Virus record (IMG/VR): IMGVR_UViG_3300003690_003472
Location: 64,001-128,000 of that record
DNA length: 64,000 bases
Direction: 5' to 3' (one strand)
DNA from: a virus
How positions within the stretch are numbered: position 1 is the stretch's first letter; each line of letters begins with the position of its first letter. Positions 1-64,000 of the stretch are shown here, in pieces. Both the position numbers and the translations under genes were made by a program. Below the pieces are notes generated by a model that worked only from the letters and a program-made list of their open reading frames with translations, did not search any database and had not been told where the DNA came from.

Positions 1-3
1 GCA

Positions 4-1878
4 ATGAATAACTTCTTAGCAGAGGTTCCAGCATTCTTTTTAGGTGGCACAGATGGAAAAAACAAGAGCCTGCTCGGCCCATTAAGTACTTTATATTCTG
101 ATGCAACTGGTGAAAATTCTAAAATTACTGTTGACGGTGGAAAAACATATGTTATGAGAATAATTTGTAGTCATTCTAAAATTACAGATCTACAATCTCT
201 TAAAGATAATGATGATAGAACAGCCAATTCAGCTTCTTTTGTTTATAATCCGCCCACTATAACATTATATAATCGTTCTTTTGATAGAAGCAAAACAACA
301 GAACATGGATATTCTGCTTCTTTTGTTGGAGAAAATAATGCCACAGTGGCATATGGCTCTTCTTTTGGTCCTCCTTGTGACGCATCTTCTTCAATCAATG
401 GTGATGAGGCTAGTTTTGAACCATACACGCCACCCTATTATAATGGTTACAGTCACATAGAATTATCATATACTCCCGACGCAGGCGGCGGCGACGTTTC
501 TATTAGTGATATTTTGGGTAAAATTGCTGATAGCGAGAGCAGCTATCGAGAACCTTTACGATCTGGCAGTTTATACGCTGGCTCAACAGCCGCTGGTCAA
601 GGAATGTCTTTGAGCGCATCTTTAAATTATAAACAAGAAATTTCAACCCCCGAAGGACAAAGATGGGTTATTCAACCCAAATGGGAATGTCCCGTATTAG
701 ATTTTAATGAAGCTTCAATAACGCTCCCAGAATATGGATCTGGCTCTGTTGCAAAGGGTATCTGGCATCAATATGGTAGAATCCCAAAAACCGAAGCTGG
801 TATATTTATTTCAGTGGAAGATGTTCCATCATCTGAAATAACAGAAGCAAATGGCGCAGAACCATATTCACCTCAAGCAGTTACACAATCTTTAGCACAG
901 CTGCTTGGATTTAAAGGTTCGGAATCTCCCGATAAACCTCTTAAAATTGGAAAAATACCGGTAGAAGGAAAAACAATATCTGAAGCAATTGTGGCAGTTC
1001 CATTTGCTTTAAAACAAGGCATTTGTACTAATGAAAAGGGATATTTTAATATACCAGAGAAAACTATTCAATGGGCAAGTGCAATTGTAGAAGGAAAAGA
1101 GATGTTTTTAGATTTTGATATGAAAGCAATCGAACATTTAAAACCAGCACAATCAGTAAAAACCATGGTGGAAATGATGAAAAAATATGTTTTGCCTCCT
1201 AAGTTTGATTTTTTAAATTTTCCGGAAGAGGTTGATCCATTTGCAATGGTGTTTTTTGAATTTAAAATGGATTTAAAACAAGAAGATCTAGTTAATATTT
1301 GGCAAAATTTACCTCCCGTTGCAGATCGTAAAAATGCCCCAACAGTTAAACAATGTGCTAATGCTATTGGAAGTATTGAGCTTGATTTGTTGAGTGGTCT
1401 TGAACAGTTAGATCCGGATCACAAAAACTGGCTTGAGGGTAAACCATACAAAGGGTTTGGCCTATTAAATGAAAAAGCCGTTGATCACGGCGTTACTGGT
1501 GATCTATTAATAAAGTTTCCAAGTGATATTCAGTGGTTAGTTTTTAAGGTTAAACAAAGGGCTGCCACTAATTATTTTGATTTAACTGCTAAAAAAGATT
1601 ATGTAACTAACAAATCTGGAAAACCGTTAATTAGTTATATAGACAAGGACATTCCTCCATGTAGTTATAATTGGCCTTATGACTTTTGTTCTATAGTAGA
1701 ATTAGCAAAAATTGAAAGTATAATAAAACTTGAACCTAAAGTATTTCACGCATTTGATCTAGGAGAGCCTCCTGCCTTTAAGGACCAAACAGAAAAAGAA
1801 GAAGCAACAGACGAGTATGGACCACCAGAAGCCGAAGATCCAGATGAATATTCTGAAGAAGAAGAGGGTGCACTATGA
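4..1878 (+). CDS. Large virion structural protein, probably baseplate-associated; 5'-truncated by the window edge
   Basis: The frame is open back to position 1. It heads a cluster of very large structural-type ORFs, contains SGS/SAS motifs and ends in an acidic tail. No specific domain recognised. Confidence 0.5.
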   Translation: MNNFLAEVPAFFLGGTDGKNKSLLGPLSTLYSDATGENSKITVDGGKTYVMRIICSHSKITDLQSLKDNDDRTANSASFVYNPPTITLYNRSFDRSKTTEHGYSASFVGENNATVAYGSSFGPPCDASSSINGDEASFEPYTPPYYNGYSHIELSYTPDAGGGDVSISDILGKIADSESSYREPLRSGSLYAGSTAAGQGMSLSASLNYKQEISTPEGQRWVIQPKWECPVLDFNEASITLPEYGSGSVAKGIWHQYGRIPKTEAGIFISVEDVPSSEITEANGAEPYSPQAVTQSLAQLLGFKGSESPDKPLKIGKIPVEGKTISEAIVAVPFALKQGICTNEKGYFNIPEKTIQWASAIVEGKEMFLDFDMKAIEHLKPAQSVKTMVEMMKKYVLPPKFDFLNFPEEVDPFAMVFFEFKMDLKQEDLVNIWQNLPPVADRKNAPTVKQCANAIGSIELDLLSGLEQLDPDHKNWLEGKPYKGFGLLNEKAVDHGVTGDLLIKFPSDIQWLVFKVKQRAATNYFDLTAKKDYVTNKSGKPLISYIDKDIPPCSYNWPYDFCSIVELAKIESIIKLEPKVFHAFDLGEPPAFKDQTEKEEATDEYGPPEAEDPDEYSEEEEGAL

Positions 1879-1958
1879 AATGCGTCACGCAAAAGACCCT
1901 CGCACCGACAGATTCGCGAATACGCTGCAGCGGTAATCTAGGGAGTAATTACTCATGA
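1875..1958 (+). CDS. Candidate 27-aa minigene MKCVTQKTLAPTDSRIRCSGNLGSNYS
   Basis: ATGA overlaps with the upstream stop (1875-1878) and the downstream start (1955-1958). GAGGG lies 6 nt before the ATG. Not in the ORF track. Confidence 0.35.
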   Translation: MKCVTQKTLAPTDSRIRCSGNLGSNYS

Positions 1959-3010
1959 CATTTTTAGATCCAAAAGAACAGGTTATTGATATACAGTTAA
2001 CTTCTTATGGAAGATATACATTGTCGCTTGGAAAATTTAACCCTACACATTATGCTTTTTTTGATAATGATATTATATATGATAGACAATTTGTTACAGG
2101 TACGGCCCCAGAACTTCAAAACAATATTGAACCACGCATACAAGAAAATACGCCGCGTTTAGGTGCCCAAACATTATATAGAGGCGCTCAAGTTGGAGTA
2201 TTTTCAGAAAATGGAGAGCATGTTAATAATTTAATGCCAGGAGTTGTTGCAGCCACAGATAAACAATCATCTGATTTTTTACTTGAAACTCCGGAAAATT
2301 CTTATATTCTTGCAGAGCCTATTGGAAATTCTTCTTTTAATTCTGATAATATAGCAGCTTGGAATGTTGGGTTTCTCAAAGCGCCTCTAGATAGCGCCTC
2401 CGGATCTTGGACTGGCGCCAGCGAAGAAATACCAACAACTTTTATTCCACAGTTAAATTGTGATGTTAAATATCAGTTTAACCTTTATCCTCCAAGCGAT
2501 AAATTAAGTGGAGATATTATTAATAAAACTATAACTGTAATGGAAGGTGGAATAGGAGATGATCCTGATGAAGATCTTGTGATTTTTGGGGATGATTCAT
2601 TTGCGGTATTTGAAAAAGATTATGCACTTTTAAAAGTAGAGGAGGATAATACTCAATTTGTAAAAGACAATCTTGAATTAGAAGTTTATAGAATATTAGT
2701 GGAAGCCTTTAAAGAAACAAAACCGGATGGAACAGTTGTATATCACCCAGAGGTTAAAGAAAAACTTTATTTTACTGATGAATATGCTAGTAACGTAGAA
2801 GATACTAAATTAGTAGAATATTATTTTGATATAGCAACTGATTTTGATATTGATCAGCAAGAATATTGTAGACTTAGAAAACAAAAAGAACACATTAAAG
2901 ACATTTATATTGATCAAATATTTGAATGTGAAGAAAAAAAGTCAACTTTACAATCATTAAATATTTATAATACAGACGAAAATATAGATATAGAGGGGGT
3001 ATGTGACTAG
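1955..3010 (+). CDS. Putative baseplate/tail-collar-like structural protein
   Basis: N-terminus MTFLDPKEQVIDIQLTSYGRYTLSLGKFNPTHYAFFDNDIIYD parallels MAFLDNSGDIILDAVLTDAGRKRLAEGDGSFRITKYAFGDDEIDY of 11628. SD GGGAG at 1941. Confidence 0.5.
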   Translation: MTFLDPKEQVIDIQLTSYGRYTLSLGKFNPTHYAFFDNDIIYDRQFVTGTAPELQNNIEPRIQENTPRLGAQTLYRGAQVGVFSENGEHVNNLMPGVVAATDKQSSDFLLETPENSYILAEPIGNSSFNSDNIAAWNVGFLKAPLDSASGSWTGASEEIPTTFIPQLNCDVKYQFNLYPPSDKLSGDIINKTITVMEGGIGDDPDEDLVIFGDDSFAVFEKDYALLKVEEDNTQFVKDNLELEVYRILVEAFKETKPDGTVVYHPEVKEKLYFTDEYASNVEDTKLVEYYFDIATDFDIDQQEYCRLRKQKEHIKDIYIDQIFECEEKKSTLQSLNIYNTDENIDIEGVCD

Positions 3011-6000
3011 TGACACAGAATTATAATTTCAATGGTCTTTTTGGTTCTATACTACCAAATGTTTATATTGATAAAATAACCTTAGAAGGTGCTGATGCAT
3101 CTGTTAAAAAGGCATCTGCTAATAAACAGTCTGCAATTGAACTACATATTAAGCCCAGAAAAAAAGATGATAAGTTTGGCTGGACGGGAAACCCAACTGC
3201 AGATAAATATATCGACAGCAATATTTTAAGGATCACTTATAATTTATTTTTAGAAGTTTCCGACATCAATAAAGCATTTACTGGCGTATTTAAAGGCATC
3301 ACCCAACCCGGCGGCCTCTTTGAACACATTAATCTTTCTGTGGTAACTTTTAGCGGCATAAAAGGAAGAAAAGCTTATTTAGCTGCACTCAATAAACAGA
3401 CAGTCGGGTTGAAAGACGGCGGCAGCGAAGTTTCTAGCATAGATAAGGTAATTGCTGACTTCGTTGCCAAGAATTATAGTGGGCTTTTATATCAACAGGG
3501 ATTAGAATATGGAAAAGACTATACATATACTGGTGAAAGCGTTTGGAGTTCTATACCGGGTAATCCATCCACCCTTTTAAATACGGCCCAAATAGATCCA
3601 TCAAATTATTCAGCCTTTCTTGAACACACCAAGGATCAATACAGATATCATATGCCAAATGGCACTATAGTTTATAAAATTCCAATTCGCATAGTACAAG
3701 AATTATATGGAGAAGTATATCCAGATCACCTATCCGCAATTGCTACATGTACTTTAGATACAGAATATATGCAACACGCTGCATGGGATAAAATTCCAAC
3801 GGAAGTCAAAACACTTGAGATGGCCATTGGAGTTAGTAATTTATTTGGCGCCATGATAAAGCATGGCAGACATGCAACAGAAGTCATTATTGATGCTGGA
3901 AAAACGGTACAAAAAGGAATGATGTTTTATATCTCTGAAAACCAGGGAGATACAACAAAATTTAATCACATGAAAGGTGATTTATGGTTTGGAGGCGTAC
4001 ATAAAGATACGCTTCCGGACGGTACAATGAAATATATGGCCGGTAACAATCATGATAATAATCTACATCCTATTTTAGAATATATCTTAGTAGATAATAA
4101 AAGGATTTTGGATTTTAGGCAGATTACAACCATAAAGAAAACAATATTAAACTTTCAAAAAACAAGTGATAGTATATTTGGAGGAAGTTATTATAATTTA
4201 CAGTCTAAAGTAAGTGTGGCTGATTTTAGTGAAATAGCTTGTTTTTCAAATTTGATATCATCAATCCAACGAGGAACATCTGAAAACCCAAATGTTTCTA
4301 TTAAATTATTTTTTACCATTGACTGGGGGAAATTAATTAAAAGGTATTCATTAATTCCTGGTCTTTTAGATTTAGAGTCGTCAATAATTGAAACCTTTGG
4401 GAGTTTACATGATTCAATGCTTTCTTTTAAAATATATAGAGAAAGATTAAATGTAGCACACAACATCGTAAACCAAAATAATCGGAAATTAATTTATGAT
4501 GGATATCCAAAAATATTTTATTATGGCAGGGGTGGTGCAACAAAACTCTTCTTGGATGCGGGCGACGAGAAAATATATAATAAACCAATTTCTGCACTAG
4601 TACCAGTTAATCTAAACTATGGGAAAGGGGGGTTACCTGTTGCTGCGAATTTACAACATTATACTTTTACTGATTATGATGTCACGGCTGCCGCTTCAGA
4701 ACCTGGCGAATCTATTCAAAATGGTCAATTTAAATATTCTATTGAGGTTGAATTTCATGATCCTACACTAGATTTTCTTATGTTACATTACAACACAATT
4801 GAAGAAGCTATTCAACCTTTAGAAGAATATGTAGCAGCTGCAAATGGCAGTCACCATACTCTAAATAGCGGAAAACCGGTCAATTTTTTTAATGCGTATA
4901 CCGGCAAATATAGTAAAGCTTGGCAAAATGAAATGGCGGGGCATTATTCGGCAAATGAACAAAATTATAAGAAAGCATTCCAGTCGGCATGGGAACTAAT
5001 AAATATAATGAGGTTCCTTTCTCCCACGTCTGGTATATCTGGTGAAGTAGAAGATTGGCCTGCAACTATACAGACTTTTTTAAGCCCCGATAGTGCAACT
5101 CCGGAGGGAATAATCGTAGCTTTTGATATGTTAAATACTATTTTTAAGCAATTGGAAAAGCTTATAAATTCTTTTTCTACTAGGAATATACCTAAAGTGG
5201 AGGCAACTACTCAGGAAAATGATGATGGAACAACATCTCCTGTTATGCAACACTTTACCAAAGACCCACTTGGAAGCGCGCTTCCAAAAAGAAAAATCAA
5301 AGTAATATATGATTTTGATTCTCCCGAAGAAATTGTTGATACTACCAATCGAGACGCTGGATATGATTATTTTGGAAATATAGTAAATCGATCTGAAAAT
5401 TCTATTGGTCTTAAAGTAATTAGTAAATTTGATTATGATTATAAATCAGATCAAGAATTTGCAAAATATTTTTACACAAATATCGCTACCGGTAAGTTAC
5501 CATTTTTACTTGATTCTAATAAACAAAAATATATGATTGAAGTATACCCAGGCGCTAACAAAGGGAGATACTTTACTGTACCGAAAGGTTATACTTTTTT
5601 ACCAAATTATTTCGTTGATCCTAATACTGAAAATGTTTATTGGCAGGTTATTAATAATATAATTCGATATAAATCAAATTTGCCTGGAAATTCAAAAGAC
5701 GACGCCATGCTAGGATATGGCCCCAATGATACAATTCCTGGTTTTTTCGCCATAACTAAACAAATGGAAAGAATTCTTAAAGACTATCAAACGCTAGCTT
5801 CTCAAGGTGCTTATTTTTCACACAGCACAATAGTAGATCCAATGGTCGATCCTGAAGTAGTGGATGAAAAGCCTCCGGTACCAGATGGCGCGCCAGATGG
5901 TGAAAAAAAACCGAAGAACGACGCCCAGACTGTGTCAGAGATGAAAATTCCGTGGGCAAAAAATTATGGTCAAGAAAAGCTTTTATTATCTTTAATTTGT

Positions 6001-7011
6001 GCTAATGCCTTTAATCTAGATGTGCTTGATGCATCATTAGGAACTTTTAATTGTGGCACTAAAGGATCTCGAATTCAGCATTTAATTAATATTATAGCAA
6101 CAAAATATGTAATACTCAACGGCCCACAAAGCGCCGTTAAGCAGATTATAACACCATATATAAAGAATCTTCCACTACAAATTTTAGCTTTAATGTATAA
6201 TCACTCTCTCAACGAACAACACCTTAAAGAATCGTTTCGATACAATATTACTGGCGGAGATCCACTTTTATATGACGAAGGTATAGGCAACGCAGGACCC
6301 ACGGGTGCGGGTTTTATTGGTGATACTGATGATGATACAATGTATCTAGATAAATTTGGACAATTTTGGTTTAGCCATCAAAATTTAGGAGAAATAGAAT
6401 ATTTATCTGGATATCAACAAACTACAAAAATACCTCCTATTGAAATGAAAGCTTATATAAATCCAGAAACAGCACTTCCTCACAAGGCAGCATTTGGCTC
6501 TGTTTACCCAAGTTCGAATAAAGAAACAAGCAATATTGAAAAATATGAATATGACTATAATAGTTATGTTAATTCTCCTGTTTGGAAACCACTAACGGTG
6601 GGACAATTAAATAATTTTAAAATTGATGCCGCGCTCATTGTAGGTGGCCACGTTTTGTGTAGAATAAAAAAGTATAAAAATTCAACGTTTAATTCAATAC
6701 CATATGATGTATTATCTTTACCACTTTATGATGAATACTTTTTTATTGCGCAAGAAGAACTAAATATAAATCAAAATGCAAATTTTATGAGCACTCCAAA
6801 TCCGGATGTAATAATGAATGATCCAAAGCCAGTACCAGCTGCAGTTGGCGAACCACCACAACAAGGAGAAAAAGATAAAGAATATTGTGAAGAAAATCCG
6901 GACGATCCGGACTGTATAGCCCAACAGGAAGCTGCAGGATTTTTCGATTGTCCGGACGGTTTCGTTCCCGATGGCTTCGGCGGCTGCGTGGAAGAACAAT
7001 CCGGGATTTAA
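3010..7011 (+). CDS. Very large hypothetical virion protein (1333 aa)
   Basis: Long ORF with a GTG start overlapping the upstream TAG, in a structural context, with a Cys/Asp/Pro-rich C-terminus. Confidence 0.55.
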   Translation: MTQNYNFNGLFGSILPNVYIDKITLEGADASVKKASANKQSAIELHIKPRKKDDKFGWTGNPTADKYIDSNILRITYNLFLEVSDINKAFTGVFKGITQPGGLFEHINLSVVTFSGIKGRKAYLAALNKQTVGLKDGGSEVSSIDKVIADFVAKNYSGLLYQQGLEYGKDYTYTGESVWSSIPGNPSTLLNTAQIDPSNYSAFLEHTKDQYRYHMPNGTIVYKIPIRIVQELYGEVYPDHLSAIATCTLDTEYMQHAAWDKIPTEVKTLEMAIGVSNLFGAMIKHGRHATEVIIDAGKTVQKGMMFYISENQGDTTKFNHMKGDLWFGGVHKDTLPDGTMKYMAGNNHDNNLHPILEYILVDNKRILDFRQITTIKKTILNFQKTSDSIFGGSYYNLQSKVSVADFSEIACFSNLISSIQRGTSENPNVSIKLFFTIDWGKLIKRYSLIPGLLDLESSIIETFGSLHDSMLSFKIYRERLNVAHNIVNQNNRKLIYDGYPKIFYYGRGGATKLFLDAGDEKIYNKPISALVPVNLNYGKGGLPVAANLQHYTFTDYDVTAAASEPGESIQNGQFKYSIEVEFHDPTLDFLMLHYNTIEEAIQPLEEYVAAANGSHHTLNSGKPVNFFNAYTGKYSKAWQNEMAGHYSANEQNYKKAFQSAWELINIMRFLSPTSGISGEVEDWPATIQTFLSPDSATPEGIIVAFDMLNTIFKQLEKLINSFSTRNIPKVEATTQENDDGTTSPVMQHFTKDPLGSALPKRKIKVIYDFDSPEEIVDTTNRDAGYDYFGNIVNRSENSIGLKVISKFDYDYKSDQEFAKYFYTNIATGKLPFLLDSNKQKYMIEVYPGANKGRYFTVPKGYTFLPNYFVDPNTENVYWQVINNIIRYKSNLPGNSKDDAMLGYGPNDTIPGFFAITKQMERILKDYQTLASQGAYFSHSTIVDPMVDPEVVDEKPPVPDGAPDGEKKPKNDAQTVSEMKIPWAKNYGQEKLLLSLICANAFNLDVLDASLGTFNCGTKGSRIQHLINIIATKYVILNGPQSAVKQIITPYIKNLPLQILALMYNHSLNEQHLKESFRYNITGGDPLLYDEGIGNAGPTGAGFIGDTDDDTMYLDKFGQFWFSHQNLGEIEYLSGYQQTTKIPPIEMKAYINPETALPHKAAFGSVYPSSNKETSNIEKYEYDYNSYVNSPVWKPLTVGQLNNFKIDAALIVGGHVLCRIKKYKNSTFNSIPYDVLSLPLYDEYFFIAQEELNINQNANFMSTPNPDVIMNDPKPVPAAVGEPPQQGEKDKEYCEENPDDPDCIAQQEAAGFFDCPDGFVPDGFGGCVEEQSGI

Positions 7012-7061
7012 ACAAGTGCAAAAAATATAAATAAAAGATATTTATAAAGAGAGGATTAGAT

Positions 7062-7634
7062 ATGTCATTAAAAATAGAGAAGGCTTATGATAAAAGCTTT
7101 TTTTCGCAAGTTGGAACGGAATATGTTTGTACGGGTTTTATGAGTGACCCTCTTCTTCCTTCTAAAATAGGCGGAATTACAAGTGCAGGGTGGGACCATG
7201 TACATGTATTTCAGGTTGACGCATATGGAAACGGGTGGACAACACTTGAGCCTTTTAGCCTTTTTGGCGACACCGGCCCCATAGATAAAGGAAAATATAA
7301 GGACGTATACACTTTATCTTGGATACCTTGGGCTTCGGGATATATATTGAACCAGTTAGAAGCCGGTACAGAGACCAAGAAGACTGAAATTTTAAATGCA
7401 ATTAATCACAAACATCAAATAATTGAGTGGGTTGTACAGAAGGCTAAAAGTCCTTGTTACCCAGATTGCAGCACTGAAGTGAGTGATTTTTCGAAGATAA
7501 CAACAGGCTTGGGGCCTCACTCACATGAATTACAATTACATAAAACAACAACTGGCGCAGTAAGTATGGCGACTGGCGGCGGCGCTTCCACACCTACTAC
7601 CGGAGGCGGCGGCGCAATGGGCGGAGATTATTAA
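7062..7634 (+). CDS. Hypothetical protein with His motifs (HVH, HSH) and a Gly-rich tail
   Basis: SD GAGGA at 7051. Contains WDHVHVFQVDAYGNG, CYPDC and GPHSHEL. Confidence 0.55.
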   Translation: MSLKIEKAYDKSFFSQVGTEYVCTGFMSDPLLPSKIGGITSAGWDHVHVFQVDAYGNGWTTLEPFSLFGDTGPIDKGKYKDVYTLSWIPWASGYILNQLEAGTETKKTEILNAINHKHQIIEWVVQKAKSPCYPDCSTEVSDFSKITTGLGPHSHELQLHKTTTGAVSMATGGGASTPTTGGGGAMGGDY

Positions 7635-7637
7635 AGA

Positions 7638-10600
7638 ATGCCATTTTTTAAAGACCCAACAACTGGAGAAATTGTCTCAACCGAGGAACTTTTTGAATCG
7701 GCCATATATGAGAAAAACGAATTTGTTTCGATAAAAAGCGCACAGGCAAAAATCACCATAGCTCCTTATAATATGCCAGCAGAGTTCGTATATCAAGCCG
7801 GTAAGACAAGTAAAGACGGCGCTCCCATAAAAATGAAACAAATAGGAGGCACTACTACTTGGATAGCAAAATTTCTTGGTATTAATGCGCTTAAGGAGTT
7901 TGTGATCACCGCAGGAGGCGCCTGGCAGTGGCCAAAGTTCCAGTCATACGCGCACCCCCGCTGGAACCCGTGGAACTATAGCCCGTCAGAGTACAGTTTA
8001 GACGGGATCGTCAATGTTGCTTATCTCGCAGGTAATATGACTGCATTAGTTAATGCCACAGAATCACCTGATGGGGGTCTCTATTTTACAGGATTTACGT
8101 TTGATCCTGCTAGCCCGGGGATTCATAGCCTACCTGTCGATCCCATAAGAAGAGCATTCTTTAGTTTTCTGGAATTTAAAAAGCACAAAGTTCCCATCGG
8201 TGATTTCGAAACTTTTGATACAGATTTTACAGTGCAAATGAGAGCACATTGTAAAGGCGTTGGCTACGCCGCACTTATGGAAATATCTCCAACCGCCAAC
8301 TGGACCCCATCCAGCAATTTCGCAGATTGCGGATATGATGAACCGTTTCCTGGGCACCCCCAAAAACTTAAATATTTTGATTCAGAGCGAGCGTATAATG
8401 ATAAAACAATAGCAAATATTGCTGATTTTGCCGAAAGGTTGACTTTAATATCTGGATATAAAGGAGATCAAATCTTTTCGAAAATGTGGTGGACTCTTCC
8501 GGCCATAATAGAAAAACATATCGATCCAACATATAATCTGTTGTGGGCTTGGGCCCCCCCCGATCCGATTACGGGGGAAGTTCAAAAAAAGATTCAGGAG
8601 GTTGTTGTTGACTCGCCCGAGTTTTATAGGGATTCATATTGTCATATTGATAAACCATTTTTAGAAATGGCCTATCAAGAAGATATTGGCGAAAAAACTG
8701 GTCTTGCTTCTCCTGTAAATATTAAGGCTCACTATAATTTTCGGCTATTGCCATATGAAAATTTAATATCAGACAATCCTAGTACTGGGATATTGATTAA
8801 AACGCACCCCAATGCAACAACAACACATACAATTCCAGAATCAATTCTTCCTAATATATATGCTTTAATTTATGATTGGAAATCTGATGAAGCAAGCTAC
8901 AGATATTCAGATTTAGGATCCTTTATGCCAGTTGCTTGGTGGATGACAGGCGGCCCTGGTCAAACGGGAGGCACAACAAACAACTCATTGGCTTTTTTGA
9001 AGAAAGATAAGGGCCCATGGTTTGCGCCAGCCATAAAGGATAAATTAAGCCCCAACCTTAGTGATCTCGTCGCCATCAGCGAAAACGACATGTTGGTATT
9101 TGGGCGTCTTTTGATGCCTGAAGGTACCGGCATTGCAGCTTATTTAAATAATTTTATCAAAACTTTTAAAGATTTTTCCGATGGCCATGGAACTTTTTCC
9201 GGGGAATGGGGAGGAGGATCTGGTGCCGCTTACGCCCCGGGCGATTGGAAATTTTTTCAAAGCAGGGGCGGCGTTAAATCACCGCAGCGTCAAGTCGCTG
9301 AAAAAAAATACCACATTATAGGAATTTCTGCCGATGAAATGAAGAATTTTACGGATGAAGCAAATAAGTTGAAAAAAATGTTTCCTATGCATATTGATAT
9401 TAATATTCCTGCAGTCAACAAAGGAAAGGTTGGAAAAATACTTTATGAAAATAATTTATTTGATATTTTTATGCAAAATGTTATGGCAGCACTTTGGCCT
9501 CGAACACTTCACGATATGGAAGCCACGCACAGCGTAATTAGTAGTGAGGTAAAGATCAATCCAACAGGTATGGACGGCCCAGCAGTTATTGAAGGCGCTC
9601 CTATAATTAAAAGCGATGCTTATGCTGCAGAGTTCAGTAAAAAAGCGATGGGCAAAGCTTTTTTTACAACTCCAATAAGAAATACTCTTTTTTATGAAGA
9701 CATAATAAAGTTACCTTTAAACTCTATTTTGCAAAGCAGTGATCTGCTTTTAGATTTAGATTCTGCACCTGCTTCTCCCAATGGCACTATCGGATCAGAC
9801 CTGAGCCCGCAACAACCAATTAATTGGTGGTTACAAGGACTTCCTAGTCAATATTGGGAATGGATTACGATGAACGATGCGCCCGAGTATATTCATCAAA
9901 TTAATAAATTTCGCGCCCAACTCCACCCAGAGTTCTCCGGACTATTGGCCACCGATTATACTTTACACGCTAGCGAAGGCAATAATTTGATGGTCGGAAA
10001 ACCAATTATTTTTGGCAAAAAAGGTCAGAATCAACCAAATCTTTTATCTGCTTTGGAGTGGTATACGGCATTAGGACAAATCAGAGCCTTGGTTAATGAT
10101 CGAGTTAGAGGAGTTAAAGAAATATACGAAGGCAAAGAAGCATATGCTGAAGTTTTATTTTATGAAATAGTTAAATACCAATCTCAAATCGGTCCACATC
10201 TAGAGATCCCCGGCGCCGGGGGCAGTAAATATATCCCGCTTGGGGGCCCGTCGCCGTCGCAATCTGACCAAGATAATGATATGTTCGCTATGGCTACTGG
10301 CCCGGGCCGCAATTTTATACAAAGCATTTTTATACCAAACATTCCAGGACAAAACACACTAAATTATATCGATACTCAAGTTAAATTTGATAAGGGATAT
10401 TATTATCAAATTTACGCTCACACCTTTGTTGTTGGAACTCAGTATGAACTTGAAAAGGGACTACATAACCCCAAAGAACACGGCGGCACTTTATCACAAT
10501 GGGACCTTTCTTACAAGGTTAAGCCCGACGTTTCTTTAATGAGGATACCCTATTATAACACATTTGCAACTGCAAACGAAGTAGTCAAAATGAATGCTGT

Positions 10601-11570
10601 AGAATATCAAGATTATACGCAAGCTGTTGAGGAAGACGATTCGCCCGATAAAATGTTGTCACTTTTTAGTGGGAATACATTTAATTTAAATAAGTTAGAA
10701 ACCACATATATGTGGGATAAACCACCGATTTTCCCTGATGTGCAATTTGTTCCTCTTTATGGTGAAAAAAATAAAATATTAATAAATGCTAATTTCAACA
10801 TAGGAGAATATGAATTAAATCCAATTTCTATTATGTGGGGCAATCTTGCCTCCCCCAATACGCCGATAGGCGCGTCCATCAACTTCAATAAAGCAAGAAT
10901 GAATCAACACAAAATACAAGGCAAAATCACTTTCAAAAGTGATGATTTTTGTGGACAAATAGAAATATTAAGAATAGATAAAAAGCCAACCTCTTATCAA
11001 GATTTTTGGCCAGAATCCGAAACACGAATAGCGACAGTTGGTGAGGGTGCTTCTAATTTTGGATTTATAGATGATACTTTAATTCCTAATAAAAATTATT
11101 ATTATATTTTAAGAGAAATAGATTCACACGGCAATTATTCTAATCCATCACCGGTATATATGGTTAGAATTATAAACAAAGAGGCAGAAGCTCCTTATAC
11201 TATTTTTAAAATGTTTTTTATGTCAGAACTCACAGAAAAAAAACCTGCTCATGGAAAAAAATTCATGAAATATATAAGAATTCAACCCTCTTTGAAGCAT
11301 GCTAGTTTTCCCGAGGAGCTTCCCGCCCCAGGTGCACATGTGTTTAAATTCAATAATGTTCAAACTCTTCTTGGGCAAGTTAAGGACATCAATCCGTTGT
11401 CCCCCCAAAAGGTACCCGTATGGGGGCAAAAATTTAGATTTAGATTTACTAGCAAAAAGACTGGTAGGAAATTTGATTTAAACTTGACAGTTAAAGATGT
11501 GGAGACACTAGAAAAGGAATATGCGACCAGTGTTGGTGAACCAGATAAATATAGTTCAGGAAAATGTTAA
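7638..11570 (+). CDS. Very large virion protein (1310 aa) with FN3/Ig-like segments near the C-terminus
   Basis: YIDTQVKFDKGYYYQIYA and FIDDTLIPNKNYYYILREIDSHGNYSNPS resemble fibronectin-III end motifs. Confidence 0.5.
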   Translation: MPFFKDPTTGEIVSTEELFESAIYEKNEFVSIKSAQAKITIAPYNMPAEFVYQAGKTSKDGAPIKMKQIGGTTTWIAKFLGINALKEFVITAGGAWQWPKFQSYAHPRWNPWNYSPSEYSLDGIVNVAYLAGNMTALVNATESPDGGLYFTGFTFDPASPGIHSLPVDPIRRAFFSFLEFKKHKVPIGDFETFDTDFTVQMRAHCKGVGYAALMEISPTANWTPSSNFADCGYDEPFPGHPQKLKYFDSERAYNDKTIANIADFAERLTLISGYKGDQIFSKMWWTLPAIIEKHIDPTYNLLWAWAPPDPITGEVQKKIQEVVVDSPEFYRDSYCHIDKPFLEMAYQEDIGEKTGLASPVNIKAHYNFRLLPYENLISDNPSTGILIKTHPNATTTHTIPESILPNIYALIYDWKSDEASYRYSDLGSFMPVAWWMTGGPGQTGGTTNNSLAFLKKDKGPWFAPAIKDKLSPNLSDLVAISENDMLVFGRLLMPEGTGIAAYLNNFIKTFKDFSDGHGTFSGEWGGGSGAAYAPGDWKFFQSRGGVKSPQRQVAEKKYHIIGISADEMKNFTDEANKLKKMFPMHIDINIPAVNKGKVGKILYENNLFDIFMQNVMAALWPRTLHDMEATHSVISSEVKINPTGMDGPAVIEGAPIIKSDAYAAEFSKKAMGKAFFTTPIRNTLFYEDIIKLPLNSILQSSDLLLDLDSAPASPNGTIGSDLSPQQPINWWLQGLPSQYWEWITMNDAPEYIHQINKFRAQLHPEFSGLLATDYTLHASEGNNLMVGKPIIFGKKGQNQPNLLSALEWYTALGQIRALVNDRVRGVKEIYEGKEAYAEVLFYEIVKYQSQIGPHLEIPGAGGSKYIPLGGPSPSQSDQDNDMFAMATGPGRNFIQSIFIPNIPGQNTLNYIDTQVKFDKGYYYQIYAHTFVVGTQYELEKGLHNPKEHGGTLSQWDLSYKVKPDVSLMRIPYYNTFATANEVVKMNAVEYQDYTQAVEEDDSPDKMLSLFSGNTFNLNKLETTYMWDKPPIFPDVQFVPLYGEKNKILINANFNIGEYELNPISIMWGNLASPNTPIGASINFNKARMNQHKIQGKITFKSDDFCGQIEILRIDKKPTSYQDFWPESETRIATVGEGASNFGFIDDTLIPNKNYYYILREIDSHGNYSNPSPVYMVRIINKEAEAPYTIFKMFFMSELTEKKPAHGKKFMKYIRIQPSLKHASFPEELPAPGAHVFKFNNVQTLLGQVKDINPLSPQKVPVWGQKFRFRFTSKKTGRKFDLNLTVKDVETLEKEYATSVGEPDKYSSGKC

Positions 11571-11597
11571 TAAAAGGATTGAAAACGATAAAAACTT

Positions 11598-11605
11598 ACT
11601 ATTTA
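11598..11605 (+). promoter_or_regulatory. Putative late promoter motif ACTATTTA
   Basis: Intergenic, followed by SD AAGGAG (11615) and ATG 11628. The motif recurs before about 11 structural genes. Confidence 0.6.
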
Positions 11606-11627
11606 ATTAAGATAAAGGAGTATTATT

Positions 11628-12593
11628 ATGGCTTTTTTGGATAATAGCGGTGACATTATATTAGATGCAGTTTTAACAGATGCTGGCAGAAAAAGATTAG
11701 CAGAGGGCGATGGTTCTTTCAGAATCACAAAATATGCCTTTGGAGACGACGAGATAGATTATTCTAACTTTGACGCAAACAACCTTAGTGGTTCTGCTTA
11801 TTATGATTTAGAAATTTTACAAACTCCAGTGTTAGAAGCATTTACTAATAATACCGCAAACATGAAATCTAAGTTGATTACTTTAACAAATAATAATATT
11901 CTTTATTTACCTATGGTTGTTTTAAATCAAATAAATAATAGAACTAAAATGAACAACAATATAGGCTCCGGATCTGTTGTTGTTACCGTAGATCAAGACA
12001 CAACGAGTCAATTCAATATCTTAGACAATGATCAAGGGGGCACATTAGGATTTTTTATTGCAGGAGATGATCCCGGCAGTACCATGTCTAGAGATATTCG
12101 CGTAGATCAAGGATTAAACACTACTGAAATTTCAGATGCTTATAAGATCGATGCTGAATTACAAGAAAATCAATATATTGTTGAACTCGATAATAGATTT
12201 GGCACTATAACGACAGGAATAATAAAGGGGAATGGCAACGATCCCGGTACTCCAACTTCTTTTTCTTTTATTGATGATGATAATATTGCTAGTTATTATT
12301 TATCTACTCCAGCATATGTCAAAAGCACTCCCCCCGCACCAATAAACTCCGACGACGAAACAGCACTGGAAAATAAAGCAATCGCTGGCCCTCGCGGCAC
12401 ACATTGTGTTTTTAGAATTAGGGCCTCCACAAATTTAAGAACTAGCACATATTTATTTGAAAGACTAGGTAGTACCTTTAATCAAGATAGCGATGAATAT
12501 TATTATTTAGATACGACAATAAGAGTAACTGGTGCAACGACAGGATACAAGATAGACATTCCAGTAAGATTTGTAAAATGTAAATCTTGCTAG
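11628..12593 (+). CDS. Putative baseplate/tail-collar-like structural protein
   Basis: LTDAGRKRLAEG..RITKYAFGD resembles the N-terminus of phage tail-collar fibre (DUF3751-like) proteins. Strong SD. Confidence 0.55.
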   Translation: MAFLDNSGDIILDAVLTDAGRKRLAEGDGSFRITKYAFGDDEIDYSNFDANNLSGSAYYDLEILQTPVLEAFTNNTANMKSKLITLTNNNILYLPMVVLNQINNRTKMNNNIGSGSVVVTVDQDTTSQFNILDNDQGGTLGFFIAGDDPGSTMSRDIRVDQGLNTTEISDAYKIDAELQENQYIVELDNRFGTITTGIIKGNGNDPGTPTSFSFIDDDNIASYYLSTPAYVKSTPPAPINSDDETALENKAIAGPRGTHCVFRIRASTNLRTSTYLFERLGSTFNQDSDEYYYLDTTIRVTGATTGYKIDIPVRFVKCKSC

Positions 12594-12617
12594 AATTTTT
12601 TAAGGAAGGTAAAATAC

Positions 12618-13709
12618 ATGGCTACTACATTTAAAACATTTTTAAACAACGACATCGCAACCACAAGAACACTTCTTCATGAAGCAATTCCTGTGACAGG
12701 TACAATTGTTTCTGGCACATACGCAGACAATAATATTAAAAATTATTCTCACGGCATCTTTCAGTCGGTTTATGATTATCCTTATTTAAGTTCTTCTGCA
12801 AATCATATTTTTGATATTACTGTAGGCTTTAGTACGGGCAGCGATTTCAGTTCTGATACGGATACTCAGCTTAATAAAAAGCGCAATATTTATGATCAAA
12901 TGGCCCAAGTTTTAGTACCTTATGATATTTCTGGTAATGTTAGACCATTTGACCAAGATGGGAACTTATATGAAACAGGAGATGGCAAGATACATGATGC
13001 ATTCTTTCTAAATTTTGCTAGACTGATCACAAAAGATGAAATTAAAAAAGGTAGTTTTGAAGTAGTATTTTTTACTGGCTCTACTTTAGCAACCAGCTAT
13101 TCTGACGAAACGATGACAATTAGTGATTATGGTGCTGCATCTAGTTTTAATGTTAATTCTCCCACTGGAGAATATGGCCTTCTTTATACTAGTTCTGCTA
13201 GTCCTAACGACGACAGCGCCGTAGGGCATGTTTATTATCAAGCAGGTATTGCTGTTATAACTGCTAGTATTTTCACTGATGATTTTCTAGAGCCCGGCGA
13301 CCCTTCCGATGGGATTGAGACACATTGTGAATTCGGCGCACCCGGAGCAACATATGATACTAGTAGCTATGAAGCTGTTTTATCTGCTTCTTCTATTCAA
13401 TCTTTTGCTGATGGTGTTAGAAATAGATTATATAGTTTTGAATTTAATAATACTACTGAACTTAATTCAACGATTTATTTTTGCCGAGCAAACACGGGAG
13501 ATTATAATTATTCTTCGAATCCAACTTATATAAGCGCTAGCAAACTTCGTGTCAAGGGAGACAACCCCTTTGCACAGCCGATTTCATATATAACCACTAT
13601 CGGTCTTTATTCTTCTCAAAACGAATTATTAGCAGTTGCTAAACTTTCAGAGCCACTCAAAAAGACTCCAAGCAATGAGCTAACTTTACGTGTGAGATTA
13701 GATTACTAA
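12618..13709 (+). CDS. Virion structural protein with a tail-collar-like C-terminal motif
   Basis: C-terminus ITTIGLYSSQNELLAVAKLSEPLKKTPSNELTLRVRLDY. SD AAGGAAGGT. Confidence 0.6.
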   Translation: MATTFKTFLNNDIATTRTLLHEAIPVTGTIVSGTYADNNIKNYSHGIFQSVYDYPYLSSSANHIFDITVGFSTGSDFSSDTDTQLNKKRNIYDQMAQVLVPYDISGNVRPFDQDGNLYETGDGKIHDAFFLNFARLITKDEIKKGSFEVVFFTGSTLATSYSDETMTISDYGAASSFNVNSPTGEYGLLYTSSASPNDDSAVGHVYYQAGIAVITASIFTDDFLEPGDPSDGIETHCEFGAPGATYDTSSYEAVLSASSIQSFADGVRNRLYSFEFNNTTELNSTIYFCRANTGDYNYSSNPTYISASKLRVKGDNPFAQPISYITTIGLYSSQNELLAVAKLSEPLKKTPSNELTLRVRLDY

Positions 13710-13713
13710 TGTT

Positions 13714-14928
13714 ATGCCATATTATGAATTTAAAAAGAAAAACATTCTTAGAAACACACTAGTAACACATCCTGAATGTATATTCGATATTAACGATAGA
13801 AATATTTATTTAAACAAACTTAGTGCAATCTCTGGTGCTTATGTTGATAATGCAACAATGGTGCCAGTCGGACACACCAGCTTATATGAACTAAACGTTG
13901 ACAGAGATGAGAGCGCTCATACATACGACCCAGAAACTGGTGGTGGTGTTAAATCTTTAATCTTTCCTTTTACTGTAAAAGATAGTAGCCTAACATCTAT
14001 TGGAACAGTTACTGACGCAACTTATAATACTTCATATCAATATGGTGATACACTTACTGGATCTTATCCAATGTCTGCTAGTATAACTAGGGAAAGGTTT
14101 GCCACCGGTGTTACCACTCGAAGTCATATATCAGCTTTAAAAAATACATTAAATTATTATACATATTTAACTAAGTATTATTCCTTTTCATCGTCCTTTG
14201 GTGACAAAGCAACGCAAGAGGCCAATTTAATAAGCATCCCATCTATATTTTTTGATAGCGGCATAAAGCCGGGAACTGTTGATTTGAAATTTTTTATTAG
14301 TGGTACTTTGGTAGCACAAGCAACAGATAAAAATAAGAATGGTGAATTAATTCAAGTTAGTGGTACAGCATATGCTCAAACAAATGGTTCTACCTCTGTT
14401 GCAGGTGTTGTTTTATATAATGAAGGATTTATTTTATTAACTGGTAGTTGGGATTTAACAGAAAATACGTATGATTTTGGAGTAACAAATAGACAGGGCC
14501 AGTGGTGCGATTTTGCGGCCGGTGCCAATGATGGATCTGATATAAGCCTAACTCCTAGTGCAAGTTTTAGAATTGGATTTCAAGGAACAAACGAAATTAC
14601 AACAATGGAAATGTATGCAATTGCACCTAAAGGGTATTTAAATCACTCTAGTAATCCAACTTATAAATCATACACTAGCGCCTCTTTGTGGGGTACTGTA
14701 GGAAGCGTTCAAAGTAGTTCATATATAGAATCTGCAGATGTGCCTATTAAAAATACAATTAGTGGTTCAATTTGCAATTTTTCTTCTTCCTTTAAAAAGC
14801 AAACATTTATTAGTAAAATAGGTATATATGACGATCAAAGAAAATTAATTGCTGTTGCTAATTTAGCCACCCCAGTTAAAAAAACAGAAGAACGCGCCTT
14901 AACTTTTAAGTTAAAATTAGACTTTTAA
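13714..14928 (+). CDS. Virion structural protein, paralog of 12618
   Basis: C-terminus ISKIGIYDDQRKLIAVANLATPVKKTEERALTFKLKLDF. Internal GVVLYNEGFILLTGS matches GHVYYQAGIAVITAS of 12618. Confidence 0.6.
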   Translation: MPYYEFKKKNILRNTLVTHPECIFDINDRNIYLNKLSAISGAYVDNATMVPVGHTSLYELNVDRDESAHTYDPETGGGVKSLIFPFTVKDSSLTSIGTVTDATYNTSYQYGDTLTGSYPMSASITRERFATGVTTRSHISALKNTLNYYTYLTKYYSFSSSFGDKATQEANLISIPSIFFDSGIKPGTVDLKFFISGTLVAQATDKNKNGELIQVSGTAYAQTNGSTSVAGVVLYNEGFILLTGSWDLTENTYDFGVTNRQGQWCDFAAGANDGSDISLTPSASFRIGFQGTNEITTMEMYAIAPKGYLNHSSNPTYKSYTSASLWGTVGSVQSSSYIESADVPIKNTISGSICNFSSSFKKQTFISKIGIYDDQRKLIAVANLATPVKKTEERALTFKLKLDF

Positions 14929-14945
14929 AAAGAGATTAAAATAAA

Positions 14946-15494
14946 ATGATATTAGGATTAGATGTTTCAACCAGCATTACTGGTTATGCAGTGTTAGATT
15001 ATGAAGGAAAAATTATACGTTGCGGTGCATGGGATATGCGCAATAAAAACAGATTCAAAGATCATTTTGAAAAGGCGGTTTTTATCAAAGATGAGATATG
15101 CTTGATGAAAGCTCAGTTGCCGATTCAAAATATACATATTGAACAACCTTTTACTTTTTTTAATTCAGGTGGCTCTTCCGCAACAACAATGGCTTCCCTT
15201 CAAAAATTTAATGGTATAGTTTCATGGATTTGCTATGATATTTTTAATATTATACCACAATATTTAACCGCAGGAGAAGCAAGAAAAGCTTGTGGAATAA
15301 GAATCTTAAGAGGGCAAAAAGCAAAAAAAGTTGTTATACGATGGCTACTTAAGGAAGAGCCTGATTTTAAAGTAGAATACACTTCTCAAGGAAATCCAAA
15401 GCCAAAATATTATGACATGGCAGATTCGTTAATAATTGCCAAGGCCGCTCACCGCCTACTTGGTGAGATAAAAACAAAAGAAGGAAATTCTTGA
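14946..15494 (+). CDS. RuvC-like Holliday junction resolvase
   Basis: MILGLDVSTSITGYAV (catalytic D), HIEQP (catalytic E) and C-terminal DMADSLIIA, matching the RNase H-fold RuvC pattern. Confidence 0.8.
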   Translation: MILGLDVSTSITGYAVLDYEGKIIRCGAWDMRNKNRFKDHFEKAVFIKDEICLMKAQLPIQNIHIEQPFTFFNSGGSSATTMASLQKFNGIVSWICYDIFNIIPQYLTAGEARKACGIRILRGQKAKKVVIRWLLKEEPDFKVEYTSQGNPKPKYYDMADSLIIAKAAHRLLGEIKTKEGNS

Positions 15495-15519
15495 TTTTTT
15501 ATTTTTCTTATGTTATGAT
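15491..15519 (+). promoter_or_regulatory. Sigma70-type promoter with extended -10 (primase)
   Basis: TTGATT(15491)-17 nt-TATGAT(15514), preceded by TATGn. The ATG begins 7 nt after the -10 box ends. Confidence 0.65.
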
Positions 15520-15525
15520 ACGTAT

Positions 15526-16455
15526 ATGAATTCTGAAAAGATTCAAATTCTCAGAGAAATATTGGGAGACTATTATAAGTCAAACGATGAATATTTATTC
15601 TTTTGTTCTTTTTGTGGGCACCACAAAAGAAAAATGTCAGTAAACATATCCAAAAATACATACAAATGTTGGATATGTGACAGTAGGGGTCGGAATTTAT
15701 ATTATCTTGTAAAGAGGTTTGGCAATTATCATCATCGTCAAGTGTGGAGAAGTTTTGAAGAAACTGTCGACATGTCAGATTTTGATAATATATTTGAGAA
15801 AAAAGAAGAAGAAGTAACACAACGAGTTAGACTTCCAAATGAATTTGTTTGTCTTGCAAATACAAACTTACCTTTTACAGCAAAAGCTCCTTTAAAATAT
15901 CTTAAAAAACGCAAAGTTACTGAGTATGATATATTAAAATGGAAGATAGGATATTGTGATGATGGAGAATATAGAAACAGAATTATTATACCCTCTTTTA
16001 GTTTGGATGGATATTGTGATTATTTTATCGCTAGAACTCATACAAAGGATTGGTTAAAATATAAGAACCCACCGGTATCTAAAAATATTGTTTTTAATGA
16101 ATTGATGATTAATTGGAACGAACCAATTACTTTAGTTGAGGGTGTATTCGATGCAATTAATGCTGAAAATTCGGTGCCACTACTAGGCTCAACACTGAGC
16201 ACTCACTCTAAGCTCTTTAAAGCTATTCTGACGCACTCTAGGCGAATATATGTAGCCCTCGACCAAGACGCCGAGAAAAAGGCTTTAAGCATCATTAACG
16301 CGCTTATTTCGCACGGTGTCGAAGTTTACAAAATTAATACATCTGATTATGAAGATGTTGGAGAAATGACAAAAGAACAGTTTAAAGAGAAAAAACAGGA
16401 AGCTTCTTTAATTGATTCAAGTTCATTATTAATTCAAAAAATATTACAAATTTAA
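15526..16455 (+). CDS. DnaG-type DNA primase (zinc ribbon + TOPRIM)
   Basis: CSFCGH...CWIC zinc-binding domain, YRNRIIIP, TOPRIM LVEGVFDA and ALDQDAE. Confidence 0.9.
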   Translation: MNSEKIQILREILGDYYKSNDEYLFFCSFCGHHKRKMSVNISKNTYKCWICDSRGRNLYYLVKRFGNYHHRQVWRSFEETVDMSDFDNIFEKKEEEVTQRVRLPNEFVCLANTNLPFTAKAPLKYLKKRKVTEYDILKWKIGYCDDGEYRNRIIIPSFSLDGYCDYFIARTHTKDWLKYKNPPVSKNIVFNELMINWNEPITLVEGVFDAINAENSVPLLGSTLSTHSKLFKAILTHSRRIYVALDQDAEKKALSIINALISHGVEVYKINTSDYEDVGEMTKEQFKEKKQEASLIDSSSLLIQKILQI

Positions 16456-16456
16456 C

Positions 16457-16485
16457 TTTATACAATAATAAAAGTGTGATACGAT
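16457..16485 (+). promoter_or_regulatory. Sigma70-type promoter with extended -10 (parB-like gene)
   Basis: TTTATA(16457)-17 nt-TACGAT(16480), preceded by TGTGn. Confidence 0.55.
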
Positions 16486-16494
16486 AATCTTATA

Positions 16495-16534
16495 GCTCGT
16501 AAATGAGCATTTAAATAAGACCCTGTAAATAGGG
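16495..16534 (+). promoter_or_regulatory. Twin 5'-UTR hairpins with identical GTAAAT loops
   Basis: GCTC-GTAAAT-GAGC (16495-16508) and CCCT-GTAAAT-AGGG (16521-16534). Confidence 0.55.
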
Positions 16535-16547
16535 CAATAAGGAAAAT

Positions 16548-17588
16548 ATGAAAAAATGGAGCCCAACGGTATTATACCATTCTAAATTAGTAGATCTACA
16601 CCAAATTGCTTATGTCAAAAAAGGCGTACAATCTAGAATATCTGGCTTAGACTTAGACAATCTTAAAAATATCGAACGCAGTATTGAAGTAGAGGGCTTG
16701 AAAGAAGAGGTTCACGTGGAGGTCATTAATGCTGACCCCACAGATGAAAACAAATCTGAATATATTCTTCGCTCTGGTTGCCATCGATATTCTGCATATA
16801 AAAATCTCAAAAAGAAACATAAAAATAGTTCTAAATACGATTTGATTAAGTGCGTCGTTTATGAAAAACACACGGGCGCATCTTCTCAATTTGACTGGCT
16901 TCAATGGCAGCACCAAGAAAATGAACACATGACAAAAGCACATCGTGCTAACTCTTTAGATGATTCGATTTTTACTGCCTACACTCTTTTAACGGGTGGT
17001 CATTTAGATGCTAGGGCAGCAAATCTTATAAAAACAAAAAAAGGCTGGACTAATCCCCTCATTAATAAAGTGCTCATGGGGTGGTTTAAGGAAAACTGCA
17101 GAGGCCTTTCATATGACGAAAGAGATAAGATGGTTACTAAAGTATATGAATGCGGAAACCAAATTCGCAATGCTCAAATTAAGCGATATACTCGCGCTGA
17201 ACTAGAAAGTGTTCTTTTAATTAATTATGGGATTGAAAAGTCTGGAGATATAGATCCTTGTACTGGTGTTAGAGTTTATGTAGCTAGTGAACAAGATTGC
17301 TGGACAAAAGCGCTTACACCTGTTGCAAATCTGATCAAAGATAATCCTGTGAATAGAACGCCTCATCATATCATTTTTCATTGTCGTAAGGGAGATGCGA
17401 AACACATTAACACACGAAGAGATTATCTTCGAGATATGGTAAAAACAATTAATGCATGGTTTAAAGAAAATGTACCAGAAACTGTACTTGGTAAAGGATT
17501 TTCACCGATATCTGAAATTAAATATCTTGGTCAAAAAATTCAACTAGGGGAGAACCCCAATCAATTAATTTCTGTTAAAATTAAATAA
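16548..17588 (+). CDS. ParB/Srx-like N-terminal domain protein
   Basis: QSR..LDLDNLKNIERSIEVEGLKEEVHV...YILRSGCHRYSAYKNL matches the ParBc pattern (Q.R....L..SI...G....YxlxxGxxRxxA). Confidence 0.7.
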   Translation: MKKWSPTVLYHSKLVDLHQIAYVKKGVQSRISGLDLDNLKNIERSIEVEGLKEEVHVEVINADPTDENKSEYILRSGCHRYSAYKNLKKKHKNSSKYDLIKCVVYEKHTGASSQFDWLQWQHQENEHMTKAHRANSLDDSIFTAYTLLTGGHLDARAANLIKTKKGWTNPLINKVLMGWFKENCRGLSYDERDKMVTKVYECGNQIRNAQIKRYTRAELESVLLINYGIEKSGDIDPCTGVRVYVASEQDCWTKALTPVANLIKDNPVNRTPHHIIFHCRKGDAKHINTRRDYLRDMVKTINAWFKENVPETVLGKGFSPISEIKYLGQKIQLGENPNQLISVKIK

Positions 17589-17624
17589 TAAATAATTTGA
17601 ATATCATAAAAGAAAAGGAAAAGG

Positions 17625-17653
17625 TTGACACTTTAAAACAAGTGTGATAACGT
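17625..17653 (+). promoter_or_regulatory. Sigma70-type promoter with extended -10 (SbcCD fusion)
   Basis: TTGACA(17625)-17 nt-TAACGT(17648), preceded by TGTGn. The ATG is at 17661. Confidence 0.7.
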
Positions 17654-17660
17654 ATATTCA

Positions 17661-20600
17661 ATGAAGTTTGCTCATATCGCTGATACCCATATCAAAAATC
17701 TTAAATATCATCATGAATATCGAATTGTTTTCGATAAATTATATGAAAAGCTAAAAGAAGAAAAGGTTGATTATATAATTCATTGCGGTGACATGGCACA
17801 TACTAAGACTCAAATATCACCAGAGTTTGTAGAAATGTGCACTAATTTTTTAAGGAACTTAGCAAATATCGCACCTACGTATGTAATATTGGGGAATCAT
17901 GATGGGAATCTCAAAAACTCCAGTAGACAAGATGCATTAACGCCAATTGTTGATGCACTAGAACATAAAGATCTTCATTTATTGAAGAACTCGGGGGAGG
18001 TGTGTCTAAATGGTGGGTTTACTATTAACGTATTGTCTGTATTTGATCGCGATAATTGGGCCAATATTTCTGATACCAATCGGATTAATATTGCACTTTA
18101 TCACGGGTCTATATCGAATAGCGAAACTGATCTTGGATGGGTTATGGAACATGGGGAAGATGATGTATCAATTTTCAAAGGATACGATTTTGCTTTCTTG
18201 GGGGACATTCATAAAACCAACCAAGTTTTAGATAAAAAAAAGAAAATTAGATACGCAGGTTCAACCGTACAACAAAATCATGGCGAAACTAACGATAAAG
18301 GTTTTTTGATTTGGGATATAAAAGATAAAGATAGCTTTACTTGTAAGCATATTACATTAGAAAATCCTAAACCTTTTATTACAATAGAACTAACTCCCAA
18401 AGGAAGGTTACCCAACAAAATTAAAGTTCCTTCTGGTGCAAGATTGCGATTAGTTTCTAATAACAACTTGCCTCTAGATACAATGAAAAAAGCAGTTGAA
18501 ATTGCTAAACATCGTTTTAAGCCTGAAAGTATTACATTTTTAAATCGCGCCGCTGGTCAACGAGGAAACATAGAAGAATTTGCTGATGGATTAGTCGCTG
18601 ATAATCTTAGAGATCCAGTTATACAAGAAGAACTAATCAGAGAATATTTAAAAGATTTCCAACCAGAAGAAGATTTATTTAAACGTGTTCTAAGGCTTAA
18701 TTCTAAATATAATATAGCGGCTGAAGACCAAGAAGAAGTGGGAAGAAATGTTAATTGGAAATTAGAATCGTTAGAATGGGATAATTTATTTAATTATGGA
18801 AGTGGGAATCGGATCAGCTTTAGCAAGCTTCACGGAATCGTTGGGATATTCGGAAAGAATTTTAGTGGTAAATCTAGCATTATTGACAGCATGCTTTATA
18901 CTCTTTTTAATTCCACTAGTAAAAATGAGAGGAAAAATTTCAACATTATTAACCAAAATAAAAACCATGGTATGGGAAAGGTTGAAATTTCAATAGGAAA
19001 TAAAAAATATATAGTTCAAAGAAGTTCTGAAAAATATATTAAAAAACTTAAAGGCGAAGAAACACTAGAGGCAAAAACTGATTTAAATTTTGAATGTTAT
19101 GATAAGGTCACCAGAGAAACTCAAAGTCTTAATGGATTGACAAGAAATGAAACCGACAGAATTATAAGAAAACACTTTGGAACACTAGAAGATTTTCTTC
19201 TAACTTCAATGTCTTCGCAACTCGGCGCACTTCAATTTATTAGCGAGGGATCAACAAGACGAAAAGAAATTCTTGCAAAATTTCTTGATCTTGAGATGTT
19301 TGAGAAGAAGTATAAAATGGCAAAAGAAGATGCATCAGACTTTAGGGGCGCTTTAAAGCGTTTAGAGGGAAAAGAGTTTGATGATGATATCTTCACAGCT
19401 GAAAAAGATATCATTTTTAATGAGGCACAAACGCGCACCCACTCTGAAAGTTGTGAAATTATTAAAGAAAACTTAGTAGAACTTCAACAAAAAATAGATG
19501 AGATTCAAAAATCTATTGATTCCATCCCAACCGAAATTATTGATATTGAAAAAATCACTAGCCAATATAGTGAAAAAGAAAAACAGGCTGCGCATATTAT
19601 TGCTGACATTATTAATCTACAAGACAAACAAGTAGAAAAGGAAGACCTTCTCAAGAAAATTGATGAATTTGTCGATACTTTTAATATAGAAGAGTTACAC
19701 GAAAAGAAAAATTTAACCACAGAAAAAATTGCTTTAATAAATAAAATTAGTGATGAACTGTGCGCAATAGAAAACAGTCTAATAGTAAAGGAAAAAAAGA
19801 AACAACTTTTAGAAGAAGTGCCATGTGGAGATAAATATCCTAATTGCAAATTCATTTGTGATGCGCACAGTGCAGCAAACGAATTGTTTGATTTAACAAA
19901 AGAAGTAAAGAGTCTAAATGAAACTGCAGATAAAATTAATAAAGAAATAGAAACATTAGATCCAGAATACAAAATTGATGAACATTTAGAAAAATACAAT
20001 CAACTGCTTTACAAAAAGAAAGATATTGATAATGAAATTTCTACCACAAAGATTTTAATTGAAAAAAATGAAATTGCTTTAAAGTCTGTAGAAAAAGAAG
20101 CTATAGAGCTAGAGCAGCAGAAAAATATATATTATGATAACAAAGACATTATTGAAAATAAAGGATCGTTTATTAAGGAGCTAGCAAAAGAAAAGATACT
20201 TTATTTAGAAAAAGAAGAAGAATTAAAAGAATGTTTAGATGCTTTAATGGAGCTTTATAAAGAACACGGCTCTTTAGAGCAAAAACTAACTTCGCTTCAA
20301 GAACAAAAACAAGAACTAGCAGATCTTCGTGAAGATTATGCCGCATATGATTTATTTATGCAATGTATGCATAGCAATGGTATTTCATATGATATTATTA
20401 AAAGGAAGCTTCCAGTAATCAATAATGAAATTGCAAAGGTATTAGCCAATGTAGTTAATTTTGAGGTTTTTTTTGAAAACGATGGAAGACATTTAAGAAT
20501 TCTTATTAAACATCCAAGCCACGAACCAAGACCAATCGAAATGGGAAGTGGGGCAGAAAAAACAATTGCTGCAATGGCAATTCGTTTAGCGCTTTTGTCT

Positions 20601-20819
20601 GTTTCTAGTTTGCCAAAGTCCAATATTTTTATCCTTGACGAACCCGGCGCAGCGCTTGATGCCGATAATATGGATGGGTTTGTCCGTATTCTAGAATTAG
20701 TAAAATCTTATTTTAAAACTGTGTTTTTAATTTCACACCTCGATTCTCTTAAAGACTGCGTAGATATGCAAATTACAATTGATAAAAAAGACATGTACGC
20801 TTTTGTTAAAGAATTCTAA
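17661..20819 (+). CDS. Fused Mre11/SbcD nuclease and Rad50/SbcC ATPase (gp47-gp46-like)
   Basis: Phosphoesterase motifs ADTH, HCGD, GNHD, YHG and GDIH. Walker A GKNFSGKSS, coiled coil with Cys cluster PCGDKYPNCKFIC, signature GSGAE, Walker B FILDEPGAALD and H-loop ISH, all in one ORF. Confidence 0.92.
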   Translation: MKFAHIADTHIKNLKYHHEYRIVFDKLYEKLKEEKVDYIIHCGDMAHTKTQISPEFVEMCTNFLRNLANIAPTYVILGNHDGNLKNSSRQDALTPIVDALEHKDLHLLKNSGEVCLNGGFTINVLSVFDRDNWANISDTNRINIALYHGSISNSETDLGWVMEHGEDDVSIFKGYDFAFLGDIHKTNQVLDKKKKIRYAGSTVQQNHGETNDKGFLIWDIKDKDSFTCKHITLENPKPFITIELTPKGRLPNKIKVPSGARLRLVSNNNLPLDTMKKAVEIAKHRFKPESITFLNRAAGQRGNIEEFADGLVADNLRDPVIQEELIREYLKDFQPEEDLFKRVLRLNSKYNIAAEDQEEVGRNVNWKLESLEWDNLFNYGSGNRISFSKLHGIVGIFGKNFSGKSSIIDSMLYTLFNSTSKNERKNFNIINQNKNHGMGKVEISIGNKKYIVQRSSEKYIKKLKGEETLEAKTDLNFECYDKVTRETQSLNGLTRNETDRIIRKHFGTLEDFLLTSMSSQLGALQFISEGSTRRKEILAKFLDLEMFEKKYKMAKEDASDFRGALKRLEGKEFDDDIFTAEKDIIFNEAQTRTHSESCEIIKENLVELQQKIDEIQKSIDSIPTEIIDIEKITSQYSEKEKQAAHIIADIINLQDKQVEKEDLLKKIDEFVDTFNIEELHEKKNLTTEKIALINKISDELCAIENSLIVKEKKKQLLEEVPCGDKYPNCKFICDAHSAANELFDLTKEVKSLNETADKINKEIETLDPEYKIDEHLEKYNQLLYKKKDIDNEISTTKILIEKNEIALKSVEKEAIELEQQKNIYYDNKDIIENKGSFIKELAKEKILYLEKEEELKECLDALMELYKEHGSLEQKLTSLQEQKQELADLREDYAAYDLFMQCMHSNGISYDIIKRKLPVINNEIAKVLANVVNFEVFFENDGRHLRILIKHPSHEPRPIEMGSGAEKTIAAMAIRLALLSVSSLPKSNIFILDEPGAALDADNMDGFVRILELVKSYFKTVFLISHLDSLKDCVDMQITIDKKDMYAFVKEF

Positions 20820-20900
20820 TTATATTAAAGATAAGTAGCTATAGCGCTATATATCGATGTTCAAGATTGCTCATATAAAATGCTTTCGAGGGACAATTAT

Positions 20901-20908
20901 ACTATTTA
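20901..20908 (+). promoter_or_regulatory. Putative late promoter motif ACTATTTA
   Basis: Followed by SD GGGAGGA (20924) and ATG 20938. Confidence 0.55.
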
Positions 20909-20937
20909 TATTAGTTTCACGATGGGAGGATTTTATT

Positions 20938-21168
20938 ATGGAACACTTACAAAAAGTTAGCAGTTGGCTTAAAGAAGTTGTAGGAATGACGCTTTCTGTT
21001 TTGGCATTGGCGGTTGTTTTGCAAGTATTGTTTGGGAAAGATGTTGCATTTTTTCCGGTCGATGTAGTAGGAAATGTAGTTTCTTTAACAAAAGCACTTG
21101 GCAGCGAAGGTCTTGTAGGTTTAGTTGCGTTATGGGTATTAGTTTCGCTTTTTAATAGAAAAGAATGA
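20938..21168 (+). CDS. Small membrane protein (holin/antiholin-like)
   Basis: Two hydrophobic helices. Start moved from 20857 to ATG 20938 because of the SD. Confidence 0.55.
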   Translation: MEHLQKVSSWLKEVVGMTLSVLALAVVLQVLFGKDVAFFPVDVVGNVVSLTKALGSEGLVGLVALWVLVSLFNRKE

Positions 21169-21178
21169 AGGAGTACTT

Positions 21179-21370
21179 ATGAGACAGATATTAGATAAAA
21201 CTTTAAATAAATTATTATCACGTAAATTAATGGTATGGCTTACAGCTACTAGCTTTATGTTTTTGCAAATTGTACCATTAGAATCTTCGGATTGGGTAGC
21301 AATTTCATTAGCTTACATTGGTCTAGAAGGACTAGCTGATATCGCATCTAGATGGAAACATGGATCATGA
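21179..21370 (+). CDS. Putative holin (two TM segments)
   Basis: 63 aa with a basic N-terminus (SRKL), two hydrophobic segments and a charged C-terminus. SD AAGGAG. Confidence 0.55.
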   Translation: MRQILDKTLNKLLSRKLMVWLTATSFMFLQIVPLESSDWVAISLAYIGLEGLADIASRWKHGS

Positions 21371-21777
21371 TTACGCTTTTAGCCATGAAAAAAATACTTG
21401 CAAAGATATGGACGTGGCTAAAACATAATTGGATGGCTCCATTTATTGTGGTTTATACTTTGTTCTTGTGGATTATTTTGAGGAGAAAAGATGAAGCTGA
21501 AGCTATATTGGAGATTAGGAGTCGCAGTTATCAAGATCAAATTGATGCAATTAATAAGACACACGAAGATGAAATTAAAAAAAGGGATGAGATTCTTAAA
21601 AAATATTATGAGACGATAACAAGATTAGAAGAAGAGTTCGCCAAAAATAATAAAGAATTGGATGAAAAAAAGAAAAAATCTGTTAAAGAGATTGTCGAAA
21701 AATATTATAATGATCCTGATACCCTAGCAATAATGATTGGCAAAAGGTTCGGATTTAAATATACGGAAGAAGATTAA
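21367..21777 (+). CDS. Putative i-spanin-like protein
   Basis: N-terminal TM (WMAPFIVVYTLFLWIIL) followed by a charged coiled coil. The ATGA overlap at 21367 gives the likely start. Confidence 0.5.
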   Translation: MITLLAMKKILAKIWTWLKHNWMAPFIVVYTLFLWIILRRKDEAEAILEIRSRSYQDQIDAINKTHEDEIKKRDEILKKYYETITRLEEEFAKNNKELDEKKKKSVKEIVEKYYNDPDTLAIMIGKRFGFKYTEED

Positions 21778-21782
21778 GAGTA

Positions 21783-22250
21783 GTGAAAAGTATTGTACTA
21801 ATATTAATTTTTTGTTTAACATTTCCAGCACATTTGTTTGCCGAACCACCGGAACCAAACGCGGAAGAAGAAAACACTGCAAAAGTTACAGGCATAAAGA
21901 AAGGAGAAGAAGCCCCTTATAATGGTGTGCTTCTTAACACGACTGCTGCAGCTAAAATATTTGCAGAGAAAGAATATTCTGGAAAAGAATGTGAACTAAG
22001 AATTAACTATGAGATACAAAAAGAGATTCTTCGAATGCAATTGCTTTTGGACACCACAAAAGTTAGTTTAGATGCCACACAAAAAAAGTACGACACTATT
22101 GTTAAAATTAAAGATGACGAGATAGAGAGACTTTCTAAGCTAGTGCTTAAGCCAAAGAATGATTATTCAGCTTTATGGGGTGCAGGAGGAGTCTTAGTTG
22201 GTATTGGTTTGACAATTGCTGTTGTTTATGCCGTTGGAGAATTAAGATAG
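21783..22250 (+). CDS. Putative spanin-like envelope protein (signal peptide, coiled coil, C-terminal TM)
   Basis: N-terminus MKSIVLILIFCLTFPAHLFA and C-terminus LWGAGGVLVGIGLTIAVVYAVG. Adjacent to the holin and i-spanin-like genes. Confidence 0.45.
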   Translation: MKSIVLILIFCLTFPAHLFAEPPEPNAEEENTAKVTGIKKGEEAPYNGVLLNTTAAAKIFAEKEYSGKECELRINYEIQKEILRMQLLLDTTKVSLDATQKKYDTIVKIKDDEIERLSKLVLKPKNDYSALWGAGGVLVGIGLTIAVVYAVGELR

Positions 22251-23026
22251 TGTCAAAGATTAAACTCACCAAAGAACAATTATTTAGTTATATAAAACAT
22301 AAAAGCGGTGACATAAATTTAGATTTTAATCACGATCCTGCGCAAAATGCTGGTCCAGTTATATTAAAATATGGAACGGGCGCCAGATCAGATGATGCAG
22401 GAGGAAAGGTACAAGGTGGTCACGTTTATTGGTTGGATGAAACCACAGCCGTATGGACAAAGGCTCAATGGGCTGATGAAGCTTCTATGGGCGCTGGAAA
22501 TCTTTTAGGACTTGCTTTAGGAAAATTTGGCACATACGAAGGCACTCCCGAAACAGTTGGAATGTTGATTAACGGCGTGGCCACAACTGCCATTTTTGGA
22601 ACAGGCCCCGTTGGCGCACCATTGTGGGGTTCTTATAATGCCGCTGGCCGCATGGCCTCCGCGCCGCCGTCAGCAAACGGTGTTAGAATATTTCAAAAAT
22701 TGGGCCATGCTTTGGGGTATCGGCTCACACCCAGTGGTTATGTTGAAACTATAGTATCTTTTACTCCATCATTAGAATTTGCCACGACCTCCATCGGTTC
22801 TGGCGGTGGTGGCGGTGAAACAAACACCGCTTCAAATGTTGGCGCAGGCGATGGCTTATTTAAACAAAAAGCTGGTGTTGATTTGGAGTTTAAAACTTTA
22901 GTTGAGGGTTCTAATATAACTTTAACGGCAGGAACCGATGAAGTAACAATTGCTTCTACTGGCGGTGGAGGCGCAGACTGCGATGATGCTAGTTGTATAA
23001 TGGCTCAGCAGATGTTAGGGGGATAA
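22250..23026 (+). CDS. Virion fibre/decoration-like protein
   Basis: Likely GTG start at 22250 (SD GGAGA, TAGTG overlap). The GHVYWLD..W.KA..LLGLALG domain is shared with the C-terminus of 34164. Contains the fibre module GGETNTASNVGAGDGLFKQKAGVDLEFKTL. Confidence 0.55.
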   Translation: MSKIKLTKEQLFSYIKHKSGDINLDFNHDPAQNAGPVILKYGTGARSDDAGGKVQGGHVYWLDETTAVWTKAQWADEASMGAGNLLGLALGKFGTYEGTPETVGMLINGVATTAIFGTGPVGAPLWGSYNAAGRMASAPPSANGVRIFQKLGHALGYRLTPSGYVETIVSFTPSLEFATTSIGSGGGGGETNTASNVGAGDGLFKQKAGVDLEFKTLVEGSNITLTAGTDEVTIASTGGGGADCDDASCIMAQQMLGG

Positions 23027-23030
23027 TTTT

Positions 23031-23465
23031 ATGGCAACATTTACAAAAGAGTTTTTAAGTAGTTCAGTAAGTGGCAGCTTTTATGGATTGCCTATAGAAA
23101 TAATGACTTCTGGCACTTATCCTGCTGCACCTGATTTTGGGACACAAATACATACGCCTCCATCCGGCTCAACAGAGATAGATGAAGTGTGGCTATATGC
23201 CACAAATGTAAGTACAGGGCCAACAATTCTTGTTATTCAGTTTGGAAACACTGGAAGTGCTTATGAATTTGTACAAGAAATACCTTCTAGAAGTGGATTA
23301 ACTTTAATGGTTCCTGGGTTATCAATAGGCAAAACAGGAAGCATATCATCTCCTGGTTTACCTGACGGCGCGCAGATCGCTGCTTATGCTGGCGGTGTTT
23401 CAGCTAGTGCAACATCAGACATATTAATAACAGGGTATGTAAATAGAATAAGCGGGAGTTCATAA
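23031..23465 (+). CDS. Small Ser/Gly/Thr-rich virion protein
   Basis: Beta-rich 144 aa with 7-8 [ST][GA][ST] motifs, in a fibre cluster. Confidence 0.5.
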   Translation: MATFTKEFLSSSVSGSFYGLPIEIMTSGTYPAAPDFGTQIHTPPSGSTEIDEVWLYATNVSTGPTILVIQFGNTGSAYEFVQEIPSRSGLTLMVPGLSIGKTGSISSPGLPDGAQIAAYAGGVSASATSDILITGYVNRISGSS

Positions 23466-24421
23466 TGGCATCACATGATGTAAGAAAGTTGAATCCCGGC
23501 ATTCAAGTGGATAATCTATTTGTAGGTGTTGCTTCAAAAGTAAACCCACACTTAGTTAAAGAAACATCAGGTGTTGGTAATTTTGGTTTAAAAACTCTTA
23601 GTCTTGTTAGCGGAGGAGCAAATCCAAATCTTGCTTTTGCATTAAACGCCAGCGGAAGTCTAATGGCTCTCAATAATCCTGCTTTATTAGAGGTATCGGG
23701 TGTCTTTTTTAATGGCACTAATGAATATCTTGATTTAGCTACCGATGCAGATTTTGATTTTAATTATAATACACCATATTCTTTATCCGCTTGGGTTGGA
23801 ACAACATCAAATGCCGCCCAGGCGCCCATATCTAAAATGAATTCGACTGATAGCTATCGAGGTTGGGATATGTACCTTTATCAAGGAAAAGTATCGGCTC
23901 ACCTTACACACACTTGGTCTTCATCGGCAATTAAAGTTACTACTACCACTGCGATGCCGACCGTAAATGACGGCGACGGACACAGTATTGTCATAACATA
24001 TGATGGATCTACTAACGCAAATGGAATGACTATATATATTGATGGTACCTCGGCATCAATTGACATCAACAACGATAATCTCGGCAACGATGATACGACC
24101 AATTCGATTGATATTAATATTGGCCGACGCGAGTACGGGGTTTACATGAATGGATTCTTGGCTCATGTTTCTGTTTGGAATAAAGAGTTAAATTCAACTG
24201 AAGTTACTGCAATCTATAATAGCGGCAAGCCGGGCGATTTATCGGCACATGCTGCAGCTGGTAATTTAATTGCCTGGTGGAAAACTGGAAATGGCATTAG
24301 TGGTAGCACTAAAGATTGTACTAATAGTACTACTGGGTCATCTTATGTTTACGATATGAGTACCGGTAGTCATCACATGACACCAAAAACTTTATACGGA
24401 TATGATACAATCGATGTTTAA
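23465..24421 (+). CDS. LamG/concanavalin A-like domain protein
   Basis: FNGTNEYL..YSLSAWV..HSIVITYDG..MTIYIDG..NIGRR..NGFLAHVSVWNKELNSTEVTAIYN follows the Laminin_G_3 pattern. Confidence 0.8.
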   Translation: MASHDVRKLNPGIQVDNLFVGVASKVNPHLVKETSGVGNFGLKTLSLVSGGANPNLAFALNASGSLMALNNPALLEVSGVFFNGTNEYLDLATDADFDFNYNTPYSLSAWVGTTSNAAQAPISKMNSTDSYRGWDMYLYQGKVSAHLTHTWSSSAIKVTTTTAMPTVNDGDGHSIVITYDGSTNANGMTIYIDGTSASIDINNDNLGNDDTTNSIDINIGRREYGVYMNGFLAHVSVWNKELNSTEVTAIYNSGKPGDLSAHAAAGNLIAWWKTGNGISGSTKDCTNSTTGSSYVYDMSTGSHHMTPKTLYGYDTIDV

Positions 24422-24450
24422 ACAGTATATATAGAATAGGAGAGTGTAAC

Positions 24451-25410
24451 ATGGCGGAAAAGCATCAACAAGTAACTGTTGGCACTACAACCTGGCAGTT
24501 TTTTTTACAAAAGGTCTGGGAATTTGTAGAAAACACACAAGCCGCCGCGAATGTCTTACGGTTTGCTGAAGAGGGCGGCAATATTGCTGTAAAATCTGGC
24601 GGATCTTTTTGGGATGGCGATGCTGATTTATCAAGTGGCTTTGCGTCTGATAATGATTATATGGTTGTAGAGCCAGTAAATGAATATCCTGGCGGCGGAA
24701 GATGGCAAATGAAAATTAAGAGCACTGATGTATCTACTAATAGTTATGGTAATTGTTCAGTGGAAGTTAGTTGGTTAGGTGGTTATGATACGAGCGAAGA
24801 TGACTTTGGTTCAAATCTTACTACTGGTACATCTAGACGTCCATTCTATAGTAGTCTCGATAGCACGGCCGATTCACTTTATTTTTCTTGTTCAAATACT
24901 GATAGTTATATAAATTCAAGCGGTACCCAAACTTATACTTATTTCAGAATATTACGGTGGGATAATGGGGCAGCCGATGACATTCGTTTTGACGGCACTT
25001 ATGTAGGCGGATATATACCTAACGAACCAGATGATGATGATAAGCCAATTGTAGTCTATCACCGAGTAATGAGAGGCTATTGGAGTGGTGACTATTGGGG
25101 TGATTCTGATAGTTTGGATACTGGCATACTGCCTGGAAATTATGAGCATACGGTGTGCGGCGGAAATGTTTCTTCTTTTATTAACTCTATGGACAACGCA
25201 GCCCATACGGGATATAGCCTAACACGATCCGGTAACTGGTCTAATGGTCCGGTGTTGATAAATGATTATGCAAATACCCGTACACTTGGAGCTTGGGGCA
25301 AATACACGGCATTAAAAGGAGATATATTAAGAAATAGCGGCGCGACAGATGCTGCTAATGAATATTTAATTGGAAATGATATGGTAGTTCGATGGAAGCC
25401 TTCTGCATAA
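24451..25410 (+). CDS. Hypothetical protein (probably virion-associated)
   Basis: SD AGGAG. Gly/Ser/Asp/aromatic-rich, beta-type composition. Confidence 0.5.
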   Translation: MAEKHQQVTVGTTTWQFFLQKVWEFVENTQAAANVLRFAEEGGNIAVKSGGSFWDGDADLSSGFASDNDYMVVEPVNEYPGGGRWQMKIKSTDVSTNSYGNCSVEVSWLGGYDTSEDDFGSNLTTGTSRRPFYSSLDSTADSLYFSCSNTDSYINSSGTQTYTYFRILRWDNGAADDIRFDGTYVGGYIPNEPDDDDKPIVVYHRVMRGYWSGDYWGDSDSLDTGILPGNYEHTVCGGNVSSFINSMDNAAHTGYSLTRSGNWSNGPVLINDYANTRTLGAWGKYTALKGDILRNSGATDAANEYLIGNDMVVRWKPSA

Positions 25411-25411
25411 T

Positions 25412-25834
25412 ATGAAATTAAAAAATTTAGATAAGATAGCTAAAATTGAAAAAGCAATTGCTAAAAAATATGGTACAGAGACAATTGTAAATCCCAAGTC
25501 TTCTTGGACAGATGAAAAAGAAGAAGAGTATCTAGAAGAAGTTAAAGAGTTTTATAAAGAAGAATATAAAAAGGAAGAACAGAAAGAGAAAGTTGAGAAA
25601 GACGGCTTTTTCCTTCCAAAGAATCTAATTACTAAGGAAAATAAAAGAAATTGTTCTGCATGCGGAATTCTTTCTTTTAAACTAAAAGATGACTTATATA
25701 TGAATAAGTTTGATTGTTGTTTTAAGTGTTATATTCAACATGTTGAATTCAATGAAGAAAGGTGGTTAAAAGGATGGAGGCCAAACAATGAAAGTGCGAA
25801 TTACAAGAAAGAACAAAAAGAGACGAGATCCTAG
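25412..25834 (+). CDS. Hypothetical protein with a Cys cluster (CxxC...CCxxC)
   Basis: NCSACG...FDCCFKCY suggests zinc binding. Confidence 0.6.
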   Translation: MKLKNLDKIAKIEKAIAKKYGTETIVNPKSSWTDEKEEEYLEEVKEFYKEEYKKEEQKEKVEKDGFFLPKNLITKENKRNCSACGILSFKLKDDLYMNKFDCCFKCYIQHVEFNEERWLKGWRPNNESANYKKEQKETRS

Positions 25835-26039
25835 ATATTTTCTACATGAAAATTTAGAATTAGATCAAGAACCAGGGGAAGAAATAGGGCTAGAAGTAGA
25901 GCCAGAAGTAAAACCAGATGTTGATATCGAAGACGCCTCAGAACAAAACATTATTGCTCATGACGCTCGTTTGGATTTTATAGAGGGGTTTCTTAAAAGA
26001 GAGTTTCCCGAGTTTAAGCCCGGAAGAGAAGAGTGGTAA
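25788..26039 (+). CDS. Small hypothetical protein with a basic N-terminus and acidic body
   Basis: SD GGAGG 7 nt before the ATG. Begins MKVRITRKNKKRRDPRYFLHE. Confidence 0.55.
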   Translation: MKVRITRKNKKRRDPRYFLHENLELDQEPGEEIGLEVEPEVKPDVDIEDASEQNIIAHDARLDFIEGFLKREFPEFKPGREEW

Positions 26040-26052
26040 GGAATAAAGATAA

Positions 26053-26424
26053 ATGAAATTAACAAAAAGGGCACTTAAAAATTTAATTAAAGAAGTATTT
26101 GGTGAAGAGTTTGGTGAAGAAGAAGTTTCCGAATCTAATATTGAATTTTTAGACCGTCAAGCCTGGAAACAAGCGAAAGGTATTCGCGCCGAGAACACAA
26201 CAGATGAAGATCATGAAGCACTTACTGCGGAATTTCCAGATAAAAACATTGTTGATCCGTTCGATGTAAATCAGATAAGAAAAGCAACTCAAGATGCATC
26301 TGAAAGAGACATAATTCCTCTTGGAAAAGTAGAAAATGAAGTTTGGTTTAAAACGGGTGATAATAAGTATGGAAAACTAACACTAGCGCAAGAAGAAAAG
26401 GAATTAACTTTAAGGGGATTTTAA
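26053..26424 (+). CDS. Small acidic protein with an MKLTK..L..LIKE leader
   Basis: The leader is shared with 63314, 63540 and 63965. Confidence 0.6.
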   Translation: MKLTKRALKNLIKEVFGEEFGEEEVSESNIEFLDRQAWKQAKGIRAENTTDEDHEALTAEFPDKNIVDPFDVNQIRKATQDASERDIIPLGKVENEVWFKTGDNKYGKLTLAQEEKELTLRGF

Positions 26425-26985
26425 ATGGCAACTGTATATGATATTATAAAAGGAATACATCAAGCAGCAGCAAATGCTTATGATGGTTCGCAATATGAAA
26501 GATATTCTTATGATGGCGAAGAGCGTAAGTGCGGCTTAAAGCGCGAAGAAGGCGATCCAATTATTGATTCTCGTGTAATGGACGGCTTTGGTGTTCGTAT
26601 TTCCGGTCCTAAACTTATTGTTTCTTATCAAAGTGAGTTACCAATAAAATCTTTTCACAACTCTAAGTTGGATGATGAAATTGAAAGCATATTTGCAGGC
26701 ATTGCTAAGTTTTTAAAGAAAGAATATAAAGCAATAACAGGCGATACCCTTGCTCTCAAGTCTGATGCGCCATGTGAAATACTACTTCAAAATATGTCTC
26801 GCATTCGCACGTGGTGTCAATGTAAGAAAGTCTACACTATTGGTGGCCTAAAAGATACAGAAGCCGTAGGTGAGAATTTACCTGGAGATTCAGAAGAAAA
26901 ACTTAGAGCAGCCGTTAAAAAATGGCTCGAAATAGGAAAGCCGAAATACGGCGCTGCAAAGAAATCAAATAATGTCAAGGCATAA
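26425..26985 (+). CDS. Hypothetical protein coupled to TerL
   Basis: TAATG overlap with terL. Function not recognised. Confidence 0.6.
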   Translation: MATVYDIIKGIHQAAANAYDGSQYERYSYDGEERKCGLKREEGDPIIDSRVMDGFGVRISGPKLIVSYQSELPIKSFHNSKLDDEIESIFAGIAKFLKKEYKAITGDTLALKSDAPCEILLQNMSRIRTWCQCKKVYTIGGLKDTEAVGENLPGDSEEKLRAAVKKWLEIGKPKYGAAKKSNNVKA

Positions 26986-28571
26986 TGAGCTACAAACTAA
27001 CAAGAAAAGAGATCTTAAAAGAGATCTTAAAGTGTGGCAAAGACCCTAGATACTTTAATAATAATTACGCCAAGATACCTCACCCCGGGCAGGGCCTTAT
27101 CCCATTTAAAACATATGATTATCAAGATGATTTATTAGAAAATTTTAATGATTATCGATTTACTGTTATACTAAAAGCAAGGCAATTAGGTATCTCTACG
27201 ATTGTTGCTGGTTATGTTGCGTGGATGCTTCTTTTTCACCGCGACAAAAACGTTCTTATCGTTGCAACGAAGTTATCCACAGCAGCAAATTTAGTTCGAA
27301 AAGTAAAAAGTATTATTAAACATTTACCAGATTGGTTAAAAATTGCTAATATAGATATTGATAATAAAAATTCATTTGAATTAAGCAACGGATCTCAAGT
27401 CAAAGCTTCATCCACTTCTGGCGATGCAGGCCGCTCAGAAGCTTTGTCTCTTTTGGTTGTTGACGAAGCTGCACACATAGAAAACCTTACAGACCTTTGG
27501 ACCGGTCTTTATCCTACAATTTCAACAGGTGGTCGCTGTATCGCACTCTCAACTCCAAACGGCGTTGGTGATTGGTTTCATGAAACATATGTAAAAGCAG
27601 ATTCAGGACAAAATGAATTTTTTCCTGTAAAGCTTTTTTGGGATGTACACCCGGAACGCGATTTGGAATGGTTTGAAGTTGAGACAAGAAATATGAGCAA
27701 GAGGCAAATTGCTCAAGAGTATGAATGTAATTTTAATACATCTGGCGAAACCGTTATAGAGGGGGTTGATATTCAAAGACTAAAAAAGACAATTCGAGAA
27801 CCAACCTATAGAACGGGCATTGATAGAAATTATTGGATTTGGGAAGAATTTAAGCCAGAGAGTTCTTATTTATTAGTTGCAGATGTCTCACGCGGCGACG
27901 GCGCCGATTTTTCTGTTTTTCACGTTTTTAAATTAGAAACAATGGAGATAATCGCAGAATATCAAGGAAAAGTAACTCCAGATATCTTTTCGGATATTGT
28001 CCACGGTGCTGGTAAAGAATATGGAAATGCAATGATTGTTGTTGAAAATAATAGTGTTGGGTATACAGTGCTGGATAAACTGAAAGACAAAGGATATCCA
28101 AACATTTATTATTCTATTAAATCTTCTCATGAATATATTGATCAATATCAAGCCGAAACTTCTTCGCGGGCTATAGCTGGATTTACAACCTCTCTTAAAA
28201 CGCGCCCCTTGTTTGTTGCCAAGTTTGAAGAATTTATAAGAAATAAGTTATTAACTATTTATTCTAAGAGGCTGGTCAATGAATTAGATACTTTTATTTG
28301 GAGAAATGGTCGACCCGAAGCTCAAAGAGGTTATAACGATGATTTAATTATAGCTTGTGCAATCGGCTGTTGGGTGCGAGATACTGCTTTAATTGAAAAT
28401 CAGCGCGATATGGAGTATAAAAAAGTATTTTTAAATTGTATAATGACCAATAAGACTCATTTAGATACTACAGTACCAGGAATGGCCAAACAAAAAGACT
28501 ATGAGCTTTTTGACAAGGCCAATGAAGCAGTAAAACAAAATAAAGAATTTTTATGGTTATTAAAAGGATAA
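26985..28571 (+). CDS. terL: Terminase large subunit (T4 gp17-like)
   Basis: ILKARQLGIST (Walker A), LLVVDEAAHI (Walker B), ALSTPNG, nuclease VADVSRGDGADFS and NDDLIIA. Confidence 0.95.
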   Translation: MSYKLTRKEILKEILKCGKDPRYFNNNYAKIPHPGQGLIPFKTYDYQDDLLENFNDYRFTVILKARQLGISTIVAGYVAWMLLFHRDKNVLIVATKLSTAANLVRKVKSIIKHLPDWLKIANIDIDNKNSFELSNGSQVKASSTSGDAGRSEALSLLVVDEAAHIENLTDLWTGLYPTISTGGRCIALSTPNGVGDWFHETYVKADSGQNEFFPVKLFWDVHPERDLEWFEVETRNMSKRQIAQEYECNFNTSGETVIEGVDIQRLKKTIREPTYRTGIDRNYWIWEEFKPESSYLLVADVSRGDGADFSVFHVFKLETMEIIAEYQGKVTPDIFSDIVHGAGKEYGNAMIVVENNSVGYTVLDKLKDKGYPNIYYSIKSSHEYIDQYQAETSSRAIAGFTTSLKTRPLFVAKFEEFIRNKLLTIYSKRLVNELDTFIWRNGRPEAQRGYNDDLIIACAIGCWVRDTALIENQRDMEYKKVFLNCIMTNKTHLDTTVPGMAKQKDYELFDKANEAVKQNKEFLWLLKG

Positions 28572-28577
28572 TATTAA

Positions 28578-30566
28578 ATGGACCCGAAAAACATTAAAAA
28601 CACAAAAAATCCTAGAAATCCAGATTCAGGCCTTTATAGAAAGCTAACAAAGCTTTTTTCAGGACCATTAATTAATTATCGCTCTCAAAACACGCGACAA
28701 TTAAGAAGAAGAAGGCTCGATAAATACGCAAAAACTTTTAAAGATGTTACTGGTCAAAAGTTCGAAAGGCTAGGATATAATCCTTTTGAGAATTTTTCAT
28801 CATATATGATGGGTACTCAATCTCGATTGCAAAGATATTCTGATTTTGATCAAATGGAATTCACACCAGAAATTTCTTCTGCGATGGACATATATGCGGA
28901 TGAGATGACTACTCACACGGGTATTAAAAAAGTTTTACAAATAGAATCTCCCGATGAAGAAATAAAAGGTATATTAGACGCTTTGTTTTATAATGTTTTA
29001 AATATTGAATTTAATTTATTCGGTTGGTGCCGCACAATGTGCAAATATGGAGATTTCTTTTTATATTTAGATATCGATCCAGAGCTTGGAGTTAAACAAG
29101 TTATTGGTTTACCTACAAACGAGATTGAAAGATTAGAAGGGGAAGATAAGACTAATCCAAATTATATACAATTTCAGTGGAATTCGGGTGGTGTTACATT
29201 CGAGAATTGGCAGATGGGTCATTTTAGAATATTAGGAAATGATAAGTTTGCTCCCTATGGAACTTCTATTTTAGACGGTGCTAGAAGAATTTGGCGTCAA
29301 TTAATTCTTTTAGAGGATGCAATGATGGCTTATCGCATTGTCCGAGCGCCCGAGAGACGCGTTTTTTATGTTGACGTTGGAAACATCCCACCTCAAGATG
29401 TTGAGCAATATATGCAACGTGTCATAACTTCCATGAAAAGAAATCAATTAGTTGATGCCGATACCGGCCGCGTTGATTTGCGCTATAATCCAATGAGCGT
29501 AGAAGAAGATTATTACATTCCAGTAAGAGGAGACGTTTCTACAAAAATTGAGACCTTGCCGGGTGGAACATATACCGGCGATATTGAGGATGTGAAATAT
29601 CTAAGAGATAAGCTATTTTCTGCTTTAAAAATTCCACAGTCTTACTTGTCACGCGGAGAAGGTGGCGACGAAGATAAAGCCACATTAGCACAAAAAGACA
29701 TTCGTTTTGCTCGCACTGTCCAAAGATTACAACGCGCCGTCATTTCTGAATTACAAAAAATTGGAACCATTCACCTTTATACAATTGGCTATAGAGGAGA
29801 TGACCTTTTATCTTTTAATATTAAACTAAATAATCCATCTAAAATTTCAGAACTTCAAGAACTTGAACATTGGAATACAAAATTTAGTGTCGCCGCACAA
29901 GCGATTGAAGGGTTCTTCAGTAAGCGGTGGGTGGCTAGAAACTTATTTGATCTATCTGAAGAGGAGTTTTTACGTAATCAAAGAGAACTCTTTTATGATA
30001 AATACTTATCTCAAGAACTTGAGATGGTGGGCCAAGAAGCTATGGCAGGTGCCGCACCAGCTGCTGGTATGGGCGCCCTTGGAGGCGAAGAAATGGCAAT
30101 GCCAGAGGAGGGAGGCGAAGAAATGGCAATGCCAGAGGAGGCGCCTGCTGAAGAAGTACCCCCAGAAGGAGAAACTTCTCTTCTTGCAGCTCCGGGTCAT
30201 CGAGACGATGATGCTTGGATAAAGGCAAAAGCAGTTAAAAAAGATACATTTGGAAGACCCAAAACAACAACGAGCAAATCAAAAGGAAAGTGGTATAAAC
30301 CGGTTACAGCAGACCAACGTCAGCGCGGAGCAAGAAAAAGGAATATGCTAGCAAAAGGTTCTCATGAAACTGCCACTGCGCCCAAAAGACAAACAAGAAT
30401 GAACTTGTCAGCTGGAGCCCAGGAGCTACTTGGTTTAGGAAAGGGTATTTCTGAGAATAAAGACACTATTTATAATGAAGAAGAACATAAACTATTTGAA
30501 GTTAATTATAGAATGAAAGATTTAATAGAGGAATTGGAGCAAAACGATAATGCCAAAGTACAATAA
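28578..30566 (+). CDS. Portal protein (T4 gp20-like) with a long C-terminal extension
   Basis: TMCKYGDFFLY, LEDAMMAYRIVRAPERRVFYVDVGNIP, EEDYYIPVRG, DIEDVKYLRDKLFSALKIP and DIRFARTVQRLQ. Confidence 0.95.
   Translation: MDPKNIKNTKNPRNPDSGLYRKLTKLFSGPLINYRSQNTRQLRRRRLDKYAKTFKDVTGQKFERLGYNPFENFSSYMMGTQSRLQRYSDFDQMEFTPEISSAMDIYADEMTTHTGIKKVLQIESPDEEIKGILDALFYNVLNIEFNLFGWCRTMCKYGDFFLYLDIDPELGVKQVIGLPTNEIERLEGEDKTNPNYIQFQWNSGGVTFENWQMGHFRILGNDKFAPYGTSILDGARRIWRQLILLEDAMMAYRIVRAPERRVFYVDVGNIPPQDVEQYMQRVITSMKRNQLVDADTGRVDLRYNPMSVEEDYYIPVRGDVSTKIETLPGGTYTGDIEDVKYLRDKLFSALKIPQSYLSRGEGGDEDKATLAQKDIRFARTVQRLQRAVISELQKIGTIHLYTIGYRGDDLLSFNIKLNNPSKISELQELEHWNTKFSVAAQAIEGFFSKRWVARNLFDLSEEEFLRNQRELFYDKYLSQELEMVGQEAMAGAAPAAGMGALGGEEMAMPEEGGEEMAMPEEAPAEEVPPEGETSLLAAPGHRDDDAWIKAKAVKKDTFGRPKTTTSKSKGKWYKPVTADQRQRGARKRNMLAKGSHETATAPKRQTRMNLSAGAQELLGLGKGISENKDTIYNEEEHKLFEVNYRMKDLIEELEQNDNAKVQ
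30081..30140 (+). repeat. Perfect 2 x 30 bp tandem duplication within the portal tail
   Basis: GGAGGCGAAGAAATGGCAATGCCAGAGGAG at 30081 and 30111, encoding GGEEMAMPEE twice. Confidence 0.97.
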
Positions 30567-31371
30567 AAAAAGAAACACTGCTTTTCTTTATGAGGCTTTA
30601 GTGCGTGAGGCTGTCAAAAAATCTTTGAACAAAGAAGTAAAAAAACGTAATAAAATTATTTCAGTTTTAAAAGAATCTTTTGCACATAATACCTTTCTGG
30701 GAAAAGAGTTGATGCTTTTTAAAATTCTTTTGGAAACAAAGGGGCTATCTACTAGATCCGCCGACAAACTTATTGAAAAAGTTAAAAAAGAATATTTAAA
30801 GCTTAATACAAAAGAGATTTTTAATGAACAAAGTGCTTTAATTAAAAAAATAAATAAACAAATATCAAAAAATGTTTTTTCTAATTTTGTTCCAAACTAT
30901 AAAGATTTAGCAACCATATCTCAGATACTTAACGCAGATAGCGGTGTAAGAAATTGTATAATTTTAGAAGAAAATTTGTTAAATAAAATTACACAAAAGA
31001 CCAACTTTAAAGAAAAAAATAAAAAAAGCAAAATATCAAACCTTGTTGTAAATGGGTTTATTAAAAAATTTAATGATAAATATAGTACGAGCCTTCAAGA
31101 AAATCAAAAAGTACTTCTTAGTAAATTTATATTATCATTCATGGATAATGGTGTTGATTTTAAGGTATTTTTAAACGAAGAAATTGAATATTTGAAAAAA
31201 ACAATAAGAAATTCATATGATCTAGAAGAGCTTAAAAAAGACGACAACATGATGATTAAAATGAAAAAAGTTTTAAGCCTATTGGAAAACGCCAATACAA
31301 AACCAGTTGATAATGAATTTTTGCAACAGTTATTAAAAATACAATCTTTAGCAAAGGAGATTGAAGTCTGA
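30550..31371 (+). CDS. Hypothetical head-module protein (possible prohead core component)
   Basis: Lies between portal and protease. Helical and Lys/Glu-rich. Confidence 0.55.
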   Translation: MPKYNKKRNTAFLYEALVREAVKKSLNKEVKKRNKIISVLKESFAHNTFLGKELMLFKILLETKGLSTRSADKLIEKVKKEYLKLNTKEIFNEQSALIKKINKQISKNVFSNFVPNYKDLATISQILNADSGVRNCIILEENLLNKITQKTNFKEKNKKSKISNLVVNGFIKKFNDKYSTSLQENQKVLLSKFILSFMDNGVDFKVFLNEEIEYLKKTIRNSYDLEELKKDDNMMIKMKKVLSLLENANTKPVDNEFLQQLLKIQSLAKEIEV

Positions 31372-31961
31372 TGGTAGATTTTAATGTAAAGGTCGAGGGC
31401 CCGAAGGTTGCCCCTCTTGCGCCAGCAACCAGTTTTAAAGTTAAGATTGATAATCCCATCGATGCAAGAATAAGACTGAAGGCAAGAAAAACATTAGATG
31501 GGAATATATTGGTTTTTGACCATCCAGAAATTGATATTGTATTGTCTCCTAAAAATAAAAAAGTTTTAGCTCTTTCAAAAGATGAATATGGCGATCACGT
31601 ATATGCAACTCAATCTAGACTTTTTGAATATTTAATAAAAAATGGAGTTATAGAAGGCTCCTCAATTCGAGGAGGCAATATTTATGGCTCACTGGAGGGT
31701 ACCATTTTAGAAAGCTTTGAGCCTGATAGAGTAGATTCACTACAGGTGGTTTTATATTCAGTAGCCTCCTTTTTGATCGAAGAAAAACCTCATTATCAAG
31801 CAGTCAAGCGATATGAAATTGAATTTGAGAAAGAGCTACTTGAACCAGACGACAAAGACTCTACCGAACTTGGCGAAATACCACACGATAAACGAAAAGG
31901 CACTGTTGGTCATTACAGTGGTATGGGTACTTATGGTCTTTTCGGTTATAGTGGTTACTAA
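31371..31961 (+). CDS. Hypothetical head-module protein
   Basis: TGATG coupling to the upstream gene. No domain recognised. Confidence 0.55.
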   Translation: MVDFNVKVEGPKVAPLAPATSFKVKIDNPIDARIRLKARKTLDGNILVFDHPEIDIVLSPKNKKVLALSKDEYGDHVYATQSRLFEYLIKNGVIEGSSIRGGNIYGSLEGTILESFEPDRVDSLQVVLYSVASFLIEEKPHYQAVKRYEIEFEKELLEPDDKDSTELGEIPHDKRKGTVGHYSGMGTYGLFGYSGY

Positions 31962-31970
31962 GAGGCTTAG

Positions 31971-32300
31971 ATGGATTTAATATACTTTATATTAACAGCA
32001 TACGGCCTTACTCAAATATTAATTTTTGGTTCAATATTTAATAATATTCGCCCTTCAAGAAATTGGATGTGTGGATTTGGAAAATTATTTCATTGCCCCA
32101 TGTGTATGGGCTTTTGGGTAGGCATCTTTTTATTCGGAATTAACAAATACACTGAACTATTTACATATGACTATAATATAGCCAATGCGTTTATATTGGG
32201 TTGTTTGGCTTCTGGGTCAAGCTATTTATTAAGCGTTTTGATTAATGACTATGGGCTTAAAATAACTTATAAAGACGAAGGAGATTGTCATGTTAATTAA
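31971..32300 (+). CDS. Membrane protein, DUF1360-like
   Basis: Hydrophobic helices and the CPMCMGFWVG motif. Confidence 0.6.
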   Translation: MDLIYFILTAYGLTQILIFGSIFNNIRPSRNWMCGFGKLFHCPMCMGFWVGIFLFGINKYTELFTYDYNIANAFILGCLASGSSYLLSVLINDYGLKITYKDEGDCHVN

Positions 32301-32370
32301 AAAGTGGAAATTGCAACCGGTACGTCGTTGCTGCAGTGGCTCCAGTATCGCGCGGCTGACGGCCGCTTGA
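32290..32370 (+). CDS. Candidate 26-aa small ORF MLIKKWKLQPVRRCCSGSSIARLTAA
   Basis: SD AAGGAG at 32278 and ATG at 32290. It fills the gap before the protease gene and is absent from the ORF track. Confidence 0.5.
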   Translation: MLIKKWKLQPVRRCCSGSSIARLTAA

Positions 32371-32380
32371 GGTGGTAAAA

Positions 32381-33022
32381 ATGTCTAAAGTGCTTTTACG
32401 AGAATTTTTTGAATTAAAATGTGATGAACGTGGATGTCAAGATTTACTAACCGAAGGTGAAAAAAGATTAGTTACTGAAGGATTTTGTATTTTTCCTGCG
32501 AAACTACAGCAATGCGATGTACAGAATGGTAATGGTAGAATATATGAAAGAAGCCTTTTAGAAAGAGAAATAGATAACTATGCAAAGTTAGTTGAAGAAG
32601 GCCGCGCCATTGGTGAATGTGACCACCCAGACGATAGCGTAATTAATCTTAGAAACGCATCCCACAAAGTTATTAGAATTTGGTGGGATGGCGATGATGT
32701 TGTCGGCACAATACAGTGTTTAAAAACACCTTCAGGTGAAATCTTAAAAGGTCTTTATGATAGTGGTGTTAAATTTGGGTTTTCTTCTAGAGCGCTTGGT
32801 TCGTTGCGACCTTGCTCAGAGGGTACAGGCGCTCAAGTAGTTCAAGAAGATCTTCAATTAATTTGTTTTGATGCTGTTTCAGAACCTTCTGCTCCTAACG
32901 CCTATATTCTAAATCAACCCGGAGGAGCAATCAACATGAATGAAAATGCAGAAAAAAACTTAACAAAAATATTTACAAAAGGCGATAGGATTAATCGTGC
33001 TATAAATAGTATTTTAAGGTAA
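32381..33022 (+). CDS. Prohead core protease (T4 gp21-like)
   Basis: NGNGRIY, GECDHP, ASHKV, GFSSRALGSL (catalytic S) and FDAVSEPSAPNA. Start set at ATG 32381 from SD GAGGT. Confidence 0.93.
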   Translation: MSKVLLREFFELKCDERGCQDLLTEGEKRLVTEGFCIFPAKLQQCDVQNGNGRIYERSLLEREIDNYAKLVEEGRAIGECDHPDDSVINLRNASHKVIRIWWDGDDVVGTIQCLKTPSGEILKGLYDSGVKFGFSSRALGSLRPCSEGTGAQVVQEDLQLICFDAVSEPSAPNAYILNQPGGAINMNENAEKNLTKIFTKGDRINRAINSILR

Positions 33023-33025
33023 AAG

Positions 33026-33466
33026 ATGAAAAAAACAGATTTAAAAAAAATATTAAAACCTCTGGTAAAACAATGTGTTAAAGAGGTTTTATTAGAAGAG
33101 GGTGTTTTATCTAGTGTTGTCTCTGAGGTAGTTGTTGGCCTTTCCCCGCTGTTGGTTGAAAACAAAAACAACAGCATGAAACCAACAAATGAAATTTCCT
33201 TAAAGCAGCAAAAGCTTTTGGAACAACAAAGACAAGAACTTGAAGAAGAAAAGACGCAGACAATTAAAGAACAAAAAATAAAAATTTTAAATGCTACCGG
33301 ATTTGGAAGTGAAGTGTTCGATGGCGTAGAACCTTTAGCTTTTGCCGGAACACCAGACAGCAACCCTCCCACGAGCGCGTTAGCGGGAACTGCCCCTAGC
33401 GATGCAGGTATAGACATATCTGGTATTATAGCTTTGGGTGGCAATAGATGGAATAAATTAGTTTAA
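33026..33466 (+). CDS. Hypothetical protein with an MKK..LK.ILK..VKE.LLEE leader
   Basis: Follows the protease and precedes bS21. Central coiled coil. Confidence 0.6.
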   Translation: MKKTDLKKILKPLVKQCVKEVLLEEGVLSSVVSEVVVGLSPLLVENKNNSMKPTNEISLKQQKLLEQQRQELEEEKTQTIKEQKIKILNATGFGSEVFDGVEPLAFAGTPDSNPPTSALAGTAPSDAGIDISGIIALGGNRWNKLV

Positions 33467-33480
33467 GGAAAATAATTAAA

Positions 33481-33708
33481 ATGTCAAAAAGGCCCATTAA
33501 TGTAGAAGTAAGACCACGAGATAAAAATGAAAATATAGAACGTATGATTCGCCGTTTTACAAAAAAAGTTAAAAAAGAGCGCATTATTGAAAACTTTAGA
33601 GAGCGTATGTATTATGAAAAGGAATCCGACAAAAGAAAAAGATTAAAAGCACGACGCAAAAAAGTGTTAGATAAATTAAGGATCGAGAGAGAAAATAGAT
33701 TAAAATAA
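33481..33708 (+). CDS. rpsU: Phage-encoded ribosomal protein bS21
   Basis: VEVRPRDKNENIERMIRRFTKKVKKERIIENFRERMYYEKESDKRKR matches the bS21 pattern V.V...E..E..LRRFK......R.R.YYEKPS..RK. Confidence 0.88.
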   Translation: MSKRPINVEVRPRDKNENIERMIRRFTKKVKKERIIENFRERMYYEKESDKRKRLKARRKKVLDKLRIERENRLK

Positions 33709-33715
33709 CTATTTA
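33708..33715 (+). promoter_or_regulatory. Putative late promoter motif ACTATTTA
   Basis: Followed by SD AAGGAG (33722) and ATG 33735. Confidence 0.6.
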
Positions 33716-33734
33716 ATTAAAAAGGAGAATTAAA

Positions 33735-34148
33735 ATGGTATTCAACCCAGGACATGGTGTCGGATTAAGAAATGTAGGATCATATCAGATTTCTGGGCAC
33801 CCTTATATTACAGGCTCTTTATTGGCCACCGGCGAAGAAAAAGCAGTTATATTTCCACAGGTAACAAGAGAATTTACAGTAATCAACTCTGGAAGCACTG
33901 GCGGGGCAGGCCCAGTATTAAGAATACATTTTAATTCCACTTCATCTGGTGATGTGTATGCTGGGCATCACTATATTACACTAGAAAGCGACGATCAATC
34001 AATAACCTTCCACACTAAATGTAAAGAGCTTTATATTAGTTGTGTTGGTAATGGCGGCGGCGACAGTGGGTTTGAAGTACTTGCAAACTTAACCAACATT
34101 GGCGACAGTCATATGTATGAATTAACAGGTGCTGGCCTAACCGACTAG
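33735..34148 (+). CDS. Small virion structural protein (Ser/Gly/Thr-rich)
   Basis: Strong SD, beta-type composition and head-module location. Confidence 0.55.
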   Translation: MVFNPGHGVGLRNVGSYQISGHPYITGSLLATGEEKAVIFPQVTREFTVINSGSTGGAGPVLRIHFNSTSSGDVYAGHHYITLESDDQSITFHTKCKELYISCVGNGGGDSGFEVLANLTNIGDSHMYELTGAGLTD

Positions 34149-34163
34149 AGGAAAACAAACACT

Positions 34164-36749
34164 ATGTCAGATTTTTTTGCAGGCGATAAAACAACTAAAG
34201 GCTCAACAATTGCATCAGGCGATGCCAGCACTGTTCACCAATTTACAGGCAGTGTCCGCGTCCAAGGCCTTGTGTCATCCTCTTTGGGCATCTCGGCCAG
34301 TAGTTTTGTCGGAGATGGTTCCGGACTAACAAACCTTCCTGGAGGCGGCGGTGGATCCCCCGGCGGGTCTGATACTCAAATACAATATAATAATGGTGGA
34401 TCTTTTGGTGGTATATCCGCCCTTACTTGGGACGATACAAACATAAAGGTAGCAGACGATACAAAGCTTTTCTTTGGTACCAATAGCGATGCCTCTATAG
34501 AATACGATGAAGATGGAACCAATAGGCTAATCATTTCAGGATCCGCAGACGGTATTGAAGTTACTGGAACTCTTAATGTTAGTGACGATATTGATTGTGC
34601 GGGAGGTCTTTCAACCGGTGGCAACAATACGCTCGGCGGCTTCCTTACTACAGTTAACTCGCTCACCACTCTCATAAATGGCAACATTGAGCTTGGCAAC
34701 GGCTCCAGCGACCAACTCGATATTAATGCGAGCTTTGTTTCGGACCTCGTTCCGCTCACCACAGACATCTATGATTTAGGTACTACCGCGCTTCAGTGGG
34801 GAGATATTTATGTTGGAGACGATAAAAAGCTTTATTTTGGATCCAACCAAAGTGGCTCTATTGAGTTCACAGGGAGTACTAACACATTAATTCTTAGTTG
34901 TTCGTCAGGCCTAGACATTTCGTCTGGAGATGGCATGGACATTACTATTGCTGCTGGCGACGAGGAAGCTCTTGTACTTCAAGACGAGAGTGGTTCAAAT
35001 ATCATTACAATTGAAACCAGCGAAGGTGGCAGTGATAATGAAGTTCATTTTCATTCTATAACAGTAATAAGAGATTCACTTACATTCTCAGGAAGTGATG
35101 GCTACGAGTCTGCAATGATTGAGACTGATAATACTGGGGATTATTTAATGATTTCTGGCACTGCAGATGGTATTCAAATTACTGGTAGTATTTTTGCAGA
35201 TGATATCGATGCTGGCACTGCTGCTAGCGCAGCAAGTTACATTGCTCTTGATGCTAATAATCAATTAGTTTTAGACGAACCTGCAGGCGGCGGAGGTGGA
35301 TCTCCCGGCGGATCTGATACTCAAATACAATATAATAATGGTGGATCTTTTGGTGGTATATCCGCTTTTACTTGGGATGATACAAATATAACGATAGCAG
35401 ATGATACAAAGCTTTTCTTTGGCACCAATAGCGATGCCTCTATAGAATATGATGAAAATGGAACCAATAGGCTAATCATTTCAGGATCCGCAGCTGGTAC
35501 TGAAATTACTGGTACTCTTGGTGTTAGTGATGATGTAACAATAGATGCTTTGCTAGTAATGAAAGATTCAATTTGGTTTTCTGGTAGCGCACACGATGAT
35601 GCCGCAATAATTGAAATGACCGATGACGGGAATTCTTTAATTATTTCCGGTTCTTCAGATTTCAACGTCGGCGGCCTTGTCATAAGCGGAAGCTCTGTCG
35701 TAATGGCCCTCCTGGACGCGCCCATGGCGCCTGGTCTGCAAATGAAAGACGACGTTAAACTCAGCTTTAGCCATACAGACATGAATGCGCCATATATTAA
35801 ATATGATAGTGACGGAGAATATTTAGTTATTTCAGGATCTTCAGATGGCATTATCATAAGTGGAAGTTCTGTCACTTTTGCTCTCGAAGACGAACGGGAA
35901 ATTATACTCAAAGATGATAATATTATTGTCTGGGCCGACGATGGGCCCGCCGACGCAGAGATTGGATATGATAGTGACGAGGGCGCCCTAGTTATTTCAG
36001 GATCGGCAGGAGGATCTGGTGGTACCATTATAAGCGGAAGCCACCTTACTTTTGCTCAAGGCGGCGCGCTCACATCAAGGGTAATGGTTAAAGATGATCT
36101 TCCTCTTGTCTTTGGTGCAGGATCCGGACTCGGTGCATCCCTGATTTATTATGATAGTGGCGACGAACAGCTAATCATTTCAGGAACTGCAGAAGGTGGC
36201 CTTGAAATACAAGGGGCTGGTCTAACCATTGGAGAACTCGGTATTGCCACAAGCTTCGGCACCACGCTTCAGCTAGGCAACGAAACCTCACTCAAATATG
36301 GCGATCCAACAGGCGAACAACAAGGGGGAGATCCTTTGGATGCTAATAAAGGCACTGGCGAAGTGGTTAATTTTGGAACTGCAAGCGCGGCCCTCACCGT
36401 TGGCGCTCTCTATTATTTAAATTCAGACGGAGGCTGGGCCAGCGCATCCGCAGAGACAACCGGCTCTGGCAACAGTTCAATGCTAGGAATAGCTCTGAGC
36501 GACGGAGATCCAGGCGCCGGTGGTATCCAAATGTTGACTCGCGGATATTTTAATGCAGCTACATATCTTTCTGGAGCTTTCGCCACAGGTTCAGTTTTAT
36601 ATGTGTGTTCCACCGCTAATGGTTATATGACAGCTTCAGCACCAGACGAATCAGATAACTATGTTAGAACAGTTGGCTATGCCACGGTGGGATACTCCGG
36701 AAGTATCATATATTTTAATCCTTCAAATGATTGGGTAGAAATCGCATAA
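34164..36749 (+). CDS. Repeat-built fibre protein (probable head or tail fibre)
   Basis: About 8 degenerate DD.kL.F....a.I.yd.dg..LiISGs.dG repeats, two GGGGSPGGSDTQIQYNNGGSFGG linkers and a C-terminal domain shared with 22250. Confidence 0.7.
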   Translation: MSDFFAGDKTTKGSTIASGDASTVHQFTGSVRVQGLVSSSLGISASSFVGDGSGLTNLPGGGGGSPGGSDTQIQYNNGGSFGGISALTWDDTNIKVADDTKLFFGTNSDASIEYDEDGTNRLIISGSADGIEVTGTLNVSDDIDCAGGLSTGGNNTLGGFLTTVNSLTTLINGNIELGNGSSDQLDINASFVSDLVPLTTDIYDLGTTALQWGDIYVGDDKKLYFGSNQSGSIEFTGSTNTLILSCSSGLDISSGDGMDITIAAGDEEALVLQDESGSNIITIETSEGGSDNEVHFHSITVIRDSLTFSGSDGYESAMIETDNTGDYLMISGTADGIQITGSIFADDIDAGTAASAASYIALDANNQLVLDEPAGGGGGSPGGSDTQIQYNNGGSFGGISAFTWDDTNITIADDTKLFFGTNSDASIEYDENGTNRLIISGSAAGTEITGTLGVSDDVTIDALLVMKDSIWFSGSAHDDAAIIEMTDDGNSLIISGSSDFNVGGLVISGSSVVMALLDAPMAPGLQMKDDVKLSFSHTDMNAPYIKYDSDGEYLVISGSSDGIIISGSSVTFALEDEREIILKDDNIIVWADDGPADAEIGYDSDEGALVISGSAGGSGGTIISGSHLTFAQGGALTSRVMVKDDLPLVFGAGSGLGASLIYYDSGDEQLIISGTAEGGLEIQGAGLTIGELGIATSFGTTLQLGNETSLKYGDPTGEQQGGDPLDANKGTGEVVNFGTASAALTVGALYYLNSDGGWASASAETTGSGNSSMLGIALSDGDPGAGGIQMLTRGYFNAATYLSGAFATGSVLYVCSTANGYMTASAPDESDNYVRTVGYATVGYSGSIIYFNPSNDWVEIA
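34344..35534 (+). repeat. 246-bp direct repeat pair (34344-34589 and 35289-35534)
   Basis: Offset of 945 bp, with a 53-bp identical core at 34368-34420 and 35313-35365. Remaining differences are mostly synonymous C/T. Confidence 0.93.
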
Positions 36750-36766
36750 AGGAGGCTTAATTAATA

Positions 36767-39157
36767 ATGGCAATAGGATCTTCCAAACCAGTTTTATACT
36801 ATACATTTGAAAATGGTACTGGCACTGAAGTCGTTGACCGGTCTAATGCTGGCAATGATCTAGATGGTGGTCGCACAGTAGATGAATGGGATGGCACAAA
36901 CAAAATACGTGGGTCATATGCTTATCTTGCGGATAGCAATGCACAAGCAGTTGGAGATGGCAAGCAAACCCCGACTTCACTTTCTATTGGTGATCTAACT
37001 TCATTTAATTTTATACACCAAACACGCATTTATACTATAAGTATGTGGGTGCGAATGGTAGCGCGCGCAGGAACTGGGGATACTCTTTGCGGCAACATTG
37101 CTGGTACTGAGAAAGGTATATTTTTTGGCTATAATAGCAGCAATCAGTTTTCAATATATGGTGGCGATGGTTCATCACAAGTAAATGTGCTTATTTCTGG
37201 GCATACCTTTACTCTTGATCAGTGGTATCATGTTCTTTTAGTATCTAAAGGAAATAGCACTGACGATCTTGCTGTGTACGTGGATGGTTCTCAAGTGGGG
37301 AGCGACGAAGACGGCCATGCGACTGCCACCGGAAATGCAACAAACACTTTTGCTATTGGAGATGCCGCTTATGCCAATGGATTACACAGCTCTGGGTTCC
37401 CTTTGTACGCTTGGCGAGGCCAGATTGATGAAGTTAGCATATGGGATGCTGATTTCGATGCAAATGAAATAGCAAGCATTTATAATGGTGGCGCACCATA
37501 CGATTTAAGCGACGGACTTAAAGTTAACTATCTTCCTGCTGATATTAAAAGGATAGGCCCCACTGAAGCTCTATTTGTTAAAAAACTTTTTACCACCCTT
37601 GCAGACGACATAAAAAAAGTCACCGGTGGTCCACCATATTCCCCGCCACCACTACCGCCATGGTCTAATGATTATTCCGTTTTGTTGGATGGTGTCAACG
37701 AGTATTTTGAGATAGATGATCACGCCGATTTCGATTTCGATTTCGATGATGCATTTAGTTTATCCGCCTGGATGAAAACTGATAATGCCTCTGACGCTAT
37801 GGGAGTCTTTGGCAAATTTGGCGCCGGTCCCACATATACCGGATATGGCATGCAGATAAAGAGCATATCTGGGAGAACTATCGAGCCTTATTTTTACCTA
37901 GTTAATAGCTGGGGCAGCGTGTATACGCTGTGTAGAGCCAACGTTGATATGACTGCTGCAGAGTGGCATCATGTTGTGTGTACAACCAACGGAAATAGCC
38001 GAGTATCAGGCATGAACATTTATATAGATGGCGTTGCCGCAACCGTTGTCGAGTATCTTGCAGATAACTTAGCCACCTCAATGACCAACAATGAGCCGCT
38101 TTGGTTAGGTACCGATGATGACGGCGCGGAGTTTGATGGAAGGTTGGACGAAATGTCGGTTTGGGATAAAGAACTAACAAGCGCCGAAGTTACTGAGATA
38201 TATAACAGCGGATCGGCAACCGATTTATCAGAACATTCTGCAGAAAGTAATTTGGTTAGTTGGTGGACTATGGGCGATGACTCAAGAGACAGCACAAACT
38301 CAAGCGATCCAGATGCATATATTTACGATCAAAAAGGAGCCCACAATGCAGCACCCGAAAACACGGAAACCTCAGATACCATTAAGGATGTACCGGGTCA
38401 CGTATGGCCTGTTGTATATTATAATATGGAGACTGGAACTGGTACAAGTTTAGTTGATCGATCCGCTGGGCCTAGTGATATAAACGGTACCCTTACTGAC
38501 TCTGGAATGTGGAGCACTAGCTCACCCGCAGCCGGTACTTATTCGTTAGAGTTTGATGCGCTTTCTGATTATGTAACAATTGCACTACCTGCGGACGGTA
38601 CTGTTGGCGCGCCAGCTACAAAAGGCGATTTTGAATATAATAGATCCTTTTCATTTTCTTTATGGTGCAAAATTGCCAGTTTCAGTGGCTGGAAAATTCT
38701 TCTTGCTAACGATAGCGGAGCGAGCGCGCCGAGCTATAGAGGCATCACTCTTGCTGTACAAAACAATTATGTATACTGGATGCTACAGAATTTATGGAAT
38801 ACTGGCACTCATCAAATTGCTCGTTATGGAAATACCCAAATCGGTACTGGTGCTTGGGTTCATGTTATAGTTACATATAACGGCAATGGCGCCAATGATG
38901 GATTAAAAATCTATATCAACGGCTCCGAGGAAAGTAGTTACGGCAATTATCCACCCGGCGCCGGTACCCTGATCGATACTATAGTACCATCTACTGATTT
39001 TAGAATTGCCACCGGCTTTGGCGTCGGTTCTTACGGGTTTGTAAATGGGTACATAGATGAAGTGTCAATGTGGAATATTGAACTTACCTCTGCTCAAGTA
39101 ACAGAACTTTATAATAGTGGCACGCCATTGGACGTTACAAACGGAATAGAGAACTAA
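36767..39157 (+). CDS. Protein with three LamG/ConA-like domains
   Basis: Three S.W..WYHV..V.IYvdG..G.IDEvS.W..l...ei..lYN units. SD AAGGAGG. Confidence 0.85.
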   Translation: MAIGSSKPVLYYTFENGTGTEVVDRSNAGNDLDGGRTVDEWDGTNKIRGSYAYLADSNAQAVGDGKQTPTSLSIGDLTSFNFIHQTRIYTISMWVRMVARAGTGDTLCGNIAGTEKGIFFGYNSSNQFSIYGGDGSSQVNVLISGHTFTLDQWYHVLLVSKGNSTDDLAVYVDGSQVGSDEDGHATATGNATNTFAIGDAAYANGLHSSGFPLYAWRGQIDEVSIWDADFDANEIASIYNGGAPYDLSDGLKVNYLPADIKRIGPTEALFVKKLFTTLADDIKKVTGGPPYSPPPLPPWSNDYSVLLDGVNEYFEIDDHADFDFDFDDAFSLSAWMKTDNASDAMGVFGKFGAGPTYTGYGMQIKSISGRTIEPYFYLVNSWGSVYTLCRANVDMTAAEWHHVVCTTNGNSRVSGMNIYIDGVAATVVEYLADNLATSMTNNEPLWLGTDDDGAEFDGRLDEMSVWDKELTSAEVTEIYNSGSATDLSEHSAESNLVSWWTMGDDSRDSTNSSDPDAYIYDQKGAHNAAPENTETSDTIKDVPGHVWPVVYYNMETGTGTSLVDRSAGPSDINGTLTDSGMWSTSSPAAGTYSLEFDALSDYVTIALPADGTVGAPATKGDFEYNRSFSFSLWCKIASFSGWKILLANDSGASAPSYRGITLAVQNNYVYWMLQNLWNTGTHQIARYGNTQIGTGAWVHVIVTYNGNGANDGLKIYINGSEESSYGNYPPGAGTLIDTIVPSTDFRIATGFGVGSYGFVNGYIDEVSMWNIELTSAQVTELYNSGTPLDVTNGIEN

Positions 39158-39224
39158 AATATAAAATCTTATTACTTTTATCAGTTTAGCTTAAACAATA
39201 AAAGGTCATTTTAATGTTTATCTT

Positions 39225-39232
39225 ACTAATTA
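39225..39232 (+). promoter_or_regulatory. Putative late promoter variant ACTAATTA
   Basis: Intergenic, upstream of SD AAGGAG and the scaffold ATG at 39271. Confidence 0.5.
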
Positions 39233-39270
39233 TTCTTGAAAAACTGTTTTAAGGACTAAAGGAGCAGAAT

Positions 39271-40338
39271 ATGTCTAACATGTTGGAACAAGCTATTATT
39301 GATGCAGAGGATCTCAAAGAAGCTGCCAAAAAAAGCGCTGAAGAAAAAATTGTTGAACATTTTTCTAGAGATATTAAAGATGCAATCAATACAATTTTAG
39401 AACAAGAGGAGTTGACCGCAGTAGATCCCACACTTGGACTGGTCGAAGATCCTATGCTCGCACCCCCTGCGCCTGCACCAACTATTGATATAGAAGCCGA
39501 AGGTGGAATTCAAATAGGTGACTCTGTTGTTGAACAAGCACCATATGCAGCCACCACTTCAAATGATGAATTTGTAAGCATCGACTTAGATAAATTAGAA
39601 GAATCTATTGCTAACGCTTTGACTGAAGAGGAATTAGATGAAGATCTTGAACTGGAAGAAGTATATGAGCTAGATGAAGATCTTGAGAGTAATGAGCCCT
39701 CCGAGGTATGCCCATCCGGCATGGATCAGGAAACAGCAGATAAACACGGGTGTGAAAAGCTTGACGAAAATAGTGACTCTTTAGAAGAAATGATTCGAAG
39801 CGCGTTAGCTGAAGAATTTTTAGCCGAAGATGAAGAAAAAGAAACAAAAGAAACAAAAGAAGCAGAAGAAGCAGAAAAAGAAACAAAAGAAGAAACTCAA
39901 AATGAATCTATTGTTCATGAAAGAAACTTATTAAAACTTATGTACAGTGAACAAGTTGATGTCGCTGATGAGTTAACAGAAAAAAATAAAAAATACCGAA
40001 CATTTATTCAGCAATTGAAAGAAGAGGTTCAAAAAGTTAATCTTTCAAATGCTAAATTATTATATCAAAATCGTGTTTTAAAGAGTGTCTCGTTGAATGA
40101 GCGACAAAAAGATAGAATTGTCGAAACTATTACAAATGCGGATACTGTTGAAGAAGCAAAAATTATATATGAAACACTTCAAAGTGCAGTGGGTACTCGT
40201 GTACAATCACACCAGCCAAAATCACTGAACGAAGTCGTGACAAAAAGCTCTTCAGCTTTTGTTCCTCGTAAAGAGGATAAAAGGGAAGACCCCTTTATGG
40301 TAAGGATGAAAACTCTTGCCGGAATAACTGATAAATAA
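39271..40338 (+). CDS. Prohead core/scaffolding protein (gp22-like)
   Basis: Very acidic coiled-coil protein directly upstream of the MCP, with many (L/I)-x-E sites and a C-terminus RMKTLAGI. Confidence 0.75.
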   Translation: MSNMLEQAIIDAEDLKEAAKKSAEEKIVEHFSRDIKDAINTILEQEELTAVDPTLGLVEDPMLAPPAPAPTIDIEAEGGIQIGDSVVEQAPYAATTSNDEFVSIDLDKLEESIANALTEEELDEDLELEEVYELDEDLESNEPSEVCPSGMDQETADKHGCEKLDENSDSLEEMIRSALAEEFLAEDEEKETKETKEAEEAEKETKEETQNESIVHERNLLKLMYSEQVDVADELTEKNKKYRTFIQQLKEEVQKVNLSNAKLLYQNRVLKSVSLNERQKDRIVETITNADTVEEAKIIYETLQSAVGTRVQSHQPKSLNEVVTKSSSAFVPRKEDKREDPFMVRMKTLAGITDK

Positions 40339-40353
40339 AGGAGGAAAGTTAAA

Positions 40354-42159
40354 ATGTCAGTACTTCAAAAATTAACAGAAGGGATTGTTAATCGCGATCT
40401 CAAGAAAGAAGGCGCGGCACTACTTAACAAGTGGGGCAAAACGGGCCTTTTAGAGGGTTTGGGAGGAGAGCAACACAAGCAAAATATGGCTTGCTTGCTT
40501 GAAAATCAAGCCAAAGAGCTTCTTCGCGAAGCTTCAGCCATGTCTCAAGGTGACGTGGAAGGGTTTGCCGCTGTTGCATTCCCAATTGTCCGTCGTGTAT
40601 TCGGTGGACTTATTGCTAACGATCTTGTTAGTGTTCAGCCAATGAGTCTCCCTTCGGGACTCATTTTCTTTATGGACTTTCAGTTCAATGGTGAACGTTT
40701 AGCAGAAGTTGCTAATGCATCATTGTACGGAGGCGGCGTAGTTGGTCAACAGCTTACTGGTGGTGTCGACTTAACTGGTGCAAATCTAGAAAAGAGTTTT
40801 TATAGCTTAAATAATGGTTATTCATCTCCAACTGGTTCTGAAGTTGCATCCGTTATCTCGGTTTGCAGCGGCACTTATCCCCCGGAAAACGTGTGGACAG
40901 GCACCGGCGGTGCTGCTGACCTCTTCGATACTAATTTAATCAATGAACTTCTTGAATTTGATACTGCATTTGTTTCAGGTACGTCCACTGTTGCTATTGG
41001 AACCTTAAACATTACAGGTACCGTCTCGGGGCTTAGCTCCTTGAACAGAGACGATTTAATTGCTGTTGTTGTTTCTGCATCTACTGGTGGACCTTCATCA
41101 TATAATGCTAATTCACTTCAAATTCGTCGTTTGACTAAATATTCTGGTTCAGATGGTTCAGGTAATTATCGAAATGATCGAGCTAGCAACACACTGTATG
41201 TTGTCGGCGCATCATTAGCTGGTGCGACTACTGCAAACGATCTCAGACTGGCTATGCTTCATGGTAGCAATAATACCTATTCATTCCCACAGGCTGATAG
41301 TTTTGCTGGATCTGCCGCGGCAGGTAATGCAAATGCACTTGGTTCTGTTGTCGGTACAAGTCCTTGGGGCTTGGAAAATGACGCAGGAATTCCTGAAATT
41401 GATCTCAAGGTAGATTCAGTGTCCGTCACTGCAGTTACCAAAAAGCTCAAAGCAAAATGGACTCCTGAACTTGGTCAGGATCTGAATGCTTATCATAATT
41501 TGGATGCCGAGGTTGAACTTACATCAATTCTTTCGGAGCAGATTGCTCTGGAGATTGATCGAGAGATCATGACAGACCTCATTAAAGGCGCCACGGCTGA
41601 TACTTTGTATTGGGCACGTTCCCCTGGTCTCTTCGTAAACCGTACAACCGGTGCCGAAGTAGGGGCTAGTGCTAAAGCTCCCGACTTTACGGGTACTGTT
41701 TCTGAGTGGTATGAAACACTTATTGAAACAGTTAATGATGTTTCTGCACAGATTCATCGTAAGACGCTTCGAGGTGGTGCAAACTTCCTTGTCACGTCTC
41801 CTGAAGTTGCTAATATCCTTGAGTTCACGGCTGGTTTCCGCGCAAGCGTTACTGCCGATGATAACAAGGGTGTCGCAGGCGCATCAAAGGTTGGCGCTCT
41901 TAGTAAGAAATTCGATATATATGTCGATCCTTACTTCCCGCGCAATCTTATACTTGTTGGTCGTAAGGGCAATAGCTTCCTTGAAAGTGGCTATGTATAT
42001 GCCCCTTATGTGCCGCTACAAGTTACGCCTACCATTTTTGGTACAGAAGATTTTGTACCTCGTAAGGGTGTCATGACCCGTTACGCTAAGAAAATGGTCC
42101 GTCCCGATATGTACGGTTTAGTTATCGTTCGAGGACTTCTTGGCGAAAGTGGTACTTGA
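40354..42159 (+). CDS. Major capsid protein (T4 gp23-like) with a large insertion
   Basis: PIVRRVF..LIANDLVSVQPMSLPSGLIFF, KKLKAKWTPELGQDLNAYHNLDAEVELTSILSEQIALEIDREI, YAPYVPL and GVMTRYA. SD TAAGGAGG. Confidence 0.96.
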   Translation: MSVLQKLTEGIVNRDLKKEGAALLNKWGKTGLLEGLGGEQHKQNMACLLENQAKELLREASAMSQGDVEGFAAVAFPIVRRVFGGLIANDLVSVQPMSLPSGLIFFMDFQFNGERLAEVANASLYGGGVVGQQLTGGVDLTGANLEKSFYSLNNGYSSPTGSEVASVISVCSGTYPPENVWTGTGGAADLFDTNLINELLEFDTAFVSGTSTVAIGTLNITGTVSGLSSLNRDDLIAVVVSASTGGPSSYNANSLQIRRLTKYSGSDGSGNYRNDRASNTLYVVGASLAGATTANDLRLAMLHGSNNTYSFPQADSFAGSAAAGNANALGSVVGTSPWGLENDAGIPEIDLKVDSVSVTAVTKKLKAKWTPELGQDLNAYHNLDAEVELTSILSEQIALEIDREIMTDLIKGATADTLYWARSPGLFVNRTTGAEVGASAKAPDFTGTVSEWYETLIETVNDVSAQIHRKTLRGGANFLVTSPEVANILEFTAGFRASVTADDNKGVAGASKVGALSKKFDIYVDPYFPRNLILVGRKGNSFLESGYVYAPYVPLQVTPTIFGTEDFVPRKGVMTRYAKKMVRPDMYGLVIVRGLLGESGT

Positions 42160-42186
42160 TGAGATAGATTGAGTTTCAATCTAAGT

Positions 42187-42220
42187 AAGCCCCCACTCGT
42201 AAAAAGGTGGGGGCTTTTTT
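42187..42220 (+). terminator. Rho-independent terminator after the MCP
   Basis: AAGCCCCCAC-10 nt loop-GTGGGGGCTT followed by a T run. Confidence 0.9.
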
Positions 42221-42285
42221 ACTTTAAAACTGCATATACGTTAAAATTTTGCGGGACCAATTTTTTGAGATTTTAAATTCTAGAA

Positions 42286-42293
42286 ACTATTTA
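42286..42293 (+). promoter_or_regulatory. Putative late promoter motif ACTATTTA
   Basis: Downstream of the MCP terminator, followed by AAGGAGGT and ATG 42312. Confidence 0.62.
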
Positions 42294-42311
42294 ATTAAAA
42301 GGAGGTTTATC

Positions 42312-42479
42312 ATGGGAAAAAAATGGAAAAAACTTTGGTTAATAAAAAAGAATGCAGCCAAACAAGCAGTAGTTGAAGAGGACACAACCAAGCCAACAAC
42401 TGCATCGAAACCTGAAAAAACACAAGTTAAAACTAAAAAACAGTGGTTTACAAGCAGCACGAAGAAATCTAATAAATAA
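42312..42479 (+). CDS. Small Lys-rich protein (55 aa)
   Basis: Perfect SD AAGGAGGT. Begins MGKKWKKLWLIKK. Start corrected from 42249. Confidence 0.65.
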   Translation: MGKKWKKLWLIKKNAAKQAVVEEDTTKPTTASKPEKTQVKTKKQWFTSSTKKSNK

Positions 42480-42504
42480 CATTTATCCTTTTATATCACT
42501 CATA

Positions 42505-42512
42505 ACTATTTA
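42505..42512 (+). promoter_or_regulatory. Putative late promoter motif ACTATTTA
   Basis: Followed by GAGGAGG and ATG 42534. Confidence 0.62.
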
Positions 42513-42533
42513 TAGGTGAGGAGGCTTAAATGA

Positions 42534-43832
42534 ATGGCTGTACCCACTTTATCACCAGTATCACAAGTCAGTGCAGTTACTCTTCCTTCCGGCAGTGTTC
42601 CCAGCGCCGTTGAAGATAGTACGAGTCTTCCACTTGGACTTTATTCAAACACATCATCTGACAGATTTTCTCAATATTTTTGTTCTGGAGCCGCAGATCA
42701 AGTTGCTTATACTTATAAAAAATTAGGGGGTGATGTATTAGACATTGAACTAACTAACGGGAGCATATTTGCAGCTTATGAAGAGTCCGTATTAGAATAT
42801 TCTTATATCCTAAACATTCATCAAGCCAAAAATGCACTTTCTGACGTTTTGGGAGCCACCACTGGTACATTTGATCACGAAGGACAACTTCAAAGCTCTG
42901 ATTCATTAGCGGGTAAAAATATAAATCTTAAATATCCTCGTTTTGAGTTTTCATATGCACGCCGGGTAGGATTTGGTGTTTCAACCGAAATTGGTTTCGG
43001 AGGAGAGGTAACAATATATTCTGCATCTTTCACTGGATCCGCTGGCCGACAAGATTTTGACTTACAACAAATTCTTTCTTCTTCTGCTAATTCCGATAGT
43101 AGTTTATCATATTATGGAAAAATAGATGGCAAAAGAATTAATATAACTAAAGTCTATTACAAAACCCCTTCTTCTATGTGGAGATTTTATGGATATTATG
43201 GAGGTTTAAATACGGTTGGTAATTTAGCCAGCTACGGCCAGTGGGCCGACGATACAACGTGGGAGTTAATACCAGCTTGGCAAAATAAAGCACAAGCCAT
43301 GGCGTTTGAAGATGCAATATATACTAGGAATTCTCATTATTCATATGAAATTAAAAATAATCGAATAAGAATATATCCAGATATGACAACATCGGGCCCA
43401 ACTCAATATTGGATAGATTTTTTCGTAGATCCAGATCCATGGGATGCTGGAGACACAGACGGTAGAGGCGGCGGCGCAGGTGTAGAAGGTGTTAATAATT
43501 TAAACACAATTCCTTTTGAAAATCTTCCATATGATAACATTAATGCCATTGGAAAACAATGGATTCGAAGGTTTGCACTTGCTTTATCTAAAGAAACACT
43601 TGGCAATATTCGTAGTAAGTTTACTACTATTCCAATTCCAGGAGAATCTGTTACTCTAAATGGTCCTGCACTTTTATCGCAAGCACAAGCAGAACAAGAA
43701 AAACTTAAAGAAAACCTTAAAACAATATTGGACGAATTAACTTATTCAAAATTAATGATAGAAGATGCCACCATGATGGATGCTGTTAATAATATTCAAA
43801 AAAGAATCCCGCTAAAGGTCTTCGTGGGGTAA
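42534..43832 (+). CDS. Neck/head-tail adaptor protein (gp13-like)
   Basis: LGGDVLDIELT, WIRRFALALSKETLGNIRSKFTTIPIPGESVTLNGPALL, and its position after the MCP. Confidence 0.8.
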   Translation: MAVPTLSPVSQVSAVTLPSGSVPSAVEDSTSLPLGLYSNTSSDRFSQYFCSGAADQVAYTYKKLGGDVLDIELTNGSIFAAYEESVLEYSYILNIHQAKNALSDVLGATTGTFDHEGQLQSSDSLAGKNINLKYPRFEFSYARRVGFGVSTEIGFGGEVTIYSASFTGSAGRQDFDLQQILSSSANSDSSLSYYGKIDGKRINITKVYYKTPSSMWRFYGYYGGLNTVGNLASYGQWADDTTWELIPAWQNKAQAMAFEDAIYTRNSHYSYEIKNNRIRIYPDMTTSGPTQYWIDFFVDPDPWDAGDTDGRGGGAGVEGVNNLNTIPFENLPYDNINAIGKQWIRRFALALSKETLGNIRSKFTTIPIPGESVTLNGPALLSQAQAEQEKLKENLKTILDELTYSKLMIEDATMMDAVNNIQKRIPLKVFVG

Positions 43833-43837
43833 AATGA

Positions 43838-44350
43838 ATGGGTGATGCAACAGATAAAAATAAATGGACTCAACCAGCTTCTCCGCCTCCCCCTTTGTTT
43901 CTGGGAAAAAAAGAAAGAGATCTAGTAAAACAAGTTAATGATGAATTAATTGAGAGAGTTGTCGGCCAAGAGATAATTTATTATCCAATAAGCACAGAAC
44001 ATACAAATTTTCATCCTTTATATGGTGAAGCTATCAAAAAAAGTTTTTTAGCACCCATACGTGTACATGCTTTAATTACGTGGGAAGGATATACCACCAC
44101 GGTAACAAGTACTGGTATCGACAAAAGATTATCCATTATGGTGAAATTTCATAGAAGAAGACTCACAGAAGATCAAGATTTATATATTCGTGAGGGTGAT
44201 TTTATTTTGTATGGTCAAGATCATTTTGAAATATTAACTATTAACTATCCTAAACAAATATTTGGCCAAGGATGGGCAGGATGGGAACGTATTTTTGAAG
44301 CCGAAGCTAAATGTACAAAGGCAAGGGAGGGTACTTTCGATGGCAGCTGA
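43838..44350 (+). CDS. Head closure/neck protein (gp14-like)
   Basis: ELIERVVGQEIIYY, HPLYGEA and IREGDFILY, plus synteny. Confidence 0.7.
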   Translation: MGDATDKNKWTQPASPPPPLFLGKKERDLVKQVNDELIERVVGQEIIYYPISTEHTNFHPLYGEAIKKSFLAPIRVHALITWEGYTTTVTSTGIDKRLSIMVKFHRRRLTEDQDLYIREGDFILYGQDHFEILTINYPKQIFGQGWAGWERIFEAEAKCTKAREGTFDGS

Positions 44351-45245
44351 TATTGATTCTAAAACAATTGAAGAACAAAATGAACATTTACCAGAATCGT
44401 TGCTAAATCCCTCTGATTTAGAGACAATTGACTTTGCATTATTTAAACTTGTTGATGAAAAAATGAATATCAGAGCAAAAACTAACAAAGGGTGGAAAAA
44501 AGTACCCATCATTTGGGCTTCTCCGGAGAGATCATTTTTCTCAAAAGAAAAAAAGGAATTATTTGACATAGATGGAACATTAATTTATCCGATTATTAGT
44601 ATTGAGAGAGTGTCAATGACTAAAGATTTAGGAAGAAAAGGTAAATTTTTTGGAGCGCCCACTATTTTTACAGATTCACTCCGCGGCGGCAGAATTGAAG
44701 TAAAAAAGAGGATAGTAGGCGATAAAACAAACAATTTTGCTATAGCTCAAAATAGAAAAAAATTTAACAATGTAAGGCGCACACCTAGCAGGCAATCATA
44801 TTATCCATTAATTGAAAAGAAAAATAACAAAATTGTTATTGAAACTTTGAGCGTTCCAATGCCGGTATACGTAAGTATGAATTATACAGTTACATTAAAA
44901 TCAAATTATCAACAACACATGAATCAAATGTTGCAGCCTTTTATAACATTGGGAGGTCACATTAATTCATTTACAATTGAACACGAAGGTCACACCTATG
45001 AAACATTTTTAAAATCTGATTTAGGACAAAATAATAATATTGCTTCTTATGAGCAAGAAGAAAGAATATATCAAACACAAGTTTCTTTTGAAGTGCTCGG
45101 ATACGTAGTAGGAGAAGGAGATAGTCAAAATAGATCAAGAGTCACGCGTCGCGAAAACGCAGTCGAAGTTAAAATACCAAGAGAGCGTGTAATAATTGAA
45201 ACTGGGCAAGAATTTGACCCAAAAAGTGGTTTTTATAAAGATTGA
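44340..45245 (+). CDS. Tail terminator/completion protein (gp15-like)
   Basis: KVPIIWASPER, YPIISIER and PVYVSMNYTVTL. Start set at ATG 44340 from SD GGGAGG. Confidence 0.7.
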   Translation: MAADIDSKTIEEQNEHLPESLLNPSDLETIDFALFKLVDEKMNIRAKTNKGWKKVPIIWASPERSFFSKEKKELFDIDGTLIYPIISIERVSMTKDLGRKGKFFGAPTIFTDSLRGGRIEVKKRIVGDKTNNFAIAQNRKKFNNVRRTPSRQSYYPLIEKKNNKIVIETLSVPMPVYVSMNYTVTLKSNYQQHMNQMLQPFITLGGHINSFTIEHEGHTYETFLKSDLGQNNNIASYEQEERIYQTQVSFEVLGYVVGEGDSQNRSRVTRRENAVEVKIPRERVIIETGQEFDPKSGFYKD

Positions 45246-45276
45246 AAATCTAAAAAGGTTTTTGCCATGGTTCACT

Positions 45277-45284
45277 ACTATTTA
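45277..45284 (+). promoter_or_regulatory. Putative late promoter motif ACTATTTA
   Basis: Upstream of SD AAGGAG and the sheath ATG at 45322. Confidence 0.6.
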
Positions 45285-45321
45285 TTACAGAAATAGAACC
45301 GCCTTTAAAGGAGAAACATAG

Positions 45322-48300
45322 ATGTCTTACAAAAAATTTAAATTCATATCACCAGGAATTTTCATTAACGAGATTGACAATTCACAAGTACCTGCCCTAC
45401 CATCAGCAATGGGACCGGCAGTTATTGGTAGATTTGAAAAAGGCCCCGCTTTAAAACCGATTTCAGTTAATTCATTTTCAGAATTCATTGACATATTTGG
45501 CAATCCATCTCCTGGTGGCCAAGGCGGCGATGTTTTTCGTTATGGAAATTTTACTTCTCCCACTTATGCTGCTTACGCAGTCCAAGCTTGGTTCAGAAAT
45601 AACGCTCCCGTAACAGTCGTACGATTGTTGGGACAAACACATTCAGATGCAACACAATATGCAGGATTTGCTGGCTGGTCGACAGAGGCATCTGTAGCGG
45701 CAACGACTAATATGAGCACCAATAACGGTGCATATGGTCTTTTCATTTGTGAGGGCACCGGCTCGACCGGACCTGTGATCGTCGCTGATGCCGAAGGCAC
45801 ATTTGGCGGTTCTGGGGCGCTGACTGGTACCTTAGCGGCTGTGTGGTATTTAACACAAGGTGCAATTGCGCTTACTGGCGCTGTTGCCAACACCGCCAGC
45901 GCTGAAGAATATACAGCTTCATTATCACAATTTTTTAAAGCAGCAGATTCCGGCCCATCATTTAAAGTGACTATTCTTAGCGGCTCTACTACTTCAGTTG
46001 CTACATCTACTGCATTTACTTTCGATCCGGATTCTCCCAAGTTTATTAGAAAGGTTTTTAATACGAATCCTATTTTAACAAACTCAAGCATGGTGCCAAC
46101 TGGAGATACTGTTCAGACTTATTGGCTGGGTGAAACATATGAAGGTTGGGTTAGAAATGCTTTTGAACACGCTGGCTCTATTGGTATTAGTGGAAGCAAT
46201 GTGAATTCTTGCTTTGGAGTTATGATGAGATTATCAACTCCCAATGGCAGCACCGATCATGGTGACTTTAGAATGAGTACCACTAAAAGTCCAAGTAAAC
46301 AATTTGCAAAAACTGGCTGGTTTATTTCTCAAGACATGTCTAGTAATACTGCAAGTTACAGTCCTGAAAGTATGCAAAAACTATTCCGTTTCGCGTCGCG
46401 CGAATTGGGAGAAGACACACAACGCAAGATTAAAATTTCAATTCAAGATATTAAACCTAGTCAAGATACAGAGAATCCATATGGTTCTTTCAGTGTGGTT
46501 ATCAGGAATATAAAAGACACAGACGATGACCCACAGATACTTGAACAATATAATAATTGCAATATAAATCCTGCATCCGATAATTATGTAGCCAAAAAGA
46601 TTGGAAACAAATATGAACGATGGGACGATCTAGATCGTAGATATAGGGCATATGGTGATTATGTAAATATTTCTGATTATATTTATGCAGAAGTAAATGA
46701 ATCTGTGGATCGCGGTAATACTACTGCAGAATATCTTCCTTTTGGTGTTTATGGTCCTCCTCGCTATGTTGGCTTTGCAGTATCAGGAACACAATTAGCG
46801 ACATATGATGACATAACCAGCAAACCATCCGGCGATGCAGATGCCTTTGTCGCATCCGGAAGTACTAGTCCATTGGGATTGATACATGGCCACGTTGGAA
46901 GTTTCTTTTCGTCATCTGTTGACGGTGTAATTGTCAATTCAAAATTTAAGTTTCCTGCACTAAGGATGCGTAAAAGTTCATCTGAAGGTGCACTAACAGA
47001 TTCTAGAGATGCTTATTTTGGTGTTGATACAACCTACAGTACAGACGGTTCAAGATTTGACGTTAGTACGTGGGATGTCTTGCGCACTAGATGTGAAGAT
47101 CTCAATAGCTGGGTAGCAACATCTGGGAAGACTGAAACTTCATTTATCTTTTCTTTAGATGATGTGCACAACGCTAACATTACAAGTTCAGTTGATGCAG
47201 ATTCTTATAGTACTCAGGCTGTTTATCAGTCCGGATCTCGCGAGGCGGGATATTCTTATACTGCGCATACTGCATCTGCAAATGCCACCACCCCTGGCCC
47301 GGGAACCGTATCTTATCTAAATGTAATTAGTGATGAATCTCAAGATGGTGGCACCACGGCAGGTTGGAATCGATTTACTACTTGTCTACATGGTGGTACC
47401 GATGGAGTGAATATTAAAGAAAGTGATTATTTTAATAATAGTGATCTTGAAGGTGTTACAGGCGCTGGGCCCAAAGGTTGGAATAGTGCAGCATATAACT
47501 CAATTGAGGTTGCAGTAGATTCACTCCGAGACCCAGAAGTTGTTGAATATAATATACTTACAATGCCTGGATTAACGGATAACACACTTAACAGAAAAAT
47601 AGTAGATATGTGTTCTCTACGCGGCGATGCTTTGGCAATTATCGACCTTAAGAACGGCTATCAGCCAGAACATGAAAGCAGCGGAGATCGTATCTCTCGC
47701 AAGGGAGATCTCAAAGCGGTTGTAAACAATAAAAAATACACCCTCAAACTTAATAGTAGTTATGGTTGTGCTTATTATCCATGGGTACAAATTCGTGATA
47801 CCATTAATGGCGCAACACTTTGGGCACCCCCTTCGATTGTTGCTTTGGGCGCAATGTCATACGGAGAAGCGAATTCACAGCTTTGGTTCGCGCCTGCAGG
47901 CTTTACGCGCGGCGGTTTAAGCGCTAATCAAGCAGGTGGAATTCCCGTTGTCGGCGTAGAAGAAAGATTGACAGTTAAACAGCGAGACAGGCTTTATGAT
48001 GCTCAAATTAATCCAATTGCTTCATTCCCAGCAGAAGGTATTGTAATCTTTGGTCAAAAGACTTTACAAGTATCTGCTTCTGCTCTCGATAGAATTAATG
48101 TTCGGCGTTTAGTAATTTTCTTGAAAAAGCAAATTTCAAGATTCGCTGCTACAATACTTTTTGATCAGAATGTTGCTGTAACGTGGGCTCGATTTAAATC
48201 TAAGGTTGAGCCATTCTTGTTAAGCGTTAAATCTGGTTTGGGTATTACTGAATATAGAGTTATCTTGGATGAAACCACGACGACTCCTGATCTTATTGAT

Positions 48301-48405
48301 AGAAACATTTTGTATGCGAAGATTTATGTTAAACCAGCAAGAGCAATTGAATATATTGCTATTGATTTCATAATTACAGATTCGGGTGCTTCTTTTGAGG
48401 ATTAA
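45322..48405 (+). CDS. Contractile tail sheath protein (gp18-like) with large insertions
   Basis: FISPGIFINEID at the N-terminus, plus YYPWV, WFAPAGFTRG, LYDAQINPI, GQKTL, LDRINVRRL and IEYIAIDF. Confidence 0.95.
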   Translation: MSYKKFKFISPGIFINEIDNSQVPALPSAMGPAVIGRFEKGPALKPISVNSFSEFIDIFGNPSPGGQGGDVFRYGNFTSPTYAAYAVQAWFRNNAPVTVVRLLGQTHSDATQYAGFAGWSTEASVAATTNMSTNNGAYGLFICEGTGSTGPVIVADAEGTFGGSGALTGTLAAVWYLTQGAIALTGAVANTASAEEYTASLSQFFKAADSGPSFKVTILSGSTTSVATSTAFTFDPDSPKFIRKVFNTNPILTNSSMVPTGDTVQTYWLGETYEGWVRNAFEHAGSIGISGSNVNSCFGVMMRLSTPNGSTDHGDFRMSTTKSPSKQFAKTGWFISQDMSSNTASYSPESMQKLFRFASRELGEDTQRKIKISIQDIKPSQDTENPYGSFSVVIRNIKDTDDDPQILEQYNNCNINPASDNYVAKKIGNKYERWDDLDRRYRAYGDYVNISDYIYAEVNESVDRGNTTAEYLPFGVYGPPRYVGFAVSGTQLATYDDITSKPSGDADAFVASGSTSPLGLIHGHVGSFFSSSVDGVIVNSKFKFPALRMRKSSSEGALTDSRDAYFGVDTTYSTDGSRFDVSTWDVLRTRCEDLNSWVATSGKTETSFIFSLDDVHNANITSSVDADSYSTQAVYQSGSREAGYSYTAHTASANATTPGPGTVSYLNVISDESQDGGTTAGWNRFTTCLHGGTDGVNIKESDYFNNSDLEGVTGAGPKGWNSAAYNSIEVAVDSLRDPEVVEYNILTMPGLTDNTLNRKIVDMCSLRGDALAIIDLKNGYQPEHESSGDRISRKGDLKAVVNNKKYTLKLNSSYGCAYYPWVQIRDTINGATLWAPPSIVALGAMSYGEANSQLWFAPAGFTRGGLSANQAGGIPVVGVEERLTVKQRDRLYDAQINPIASFPAEGIVIFGQKTLQVSASALDRINVRRLVIFLKKQISRFAATILFDQNVAVTWARFKSKVEPFLLSVKSGLGITEYRVILDETTTTPDLIDRNILYAKIYVKPARAIEYIAIDFIITDSGASFED

Positions 48406-48419
48406 AAATATAATTTAGC

Positions 48420-48427
48420 TCTATTTA
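48420..48427 (+). promoter_or_regulatory. Putative late promoter variant TCTATTTA
   Basis: Upstream of SD AAGGGAG and the tube ATG at 48453. Confidence 0.55.
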
Positions 48428-48452
48428 CTTAATAGAAAGGGAGAAAAAAGAA

Positions 48453-49055
48453 ATGGGAGAATTTTGGAGTTCAAAAAAGATAGACCCTAAGCGAAGTTTT
48501 CGCTGGGCATTATATTTGACAAATCTGGATCCATATATTATTAAAACAGTTGCGAAACCAAGTTTCACAATTAATAATATTACTCACAACTATGCGGCTC
48601 ATACATTTAATTATCCGGGTAGAATAACATGGAATCCTGTATCCGTTACTCTAGTAGATCCTGTTGATCCAGACGCTTCCTCTAAATTAGTTAAAATCTT
48701 ACAAGCTTCCGGCTATGCTATACCTGTAATAGATAAAGCTGCACAAATTTCATTTACCAAAGATCAAGCCAATGTGGTGATTGGTTCTCCAACAATCGCT
48801 CAACTTGATGCATCTGGTAAGACGATTGAAGAGTGGGTTCTTAAAAATGCTTGGATTGAAAGCGTTAATTTTGGTAGCTTAAGTTACGAATCTGATGAAA
48901 TGGTAAATATCGAACTTTCTTTCCGTTATGATTGGGCTGAATATCACGGTGGCGACAAAGGCGTTGTTAAGCCTGTATTAACCCCCCAGAACGAAAGCGC
49001 TGGACAGCACATTGCAGACTTAAGGACCGAACTTGGTCAAGTTGCTGGTGAATAG
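48453..49055 (+). CDS. Tail tube protein (gp19-like)
   Basis: KRSFRW, KTVAKPSF, FNYPGRITWNPVSVTLVDP and EEWVLKNAWIESVNFGSLSYESDE..IELSFRYDWA. Confidence 0.88.
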   Translation: MGEFWSSKKIDPKRSFRWALYLTNLDPYIIKTVAKPSFTINNITHNYAAHTFNYPGRITWNPVSVTLVDPVDPDASSKLVKILQASGYAIPVIDKAAQISFTKDQANVVIGSPTIAQLDASGKTIEEWVLKNAWIESVNFGSLSYESDEMVNIELSFRYDWAEYHGGDKGVVKPVLTPQNESAGQHIADLRTELGQVAGE

Positions 49056-49097
49056 TCAACAATTTAGAAACAAGAAATTATTAAGGTTTTTATATAA

Positions 49098-49847
49098 ATG
49101 AGTTTTATTGGACATCCAGCACGGTCATTTCAGTTTTGGTCAAATACAAAAATGCGCCCCAAGCGCAATTTTGAAGGAATATTAATTTTTCCAGATCTTA
49201 TATATGGTGGCGACGGCTTAAATAATTTAGAGCCTTTTTTAGTTAAAAGTTTTAGCAGACCAGGATATAATCAAATAGAGACACAAACGTCTGAATATCA
49301 ACTTAGATCAGGAGATTTTGCTAAAATAGATTATCCCACACAAAAATTTAGTACAAAGCCGCTTAAAGTAAAACTTATTGATATGTCGACAGGCAACAAG
49401 CGAGGCCCTGATACAGCAGCTGCTATACATGGATCACTAGTACTACAACAAAAAACAGCTACTTTTGAACACGAGGCAGGCGCACACCAACCTGGCAGTA
49501 CTAAAGACTCTAAATATCTTCAAATGGTAGAAGCATGTAGAGAATATCCATCGATATTTTTTATAATAGAGATGAATGGGGCGGGAGAGGAACTAGGCAC
49601 ATGGGAAATATGGAATCCTGTTTTAACGGCAGTTAATTTTTCTGATATAAATTATGAAGGTGCATCATTCGCAACTATTGATTTATCTTTTCAATATTCG
49701 AATTTTAAACTTAATCATGGCTGGGGCCAAAGAATTCTAAAGAATAAATTAAAACAAATTAAACAAGGAAGGAAAACGCCAATTGCTGATGCGCTGCGTG
49801 AAGGCGCAGATTGGTGGACTAATACAGCAACGACACCCTGGCATTAA
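49098..49847 (+). CDS. Second tail-tube-like paralog
   Basis: PKRNF, VKSFSRPG, DYP..PLKVKLID and GTWEIWNPVLTAVNFSDINYE..IDLSFQY align with the tube motifs. Confidence 0.65.
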   Translation: MSFIGHPARSFQFWSNTKMRPKRNFEGILIFPDLIYGGDGLNNLEPFLVKSFSRPGYNQIETQTSEYQLRSGDFAKIDYPTQKFSTKPLKVKLIDMSTGNKRGPDTAAAIHGSLVLQQKTATFEHEAGAHQPGSTKDSKYLQMVEACREYPSIFFIIEMNGAGEELGTWEIWNPVLTAVNFSDINYEGASFATIDLSFQYSNFKLNHGWGQRILKNKLKQIKQGRKTPIADALREGADWWTNTATTPWH

Positions 49848-49885
49848 TATAAAAACAAAACACTTAATTTAAAAGAGAGGTAAAT

Positions 49886-50740
49886 ATGAGTTCAAGATCC
49901 AATGAAGATCGACTTGGAATCGATGTAGATCTTCCGAAGGAAGCCAAAGATTTAGATGGTTCTTCCTTAAAATTTATTACTCCAACTGAATTTGTTGAGT
50001 TACCAAGTCGAGGAAAATTTTATTTTCCCGATCACCCACTCCACAATCAAGAAGTAGTAGAAATAAAACACATGACAACAAAAGAAGAGGATATTTTAAC
50101 CTCAACTGCACTATTGAAAAATGGCTTAGCACTTGATCGGATGCTTGAAAGCATTATTGTAGATAAAAGAATAAATATTGGTAGCCTACTTTTAGGGGAT
50201 AAAAACGCTCTTATCATTTCAGCACGTGCACATGCGTATGGTACACAATATGATACTAGTGTAATTTGCCCATCGTGTTCAGAATCACAAGAATATTCCT
50301 TCGATCTCGAATCACTAGGTTATGATTTTCCATCCAAGGAAAAACTTGAAGATTTAAATATAACACTCACAAACAATGGAACATTCTTGGTTTCACTTCC
50401 TAAGTCTGATTATACCATCGAACTTAAGCTTTTAATTGCCGATGATGAAAAACGCATGAGTCGTTTAAGCGAACGAAAGAAAAAGAGAAATTTTCCTGAA
50501 ACGCCAGTTAGTGATCTTCTTAAAAACATTATTGTTTCTATTAACGATATCTACGAAGAAGAAACAATAAATAATTTTATTAATACACTGCCAGCAATGC
50601 AAACGAGATATATTCGCCGCGTTTACAATAAACTAGTTCCTAGCTTAGACCTAGAACATTCTTTTTTATGCACCTATTGCAACCACGAGGGGGCTTTGGA
50701 GGTCCCCCTCAATGCTGACTTTTTTTGGCCTAACGAATGA
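49886..50740 (+). CDS. Baseplate hub/tail assembly chaperone (gp26-like)
   Basis: VELPSRGKFY, IKHMTTKEEDIL, LLLGDKNALIISAR..AYG, CPSC..E..FDL and a C-terminal CTYC. Confidence 0.85.
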   Translation: MSSRSNEDRLGIDVDLPKEAKDLDGSSLKFITPTEFVELPSRGKFYFPDHPLHNQEVVEIKHMTTKEEDILTSTALLKNGLALDRMLESIIVDKRINIGSLLLGDKNALIISARAHAYGTQYDTSVICPSCSESQEYSFDLESLGYDFPSKEKLEDLNITLTNNGTFLVSLPKSDYTIELKLLIADDEKRMSRLSERKKKRNFPETPVSDLLKNIIVSINDIYEEETINNFINTLPAMQTRYIRRVYNKLVPSLDLEHSFLCTYCNHEGALEVPLNADFFWPNE

Positions 50741-50912
50741 TTATATTCAAGCAGTATATGAACAGTTTTTTTATATGAAATACTATAGTTTTTGGGGCTT
50801 AGCCGAGCTTTATAGCTTGCCCGTTGGTTTACGAAAATGGTTTTTTCAAAGATTAACAGCACAAAAAGAAAAAGAATTAGAAGCACAAAAACAAGCAAAC
50901 AATCGTAGATAG
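50712..50912 (+). CDS. gp51-like small baseplate/tail assembly protein
   Basis: YEQFFYMKYYSFWGLAELYSLPVGLRKWF..L...EKE resembles the T4-like gp51 pattern. SD GGAGGT lies 8 nt upstream. Confidence 0.7.
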   Translation: MLTFFGLTNDYIQAVYEQFFYMKYYSFWGLAELYSLPVGLRKWFFQRLTAQKEKELEAQKQANNRR

Positions 50913-50930
50913 CTAAAATTTTGCTTTTTT

Positions 50931-50938
50931 ACTAATTA
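50931..50938 (+). promoter_or_regulatory. Putative late promoter variant ACTAATTA
   Basis: Upstream of SD GGGAG and the tape-measure ATG at 50962. Confidence 0.5.
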
Positions 50939-50961
50939 TATTAGAACGGGAGCAACATTAA

Positions 50962-53304
50962 ATGGCCGATGATTTTAGTAAAAAACTAGCTAAATTACAA
51001 AAGGAAGCACCCGAAGCTGCAAAAGCGATTGAATTAGCTCTTGAAAAAGCAGATAAAAAATTTGGCTCGACAACAGAGGCCGCCTTGCGCTTGGCAGATG
51101 CTTTAATAAAAGGCGCAGATGCCCAAAAAGCCCTAAATACAGCCCTTGATAAAACCTATCAGAATTATTTAAAAGTTGCAACTGAAACAGAAAAAATAAA
51201 ACTTGCCGAGGATGCTCGCGTCGAAGCATACAAGCGCTTAAATACCCTTGTGGAACAAAGCAAGCAATTAGGCGCAGAAGAAAAAGAAAAATTTAGAACA
51301 ATTCTTGAAAGCCAGGAACTTCAGCTTAAAAATGCTGAAAAACAGGCAAAAACTATTCAAACCACCACAAAAGATTTAAAAAAACAGACAAAAGAAGTAG
51401 AAGACCAATACGGATGGTGGGAAAAGACTAAAGACGCTGTTCTCGGCATCGGCCTCGCTTTTGCAGCTATTAAAGCTGGTGGCGCTGCAGTAAAATTAAT
51501 TAAAGGCGCCAAAGGCTCATCAAAAGCTCTCAACGTTACATCAAAAAGTGCAAAAGCTGCTTCAAGTGCTCTTCATGGCGCCGACGATGCCGCAAGAAAT
51601 CTCTCTAAATCTACTAAAGGAGTTACCATGAGTGGCAAAGGCCTCGCCGCTAGCATTGCTGGGGGCGGCCTTTTGGGTGCAGGTGCTATATGGGGCGTTT
51701 ATAAGTTGGGGGATGCCATGGCGGCTGCCGGTCGAAAAATGAAAGAACTTATAACCTTTGCAGAAACAACGTATATGAGTCTTAGTGATTTAACCACCGG
51801 CTTCGCATCACTAACAGGACAAGTTCTAAATAGTGATTCCGCAGTCAGAAGAGGCGGAAAAGGAATGGCCAGTTTTGCTTCTAGGGTGATTCAACTTCAA
51901 AGAAGAAATCAGATGCTAGGCGCGTCCATAGAAAAGATCACCGAATCTTATAAGGAAATGTTTACAGCATCTCGTACTTTTGGAAAAGCAATGACTAGCA
52001 CTAGCGCAGGAAGCAGAAGAACAGCAGATAGTTTAGCGGAAATGGCTTTTAGATTTACAAAAGTTGGATTAACAACACAGAATTTTGCGGCCGCAGTAGA
52101 CGTTTTAGGAAAGACATATCGTAAATCTAAAATTATTGACGAGAGTAAATCTCTAGGTACTGAGCTTGTAAATATTGCTCGCGTTACTGGTCAACTTCCT
52201 GATATGGTTGCTAAAGACTTTGGTGGCGCAATGAATACGTTGGCTGCTTATTCTTTGCCAAAAGCACGAGAAATATTTAAGAAACTTTCCGCAACTGTTG
52301 CAGAGACAGGAATGGAAATGTCAGATCTTTTGGGCATTGCTGCAAAATTTGATGATATTGATGCTGCAGCCGAGTCAGTTGGCGAATTAAATGCAATGAT
52401 GGGAGGTCCGTACTTAAATACTCTTGACCTAGTTAATGCAAATGAAATAGAAAGAATTGAGCTTCTTAAAGAAGCCATGGACCAGACGGGAAAGAACTTT
52501 AATCAACAAGATCGATTTATGCAAAAGGCAATTGCGCAACAACTGGGCGTTGATGTACAGAAAGCTTCACGAATGTTTGCTGGAGATCAGGAAGCAATTA
52601 ATGAATCTACAAAAGCTATTGATACCCAAGGAGCTAGCTTTCAAAAGTTAGTTGGCAATGTTAGAGATGGCGCCGCTCGAAACGCTACTTCTATTAAAGA
52701 TCAAATGGCTGCCGTAAAAGAAAGTACAGTACTTATGGAAGGCGCCTTTGCTGCGATTGATAAAATGTCTCGCAAAGCTATGGGAACATTTCGCAGGTTG
52801 GGACATCGATTTCGGCAGGATATTGGCCAAAGTGTTGTTGGGGCGTTGCAGGATATTGAAAAGATGGTTCAATCCATGGCAGAAAGCGTAGAATCAGGAG
52901 GTAGCGCAATAACGGCGCTTGGTTCTGGAATAGGTTTGGCGTTGATGTCTCAAAAGCCGGGCCTCGCCTTGGCAGGTAGTTTAGCAAATAAGGCGCTGGG
53001 TAATCCTCTCGGCGGAGGCGCCGCAGCTGCTGGCCCCGGCGGCACCGTAGGATCTCAAGCCGAAGCAGCAAGCTTTACGGCCAGCCCTGCGACACAAACG
53101 CCAATTAGTATTGCAGAAATGGATCGAGCCACGCAGAGTGCTGTTGCTCAAAACGCAGGAATATCTAGAGAAGAATTGTTGGAAGTTATAGATAGACTAA
53201 GATCCGGCGAAATTGTTCTGAACGTTGATGGTCAAACGCTGGCAAGAGCATCTTCGCCGTTTATGCCAACAGCTACTGGAAATCCCGGAGGTAGAGGTTT
53301 ATGA
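50962..53304 (+). CDS. Tape measure protein
   Basis: 780 aa, Ala/Gly-rich and helical, located after the chaperone pair, with a C-terminal IVLNVDGQTLA motif. Confidence 0.8.
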   Translation: MADDFSKKLAKLQKEAPEAAKAIELALEKADKKFGSTTEAALRLADALIKGADAQKALNTALDKTYQNYLKVATETEKIKLAEDARVEAYKRLNTLVEQSKQLGAEEKEKFRTILESQELQLKNAEKQAKTIQTTTKDLKKQTKEVEDQYGWWEKTKDAVLGIGLAFAAIKAGGAAVKLIKGAKGSSKALNVTSKSAKAASSALHGADDAARNLSKSTKGVTMSGKGLAASIAGGGLLGAGAIWGVYKLGDAMAAAGRKMKELITFAETTYMSLSDLTTGFASLTGQVLNSDSAVRRGGKGMASFASRVIQLQRRNQMLGASIEKITESYKEMFTASRTFGKAMTSTSAGSRRTADSLAEMAFRFTKVGLTTQNFAAAVDVLGKTYRKSKIIDESKSLGTELVNIARVTGQLPDMVAKDFGGAMNTLAAYSLPKAREIFKKLSATVAETGMEMSDLLGIAAKFDDIDAAAESVGELNAMMGGPYLNTLDLVNANEIERIELLKEAMDQTGKNFNQQDRFMQKAIAQQLGVDVQKASRMFAGDQEAINESTKAIDTQGASFQKLVGNVRDGAARNATSIKDQMAAVKESTVLMEGAFAAIDKMSRKAMGTFRRLGHRFRQDIGQSVVGALQDIEKMVQSMAESVESGGSAITALGSGIGLALMSQKPGLALAGSLANKALGNPLGGGAAAAGPGGTVGSQAEAASFTASPATQTPISIAEMDRATQSAVAQNAGISREELLEVIDRLRSGEIVLNVDGQTLARASSPFMPTATGNPGGRGL

Positions 53305-54302
53305 GTTTAGATAATAGATCAGCGGCAATGGCTTCGGGAAAAAATCAGAAGACAATACCGCCAAGAAAAAAGGCATATGCAAAATTCATTTTTGAACCAC
53401 TACACATTAGTGTTGGAGCACTAGAACTTCCTGTGGAAAATTTAACAATTAGTCAAAATTTTTCTCCTAACTATAACACAGAAGAAGCATATGGTCGAAT
53501 GGATCCAATTACTACTTATAAAAACACTACAAGAAAATTAAACATACAATTTAGTTGTCAATCTCATCAAATTTTTGACGGAGAAAGGGGTGTTGTTAGC
53601 AACATTCATCAAGTTAATGTTTTGACACAATTTTTATATCCTTCATATGAAGATATAGGCGCAGCGGATCAATTAGCTATATTAAAAGCGCCTCCATTTT
53701 TTAGGATAACATATGGAAATTATATAGGAAGCTTTAATGAGTTGGGCAGCATATTAGGAAACGATTCTGGTATAACTGGATTTATTACAAATTTCTCTCA
53801 TCAACTAGGCCCTGTTGCACGAAATGTTGCCCATGGGCGGTGGATGTCTAGAACACCAGAAGGAAAAAACTTCCCTGAACCGATTCGCGCTCTTCCAAGA
53901 GAAATCAAAATTAGTTTTAATTTTACTGTTGTACACGATAAAAGTGTGGGTTGGACTAAAGTAGGCGGAAACTATATATTTAGCCATCAAGGCTATGGAG
54001 GAAACTTTCCTTATAATGTAGGCAACTTTCAAGTTCAAGAGGCTGCTATGGAGCAAACAGCTGCATATCTTGCGGCTGAAAAAAATGCTGCTACACAAGA
54101 CAGTTGGTGGAGTAGCGACAAAGCAAAAGCAAAATCAGCGACAGACACAAAAAAGGCTGTTGAGAAGGCAGAGTCATCTCAAGGCGCATTACAACAGGTA
54201 AGCCAAGCTCAAGCTGATGCAGCTGTGGGCCTTGGTGCTAAAGAATTCCTGAAAACACAAACAAGCTGGGGTAAATCATCAACACCGTCCGGATGGGAAT
54301 AA
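53301..54302 (+). CDS. Baseplate/tube-initiator-like protein
   Basis: SQNFSPNY..YGRMDPITTYKNTTRKLNIQF, LYPSY and PPFFRITYGN, located after the tape measure. Confidence 0.65.
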   Translation: MSLDNRSAAMASGKNQKTIPPRKKAYAKFIFEPLHISVGALELPVENLTISQNFSPNYNTEEAYGRMDPITTYKNTTRKLNIQFSCQSHQIFDGERGVVSNIHQVNVLTQFLYPSYEDIGAADQLAILKAPPFFRITYGNYIGSFNELGSILGNDSGITGFITNFSHQLGPVARNVAHGRWMSRTPEGKNFPEPIRALPREIKISFNFTVVHDKSVGWTKVGGNYIFSHQGYGGNFPYNVGNFQVQEAAMEQTAAYLAAEKNAATQDSWWSSDKAKAKSATDTKKAVEKAESSQGALQQVSQAQADAAVGLGAKEFLKTQTSWGKSSTPSGWE

Positions 54303-54323
54303 GGTCAATAGGGAGAAACACAT

Positions 54324-54665
54324 ATGCCATTTAGCAGATATAATCGAAACACTGTAATCCGCACACAGACACAAGAATACTCAAAACAGCTTTCAGAAAG
54401 AAAGGTGTCTCATATTGATCATTTTAGCACTGTAGAGTTTAAATATCCTCCTGCAAACGTCCTAGGTTCTTTAAAAATTGATAAAGAATATTGGGGAGTT
54501 GGCACTCGCTTTTATAAATTAGCTAATAAGTACTATGGAGATCCTACGTTGTGGTGGGTAATACCATGGTTTAATAAAGTTCCTTTAGAATCCGATTATT
54601 CTGCTGGAGATGTAATTATGATCCCACACCCAATAGAGATTGTATTAGAATATTTTAGGAAATAA
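54324..54665 (+). CDS. LysM-like baseplate protein (gp53/tail X-like)
   Basis: RFYKLANKYYGDPTLWWVIPWFN...AGDVIMIP. Confidence 0.8.
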   Translation: MPFSRYNRNTVIRTQTQEYSKQLSERKVSHIDHFSTVEFKYPPANVLGSLKIDKEYWGVGTRFYKLANKYYGDPTLWWVIPWFNKVPLESDYSAGDVIMIPHPIEIVLEYFRK

Positions 54666-54671
54666 AAACCT

Positions 54672-57600
54672 ATGGGAAACCCAAGAAAAAGAAGGGGCAC
54701 ACAAAAAAATTGTGGCAAAGGAGCCTCAAGACAACTAACGGGTGCCAAAGCAAAACATGCATGGATGAGGCAAGCCTTTTTAATGTGTTTTGTACACCCC
54801 TTGGTGGATCCAATCAAATATGCGCCACTTACTGCAACAAAACCATCTCCAGATGATTCTTCTAAATATATTAAAAAAGTAGAGTCGACTAAAAAAAATG
54901 AATCTCTTGTCAACCTCTTAACGACAAGCGCTGACGTTATGACATTCCTCAATGGACGCCCAATTGATTATAGTCAGTTAGTTCCACAGATACAAATATA
55001 TAAAGTTTATGTAAAAAACAAAAAAGAAGTGGGAGAGGTTTTATTGCCGTTTCAATCAACAACAGACTTTCAACAATGGAAGGATAATGCAGGCGCCGAC
55101 GGCAGCTTATTTAGAGGCCGAGAGGCTGGTATACAAGATGTTCAAATAAAAATGGATGGGCGCGGACGCAATCCCGTTTCTGCAAACGTTATGCACCTTA
55201 CAATTAAATATTTCTTTAATGACGTAAAAACCTTGTTTGCTCCATTGGATATTGATCCTTTTTCGGCTAAGAGTCAAAATGCTAAACTCAATGCTGTTAC
55301 TTATTCAGATTTAATAAGATATCCACCAAGCACCCTCGATGTTGATTCAAGTCCCACTTCGTTGGATGCATCTTTTAGAATAAGGCTTATAATGGGGTGG
55401 TCCGTCAATGAAGAAAATTCAATTTTAGATCCCGCTTTCAGTAAGGCAGCAAAAGATGCTAAAATTAATTTTATTGGAGATTTATTTACCCATCAATTAG
55501 ATTTCAGGGAAGATGGGTCATTAGTTATTACAGCTGAATATAAAGGCGCCCTAGAAACCGCTTTTGCATCTACGGCTGCGAATATATTACATAATATAAA
55601 TCTTGACGAAAGCAACACTCTCGCAGGAATCAAAGCTGAGTTAAACAAGGTTGAAGCAACAGAATGGGCTAGCGTGAAAATAACGGGTGCAGGAAAAAGA
55701 AAGAAGATAAGTGAAATTACAACGGCACTAGAAACTTTGAAGCGGTATAGTGATGCTCGCGACGCATTTAAACAAATACTTAAAAAATCACCATATCCAG
55801 CTGAAATAGTAAAAAATTATAATAAAGCTTTGGGAGGCTATCAAAAAGCATTTTCTAATGCGTCGTTTCTCAAAGGAAAAGCCGGAAAAAAACTATTAGA
55901 TGCTGCAAAAAGTTTAAAAATTGATGTATATCCTAAGAAAAATGAAAAACTTGACAAACAAACAAAGATTGCGCTAGAGAAGGAAAGAAAAGCACAAGTA
56001 GGAAATAAACAAAAGCTGAAGAAGATTTTAGATAAAATTAATAAACGAAAACAACAATTAGGAGCACAAATAAACGCAGTTGAAGCGAGTATAAAATCTG
56101 GACATCTTTTTGGATATGTTCTTGATTTAATGGATAAAAACATGGTAGCATATGTCTATACCGACAAAAAAAGCGCATATGCTAATTGGGTAAGACTTCG
56201 AACATATTACGAATCTGGCGAATTTACTAAGGAAGGAGCATTAGAAAAAACAAACAAACTTTTAGGCGTTTTACGAAAAGAAAAATCAAAAACCACAGAA
56301 CCGCCTGCGAAGGGAGACCCCAAAGCCACCGCACAAGGTAAAAAAGGCAAAAAAAGCGGTTCTTCATCTCAGCAAGCCACACAACTGTTGAGAACCGGCG
56401 AATATAAGGGCGGCGATAAGATATTTTTCTTTAGATTAGGTGATTTATTAAGTGTGATATTCGATAAAGGACAATTTGGAGCAAATTTAGAGAATTTGTG
56501 TCCTGATTTTAAAATTCTTTTAGGACAATATTATTTTTACAACATAGATGCATCAGACAGAGGCGGAACTGAATCAACAAGTTTATATGATTTGCCTATT
56601 TCTTTGGAAATATTTAATGCATTTATATCTCAAAGAGTTGTTGGCAGTGGCAGATCAAACTATCCCTTGATAGCGTTTATTTGGGATTTAATCAAGTTTG
56701 TTATGGATAAAACTATGAGTAGCTTTGGAAAAGCTAGATCTGGTGCCGATAATCCATTTATAGACCCAATAAATTTTAAATTAGACATGACAGCTGTTGA
56801 TTTGCTTAAAGTAGATTTAGAGGGCGGAGGCGCCCTTTCAGTGAGCGACAATAAGAACATAAATACAGTAAAAATTCAAAAAACCCCTATAAACCAAATA
56901 TCAAATACTTTTTTATTTCATGCGCATGGAGGCCCCTTTAATAAAAGAATACAAATTGAACGAAGGGCTAATATAGCAGAAGATGCAAATGACGGTATAG
57001 TACATTTTTATGTTGGAGGCCCAAACAGAGGAATATTAAAAAGTATTAAATTTCAGGAAACCAAAAATACTCTTTTTAGCACAGCATTAATGAGAAATGG
57101 ACAAAATGGAGGACTTGACTCGGGCCGCGGAGTTATTAGGCCTACTAAATTTAATTGCGAGGTAGTATTAGTTGGAAATCCATATTTTTATATTGGTCAA
57201 ATGTTTTATGTTAACAGTGAATTAATTAGTTCTGGTCATTTCCGCGCAGAAAAAATAATGAATGGAGGTTATTATATAGTTACAGCTGTTGAAAGTCGCC
57301 TTTCAGCAAATGGGTGGGAAACAAGAATTAGAGGAGTTATGAATATACCAGACACTAATCTTAAATTTTCTCAAATACATATGCCCGTGAGACCTTTAAG
57401 AACTTTATCGGGTGAAAATATGCAAAAAATCTTAGATATGCAACCTAGTTTAAATCAAGCTAGCAACGCTACAAGTAATGTTCCCAAAACAGCAACAACA
57501 ACCAATCCGCCGCCCAAAACAAAAACTGATAAAAAGGGAAAAGCAGCCCCATCTAAATCCGAGAAAGATCCAAAGGCACACGCTGCAGAAATTCCCATTA

Positions 57601-57731
57601 CAGTGGATCATTTTGCGCGCGGCGCCGGGGGGCACGACGCGCGCGGTGCCGGGGCATATGGAGAAGAGACCGACTGGGAAGAAACTGGTATTCCTGAACG
57701 TTGGAAGAAATATTTTTCCAAACAACAATAA
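54672..57731 (+). CDS. Baseplate hub protein (gp27/late control D-like) with insertions
   Basis: C-terminal GILKSIKF, CEVVLVGNPYFYIGQMFYV and GGYYIVTAVESRL..GWETRIRG are typical of hub beta-barrels. Confidence 0.6.
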   Translation: MGNPRKRRGTQKNCGKGASRQLTGAKAKHAWMRQAFLMCFVHPLVDPIKYAPLTATKPSPDDSSKYIKKVESTKKNESLVNLLTTSADVMTFLNGRPIDYSQLVPQIQIYKVYVKNKKEVGEVLLPFQSTTDFQQWKDNAGADGSLFRGREAGIQDVQIKMDGRGRNPVSANVMHLTIKYFFNDVKTLFAPLDIDPFSAKSQNAKLNAVTYSDLIRYPPSTLDVDSSPTSLDASFRIRLIMGWSVNEENSILDPAFSKAAKDAKINFIGDLFTHQLDFREDGSLVITAEYKGALETAFASTAANILHNINLDESNTLAGIKAELNKVEATEWASVKITGAGKRKKISEITTALETLKRYSDARDAFKQILKKSPYPAEIVKNYNKALGGYQKAFSNASFLKGKAGKKLLDAAKSLKIDVYPKKNEKLDKQTKIALEKERKAQVGNKQKLKKILDKINKRKQQLGAQINAVEASIKSGHLFGYVLDLMDKNMVAYVYTDKKSAYANWVRLRTYYESGEFTKEGALEKTNKLLGVLRKEKSKTTEPPAKGDPKATAQGKKGKKSGSSSQQATQLLRTGEYKGGDKIFFFRLGDLLSVIFDKGQFGANLENLCPDFKILLGQYYFYNIDASDRGGTESTSLYDLPISLEIFNAFISQRVVGSGRSNYPLIAFIWDLIKFVMDKTMSSFGKARSGADNPFIDPINFKLDMTAVDLLKVDLEGGGALSVSDNKNINTVKIQKTPINQISNTFLFHAHGGPFNKRIQIERRANIAEDANDGIVHFYVGGPNRGILKSIKFQETKNTLFSTALMRNGQNGGLDSGRGVIRPTKFNCEVVLVGNPYFYIGQMFYVNSELISSGHFRAEKIMNGGYYIVTAVESRLSANGWETRIRGVMNIPDTNLKFSQIHMPVRPLRTLSGENMQKILDMQPSLNQASNATSNVPKTATTTNPPPKTKTDKKGKAAPSKSEKDPKAHAAEIPITVDHFARGAGGHDARGAGAYGEETDWEETGIPERWKKYFSKQQ

Positions 57732-57763
57732 GATATATATCTTAAATTAAATTTTTTAATCTT

Positions 57764-57771
57764 TCTATTTA
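57764..57771 (+). promoter_or_regulatory. Putative late promoter variant TCTATTTA
   Basis: Upstream of SD GAGAGGA and ATG 57791. Confidence 0.55.
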
Positions 57772-57790
57772 TAAAGAGAGGAAAAAGTAA

Positions 57791-59188
57791 ATGGCTTTTA
57801 TTGATCCACCACCAGAAGGTTCTAACGAAATAACAAATCCAGATTTATTTAGAGAGCGCCTCCTGTATAAGCAACAAACATTTTTACGACCCACAAAAAC
57901 TTCGTATGATCCAGTTCCGATTGATATGATTCATGAAAAACCTTTTTATGGAAAAGTTGATATATATGGAAATACCGTTTATCCTTCTGAGGGGGGCCGA
58001 TATCGTGGCATGAAGCAATTACCTGGCCCGGGCCTTATATTGGTACACGATTTTGTGGCCTATCAGTTTAAACAGCTTAAGAATTTTTTACTTCCCTCTC
58101 TCCTCTCCAAAGAACGCGTTCTTTCTAGCATGTTCGGTGATTATGTTCCAAAATCTGCTACTATAAATTTTCATCAACTTTATCAAAAACATTTCAAAAC
58201 AGAAGTTTATCCTGTTTTTGCCAACGATTATATAACTAGGCCCGAAATTAATAGAAATATTAAAACTTTTGATGACTTGGTGGATAAGTTTGTTAAATTT
58301 TCCATTGTAATGAGAGATCATTTTCCAATAACAAAGACTGCATTTATCATGTCTCCTTCTTGTCCTAATGCAGTTAGTGGGTTAATAATTAACCTACGTA
58401 ACAAATTGGCAGCTGATGATGATGGTCTTAAATATGAACAATTTATTTCAGATCCATGTTTTCGTAAATATGTAAGGGTTGTATCATCTTATGGTTTTTA
58501 TGTTGACAAAAATGTCCCATGGCGCATTGTAGCCAATTTAGATCATCCATCTTGGGAATCAGCATATGCTTCAGTAGGATCAACCGGCCTTGTTGATAAT
58601 CACATATTTTCTGAATATTTTTACAAATCTGAATATTTTTCATATGAAACACTTAAGTCAAATTTGTGGTGGATTTATTTGAAATTATCTAGAAACCCAG
58701 ACACAGAAGATTGGGGACACACATATGTCACAAAAAATTGTATGAGAGCTTTATGGTCGGATGCTGCTAGTCATAATTTTAAAACAATTACCGCCCGGGG
58801 TAAGAGAAAGCCAATATCCGAAAATTATGACACTTTTCAAGAAACGTACCCAGATGCCTTCTTTTTACCTATTTACCTTAAAATAAGAGCTAGTGAAAGC
58901 AGACTTAGATGGAAACCTCGTACCTTTCGTTCAACTTTGAAAAGGGTTTTACATGTTTATGACACACGAGGCATCACAAAAGCTCTTGAATTAATTGGCG
59001 ATATAACAAAACAATCGAAAGTATATCTTTATAATCCTTTGACAAAAGAGAGTCTAATACGTTATTTTGGATTTTCTACAAGTTCGGGCTTGCATTCTTA
59101 TTTAAGAGATGATATTATACAAATTGACTTAGAAGAACGCGCCGCTGAAATGGCAGAAGAAGATAAATTATTAGATGAGATGCTTTAA
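57791..59188 (+). CDS. Hypothetical protein (465 aa), last gene of the tail block
   Basis: Long ORF with an SD and the late-type motif. No domain recognised. Confidence 0.6.
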   Translation: MAFIDPPPEGSNEITNPDLFRERLLYKQQTFLRPTKTSYDPVPIDMIHEKPFYGKVDIYGNTVYPSEGGRYRGMKQLPGPGLILVHDFVAYQFKQLKNFLLPSLLSKERVLSSMFGDYVPKSATINFHQLYQKHFKTEVYPVFANDYITRPEINRNIKTFDDLVDKFVKFSIVMRDHFPITKTAFIMSPSCPNAVSGLIINLRNKLAADDDGLKYEQFISDPCFRKYVRVVSSYGFYVDKNVPWRIVANLDHPSWESAYASVGSTGLVDNHIFSEYFYKSEYFSYETLKSNLWWIYLKLSRNPDTEDWGHTYVTKNCMRALWSDAASHNFKTITARGKRKPISENYDTFQETYPDAFFLPIYLKIRASESRLRWKPRTFRSTLKRVLHVYDTRGITKALELIGDITKQSKVYLYNPLTKESLIRYFGFSTSSGLHSYLRDDIIQIDLEERAAEMAEEDKLLDEML

Positions 59189-59194
59189 ATACAT

Positions 59195-59222
59195 TTTACT
59201 AGCGCTGTATACAGTATATTAT
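59195..59222 (+). promoter_or_regulatory. Possible sigma70-type promoter (polA)
   Basis: TTTACT(59195)-16 nt-TATTAT(59217). ATG at 59230 with no SD. Weaker match than the other four promoters. Confidence 0.4.
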
Positions 59223-59229
59223 ATTTAAA

Positions 59230-60420
59230 ATGATTTTTCAAACGTTTGATGATAAAAAAAATTGTTATGCCATTTATGCAAATAATAAGATTTACTCAAA
59301 AGGCGCACCCTCACGACTGAACCTAACATCGACTTGGGATTATTCTGAATTTCTGAGAGACAAGGATATTTTATATGCAAAATATTATTGTGGTGGAAAG
59401 CCCCTTTCAGAAATATGCCCAGAACATCTTAAGGGAGAGTGGAAAAGTGTTTTTAATAAATTAAAAGCCTTTTATAGATCTATTAACGAGACAAAATTAA
59501 ATTTAAGTGAGCATTGTTTTTATGATATGCTTCCTTCTTATATCTTGTTAGAGTATGGAAAGATTAAAAACAAAATTTGTTCTTATATATTTGAAAATTA
59601 TGAAAAACCATTAGATTATAAATTTAAAGTTGAGCTGACAAAAGTTTTAACTGAAATGAAGAATAAAAAGTTGAATATTGATCTCTTGGCTATGAAAAGT
59701 CGTCGGCATGAGTTTAAAGTTCGTCAGTTCATTAAGAAAATAAAAGAAACACCACCTTTTGTTGTTTATGATGCATGCGGCACAAAAACAGGAAGATTGA
59801 CATCAAAGAAGTTTCCCATATTAACTATGGACAAAAGTTTTCGAAAAATATTAAAACCGAACAATAGCTGGTTTTTAGAACTTGACTATAATGCAGCAGA
59901 ACTTCGTGTGTTGCTTGGCTTATTGGACACAGAACAACCAAAAGAAGATATACATACTTGGAATCTACAAAATGTTTATAAAGGAATTGGAACAAGAGAA
60001 AAAGCTAAAAAAAGAATATTTGCATGGCTATATAATCCCAAATCAAAAGATTACATTTCTAGTCGAGTATATAATCGAGAAGAACTTTTAGAAAAGTATT
60101 GGGATGGCGAATATGTAAAAACATACTTTAATAGAGAAATCAAAGCAGACGAAAAACATGCCTTGAATTATATTGTACAATCAACTGCTGCAGATTTGTT
60201 TTTGCGCCAAATGATCAAAGTGTGGGAATATTTAAAAGATAAAAAATCTTACATTGCTTTTTGCTTGCATGATTCTTTGGTGATTGATTTGCACACAGAA
60301 GACGAGATGCAAATAAATGACATAAAAGAAATTTTTGAAGATACTGAACTAGGTAAATTTAAAGTTAATTCGTATGGTGGAAAAAACTTTAAGGATATGA
60401 AGAGGTTAAACGTAAAATAG
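59230..60420 (+). CDS. Compact family A DNA polymerase (no evident exonuclease domain)
   Basis: TKTGRLTS, motif A LDYNAAELRV, motif B REKAKKRIFAWLY, ALNYIVQSTAADL and motif C LHDSLVID. Confidence 0.88.
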   Translation: MIFQTFDDKKNCYAIYANNKIYSKGAPSRLNLTSTWDYSEFLRDKDILYAKYYCGGKPLSEICPEHLKGEWKSVFNKLKAFYRSINETKLNLSEHCFYDMLPSYILLEYGKIKNKICSYIFENYEKPLDYKFKVELTKVLTEMKNKKLNIDLLAMKSRRHEFKVRQFIKKIKETPPFVVYDACGTKTGRLTSKKFPILTMDKSFRKILKPNNSWFLELDYNAAELRVLLGLLDTEQPKEDIHTWNLQNVYKGIGTREKAKKRIFAWLYNPKSKDYISSRVYNREELLEKYWDGEYVKTYFNREIKADEKHALNYIVQSTAADLFLRQMIKVWEYLKDKKSYIAFCLHDSLVIDLHTEDEMQINDIKEIFEDTELGKFKVNSYGGKNFKDMKRLNVK

Positions 60421-61286
60421 TGAAAACAATTATTGGACTCGGGCACGCAGGCTGTAGTATTGTGGACAAGCTCTCATCATATCCACAATACAAAACATAT
60501 AAAATAGACACTAATTTAGAAAAAGCACCTCGTTGTTATCCTTTTCCTAAATATAATCATCCCGAAGAATATGAAAAAAAGTGTCCTAGTTTAAAGGGTT
60601 TTTTTAAAAGTGTAAAAGGAAATGTGCTGTTCATAACTAGTTGCGGTTTTATATCTGCAGCATCCTTAAAAATCTTAGAACAAATTAAAGATAAGTGTAA
60701 TATAAGTGTTTTATATATACAACCTAATAGAACTTTGTTGTCTGAATTAAAATTGTTGAATGACAATACAATTTTTCACATTTTACAAGAATATGCTCGT
60801 TCTGGCTTGTTTCAAAGGGTTTATTTAGTTAGCAACGTCGAGTTGAGTAAAATTATTGGAGATGTTCCTCTTAGAGAATACTATGACAAGTTAAATGAAT
60901 TGATTGCAACAACAATTCATATGATAAATGTTTTCGATAATTCAGACTCAGAGATTAGTACTTTTACACAACTATTTGATTCTGCTAGAATTTCGACTTT
61001 TAGCATAGTTGATTATGAAAAAAATGAAGAAAAAATGTTTTTTGATCTTGACATTCCTCGCGATAAGAGATATTATTATGCTGTGCCTGAAACAATACTT
61101 CAAACAGACAAAACGTTGTTAAAAAAGATTACAGAACAGCTTAAAAGATTGAAGAAAAATGATAAAATAAAGGTTAGCTATGGAATCTTTTCAACAAGTT
61201 ATGAAGATATATACGTTTATGGTCTGTTAAATAGTTCTGTGGTGCAAAATAATAATTTTAGACTTGACAAAGATCTAGATATATAG
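60420..61286 (+). CDS. Tubulin/FtsZ-like protein with a degenerate signature loop
   Basis: IIGLGHAGCSIVD (GxGxxG loop), RVYLVSN and YYDKLNELIA. CGFISAAS occupies the position of GGGTGSG. Confidence 0.7.
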   Translation: MKTIIGLGHAGCSIVDKLSSYPQYKTYKIDTNLEKAPRCYPFPKYNHPEEYEKKCPSLKGFFKSVKGNVLFITSCGFISAASLKILEQIKDKCNISVLYIQPNRTLLSELKLLNDNTIFHILQEYARSGLFQRVYLVSNVELSKIIGDVPLREYYDKLNELIATTIHMINVFDNSDSEISTFTQLFDSARISTFSIVDYEKNEEKMFFDLDIPRDKRYYYAVPETILQTDKTLLKKITEQLKRLKKNDKIKVSYGIFSTSYEDIYVYGLLNSSVVQNNNFRLDKDLDI

Positions 61287-61292
61287 TAATAT
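61264..61292 (+). promoter_or_regulatory. Sigma70-type promoter (SSB/recA)
   Basis: TTGACA(61264)-17 nt-TAATAT(61287). Confidence 0.72.
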
Positions 61293-61301
61293 ATTAACCA
61301 G

Positions 61302-61333
61302 CAACGTGAGAGAGTTATCACGTTGACTATAAC
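61302..61333 (+). promoter_or_regulatory. 5'-UTR hairpin (possible pseudoknot) of the SSB gene
   Basis: CAACGTGA-8 nt-TCACGTTG perfect stem. Loop GTTA is complementary to TAAC at 61330. Confidence 0.5.
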
Positions 61334-61353
61334 AAAAAGGAAAAAAAATAATT

Positions 61354-62112
61354 ATGTCAATTGATATGAAAAAAATGCGAGAGCGCAAAATCTCTCTAGA
61401 CAACAAAGGTAATGGAAACAATCGTTTCTGGCGCCCTCAAGACGGTGAACAAACTATTCGAATTGTTCCCACTTCAGACGGTGATCCTTTCAAGGATTAC
61501 TGGTTCCATTATAATGTAGGAGACAATCCCGGCTTTTTAAGTCCCAAAAGAAATTTTGGAGAAGATTGCCCTTTGGATTCTTTTGTTCGCAACCTTTGGA
61601 AGGAAGGAACTGAAGACAGCAAGCGCATGGCAAAAAAGCTTTCTGCACGTCAACGCTTTTTCGCGCCCGTATTAGTACGCGGCGAAGAAGATCAAGGTGT
61701 ACGTGTTTGGGGTTTTGGCAAACAAGTTTATGAAAAGCTTCTTAATCTTGTTCTAAATCCGGAATATGGAGATATTACAGACGCCGAAGCGGGTACAGAT
61801 CTTGTGCTTACATATGGAAAGCCAGCAGGAGCAAGTTTTCCTGTAACGCAACTTACTCCGCGCCGACGAAGTTCCCCGCTTTGTTCTGATGGCCCCGAAA
61901 AGTGTACTGAATATTTGGACAACATTCCAGATTTTGAGGAGCTTTTTGCAGGTAGTCGTAAGACTTTTGAAGAGGTTCAAAATATGCTGGACGAGTTTCT
62001 TCTTGGAGATGTAAATCCAGAAGAGAACTCTAGTGAAACTACCAAATATGGAAAAGGTGATGAACCAGCCAGTTCGGTTGATAAGGCTTTTGAAGACCTT
62101 CTAGGTAGTTGA
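61354..62112 (+). CDS. Single-stranded DNA-binding protein (T4 gp32-like)
   Basis: RFWRP..GEQTIRIVP, YWFHY, EDCPL, GVRVWGFGKQVYEKLL, YGDITD..GTDL and an acidic tail ending AFEDLLGS. Confidence 0.88.
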   Translation: MSIDMKKMRERKISLDNKGNGNNRFWRPQDGEQTIRIVPTSDGDPFKDYWFHYNVGDNPGFLSPKRNFGEDCPLDSFVRNLWKEGTEDSKRMAKKLSARQRFFAPVLVRGEEDQGVRVWGFGKQVYEKLLNLVLNPEYGDITDAEAGTDLVLTYGKPAGASFPVTQLTPRRRSSPLCSDGPEKCTEYLDNIPDFEELFAGSRKTFEEVQNMLDEFLLGDVNPEENSSETTKYGKGDEPASSVDKAFEDLLGS

Positions 62113-62116
62113 ATTT

Positions 62117-62149
62117 ATGGGGAGTCATTGACTCCCCATTTTTAATTTT
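62117..62149 (+). terminator. Rho-independent terminator between ssb and recA
   Basis: ATGGGGAGTC-ATT-GACTCCCCAT followed by a T-rich tract. Confidence 0.85.
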
Positions 62150-62165
62150 AACAAAAGGGGAAAAC

Positions 62166-63269
62166 ATGGCGAGAGCTAAAACAAAAACAGGAAAACTTTC
62201 TATAGCTGATATGAGGCAGCTTATTAATAAAAAAGCTGGCATGAATGTTGCGCATAATTTAAATGACGATAGCCCAACAATTGTAAAAGATTGGATATCA
62301 ACTGGTTCGCGTTGGCTTGATTCAATTATTTGTCGAGGAAAATTAGCGGGAATTCCAGTAGGAAAAATTGTCGAGATTGCCGGTCTTGAATCAACAGGAA
62401 AATCATTTTTAGGTGCTCAAGTAGCAGCAAACGCACAACAGCGGGGAATCGATGTTGTTTATTTCGATTCAGAATCTGCAATTGATCCAAACTTTTTAGA
62501 AAAAGCTGGCTGTAACGTTGATGATCTTTTATATGTTCAAGCAACATCTGTAGAGTTTGTATTAGAAACGATTGAAGAATTGCTTGGTTCAAATGAAAAC
62601 CGAATGCTCTTCATCTGGGATTCATTAGCACTAACACCAGCAATTTCAGATATTGAGGGAGATTTTAATCCTCTTTCTTCGATGGCAGTTAAAGCACGAA
62701 TTCTTGCAAAAGGAATGTCAAAGCTAACAGTTCCAATTGCAAATAGCCAATCAACATTTCTGGTATTAAACCAACTTAAAACAAACATCACTAGGAGCCC
62801 TTCAGAGGCTCTTACAACGCCCTTTATGACTCCCGGGGGTAAAGCCATGATTTACGCTTATTCGTTGCGTATATGGCTCACAGGGCGCAAAGCAAAGGCT
62901 TCTTTTGTTACGGATGACAAAGGCTTTAGAATTGGCTCCGAAGTCAAAGTAAAACTAGAGAAAAGTCGCTTTGGAACACAAGGACGACAATGTAATTTTA
63001 AGATTTTATGGGGAGATGAAGTAGGTGTACAAGACGAAGAAAGCTGGTTGGATGCGATCAAAAGTTCACAACATTTATCAAACAGTGGTGCATGGTTTGC
63101 GCTTAATTATAGTGATGGCACGTCCGACAAATTTCAAAGTTCGGGTTGGAAAGAGAAACTTGAAGAACCTAAATTTAAACAAAGAGTTCTAGAAATTATG
63201 GATGAAGAAATTATTATGAAGTTTGATAAAAGAATTGGCGATGCTGAAAGTTTTTATGAAGAGGAATAA
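62166..63269 (+). CDS. recA: RecA/UvsX recombinase
   Basis: ISTGSRWLD, GIPVGKIVEIAGLESTGKS (Walker A), FIWDSLA, NQLKTNI and TPGGKAM. Start moved to ATG 62166 because the TTG start lies upstream of the terminator. Confidence 0.95.
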   Translation: MARAKTKTGKLSIADMRQLINKKAGMNVAHNLNDDSPTIVKDWISTGSRWLDSIICRGKLAGIPVGKIVEIAGLESTGKSFLGAQVAANAQQRGIDVVYFDSESAIDPNFLEKAGCNVDDLLYVQATSVEFVLETIEELLGSNENRMLFIWDSLALTPAISDIEGDFNPLSSMAVKARILAKGMSKLTVPIANSQSTFLVLNQLKTNITRSPSEALTTPFMTPGGKAMIYAYSLRIWLTGRKAKASFVTDDKGFRIGSEVKVKLEKSRFGTQGRQCNFKILWGDEVGVQDEESWLDAIKSSQHLSNSGAWFALNYSDGTSDKFQSSGWKEKLEEPKFKQRVLEIMDEEIIMKFDKRIGDAESFYEEE

Positions 63270-63282
63270 TACTCTTTTAAAT

Positions 63283-63290
63283 ACTATTTA
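63283..63290 (+). promoter_or_regulatory. Putative late promoter motif ACTATTTA
   Basis: Followed by SD AAGGGAG and ATG 63314. Confidence 0.6.
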
Positions 63291-63313
63291 ATATAGTTAA
63301 GGGAGATCATTCC

Positions 63314-63538
63314 ATGAAAATTACCAAAACTAAATTACAACAAATTATCAAAGAAGAGCTAGAGGATGAATGGTTGCATGATCCGGAAGCAGAAAAAGAT
63401 GCAAAAATTAAATGGCTCGAAGAGCGCGTCGGAGAGCTTTTCGAAAGAGTTGTTGGCCTAGAGCAAGAAGCTGGTATCGAATGGCGCGGCGGGGGCCGCC
63501 TGCCGCCGCCTGGCGGATGGCGCGGAGGCGGTGAATAA
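63314..63538 (+). CDS. Small protein with an MKITKTKLQQIIKEE leader and a WRGGG-repeat tail
   Basis: Shared leader, SD and late-type motif. Confidence 0.65.
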   Translation: MKITKTKLQQIIKEELEDEWLHDPEAEKDAKIKWLEERVGELFERVVGLEQEAGIEWRGGGRLPPPGGWRGGGE

Positions 63539-63539
63539 T

Positions 63540-63956
63540 ATGAAACTTACCAGAACACAACTTACACAACTTATTAAAGAAGAGATTGTTCAAGCAATAA
63601 AAGAAGGTGACGTCGTTCAGGGCCCATGGGGAAAGACCGAAGAAGATCCTGGCATTGTTGGAGGAGAAGAACTTCCGGAAGAATATCAATATGAATATGT
63701 TTTAGATGAATTGGTTAATGCAGCTAGAGATGGTATAATGCCTATTGCCATAGATAAGCTTAAGGCAGCAAACGCATACCGCGAGGGATCCCGGTCTAAT
63801 ACACCGGGCGACATACGCATAGATGCTCCTGGCTTTACTTATAATGATATTGAACTAGAAATTGAAGAGCCTCTATTAGATGCCCTTAAGCCACTAGCTA
63901 AATTAATTCAAGCTAAAACGGATCGCGCGTCGGAGGACAACGACGATGACTGGTAA
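63540..63956 (+). CDS. Small acidic protein with an MKLTRTQLTQLIKEE leader
   Basis: GGAGG at 63524 favours ATG 63540. Shared leader. Confidence 0.65.
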   Translation: MKLTRTQLTQLIKEEIVQAIKEGDVVQGPWGKTEEDPGIVGGEELPEEYQYEYVLDELVNAARDGIMPIAIDKLKAANAYREGSRSNTPGDIRIDAPGFTYNDIELEIEEPLLDALKPLAKLIQAKTDRASEDNDDDW

Positions 63957-63964
63957 ACAATAAT

Positions 63965-64000
63965 ATGAAGCTAACCAAGACAAAACTTAAAGAAATTATT
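63965..64000 (+). CDS. Start of another leader-family ORF (MKLTKTKLKEII...), truncated by the window end
   Basis: ATG AAG CTA ACC AAG ACA AAA CTT AAA GAA ATT ATT, read directly from the sequence. Confidence 0.65.
   Translation, partial: MKLTKTKLKEII

Follow-up and report, generated by a model that had tools for sequence, protein, structure and literature searches.

Ribosomal protein bS21 in the head operon of a large marine T4-type phage and its relation to leaderless and Shine-Dalgarno-led genes

Why does a T4-type phage keep a gene for ribosomal protein bS21 among its head genes? To our knowledge, no other viral ribosomal protein is as widespread as bS21, and we know of nobody who has shown the function of the phage form. 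A sequence-only reading of the locus described here offered one answer, namely that bS21 acts as a switch: leaderless early mRNAs need no bS21, and the phage bS21 made late in infection shifts the 30S subunit to late mRNAs led by a Shine-Dalgarno (SD) site, within a coupled transcription-translation programme. Here we examine the bS21 gene, its neighbours, and the promoters and SD sites of this phage and its relatives.

The stretch of DNA analysed (the window, 64,000 nt) comprises bases 64001-128000 of a 185,564-bp IMG/VR virus record with 36% GC, an estimated completeness of 84% and nearly all of its genes on the + strand. The virus is a large uncultured marine T4-type phage, encoding TerL, a gp20-type portal, a prohead protease, a gp23-type major capsid protein (MCP), neck, sheath, tube and baseplate hub. 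By portal, its closest cultured phages are the Flavobacterium phage vB_FspM_immuto (43.7% identity) and the Microcystis phage Mel-JY01 (41.5%), whereas portal identity to classical T4-likes is only ~28-30%. Gene calls are longest-ORF calls made in the present analysis, and transcription starts and gene timing are predictions throughout. The starts of small genes past window position 88000 are uncertain, which lowers the SD scores there.

Cellular genome contigs were scanned with the bS21 homologues to find the host, and no close cellular relative was found among them. The only matches to the bS21 clade in genome contigs were seven short MAG contigs (L046-L052) of inconsistent taxonomy, labelled as Oligoflexia, Acidiferrobacteraceae, a Methanobacteriota archaeon, Maricaulis, Legionellales and others. 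These contigs are most likely mis-binned phage DNA.

The bS21 gene and the head operon

The locus is made up of the following genes, with the MCP gene further downstream.

32372..33022, + strand: prohead maturation protease (phrog_207, 2.7e-45, PHROGs); its true start is likely the ATG at 32381, after GAGGTGG
33026..33466, + strand: 146-aa coiled-coil protein, placed by synteny between protease and bS21
33481..33708, + strand: phage bS21 (rpsU-like) gene, 75 aa, assigned by Pfam/TIGRFAM, predicted fold and synteny
33735..34148, + strand: conserved virion-module gene of 137 aa, downstream of bS21
40354..42159, + strand: gp23-type MCP (PF07068 at 1e-72), with the SD AAAGGAGG (energy -10.0)

The small, extremely basic product of ORF 33481-33708 matched PF01165 (Ribosomal_S21) with an E-value of 1.2e-12 (47.8 bits; cut-off 27) and TIGR00030 with an E-value of 4.8e-11 (42.3 bits; cut-off 28.95). 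Its AlphaFold (AF2) model has a pLDDT of 84 and helices at residues 19-32, 35-43 and 48-74. When this model was compared with the PDB by Foldseek, the top 17 hits were exclusively bS21, bS21m or bS21c chains, with weak E-values (at least 0.075), as is usual for a helical protein of 75 aa. Judged by these family and fold matches, the ORF encodes a true and conserved bS21. The protein shares the helix layout, RRF...K and YEK with cellular bS21 (the E. coli-type 71-aa protein, PDB 10fz_U and 3j9z_SU; 7jil_z), and differs from it in a clade-conserved N-terminal extension of seven residues (MSKRPIN) and in a Glu in place of the helix-capping Pro. A profile of the phage bS21 clade aligned near full-length with the solved chains, scoring best with the long proteobacterial forms (E 7e-11 to 1e-9), and 7jil_z of F. 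johnsoniae was the weakest bacterial chain (E 1e-5). By sequence, the bS21 of this clade resembles the proteobacterial and not the Bacteroidia type.

We found 145 homologues, and R25, F26, K29, K31, Y45 and K47 are invariant in the 29 that were aligned. The sequence-only reading had singled out YYEKES, where the usual family motif is YEKPS, and a C-terminal helix without aromatic residues. Both traits are present: RRF, K29, K31 and YYEK are kept, and no F, Y, W or H follows Tyr45. As a residue signature, however, they did not hold up. Position 48 is Glu here, Gly in the 93%-identical P0001 and Pro in the other 27 of the 29, and the aligned homologues show an aromatic-free C-terminal helix to be normal in the clade, where most members, like the phage bS21 itself, have no aromatic to match Tyr54 of F. 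johnsoniae. In a comparison with a homologue of 67% protein identity, dN came to 0.30 with saturation at synonymous sites; dN/dS therefore allows a qualitative statement only: bS21 appears to be under purifying selection. In four related contigs (L008-L011) bS21 stops about six codons earlier, and the length of the C-terminal tail is therefore variable within the clade.

The claim that bS21 lies in the head operon is borne out by its neighbours, which are TerL (at 26985), the portal (at 28578; both by PHROGs), the prohead protease, the MCP, neck, sheath and tube. The gap from the protease to the 146-aa ORF is 3 nt and that from the 146-aa ORF to bS21 is 14 nt. Family searches with the 146-aa protein gave no match; by its position it is scaffold-like. 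In the region 31300-34300, sigma70-like sites are no commoner than in shuffled sequence, and no terminator-like site was found on the way from the protease gene to the bS21 stop. Lacking a promoter or terminator of its own, bS21 should be made together with the head proteins, and from its position, with late motifs on both flanks, we infer that it is expressed late. Just before the SD and start of the protease gene, at 32340-32371, lies a G+C-rich imperfect hairpin, GCGCGGCTGACGGCCGC, in a genome that is otherwise A+T-rich. Downstream of the 137-aa gene, an 861-aa fibre-like protein (34164-36749) has two long internal repeats, in which the block GGGGSPGGSDTQIQYNNGGSFGGISA.TWDDTNI occurs twice.

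Of 20 large marine relatives, 18 have a PF01165 match, among them every one of the ten that are at least 90% complete, and the order protease, 146-aa ORF, bS21 is kept in four of the related genomes (G006, G013, G019 and G015). In the cultured, 190-kb Mel-JY01 (PP395634), which by its portal belongs to the same wider lineage, the locus is built as in the present phage: the protease is followed by an ORF of ~150 aa (154 aa) and by a 75-aa bS21, annotated RpsU, upstream of a gp23-type MCP. This bS21 is 34% identical to that of the present phage and retains the Pro (IKPS). bS21 is a long-fixed core gene of the head-morphogenesis operon in this large lineage of T4-type myoviruses. A tblastn search with bS21 against cultured phages gave no match although Mel-JY01 has the gene (low-complexity filter or short query). 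In immuto, bS21 (PF01165) was not found; the 75-aa ORF after its protease, taken as a candidate, is not bS21 and was rejected.

Comparable loci have been described. In freshwater myoviruses, bS21 lies amid TerL, portal, prohead protease and MCP; its late expression was inferred from context, and substitution for host bS21 was proposed (Chen et al. 2022, ISME Commun 2:31, PMC9723584). Those phages were assigned to Bacteroidetes, and their bS21 is most Flavobacteriia-like and keeps Tyr54 or another aromatic (PMC9723584), whereas the present phage has a proteobacterial-like bS21 without the aromatic, as well as SD sites and canonical sigma70 promoters. bS21 is also core in the pelagimyophages, a marine T4-type group (PMC7029224). 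According to Mizuno et al. 2019, as relayed in PMC7029224, the Pelagibacter myophage HTVC008M and the pelagimyophages are bS21-bearing marine T4-types, like the present phage, in which bS21 is by comparison fixed in the head operon and the portal is closest to those of immuto and Mel-JY01. What is new here is a bS21 fixed in the head operon of a very large marine T4-type lineage, and in the same place in a Microcystis phage.

Promoter classes and predicted leaderless genes

Upstream regions fall into two groups, host-type extended -10 promoters and a CTATTTA late motif. The two promoter classes of the sequence-only reading are present, and we find them to be TTGACA-17-TGnTAnnnT (early) and CTATTTA(W) (late). 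The early form is typically cTTGACA-17-TGaGATAAT. Upstream of the genes of the present phage, TTGACA-N16-18-TAnnnT shows a 6-fold enrichment; immuto lacks the pattern, and Mel-JY01 has no such promoter type. The Bacteroidetes -7 motif TAnnTTTG is not enriched here, nor in the Flavobacterium phage control. The late motif, (A)CTATTTA(A/T), occurs 41 times on the + strand versus 14 times on the - strand. Some 17 of the CTATTTA copies are no more than 40 nt away from a start codon; the neck, sheath and tube genes and the gene after bS21 are among the genes so preceded, and a strong SD is nearly always present between motif and start. The T4 late consensus TATAAATA was rejected as the late motif, being not enriched (7 on the + versus 17 on the - strand), and CTATTTA(W) was adopted. 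The sites nearest to the head and tail genes are as follows.

32222..32228, + strand: late-type CTATTTA ahead of the protease gene, with a second copy at 32157
33001..33008, + strand: TATAAATA box, the late-promoter consensus of T4, 17 nt ahead of the 146-aa gene
33709..33727, + strand: CTATTTA (33709-33715) and SD AAGGAG (33722-33727), directly after the bS21 stop and before the 137-aa gene
42506..43832, + strand: CTATTTA at 42506, SD GAGGAGG and the neck/adaptor gene (42534-43832)
45278..48405, + strand: CTATTTA at 45278, SD AAGGAG and the tail sheath gene (45322-48405)
48421..49055, + strand: CTATTTA at 48421, SD GGGAG and the tail tube gene (48453-49055)

The CTATTTA and AAGGAG that follow the bS21 stop are predicted to drive the 137-aa gene. 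It is possible that the TATAAATA box starts a late message for the 146-aa protein and bS21, an assignment that is tentative because TATAAATA is not enriched genome-wide. CTATTTA/TATTTATA is 2- to 10-fold enriched upstream of genes in all seven lineage genomes compared (G000, G006, G013, G019, G015, MW353176 and PP395634, a set that includes immuto and Mel-JY01), most weakly in Mel-JY01, which suggests a shared late sigma specificity unlike the TATAAATA of T4. Within 42287-42400, a small ORF that begins near 42315 is also preceded by CTATTTA and by AAGGAGGT; the longest-ORF call, with a TTG at 42249, misses it.

We then looked for strong host-type promoters lying 60 nt or less from a called start. 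The spacing between their -10 hexamer and the start codon is bimodal, with five genes at 6-7 nt, none at 8-13 nt and 13 at 14-39 nt. A strong promoter at 6-7 nt was found at 5 of 209 gene starts versus none of 3385 internal ATGs (Fisher p = 6e-7). The five genes, predicted to be leaderless, encode the primase (15526), SbcD-SbcC (17661), a dCMP deaminase (genome position 128222), a DUF2201 metallopeptidase/VWA protein (genome position 160487) and a 75-aa ORF (genome position 165231). Each begins with ATG and lacks an SD, the SD energies being -3.1 to +0.6 kcal/mol. The cases within the window, together with a weaker sixth one, are listed below.

15491..15528, + strand: early-type promoter TTGATT-17-TGtTATGAT, 6 nt from the primase ATG, predicted leaderless
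15526..16455, + strand: DnaG-type primase, with weak Zn_ribbon_DnaG and DNAG_N Pfam matches, both under the curated cut-offs
17625..17663, + strand: promoter TTGACA-17-TGaTAACGT, 7 nt from the SbcCD ATG, predicted leaderless
17661..20819, + strand: fused SbcD-SbcC (Mre11-Rad50-like) nuclease/ATPase, 1052 aa (Metallophos 5e-14; AAA_23, SMC_N)
59195..59232, + strand: weaker promoter-like TTTACT-16-TATTAT, 7 nt from the PolA-C ATG (score 3, no TG extension)
59230..60420, + strand: C-terminal part of a family-A DNA polymerase, PolA-C (PF00476 at 3.3e-16)

Three early enzymes had been put forward as leaderless. For the primase and SbcCD, the promoter geometry and the lack of an SD stood, with the starts being predicted ones; the third enzyme, probably PolA-C, is a weaker case, likewise without an SD. 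In the SbcCD gene, the SbcD (Mre11-like phosphoesterase) and SbcC (Rad50-like ATPase) parts form a single ORF, and the N-terminal 400 residues have relatives in more than 590 viral contigs. Within the region 57791-60420, the family-A polymerase domain is confined to the 396-aa ORF at 59230-60420. The preceding 465-aa ORF has no family match and lies behind a late-type CTATTTA; together, the two ORFs may be a split polymerase.

The geometry is conserved for some of these genes. Many relatives of the primase were found, and its 6-nt gap is kept in ~14 of them (52-77% protein identity) with differing spacer and discriminator sequences; the DUF2201 gene keeps the leaderless geometry in 15 relatives. 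For SbcCD, it is common to only 1 of 79 relatives (L156) and is for that reason not treated as a lineage feature. Among the promoter-proximal genes of three complete relatives, those at 5-8 nt number 2 of 15, 4 of 16 and 3 of 16, and the identical scan found the leaderless geometry in 0 of 25 such genes of T4 and 0 of 14 of Syn9. The four bS21-bearing lineage genomes thus have 13-25% versus zero (Fisher p = 0.0009), which compares one clade with two bS21-free outgroups. Elsewhere, phiKZ has no leaderless transcripts and the UTRs of AR9 are at least 26 nt long. As a prediction from promoter geometry, the leaderless early class appears real. We regard this conserved class, which the lineage has and T4 and Syn9 lack, as new and as the more original part of the case.

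Shine-Dalgarno sites in early and late genes

The sequence-only reading had quoted strong SD sites before late genes, and all of them are present: AAGGAG before 33735, 45322 and 11628, AAAGGAGG before 36767 and 40354, AAGGAGGT before the small ORF near 42315 and GAGGAGG before 42534. It had also set these late sites against leaderless early genes, a split that broke down on the early side. The 20 genes just downstream of a sigma70/early-type promoter include the five leaderless ones and 13 with leaders of 14-39 nt. In 11 of these 13, the SD has an energy of -6 to -10.7 kcal/mol (mean ~-8), equal to the strength of late genes; examples are the GGAGG and AAGGAGG sites before window positions 65651, 68195, 86997 and 88917. 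A 16-gene early array likewise has GAGG sites.

An SD of -6 kcal/mol or stronger precedes 54% of the genes in the structural region versus 34-45% elsewhere (p = 0.03; internal-ATG background 10%). This enrichment, proposed to be tied to bS21, is modest, and T4, in which PF01165 has no match, is biased in a similar way (33% on the late strand versus 22% on the early strand). Within the head module, SDs are strong for the MCP, neck, sheath and tube and weak for TerL, the portal and bS21 itself, whose AAGGA has a spacing of 11 nt and an energy of -4.0. SD strength is best read as following the amount or copy number of the protein needed, independent of bS21.

A comparison of genomes gave the same picture. 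SD-bearing genes make up 5% in immuto (below its own background), 15% in Mel-JY01 and 32-49% in the marine relatives. SD use follows the host type and not bS21. There is no close relative that lacks bS21. In the comparison of SD sites and leaders between genomes with and without bS21, T4 came out on both sides: it shares the SD bias, which speaks against the switch, and lacks the leaderless class, which speaks for it. Primase, SbcCD, PolA-C and DUF2201 genes are SD-led in several bS21-bearing relatives, some of them behind the very promoter that is used leaderless here. Leaderlessness therefore varies while bS21 stays constant, and the link of bS21 to a leaderless/SD split is weak.

In Mel-JY01 (PP395634), SD sites reach 31-50%, ~40%, in the structural bins at 20-40 kb and 160-190 kb versus ~10% elsewhere. 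This concentration resembles the proposed split; it is equally expected if virion proteins are selected to be highly expressed. Mel-JY01 differs from the present phage in its cyanobacterial host, in the confinement of its SD sites to structural bins and in the lack of TTGACA-type early promoters. Judging by the sites in the phage genome, the host of the present phage seems to make use of SD sites and of canonical sigma70 promoters. With sigma70 promoters, SD-led genes ahead of the late phase and a bS21 of proteobacterial type, the ribosomes of this host should need no unmasking.

Possible roles of phage bS21

We propose a model, to which we lean without holding it secure, in which phage bS21 enters the host 30S and sustains or biases initiation on late phage mRNAs. 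A functional phage bS21 would be made together with the head proteins and would join the host 30S platform beside the anti-SD. There it would supplement or replace the loosely bound host bS21 once host expression has collapsed and the demand for virion proteins peaks. Initiation on late phage mRNAs would thereby be kept efficient, or initiation would be biased towards these mRNAs. The leaderless subset behind host-type promoters would be what the unmodified transcription and translation machinery of the host accepts.

Three other explanations have to be weighed against this model. The switch from leaderless to SD-led translation would fit a genome in which a leaderless class and late leaders with strong SDs coexist, the occurrence of leaderless geometry in all four bS21-bearing genomes and in neither T4 nor Syn9, and the near-confinement of SD sites to structural bins in the bS21-bearing Mel-JY01. 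It would also fit the finding that 61S or S21-poor ribosomes, which lack other proteins too, translate leaderless mRNAs (PMC3653068, PMC4929434). However, 13 of the 20 early promoter-proximal genes are leadered, 11 of them with an SD of late strength, and the early array adds its GAGG sites; if the host can read the SD sites of early genes, its ribosomes are SD-capable from the outset. The structural enrichment is matched by the bS21-free T4, the candidate leaderless genes are SD-led in relatives that carry bS21, the Pro-to-Glu change is near-private, and an aromatic-free helix is usual both in the clade and in bS21 from outside the Bacteroidia. No comparison that we ran gave the switch support, and we consider it unlikely. 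A version in which the conserved leaderless set is early or middle, and late bS21 tips the 30S toward the short SD leaders of CTATTTA promoters, strikes us as improbable too; if it were true, a virus-encoded ribosomal protein would be a temporal translation switch.

A second explanation holds that the phage bS21, having no masking Tyr, replaces the host bS21 in an SD-blind host of Bacteroidia type. In F. johnsoniae, the aromatic Tyr54 of bS21 stacks on A1534 and the anti-SD is sequestered (Jha et al. 2021), so that the masking itself is established (PMC7797042, PMC9976891); the Flavobacterium phage immuto is among the nearest cultured phages by portal, and the C-terminal helix of the phage bS21 is free of aromatics. 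Against it, TTGACA-N17-TAnnnT is enriched in this genome and absent from immuto, early genes, which are made before any late bS21, carry strong SDs, and immuto has neither bS21 nor SD sites. The clade profile, moreover, scored best with long proteobacterial bS21 (~1e-10) and worst, among bacterial chains, with 7jil_z. We judge this explanation to be very improbable here, and since the lineage uses SD sites and canonical promoters, Bacteroidia anti-SD masking cannot be the general explanation of phage bS21. Finally, bS21 might be packaged into the virion and either be delivered to act on ribosomes as infection begins or serve to condense DNA as an internal head protein. In every relative examined, the gene comes directly behind those for the protease and the scaffold-like protein; this place and the extreme basicity of bS21 fit a packaged or injected protein, and Chen et al. 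raise the possibility of encapsidation (PMC9723584). The ribosome-binding core (RRF...K, YEK) is nevertheless strongly conserved, which a mere polycation would not need, and we give a virion role little credence.

For the preferred model, in which phage bS21 acts on the host 30S, Mel-JY01 and Microcystis form a cultured system that allows a direct test of bS21 function and of leaderless initiation.

The lambda cI mRNA transcribed from PRM is leaderless. The early genes described here are like mRNAs of the lambda cI type in that the predicted 5' end lies at the AUG and no SD is present. They are unlike it in forming a conserved class, about a quarter of the genes behind host-type promoters, which is defined by promoter geometry only. 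The primase (L060-L102) and the DUF2201 gene (L197-L276), leaderless with a 6-nt gap in the sub-clade of the present phage, have in distant relatives a leader of ~20 nt with GGAGG behind the same TTGACA/-10 promoter. One gene with one promoter is thus leaderless or SD-led depending on the relative, and leader design toggles in evolution.
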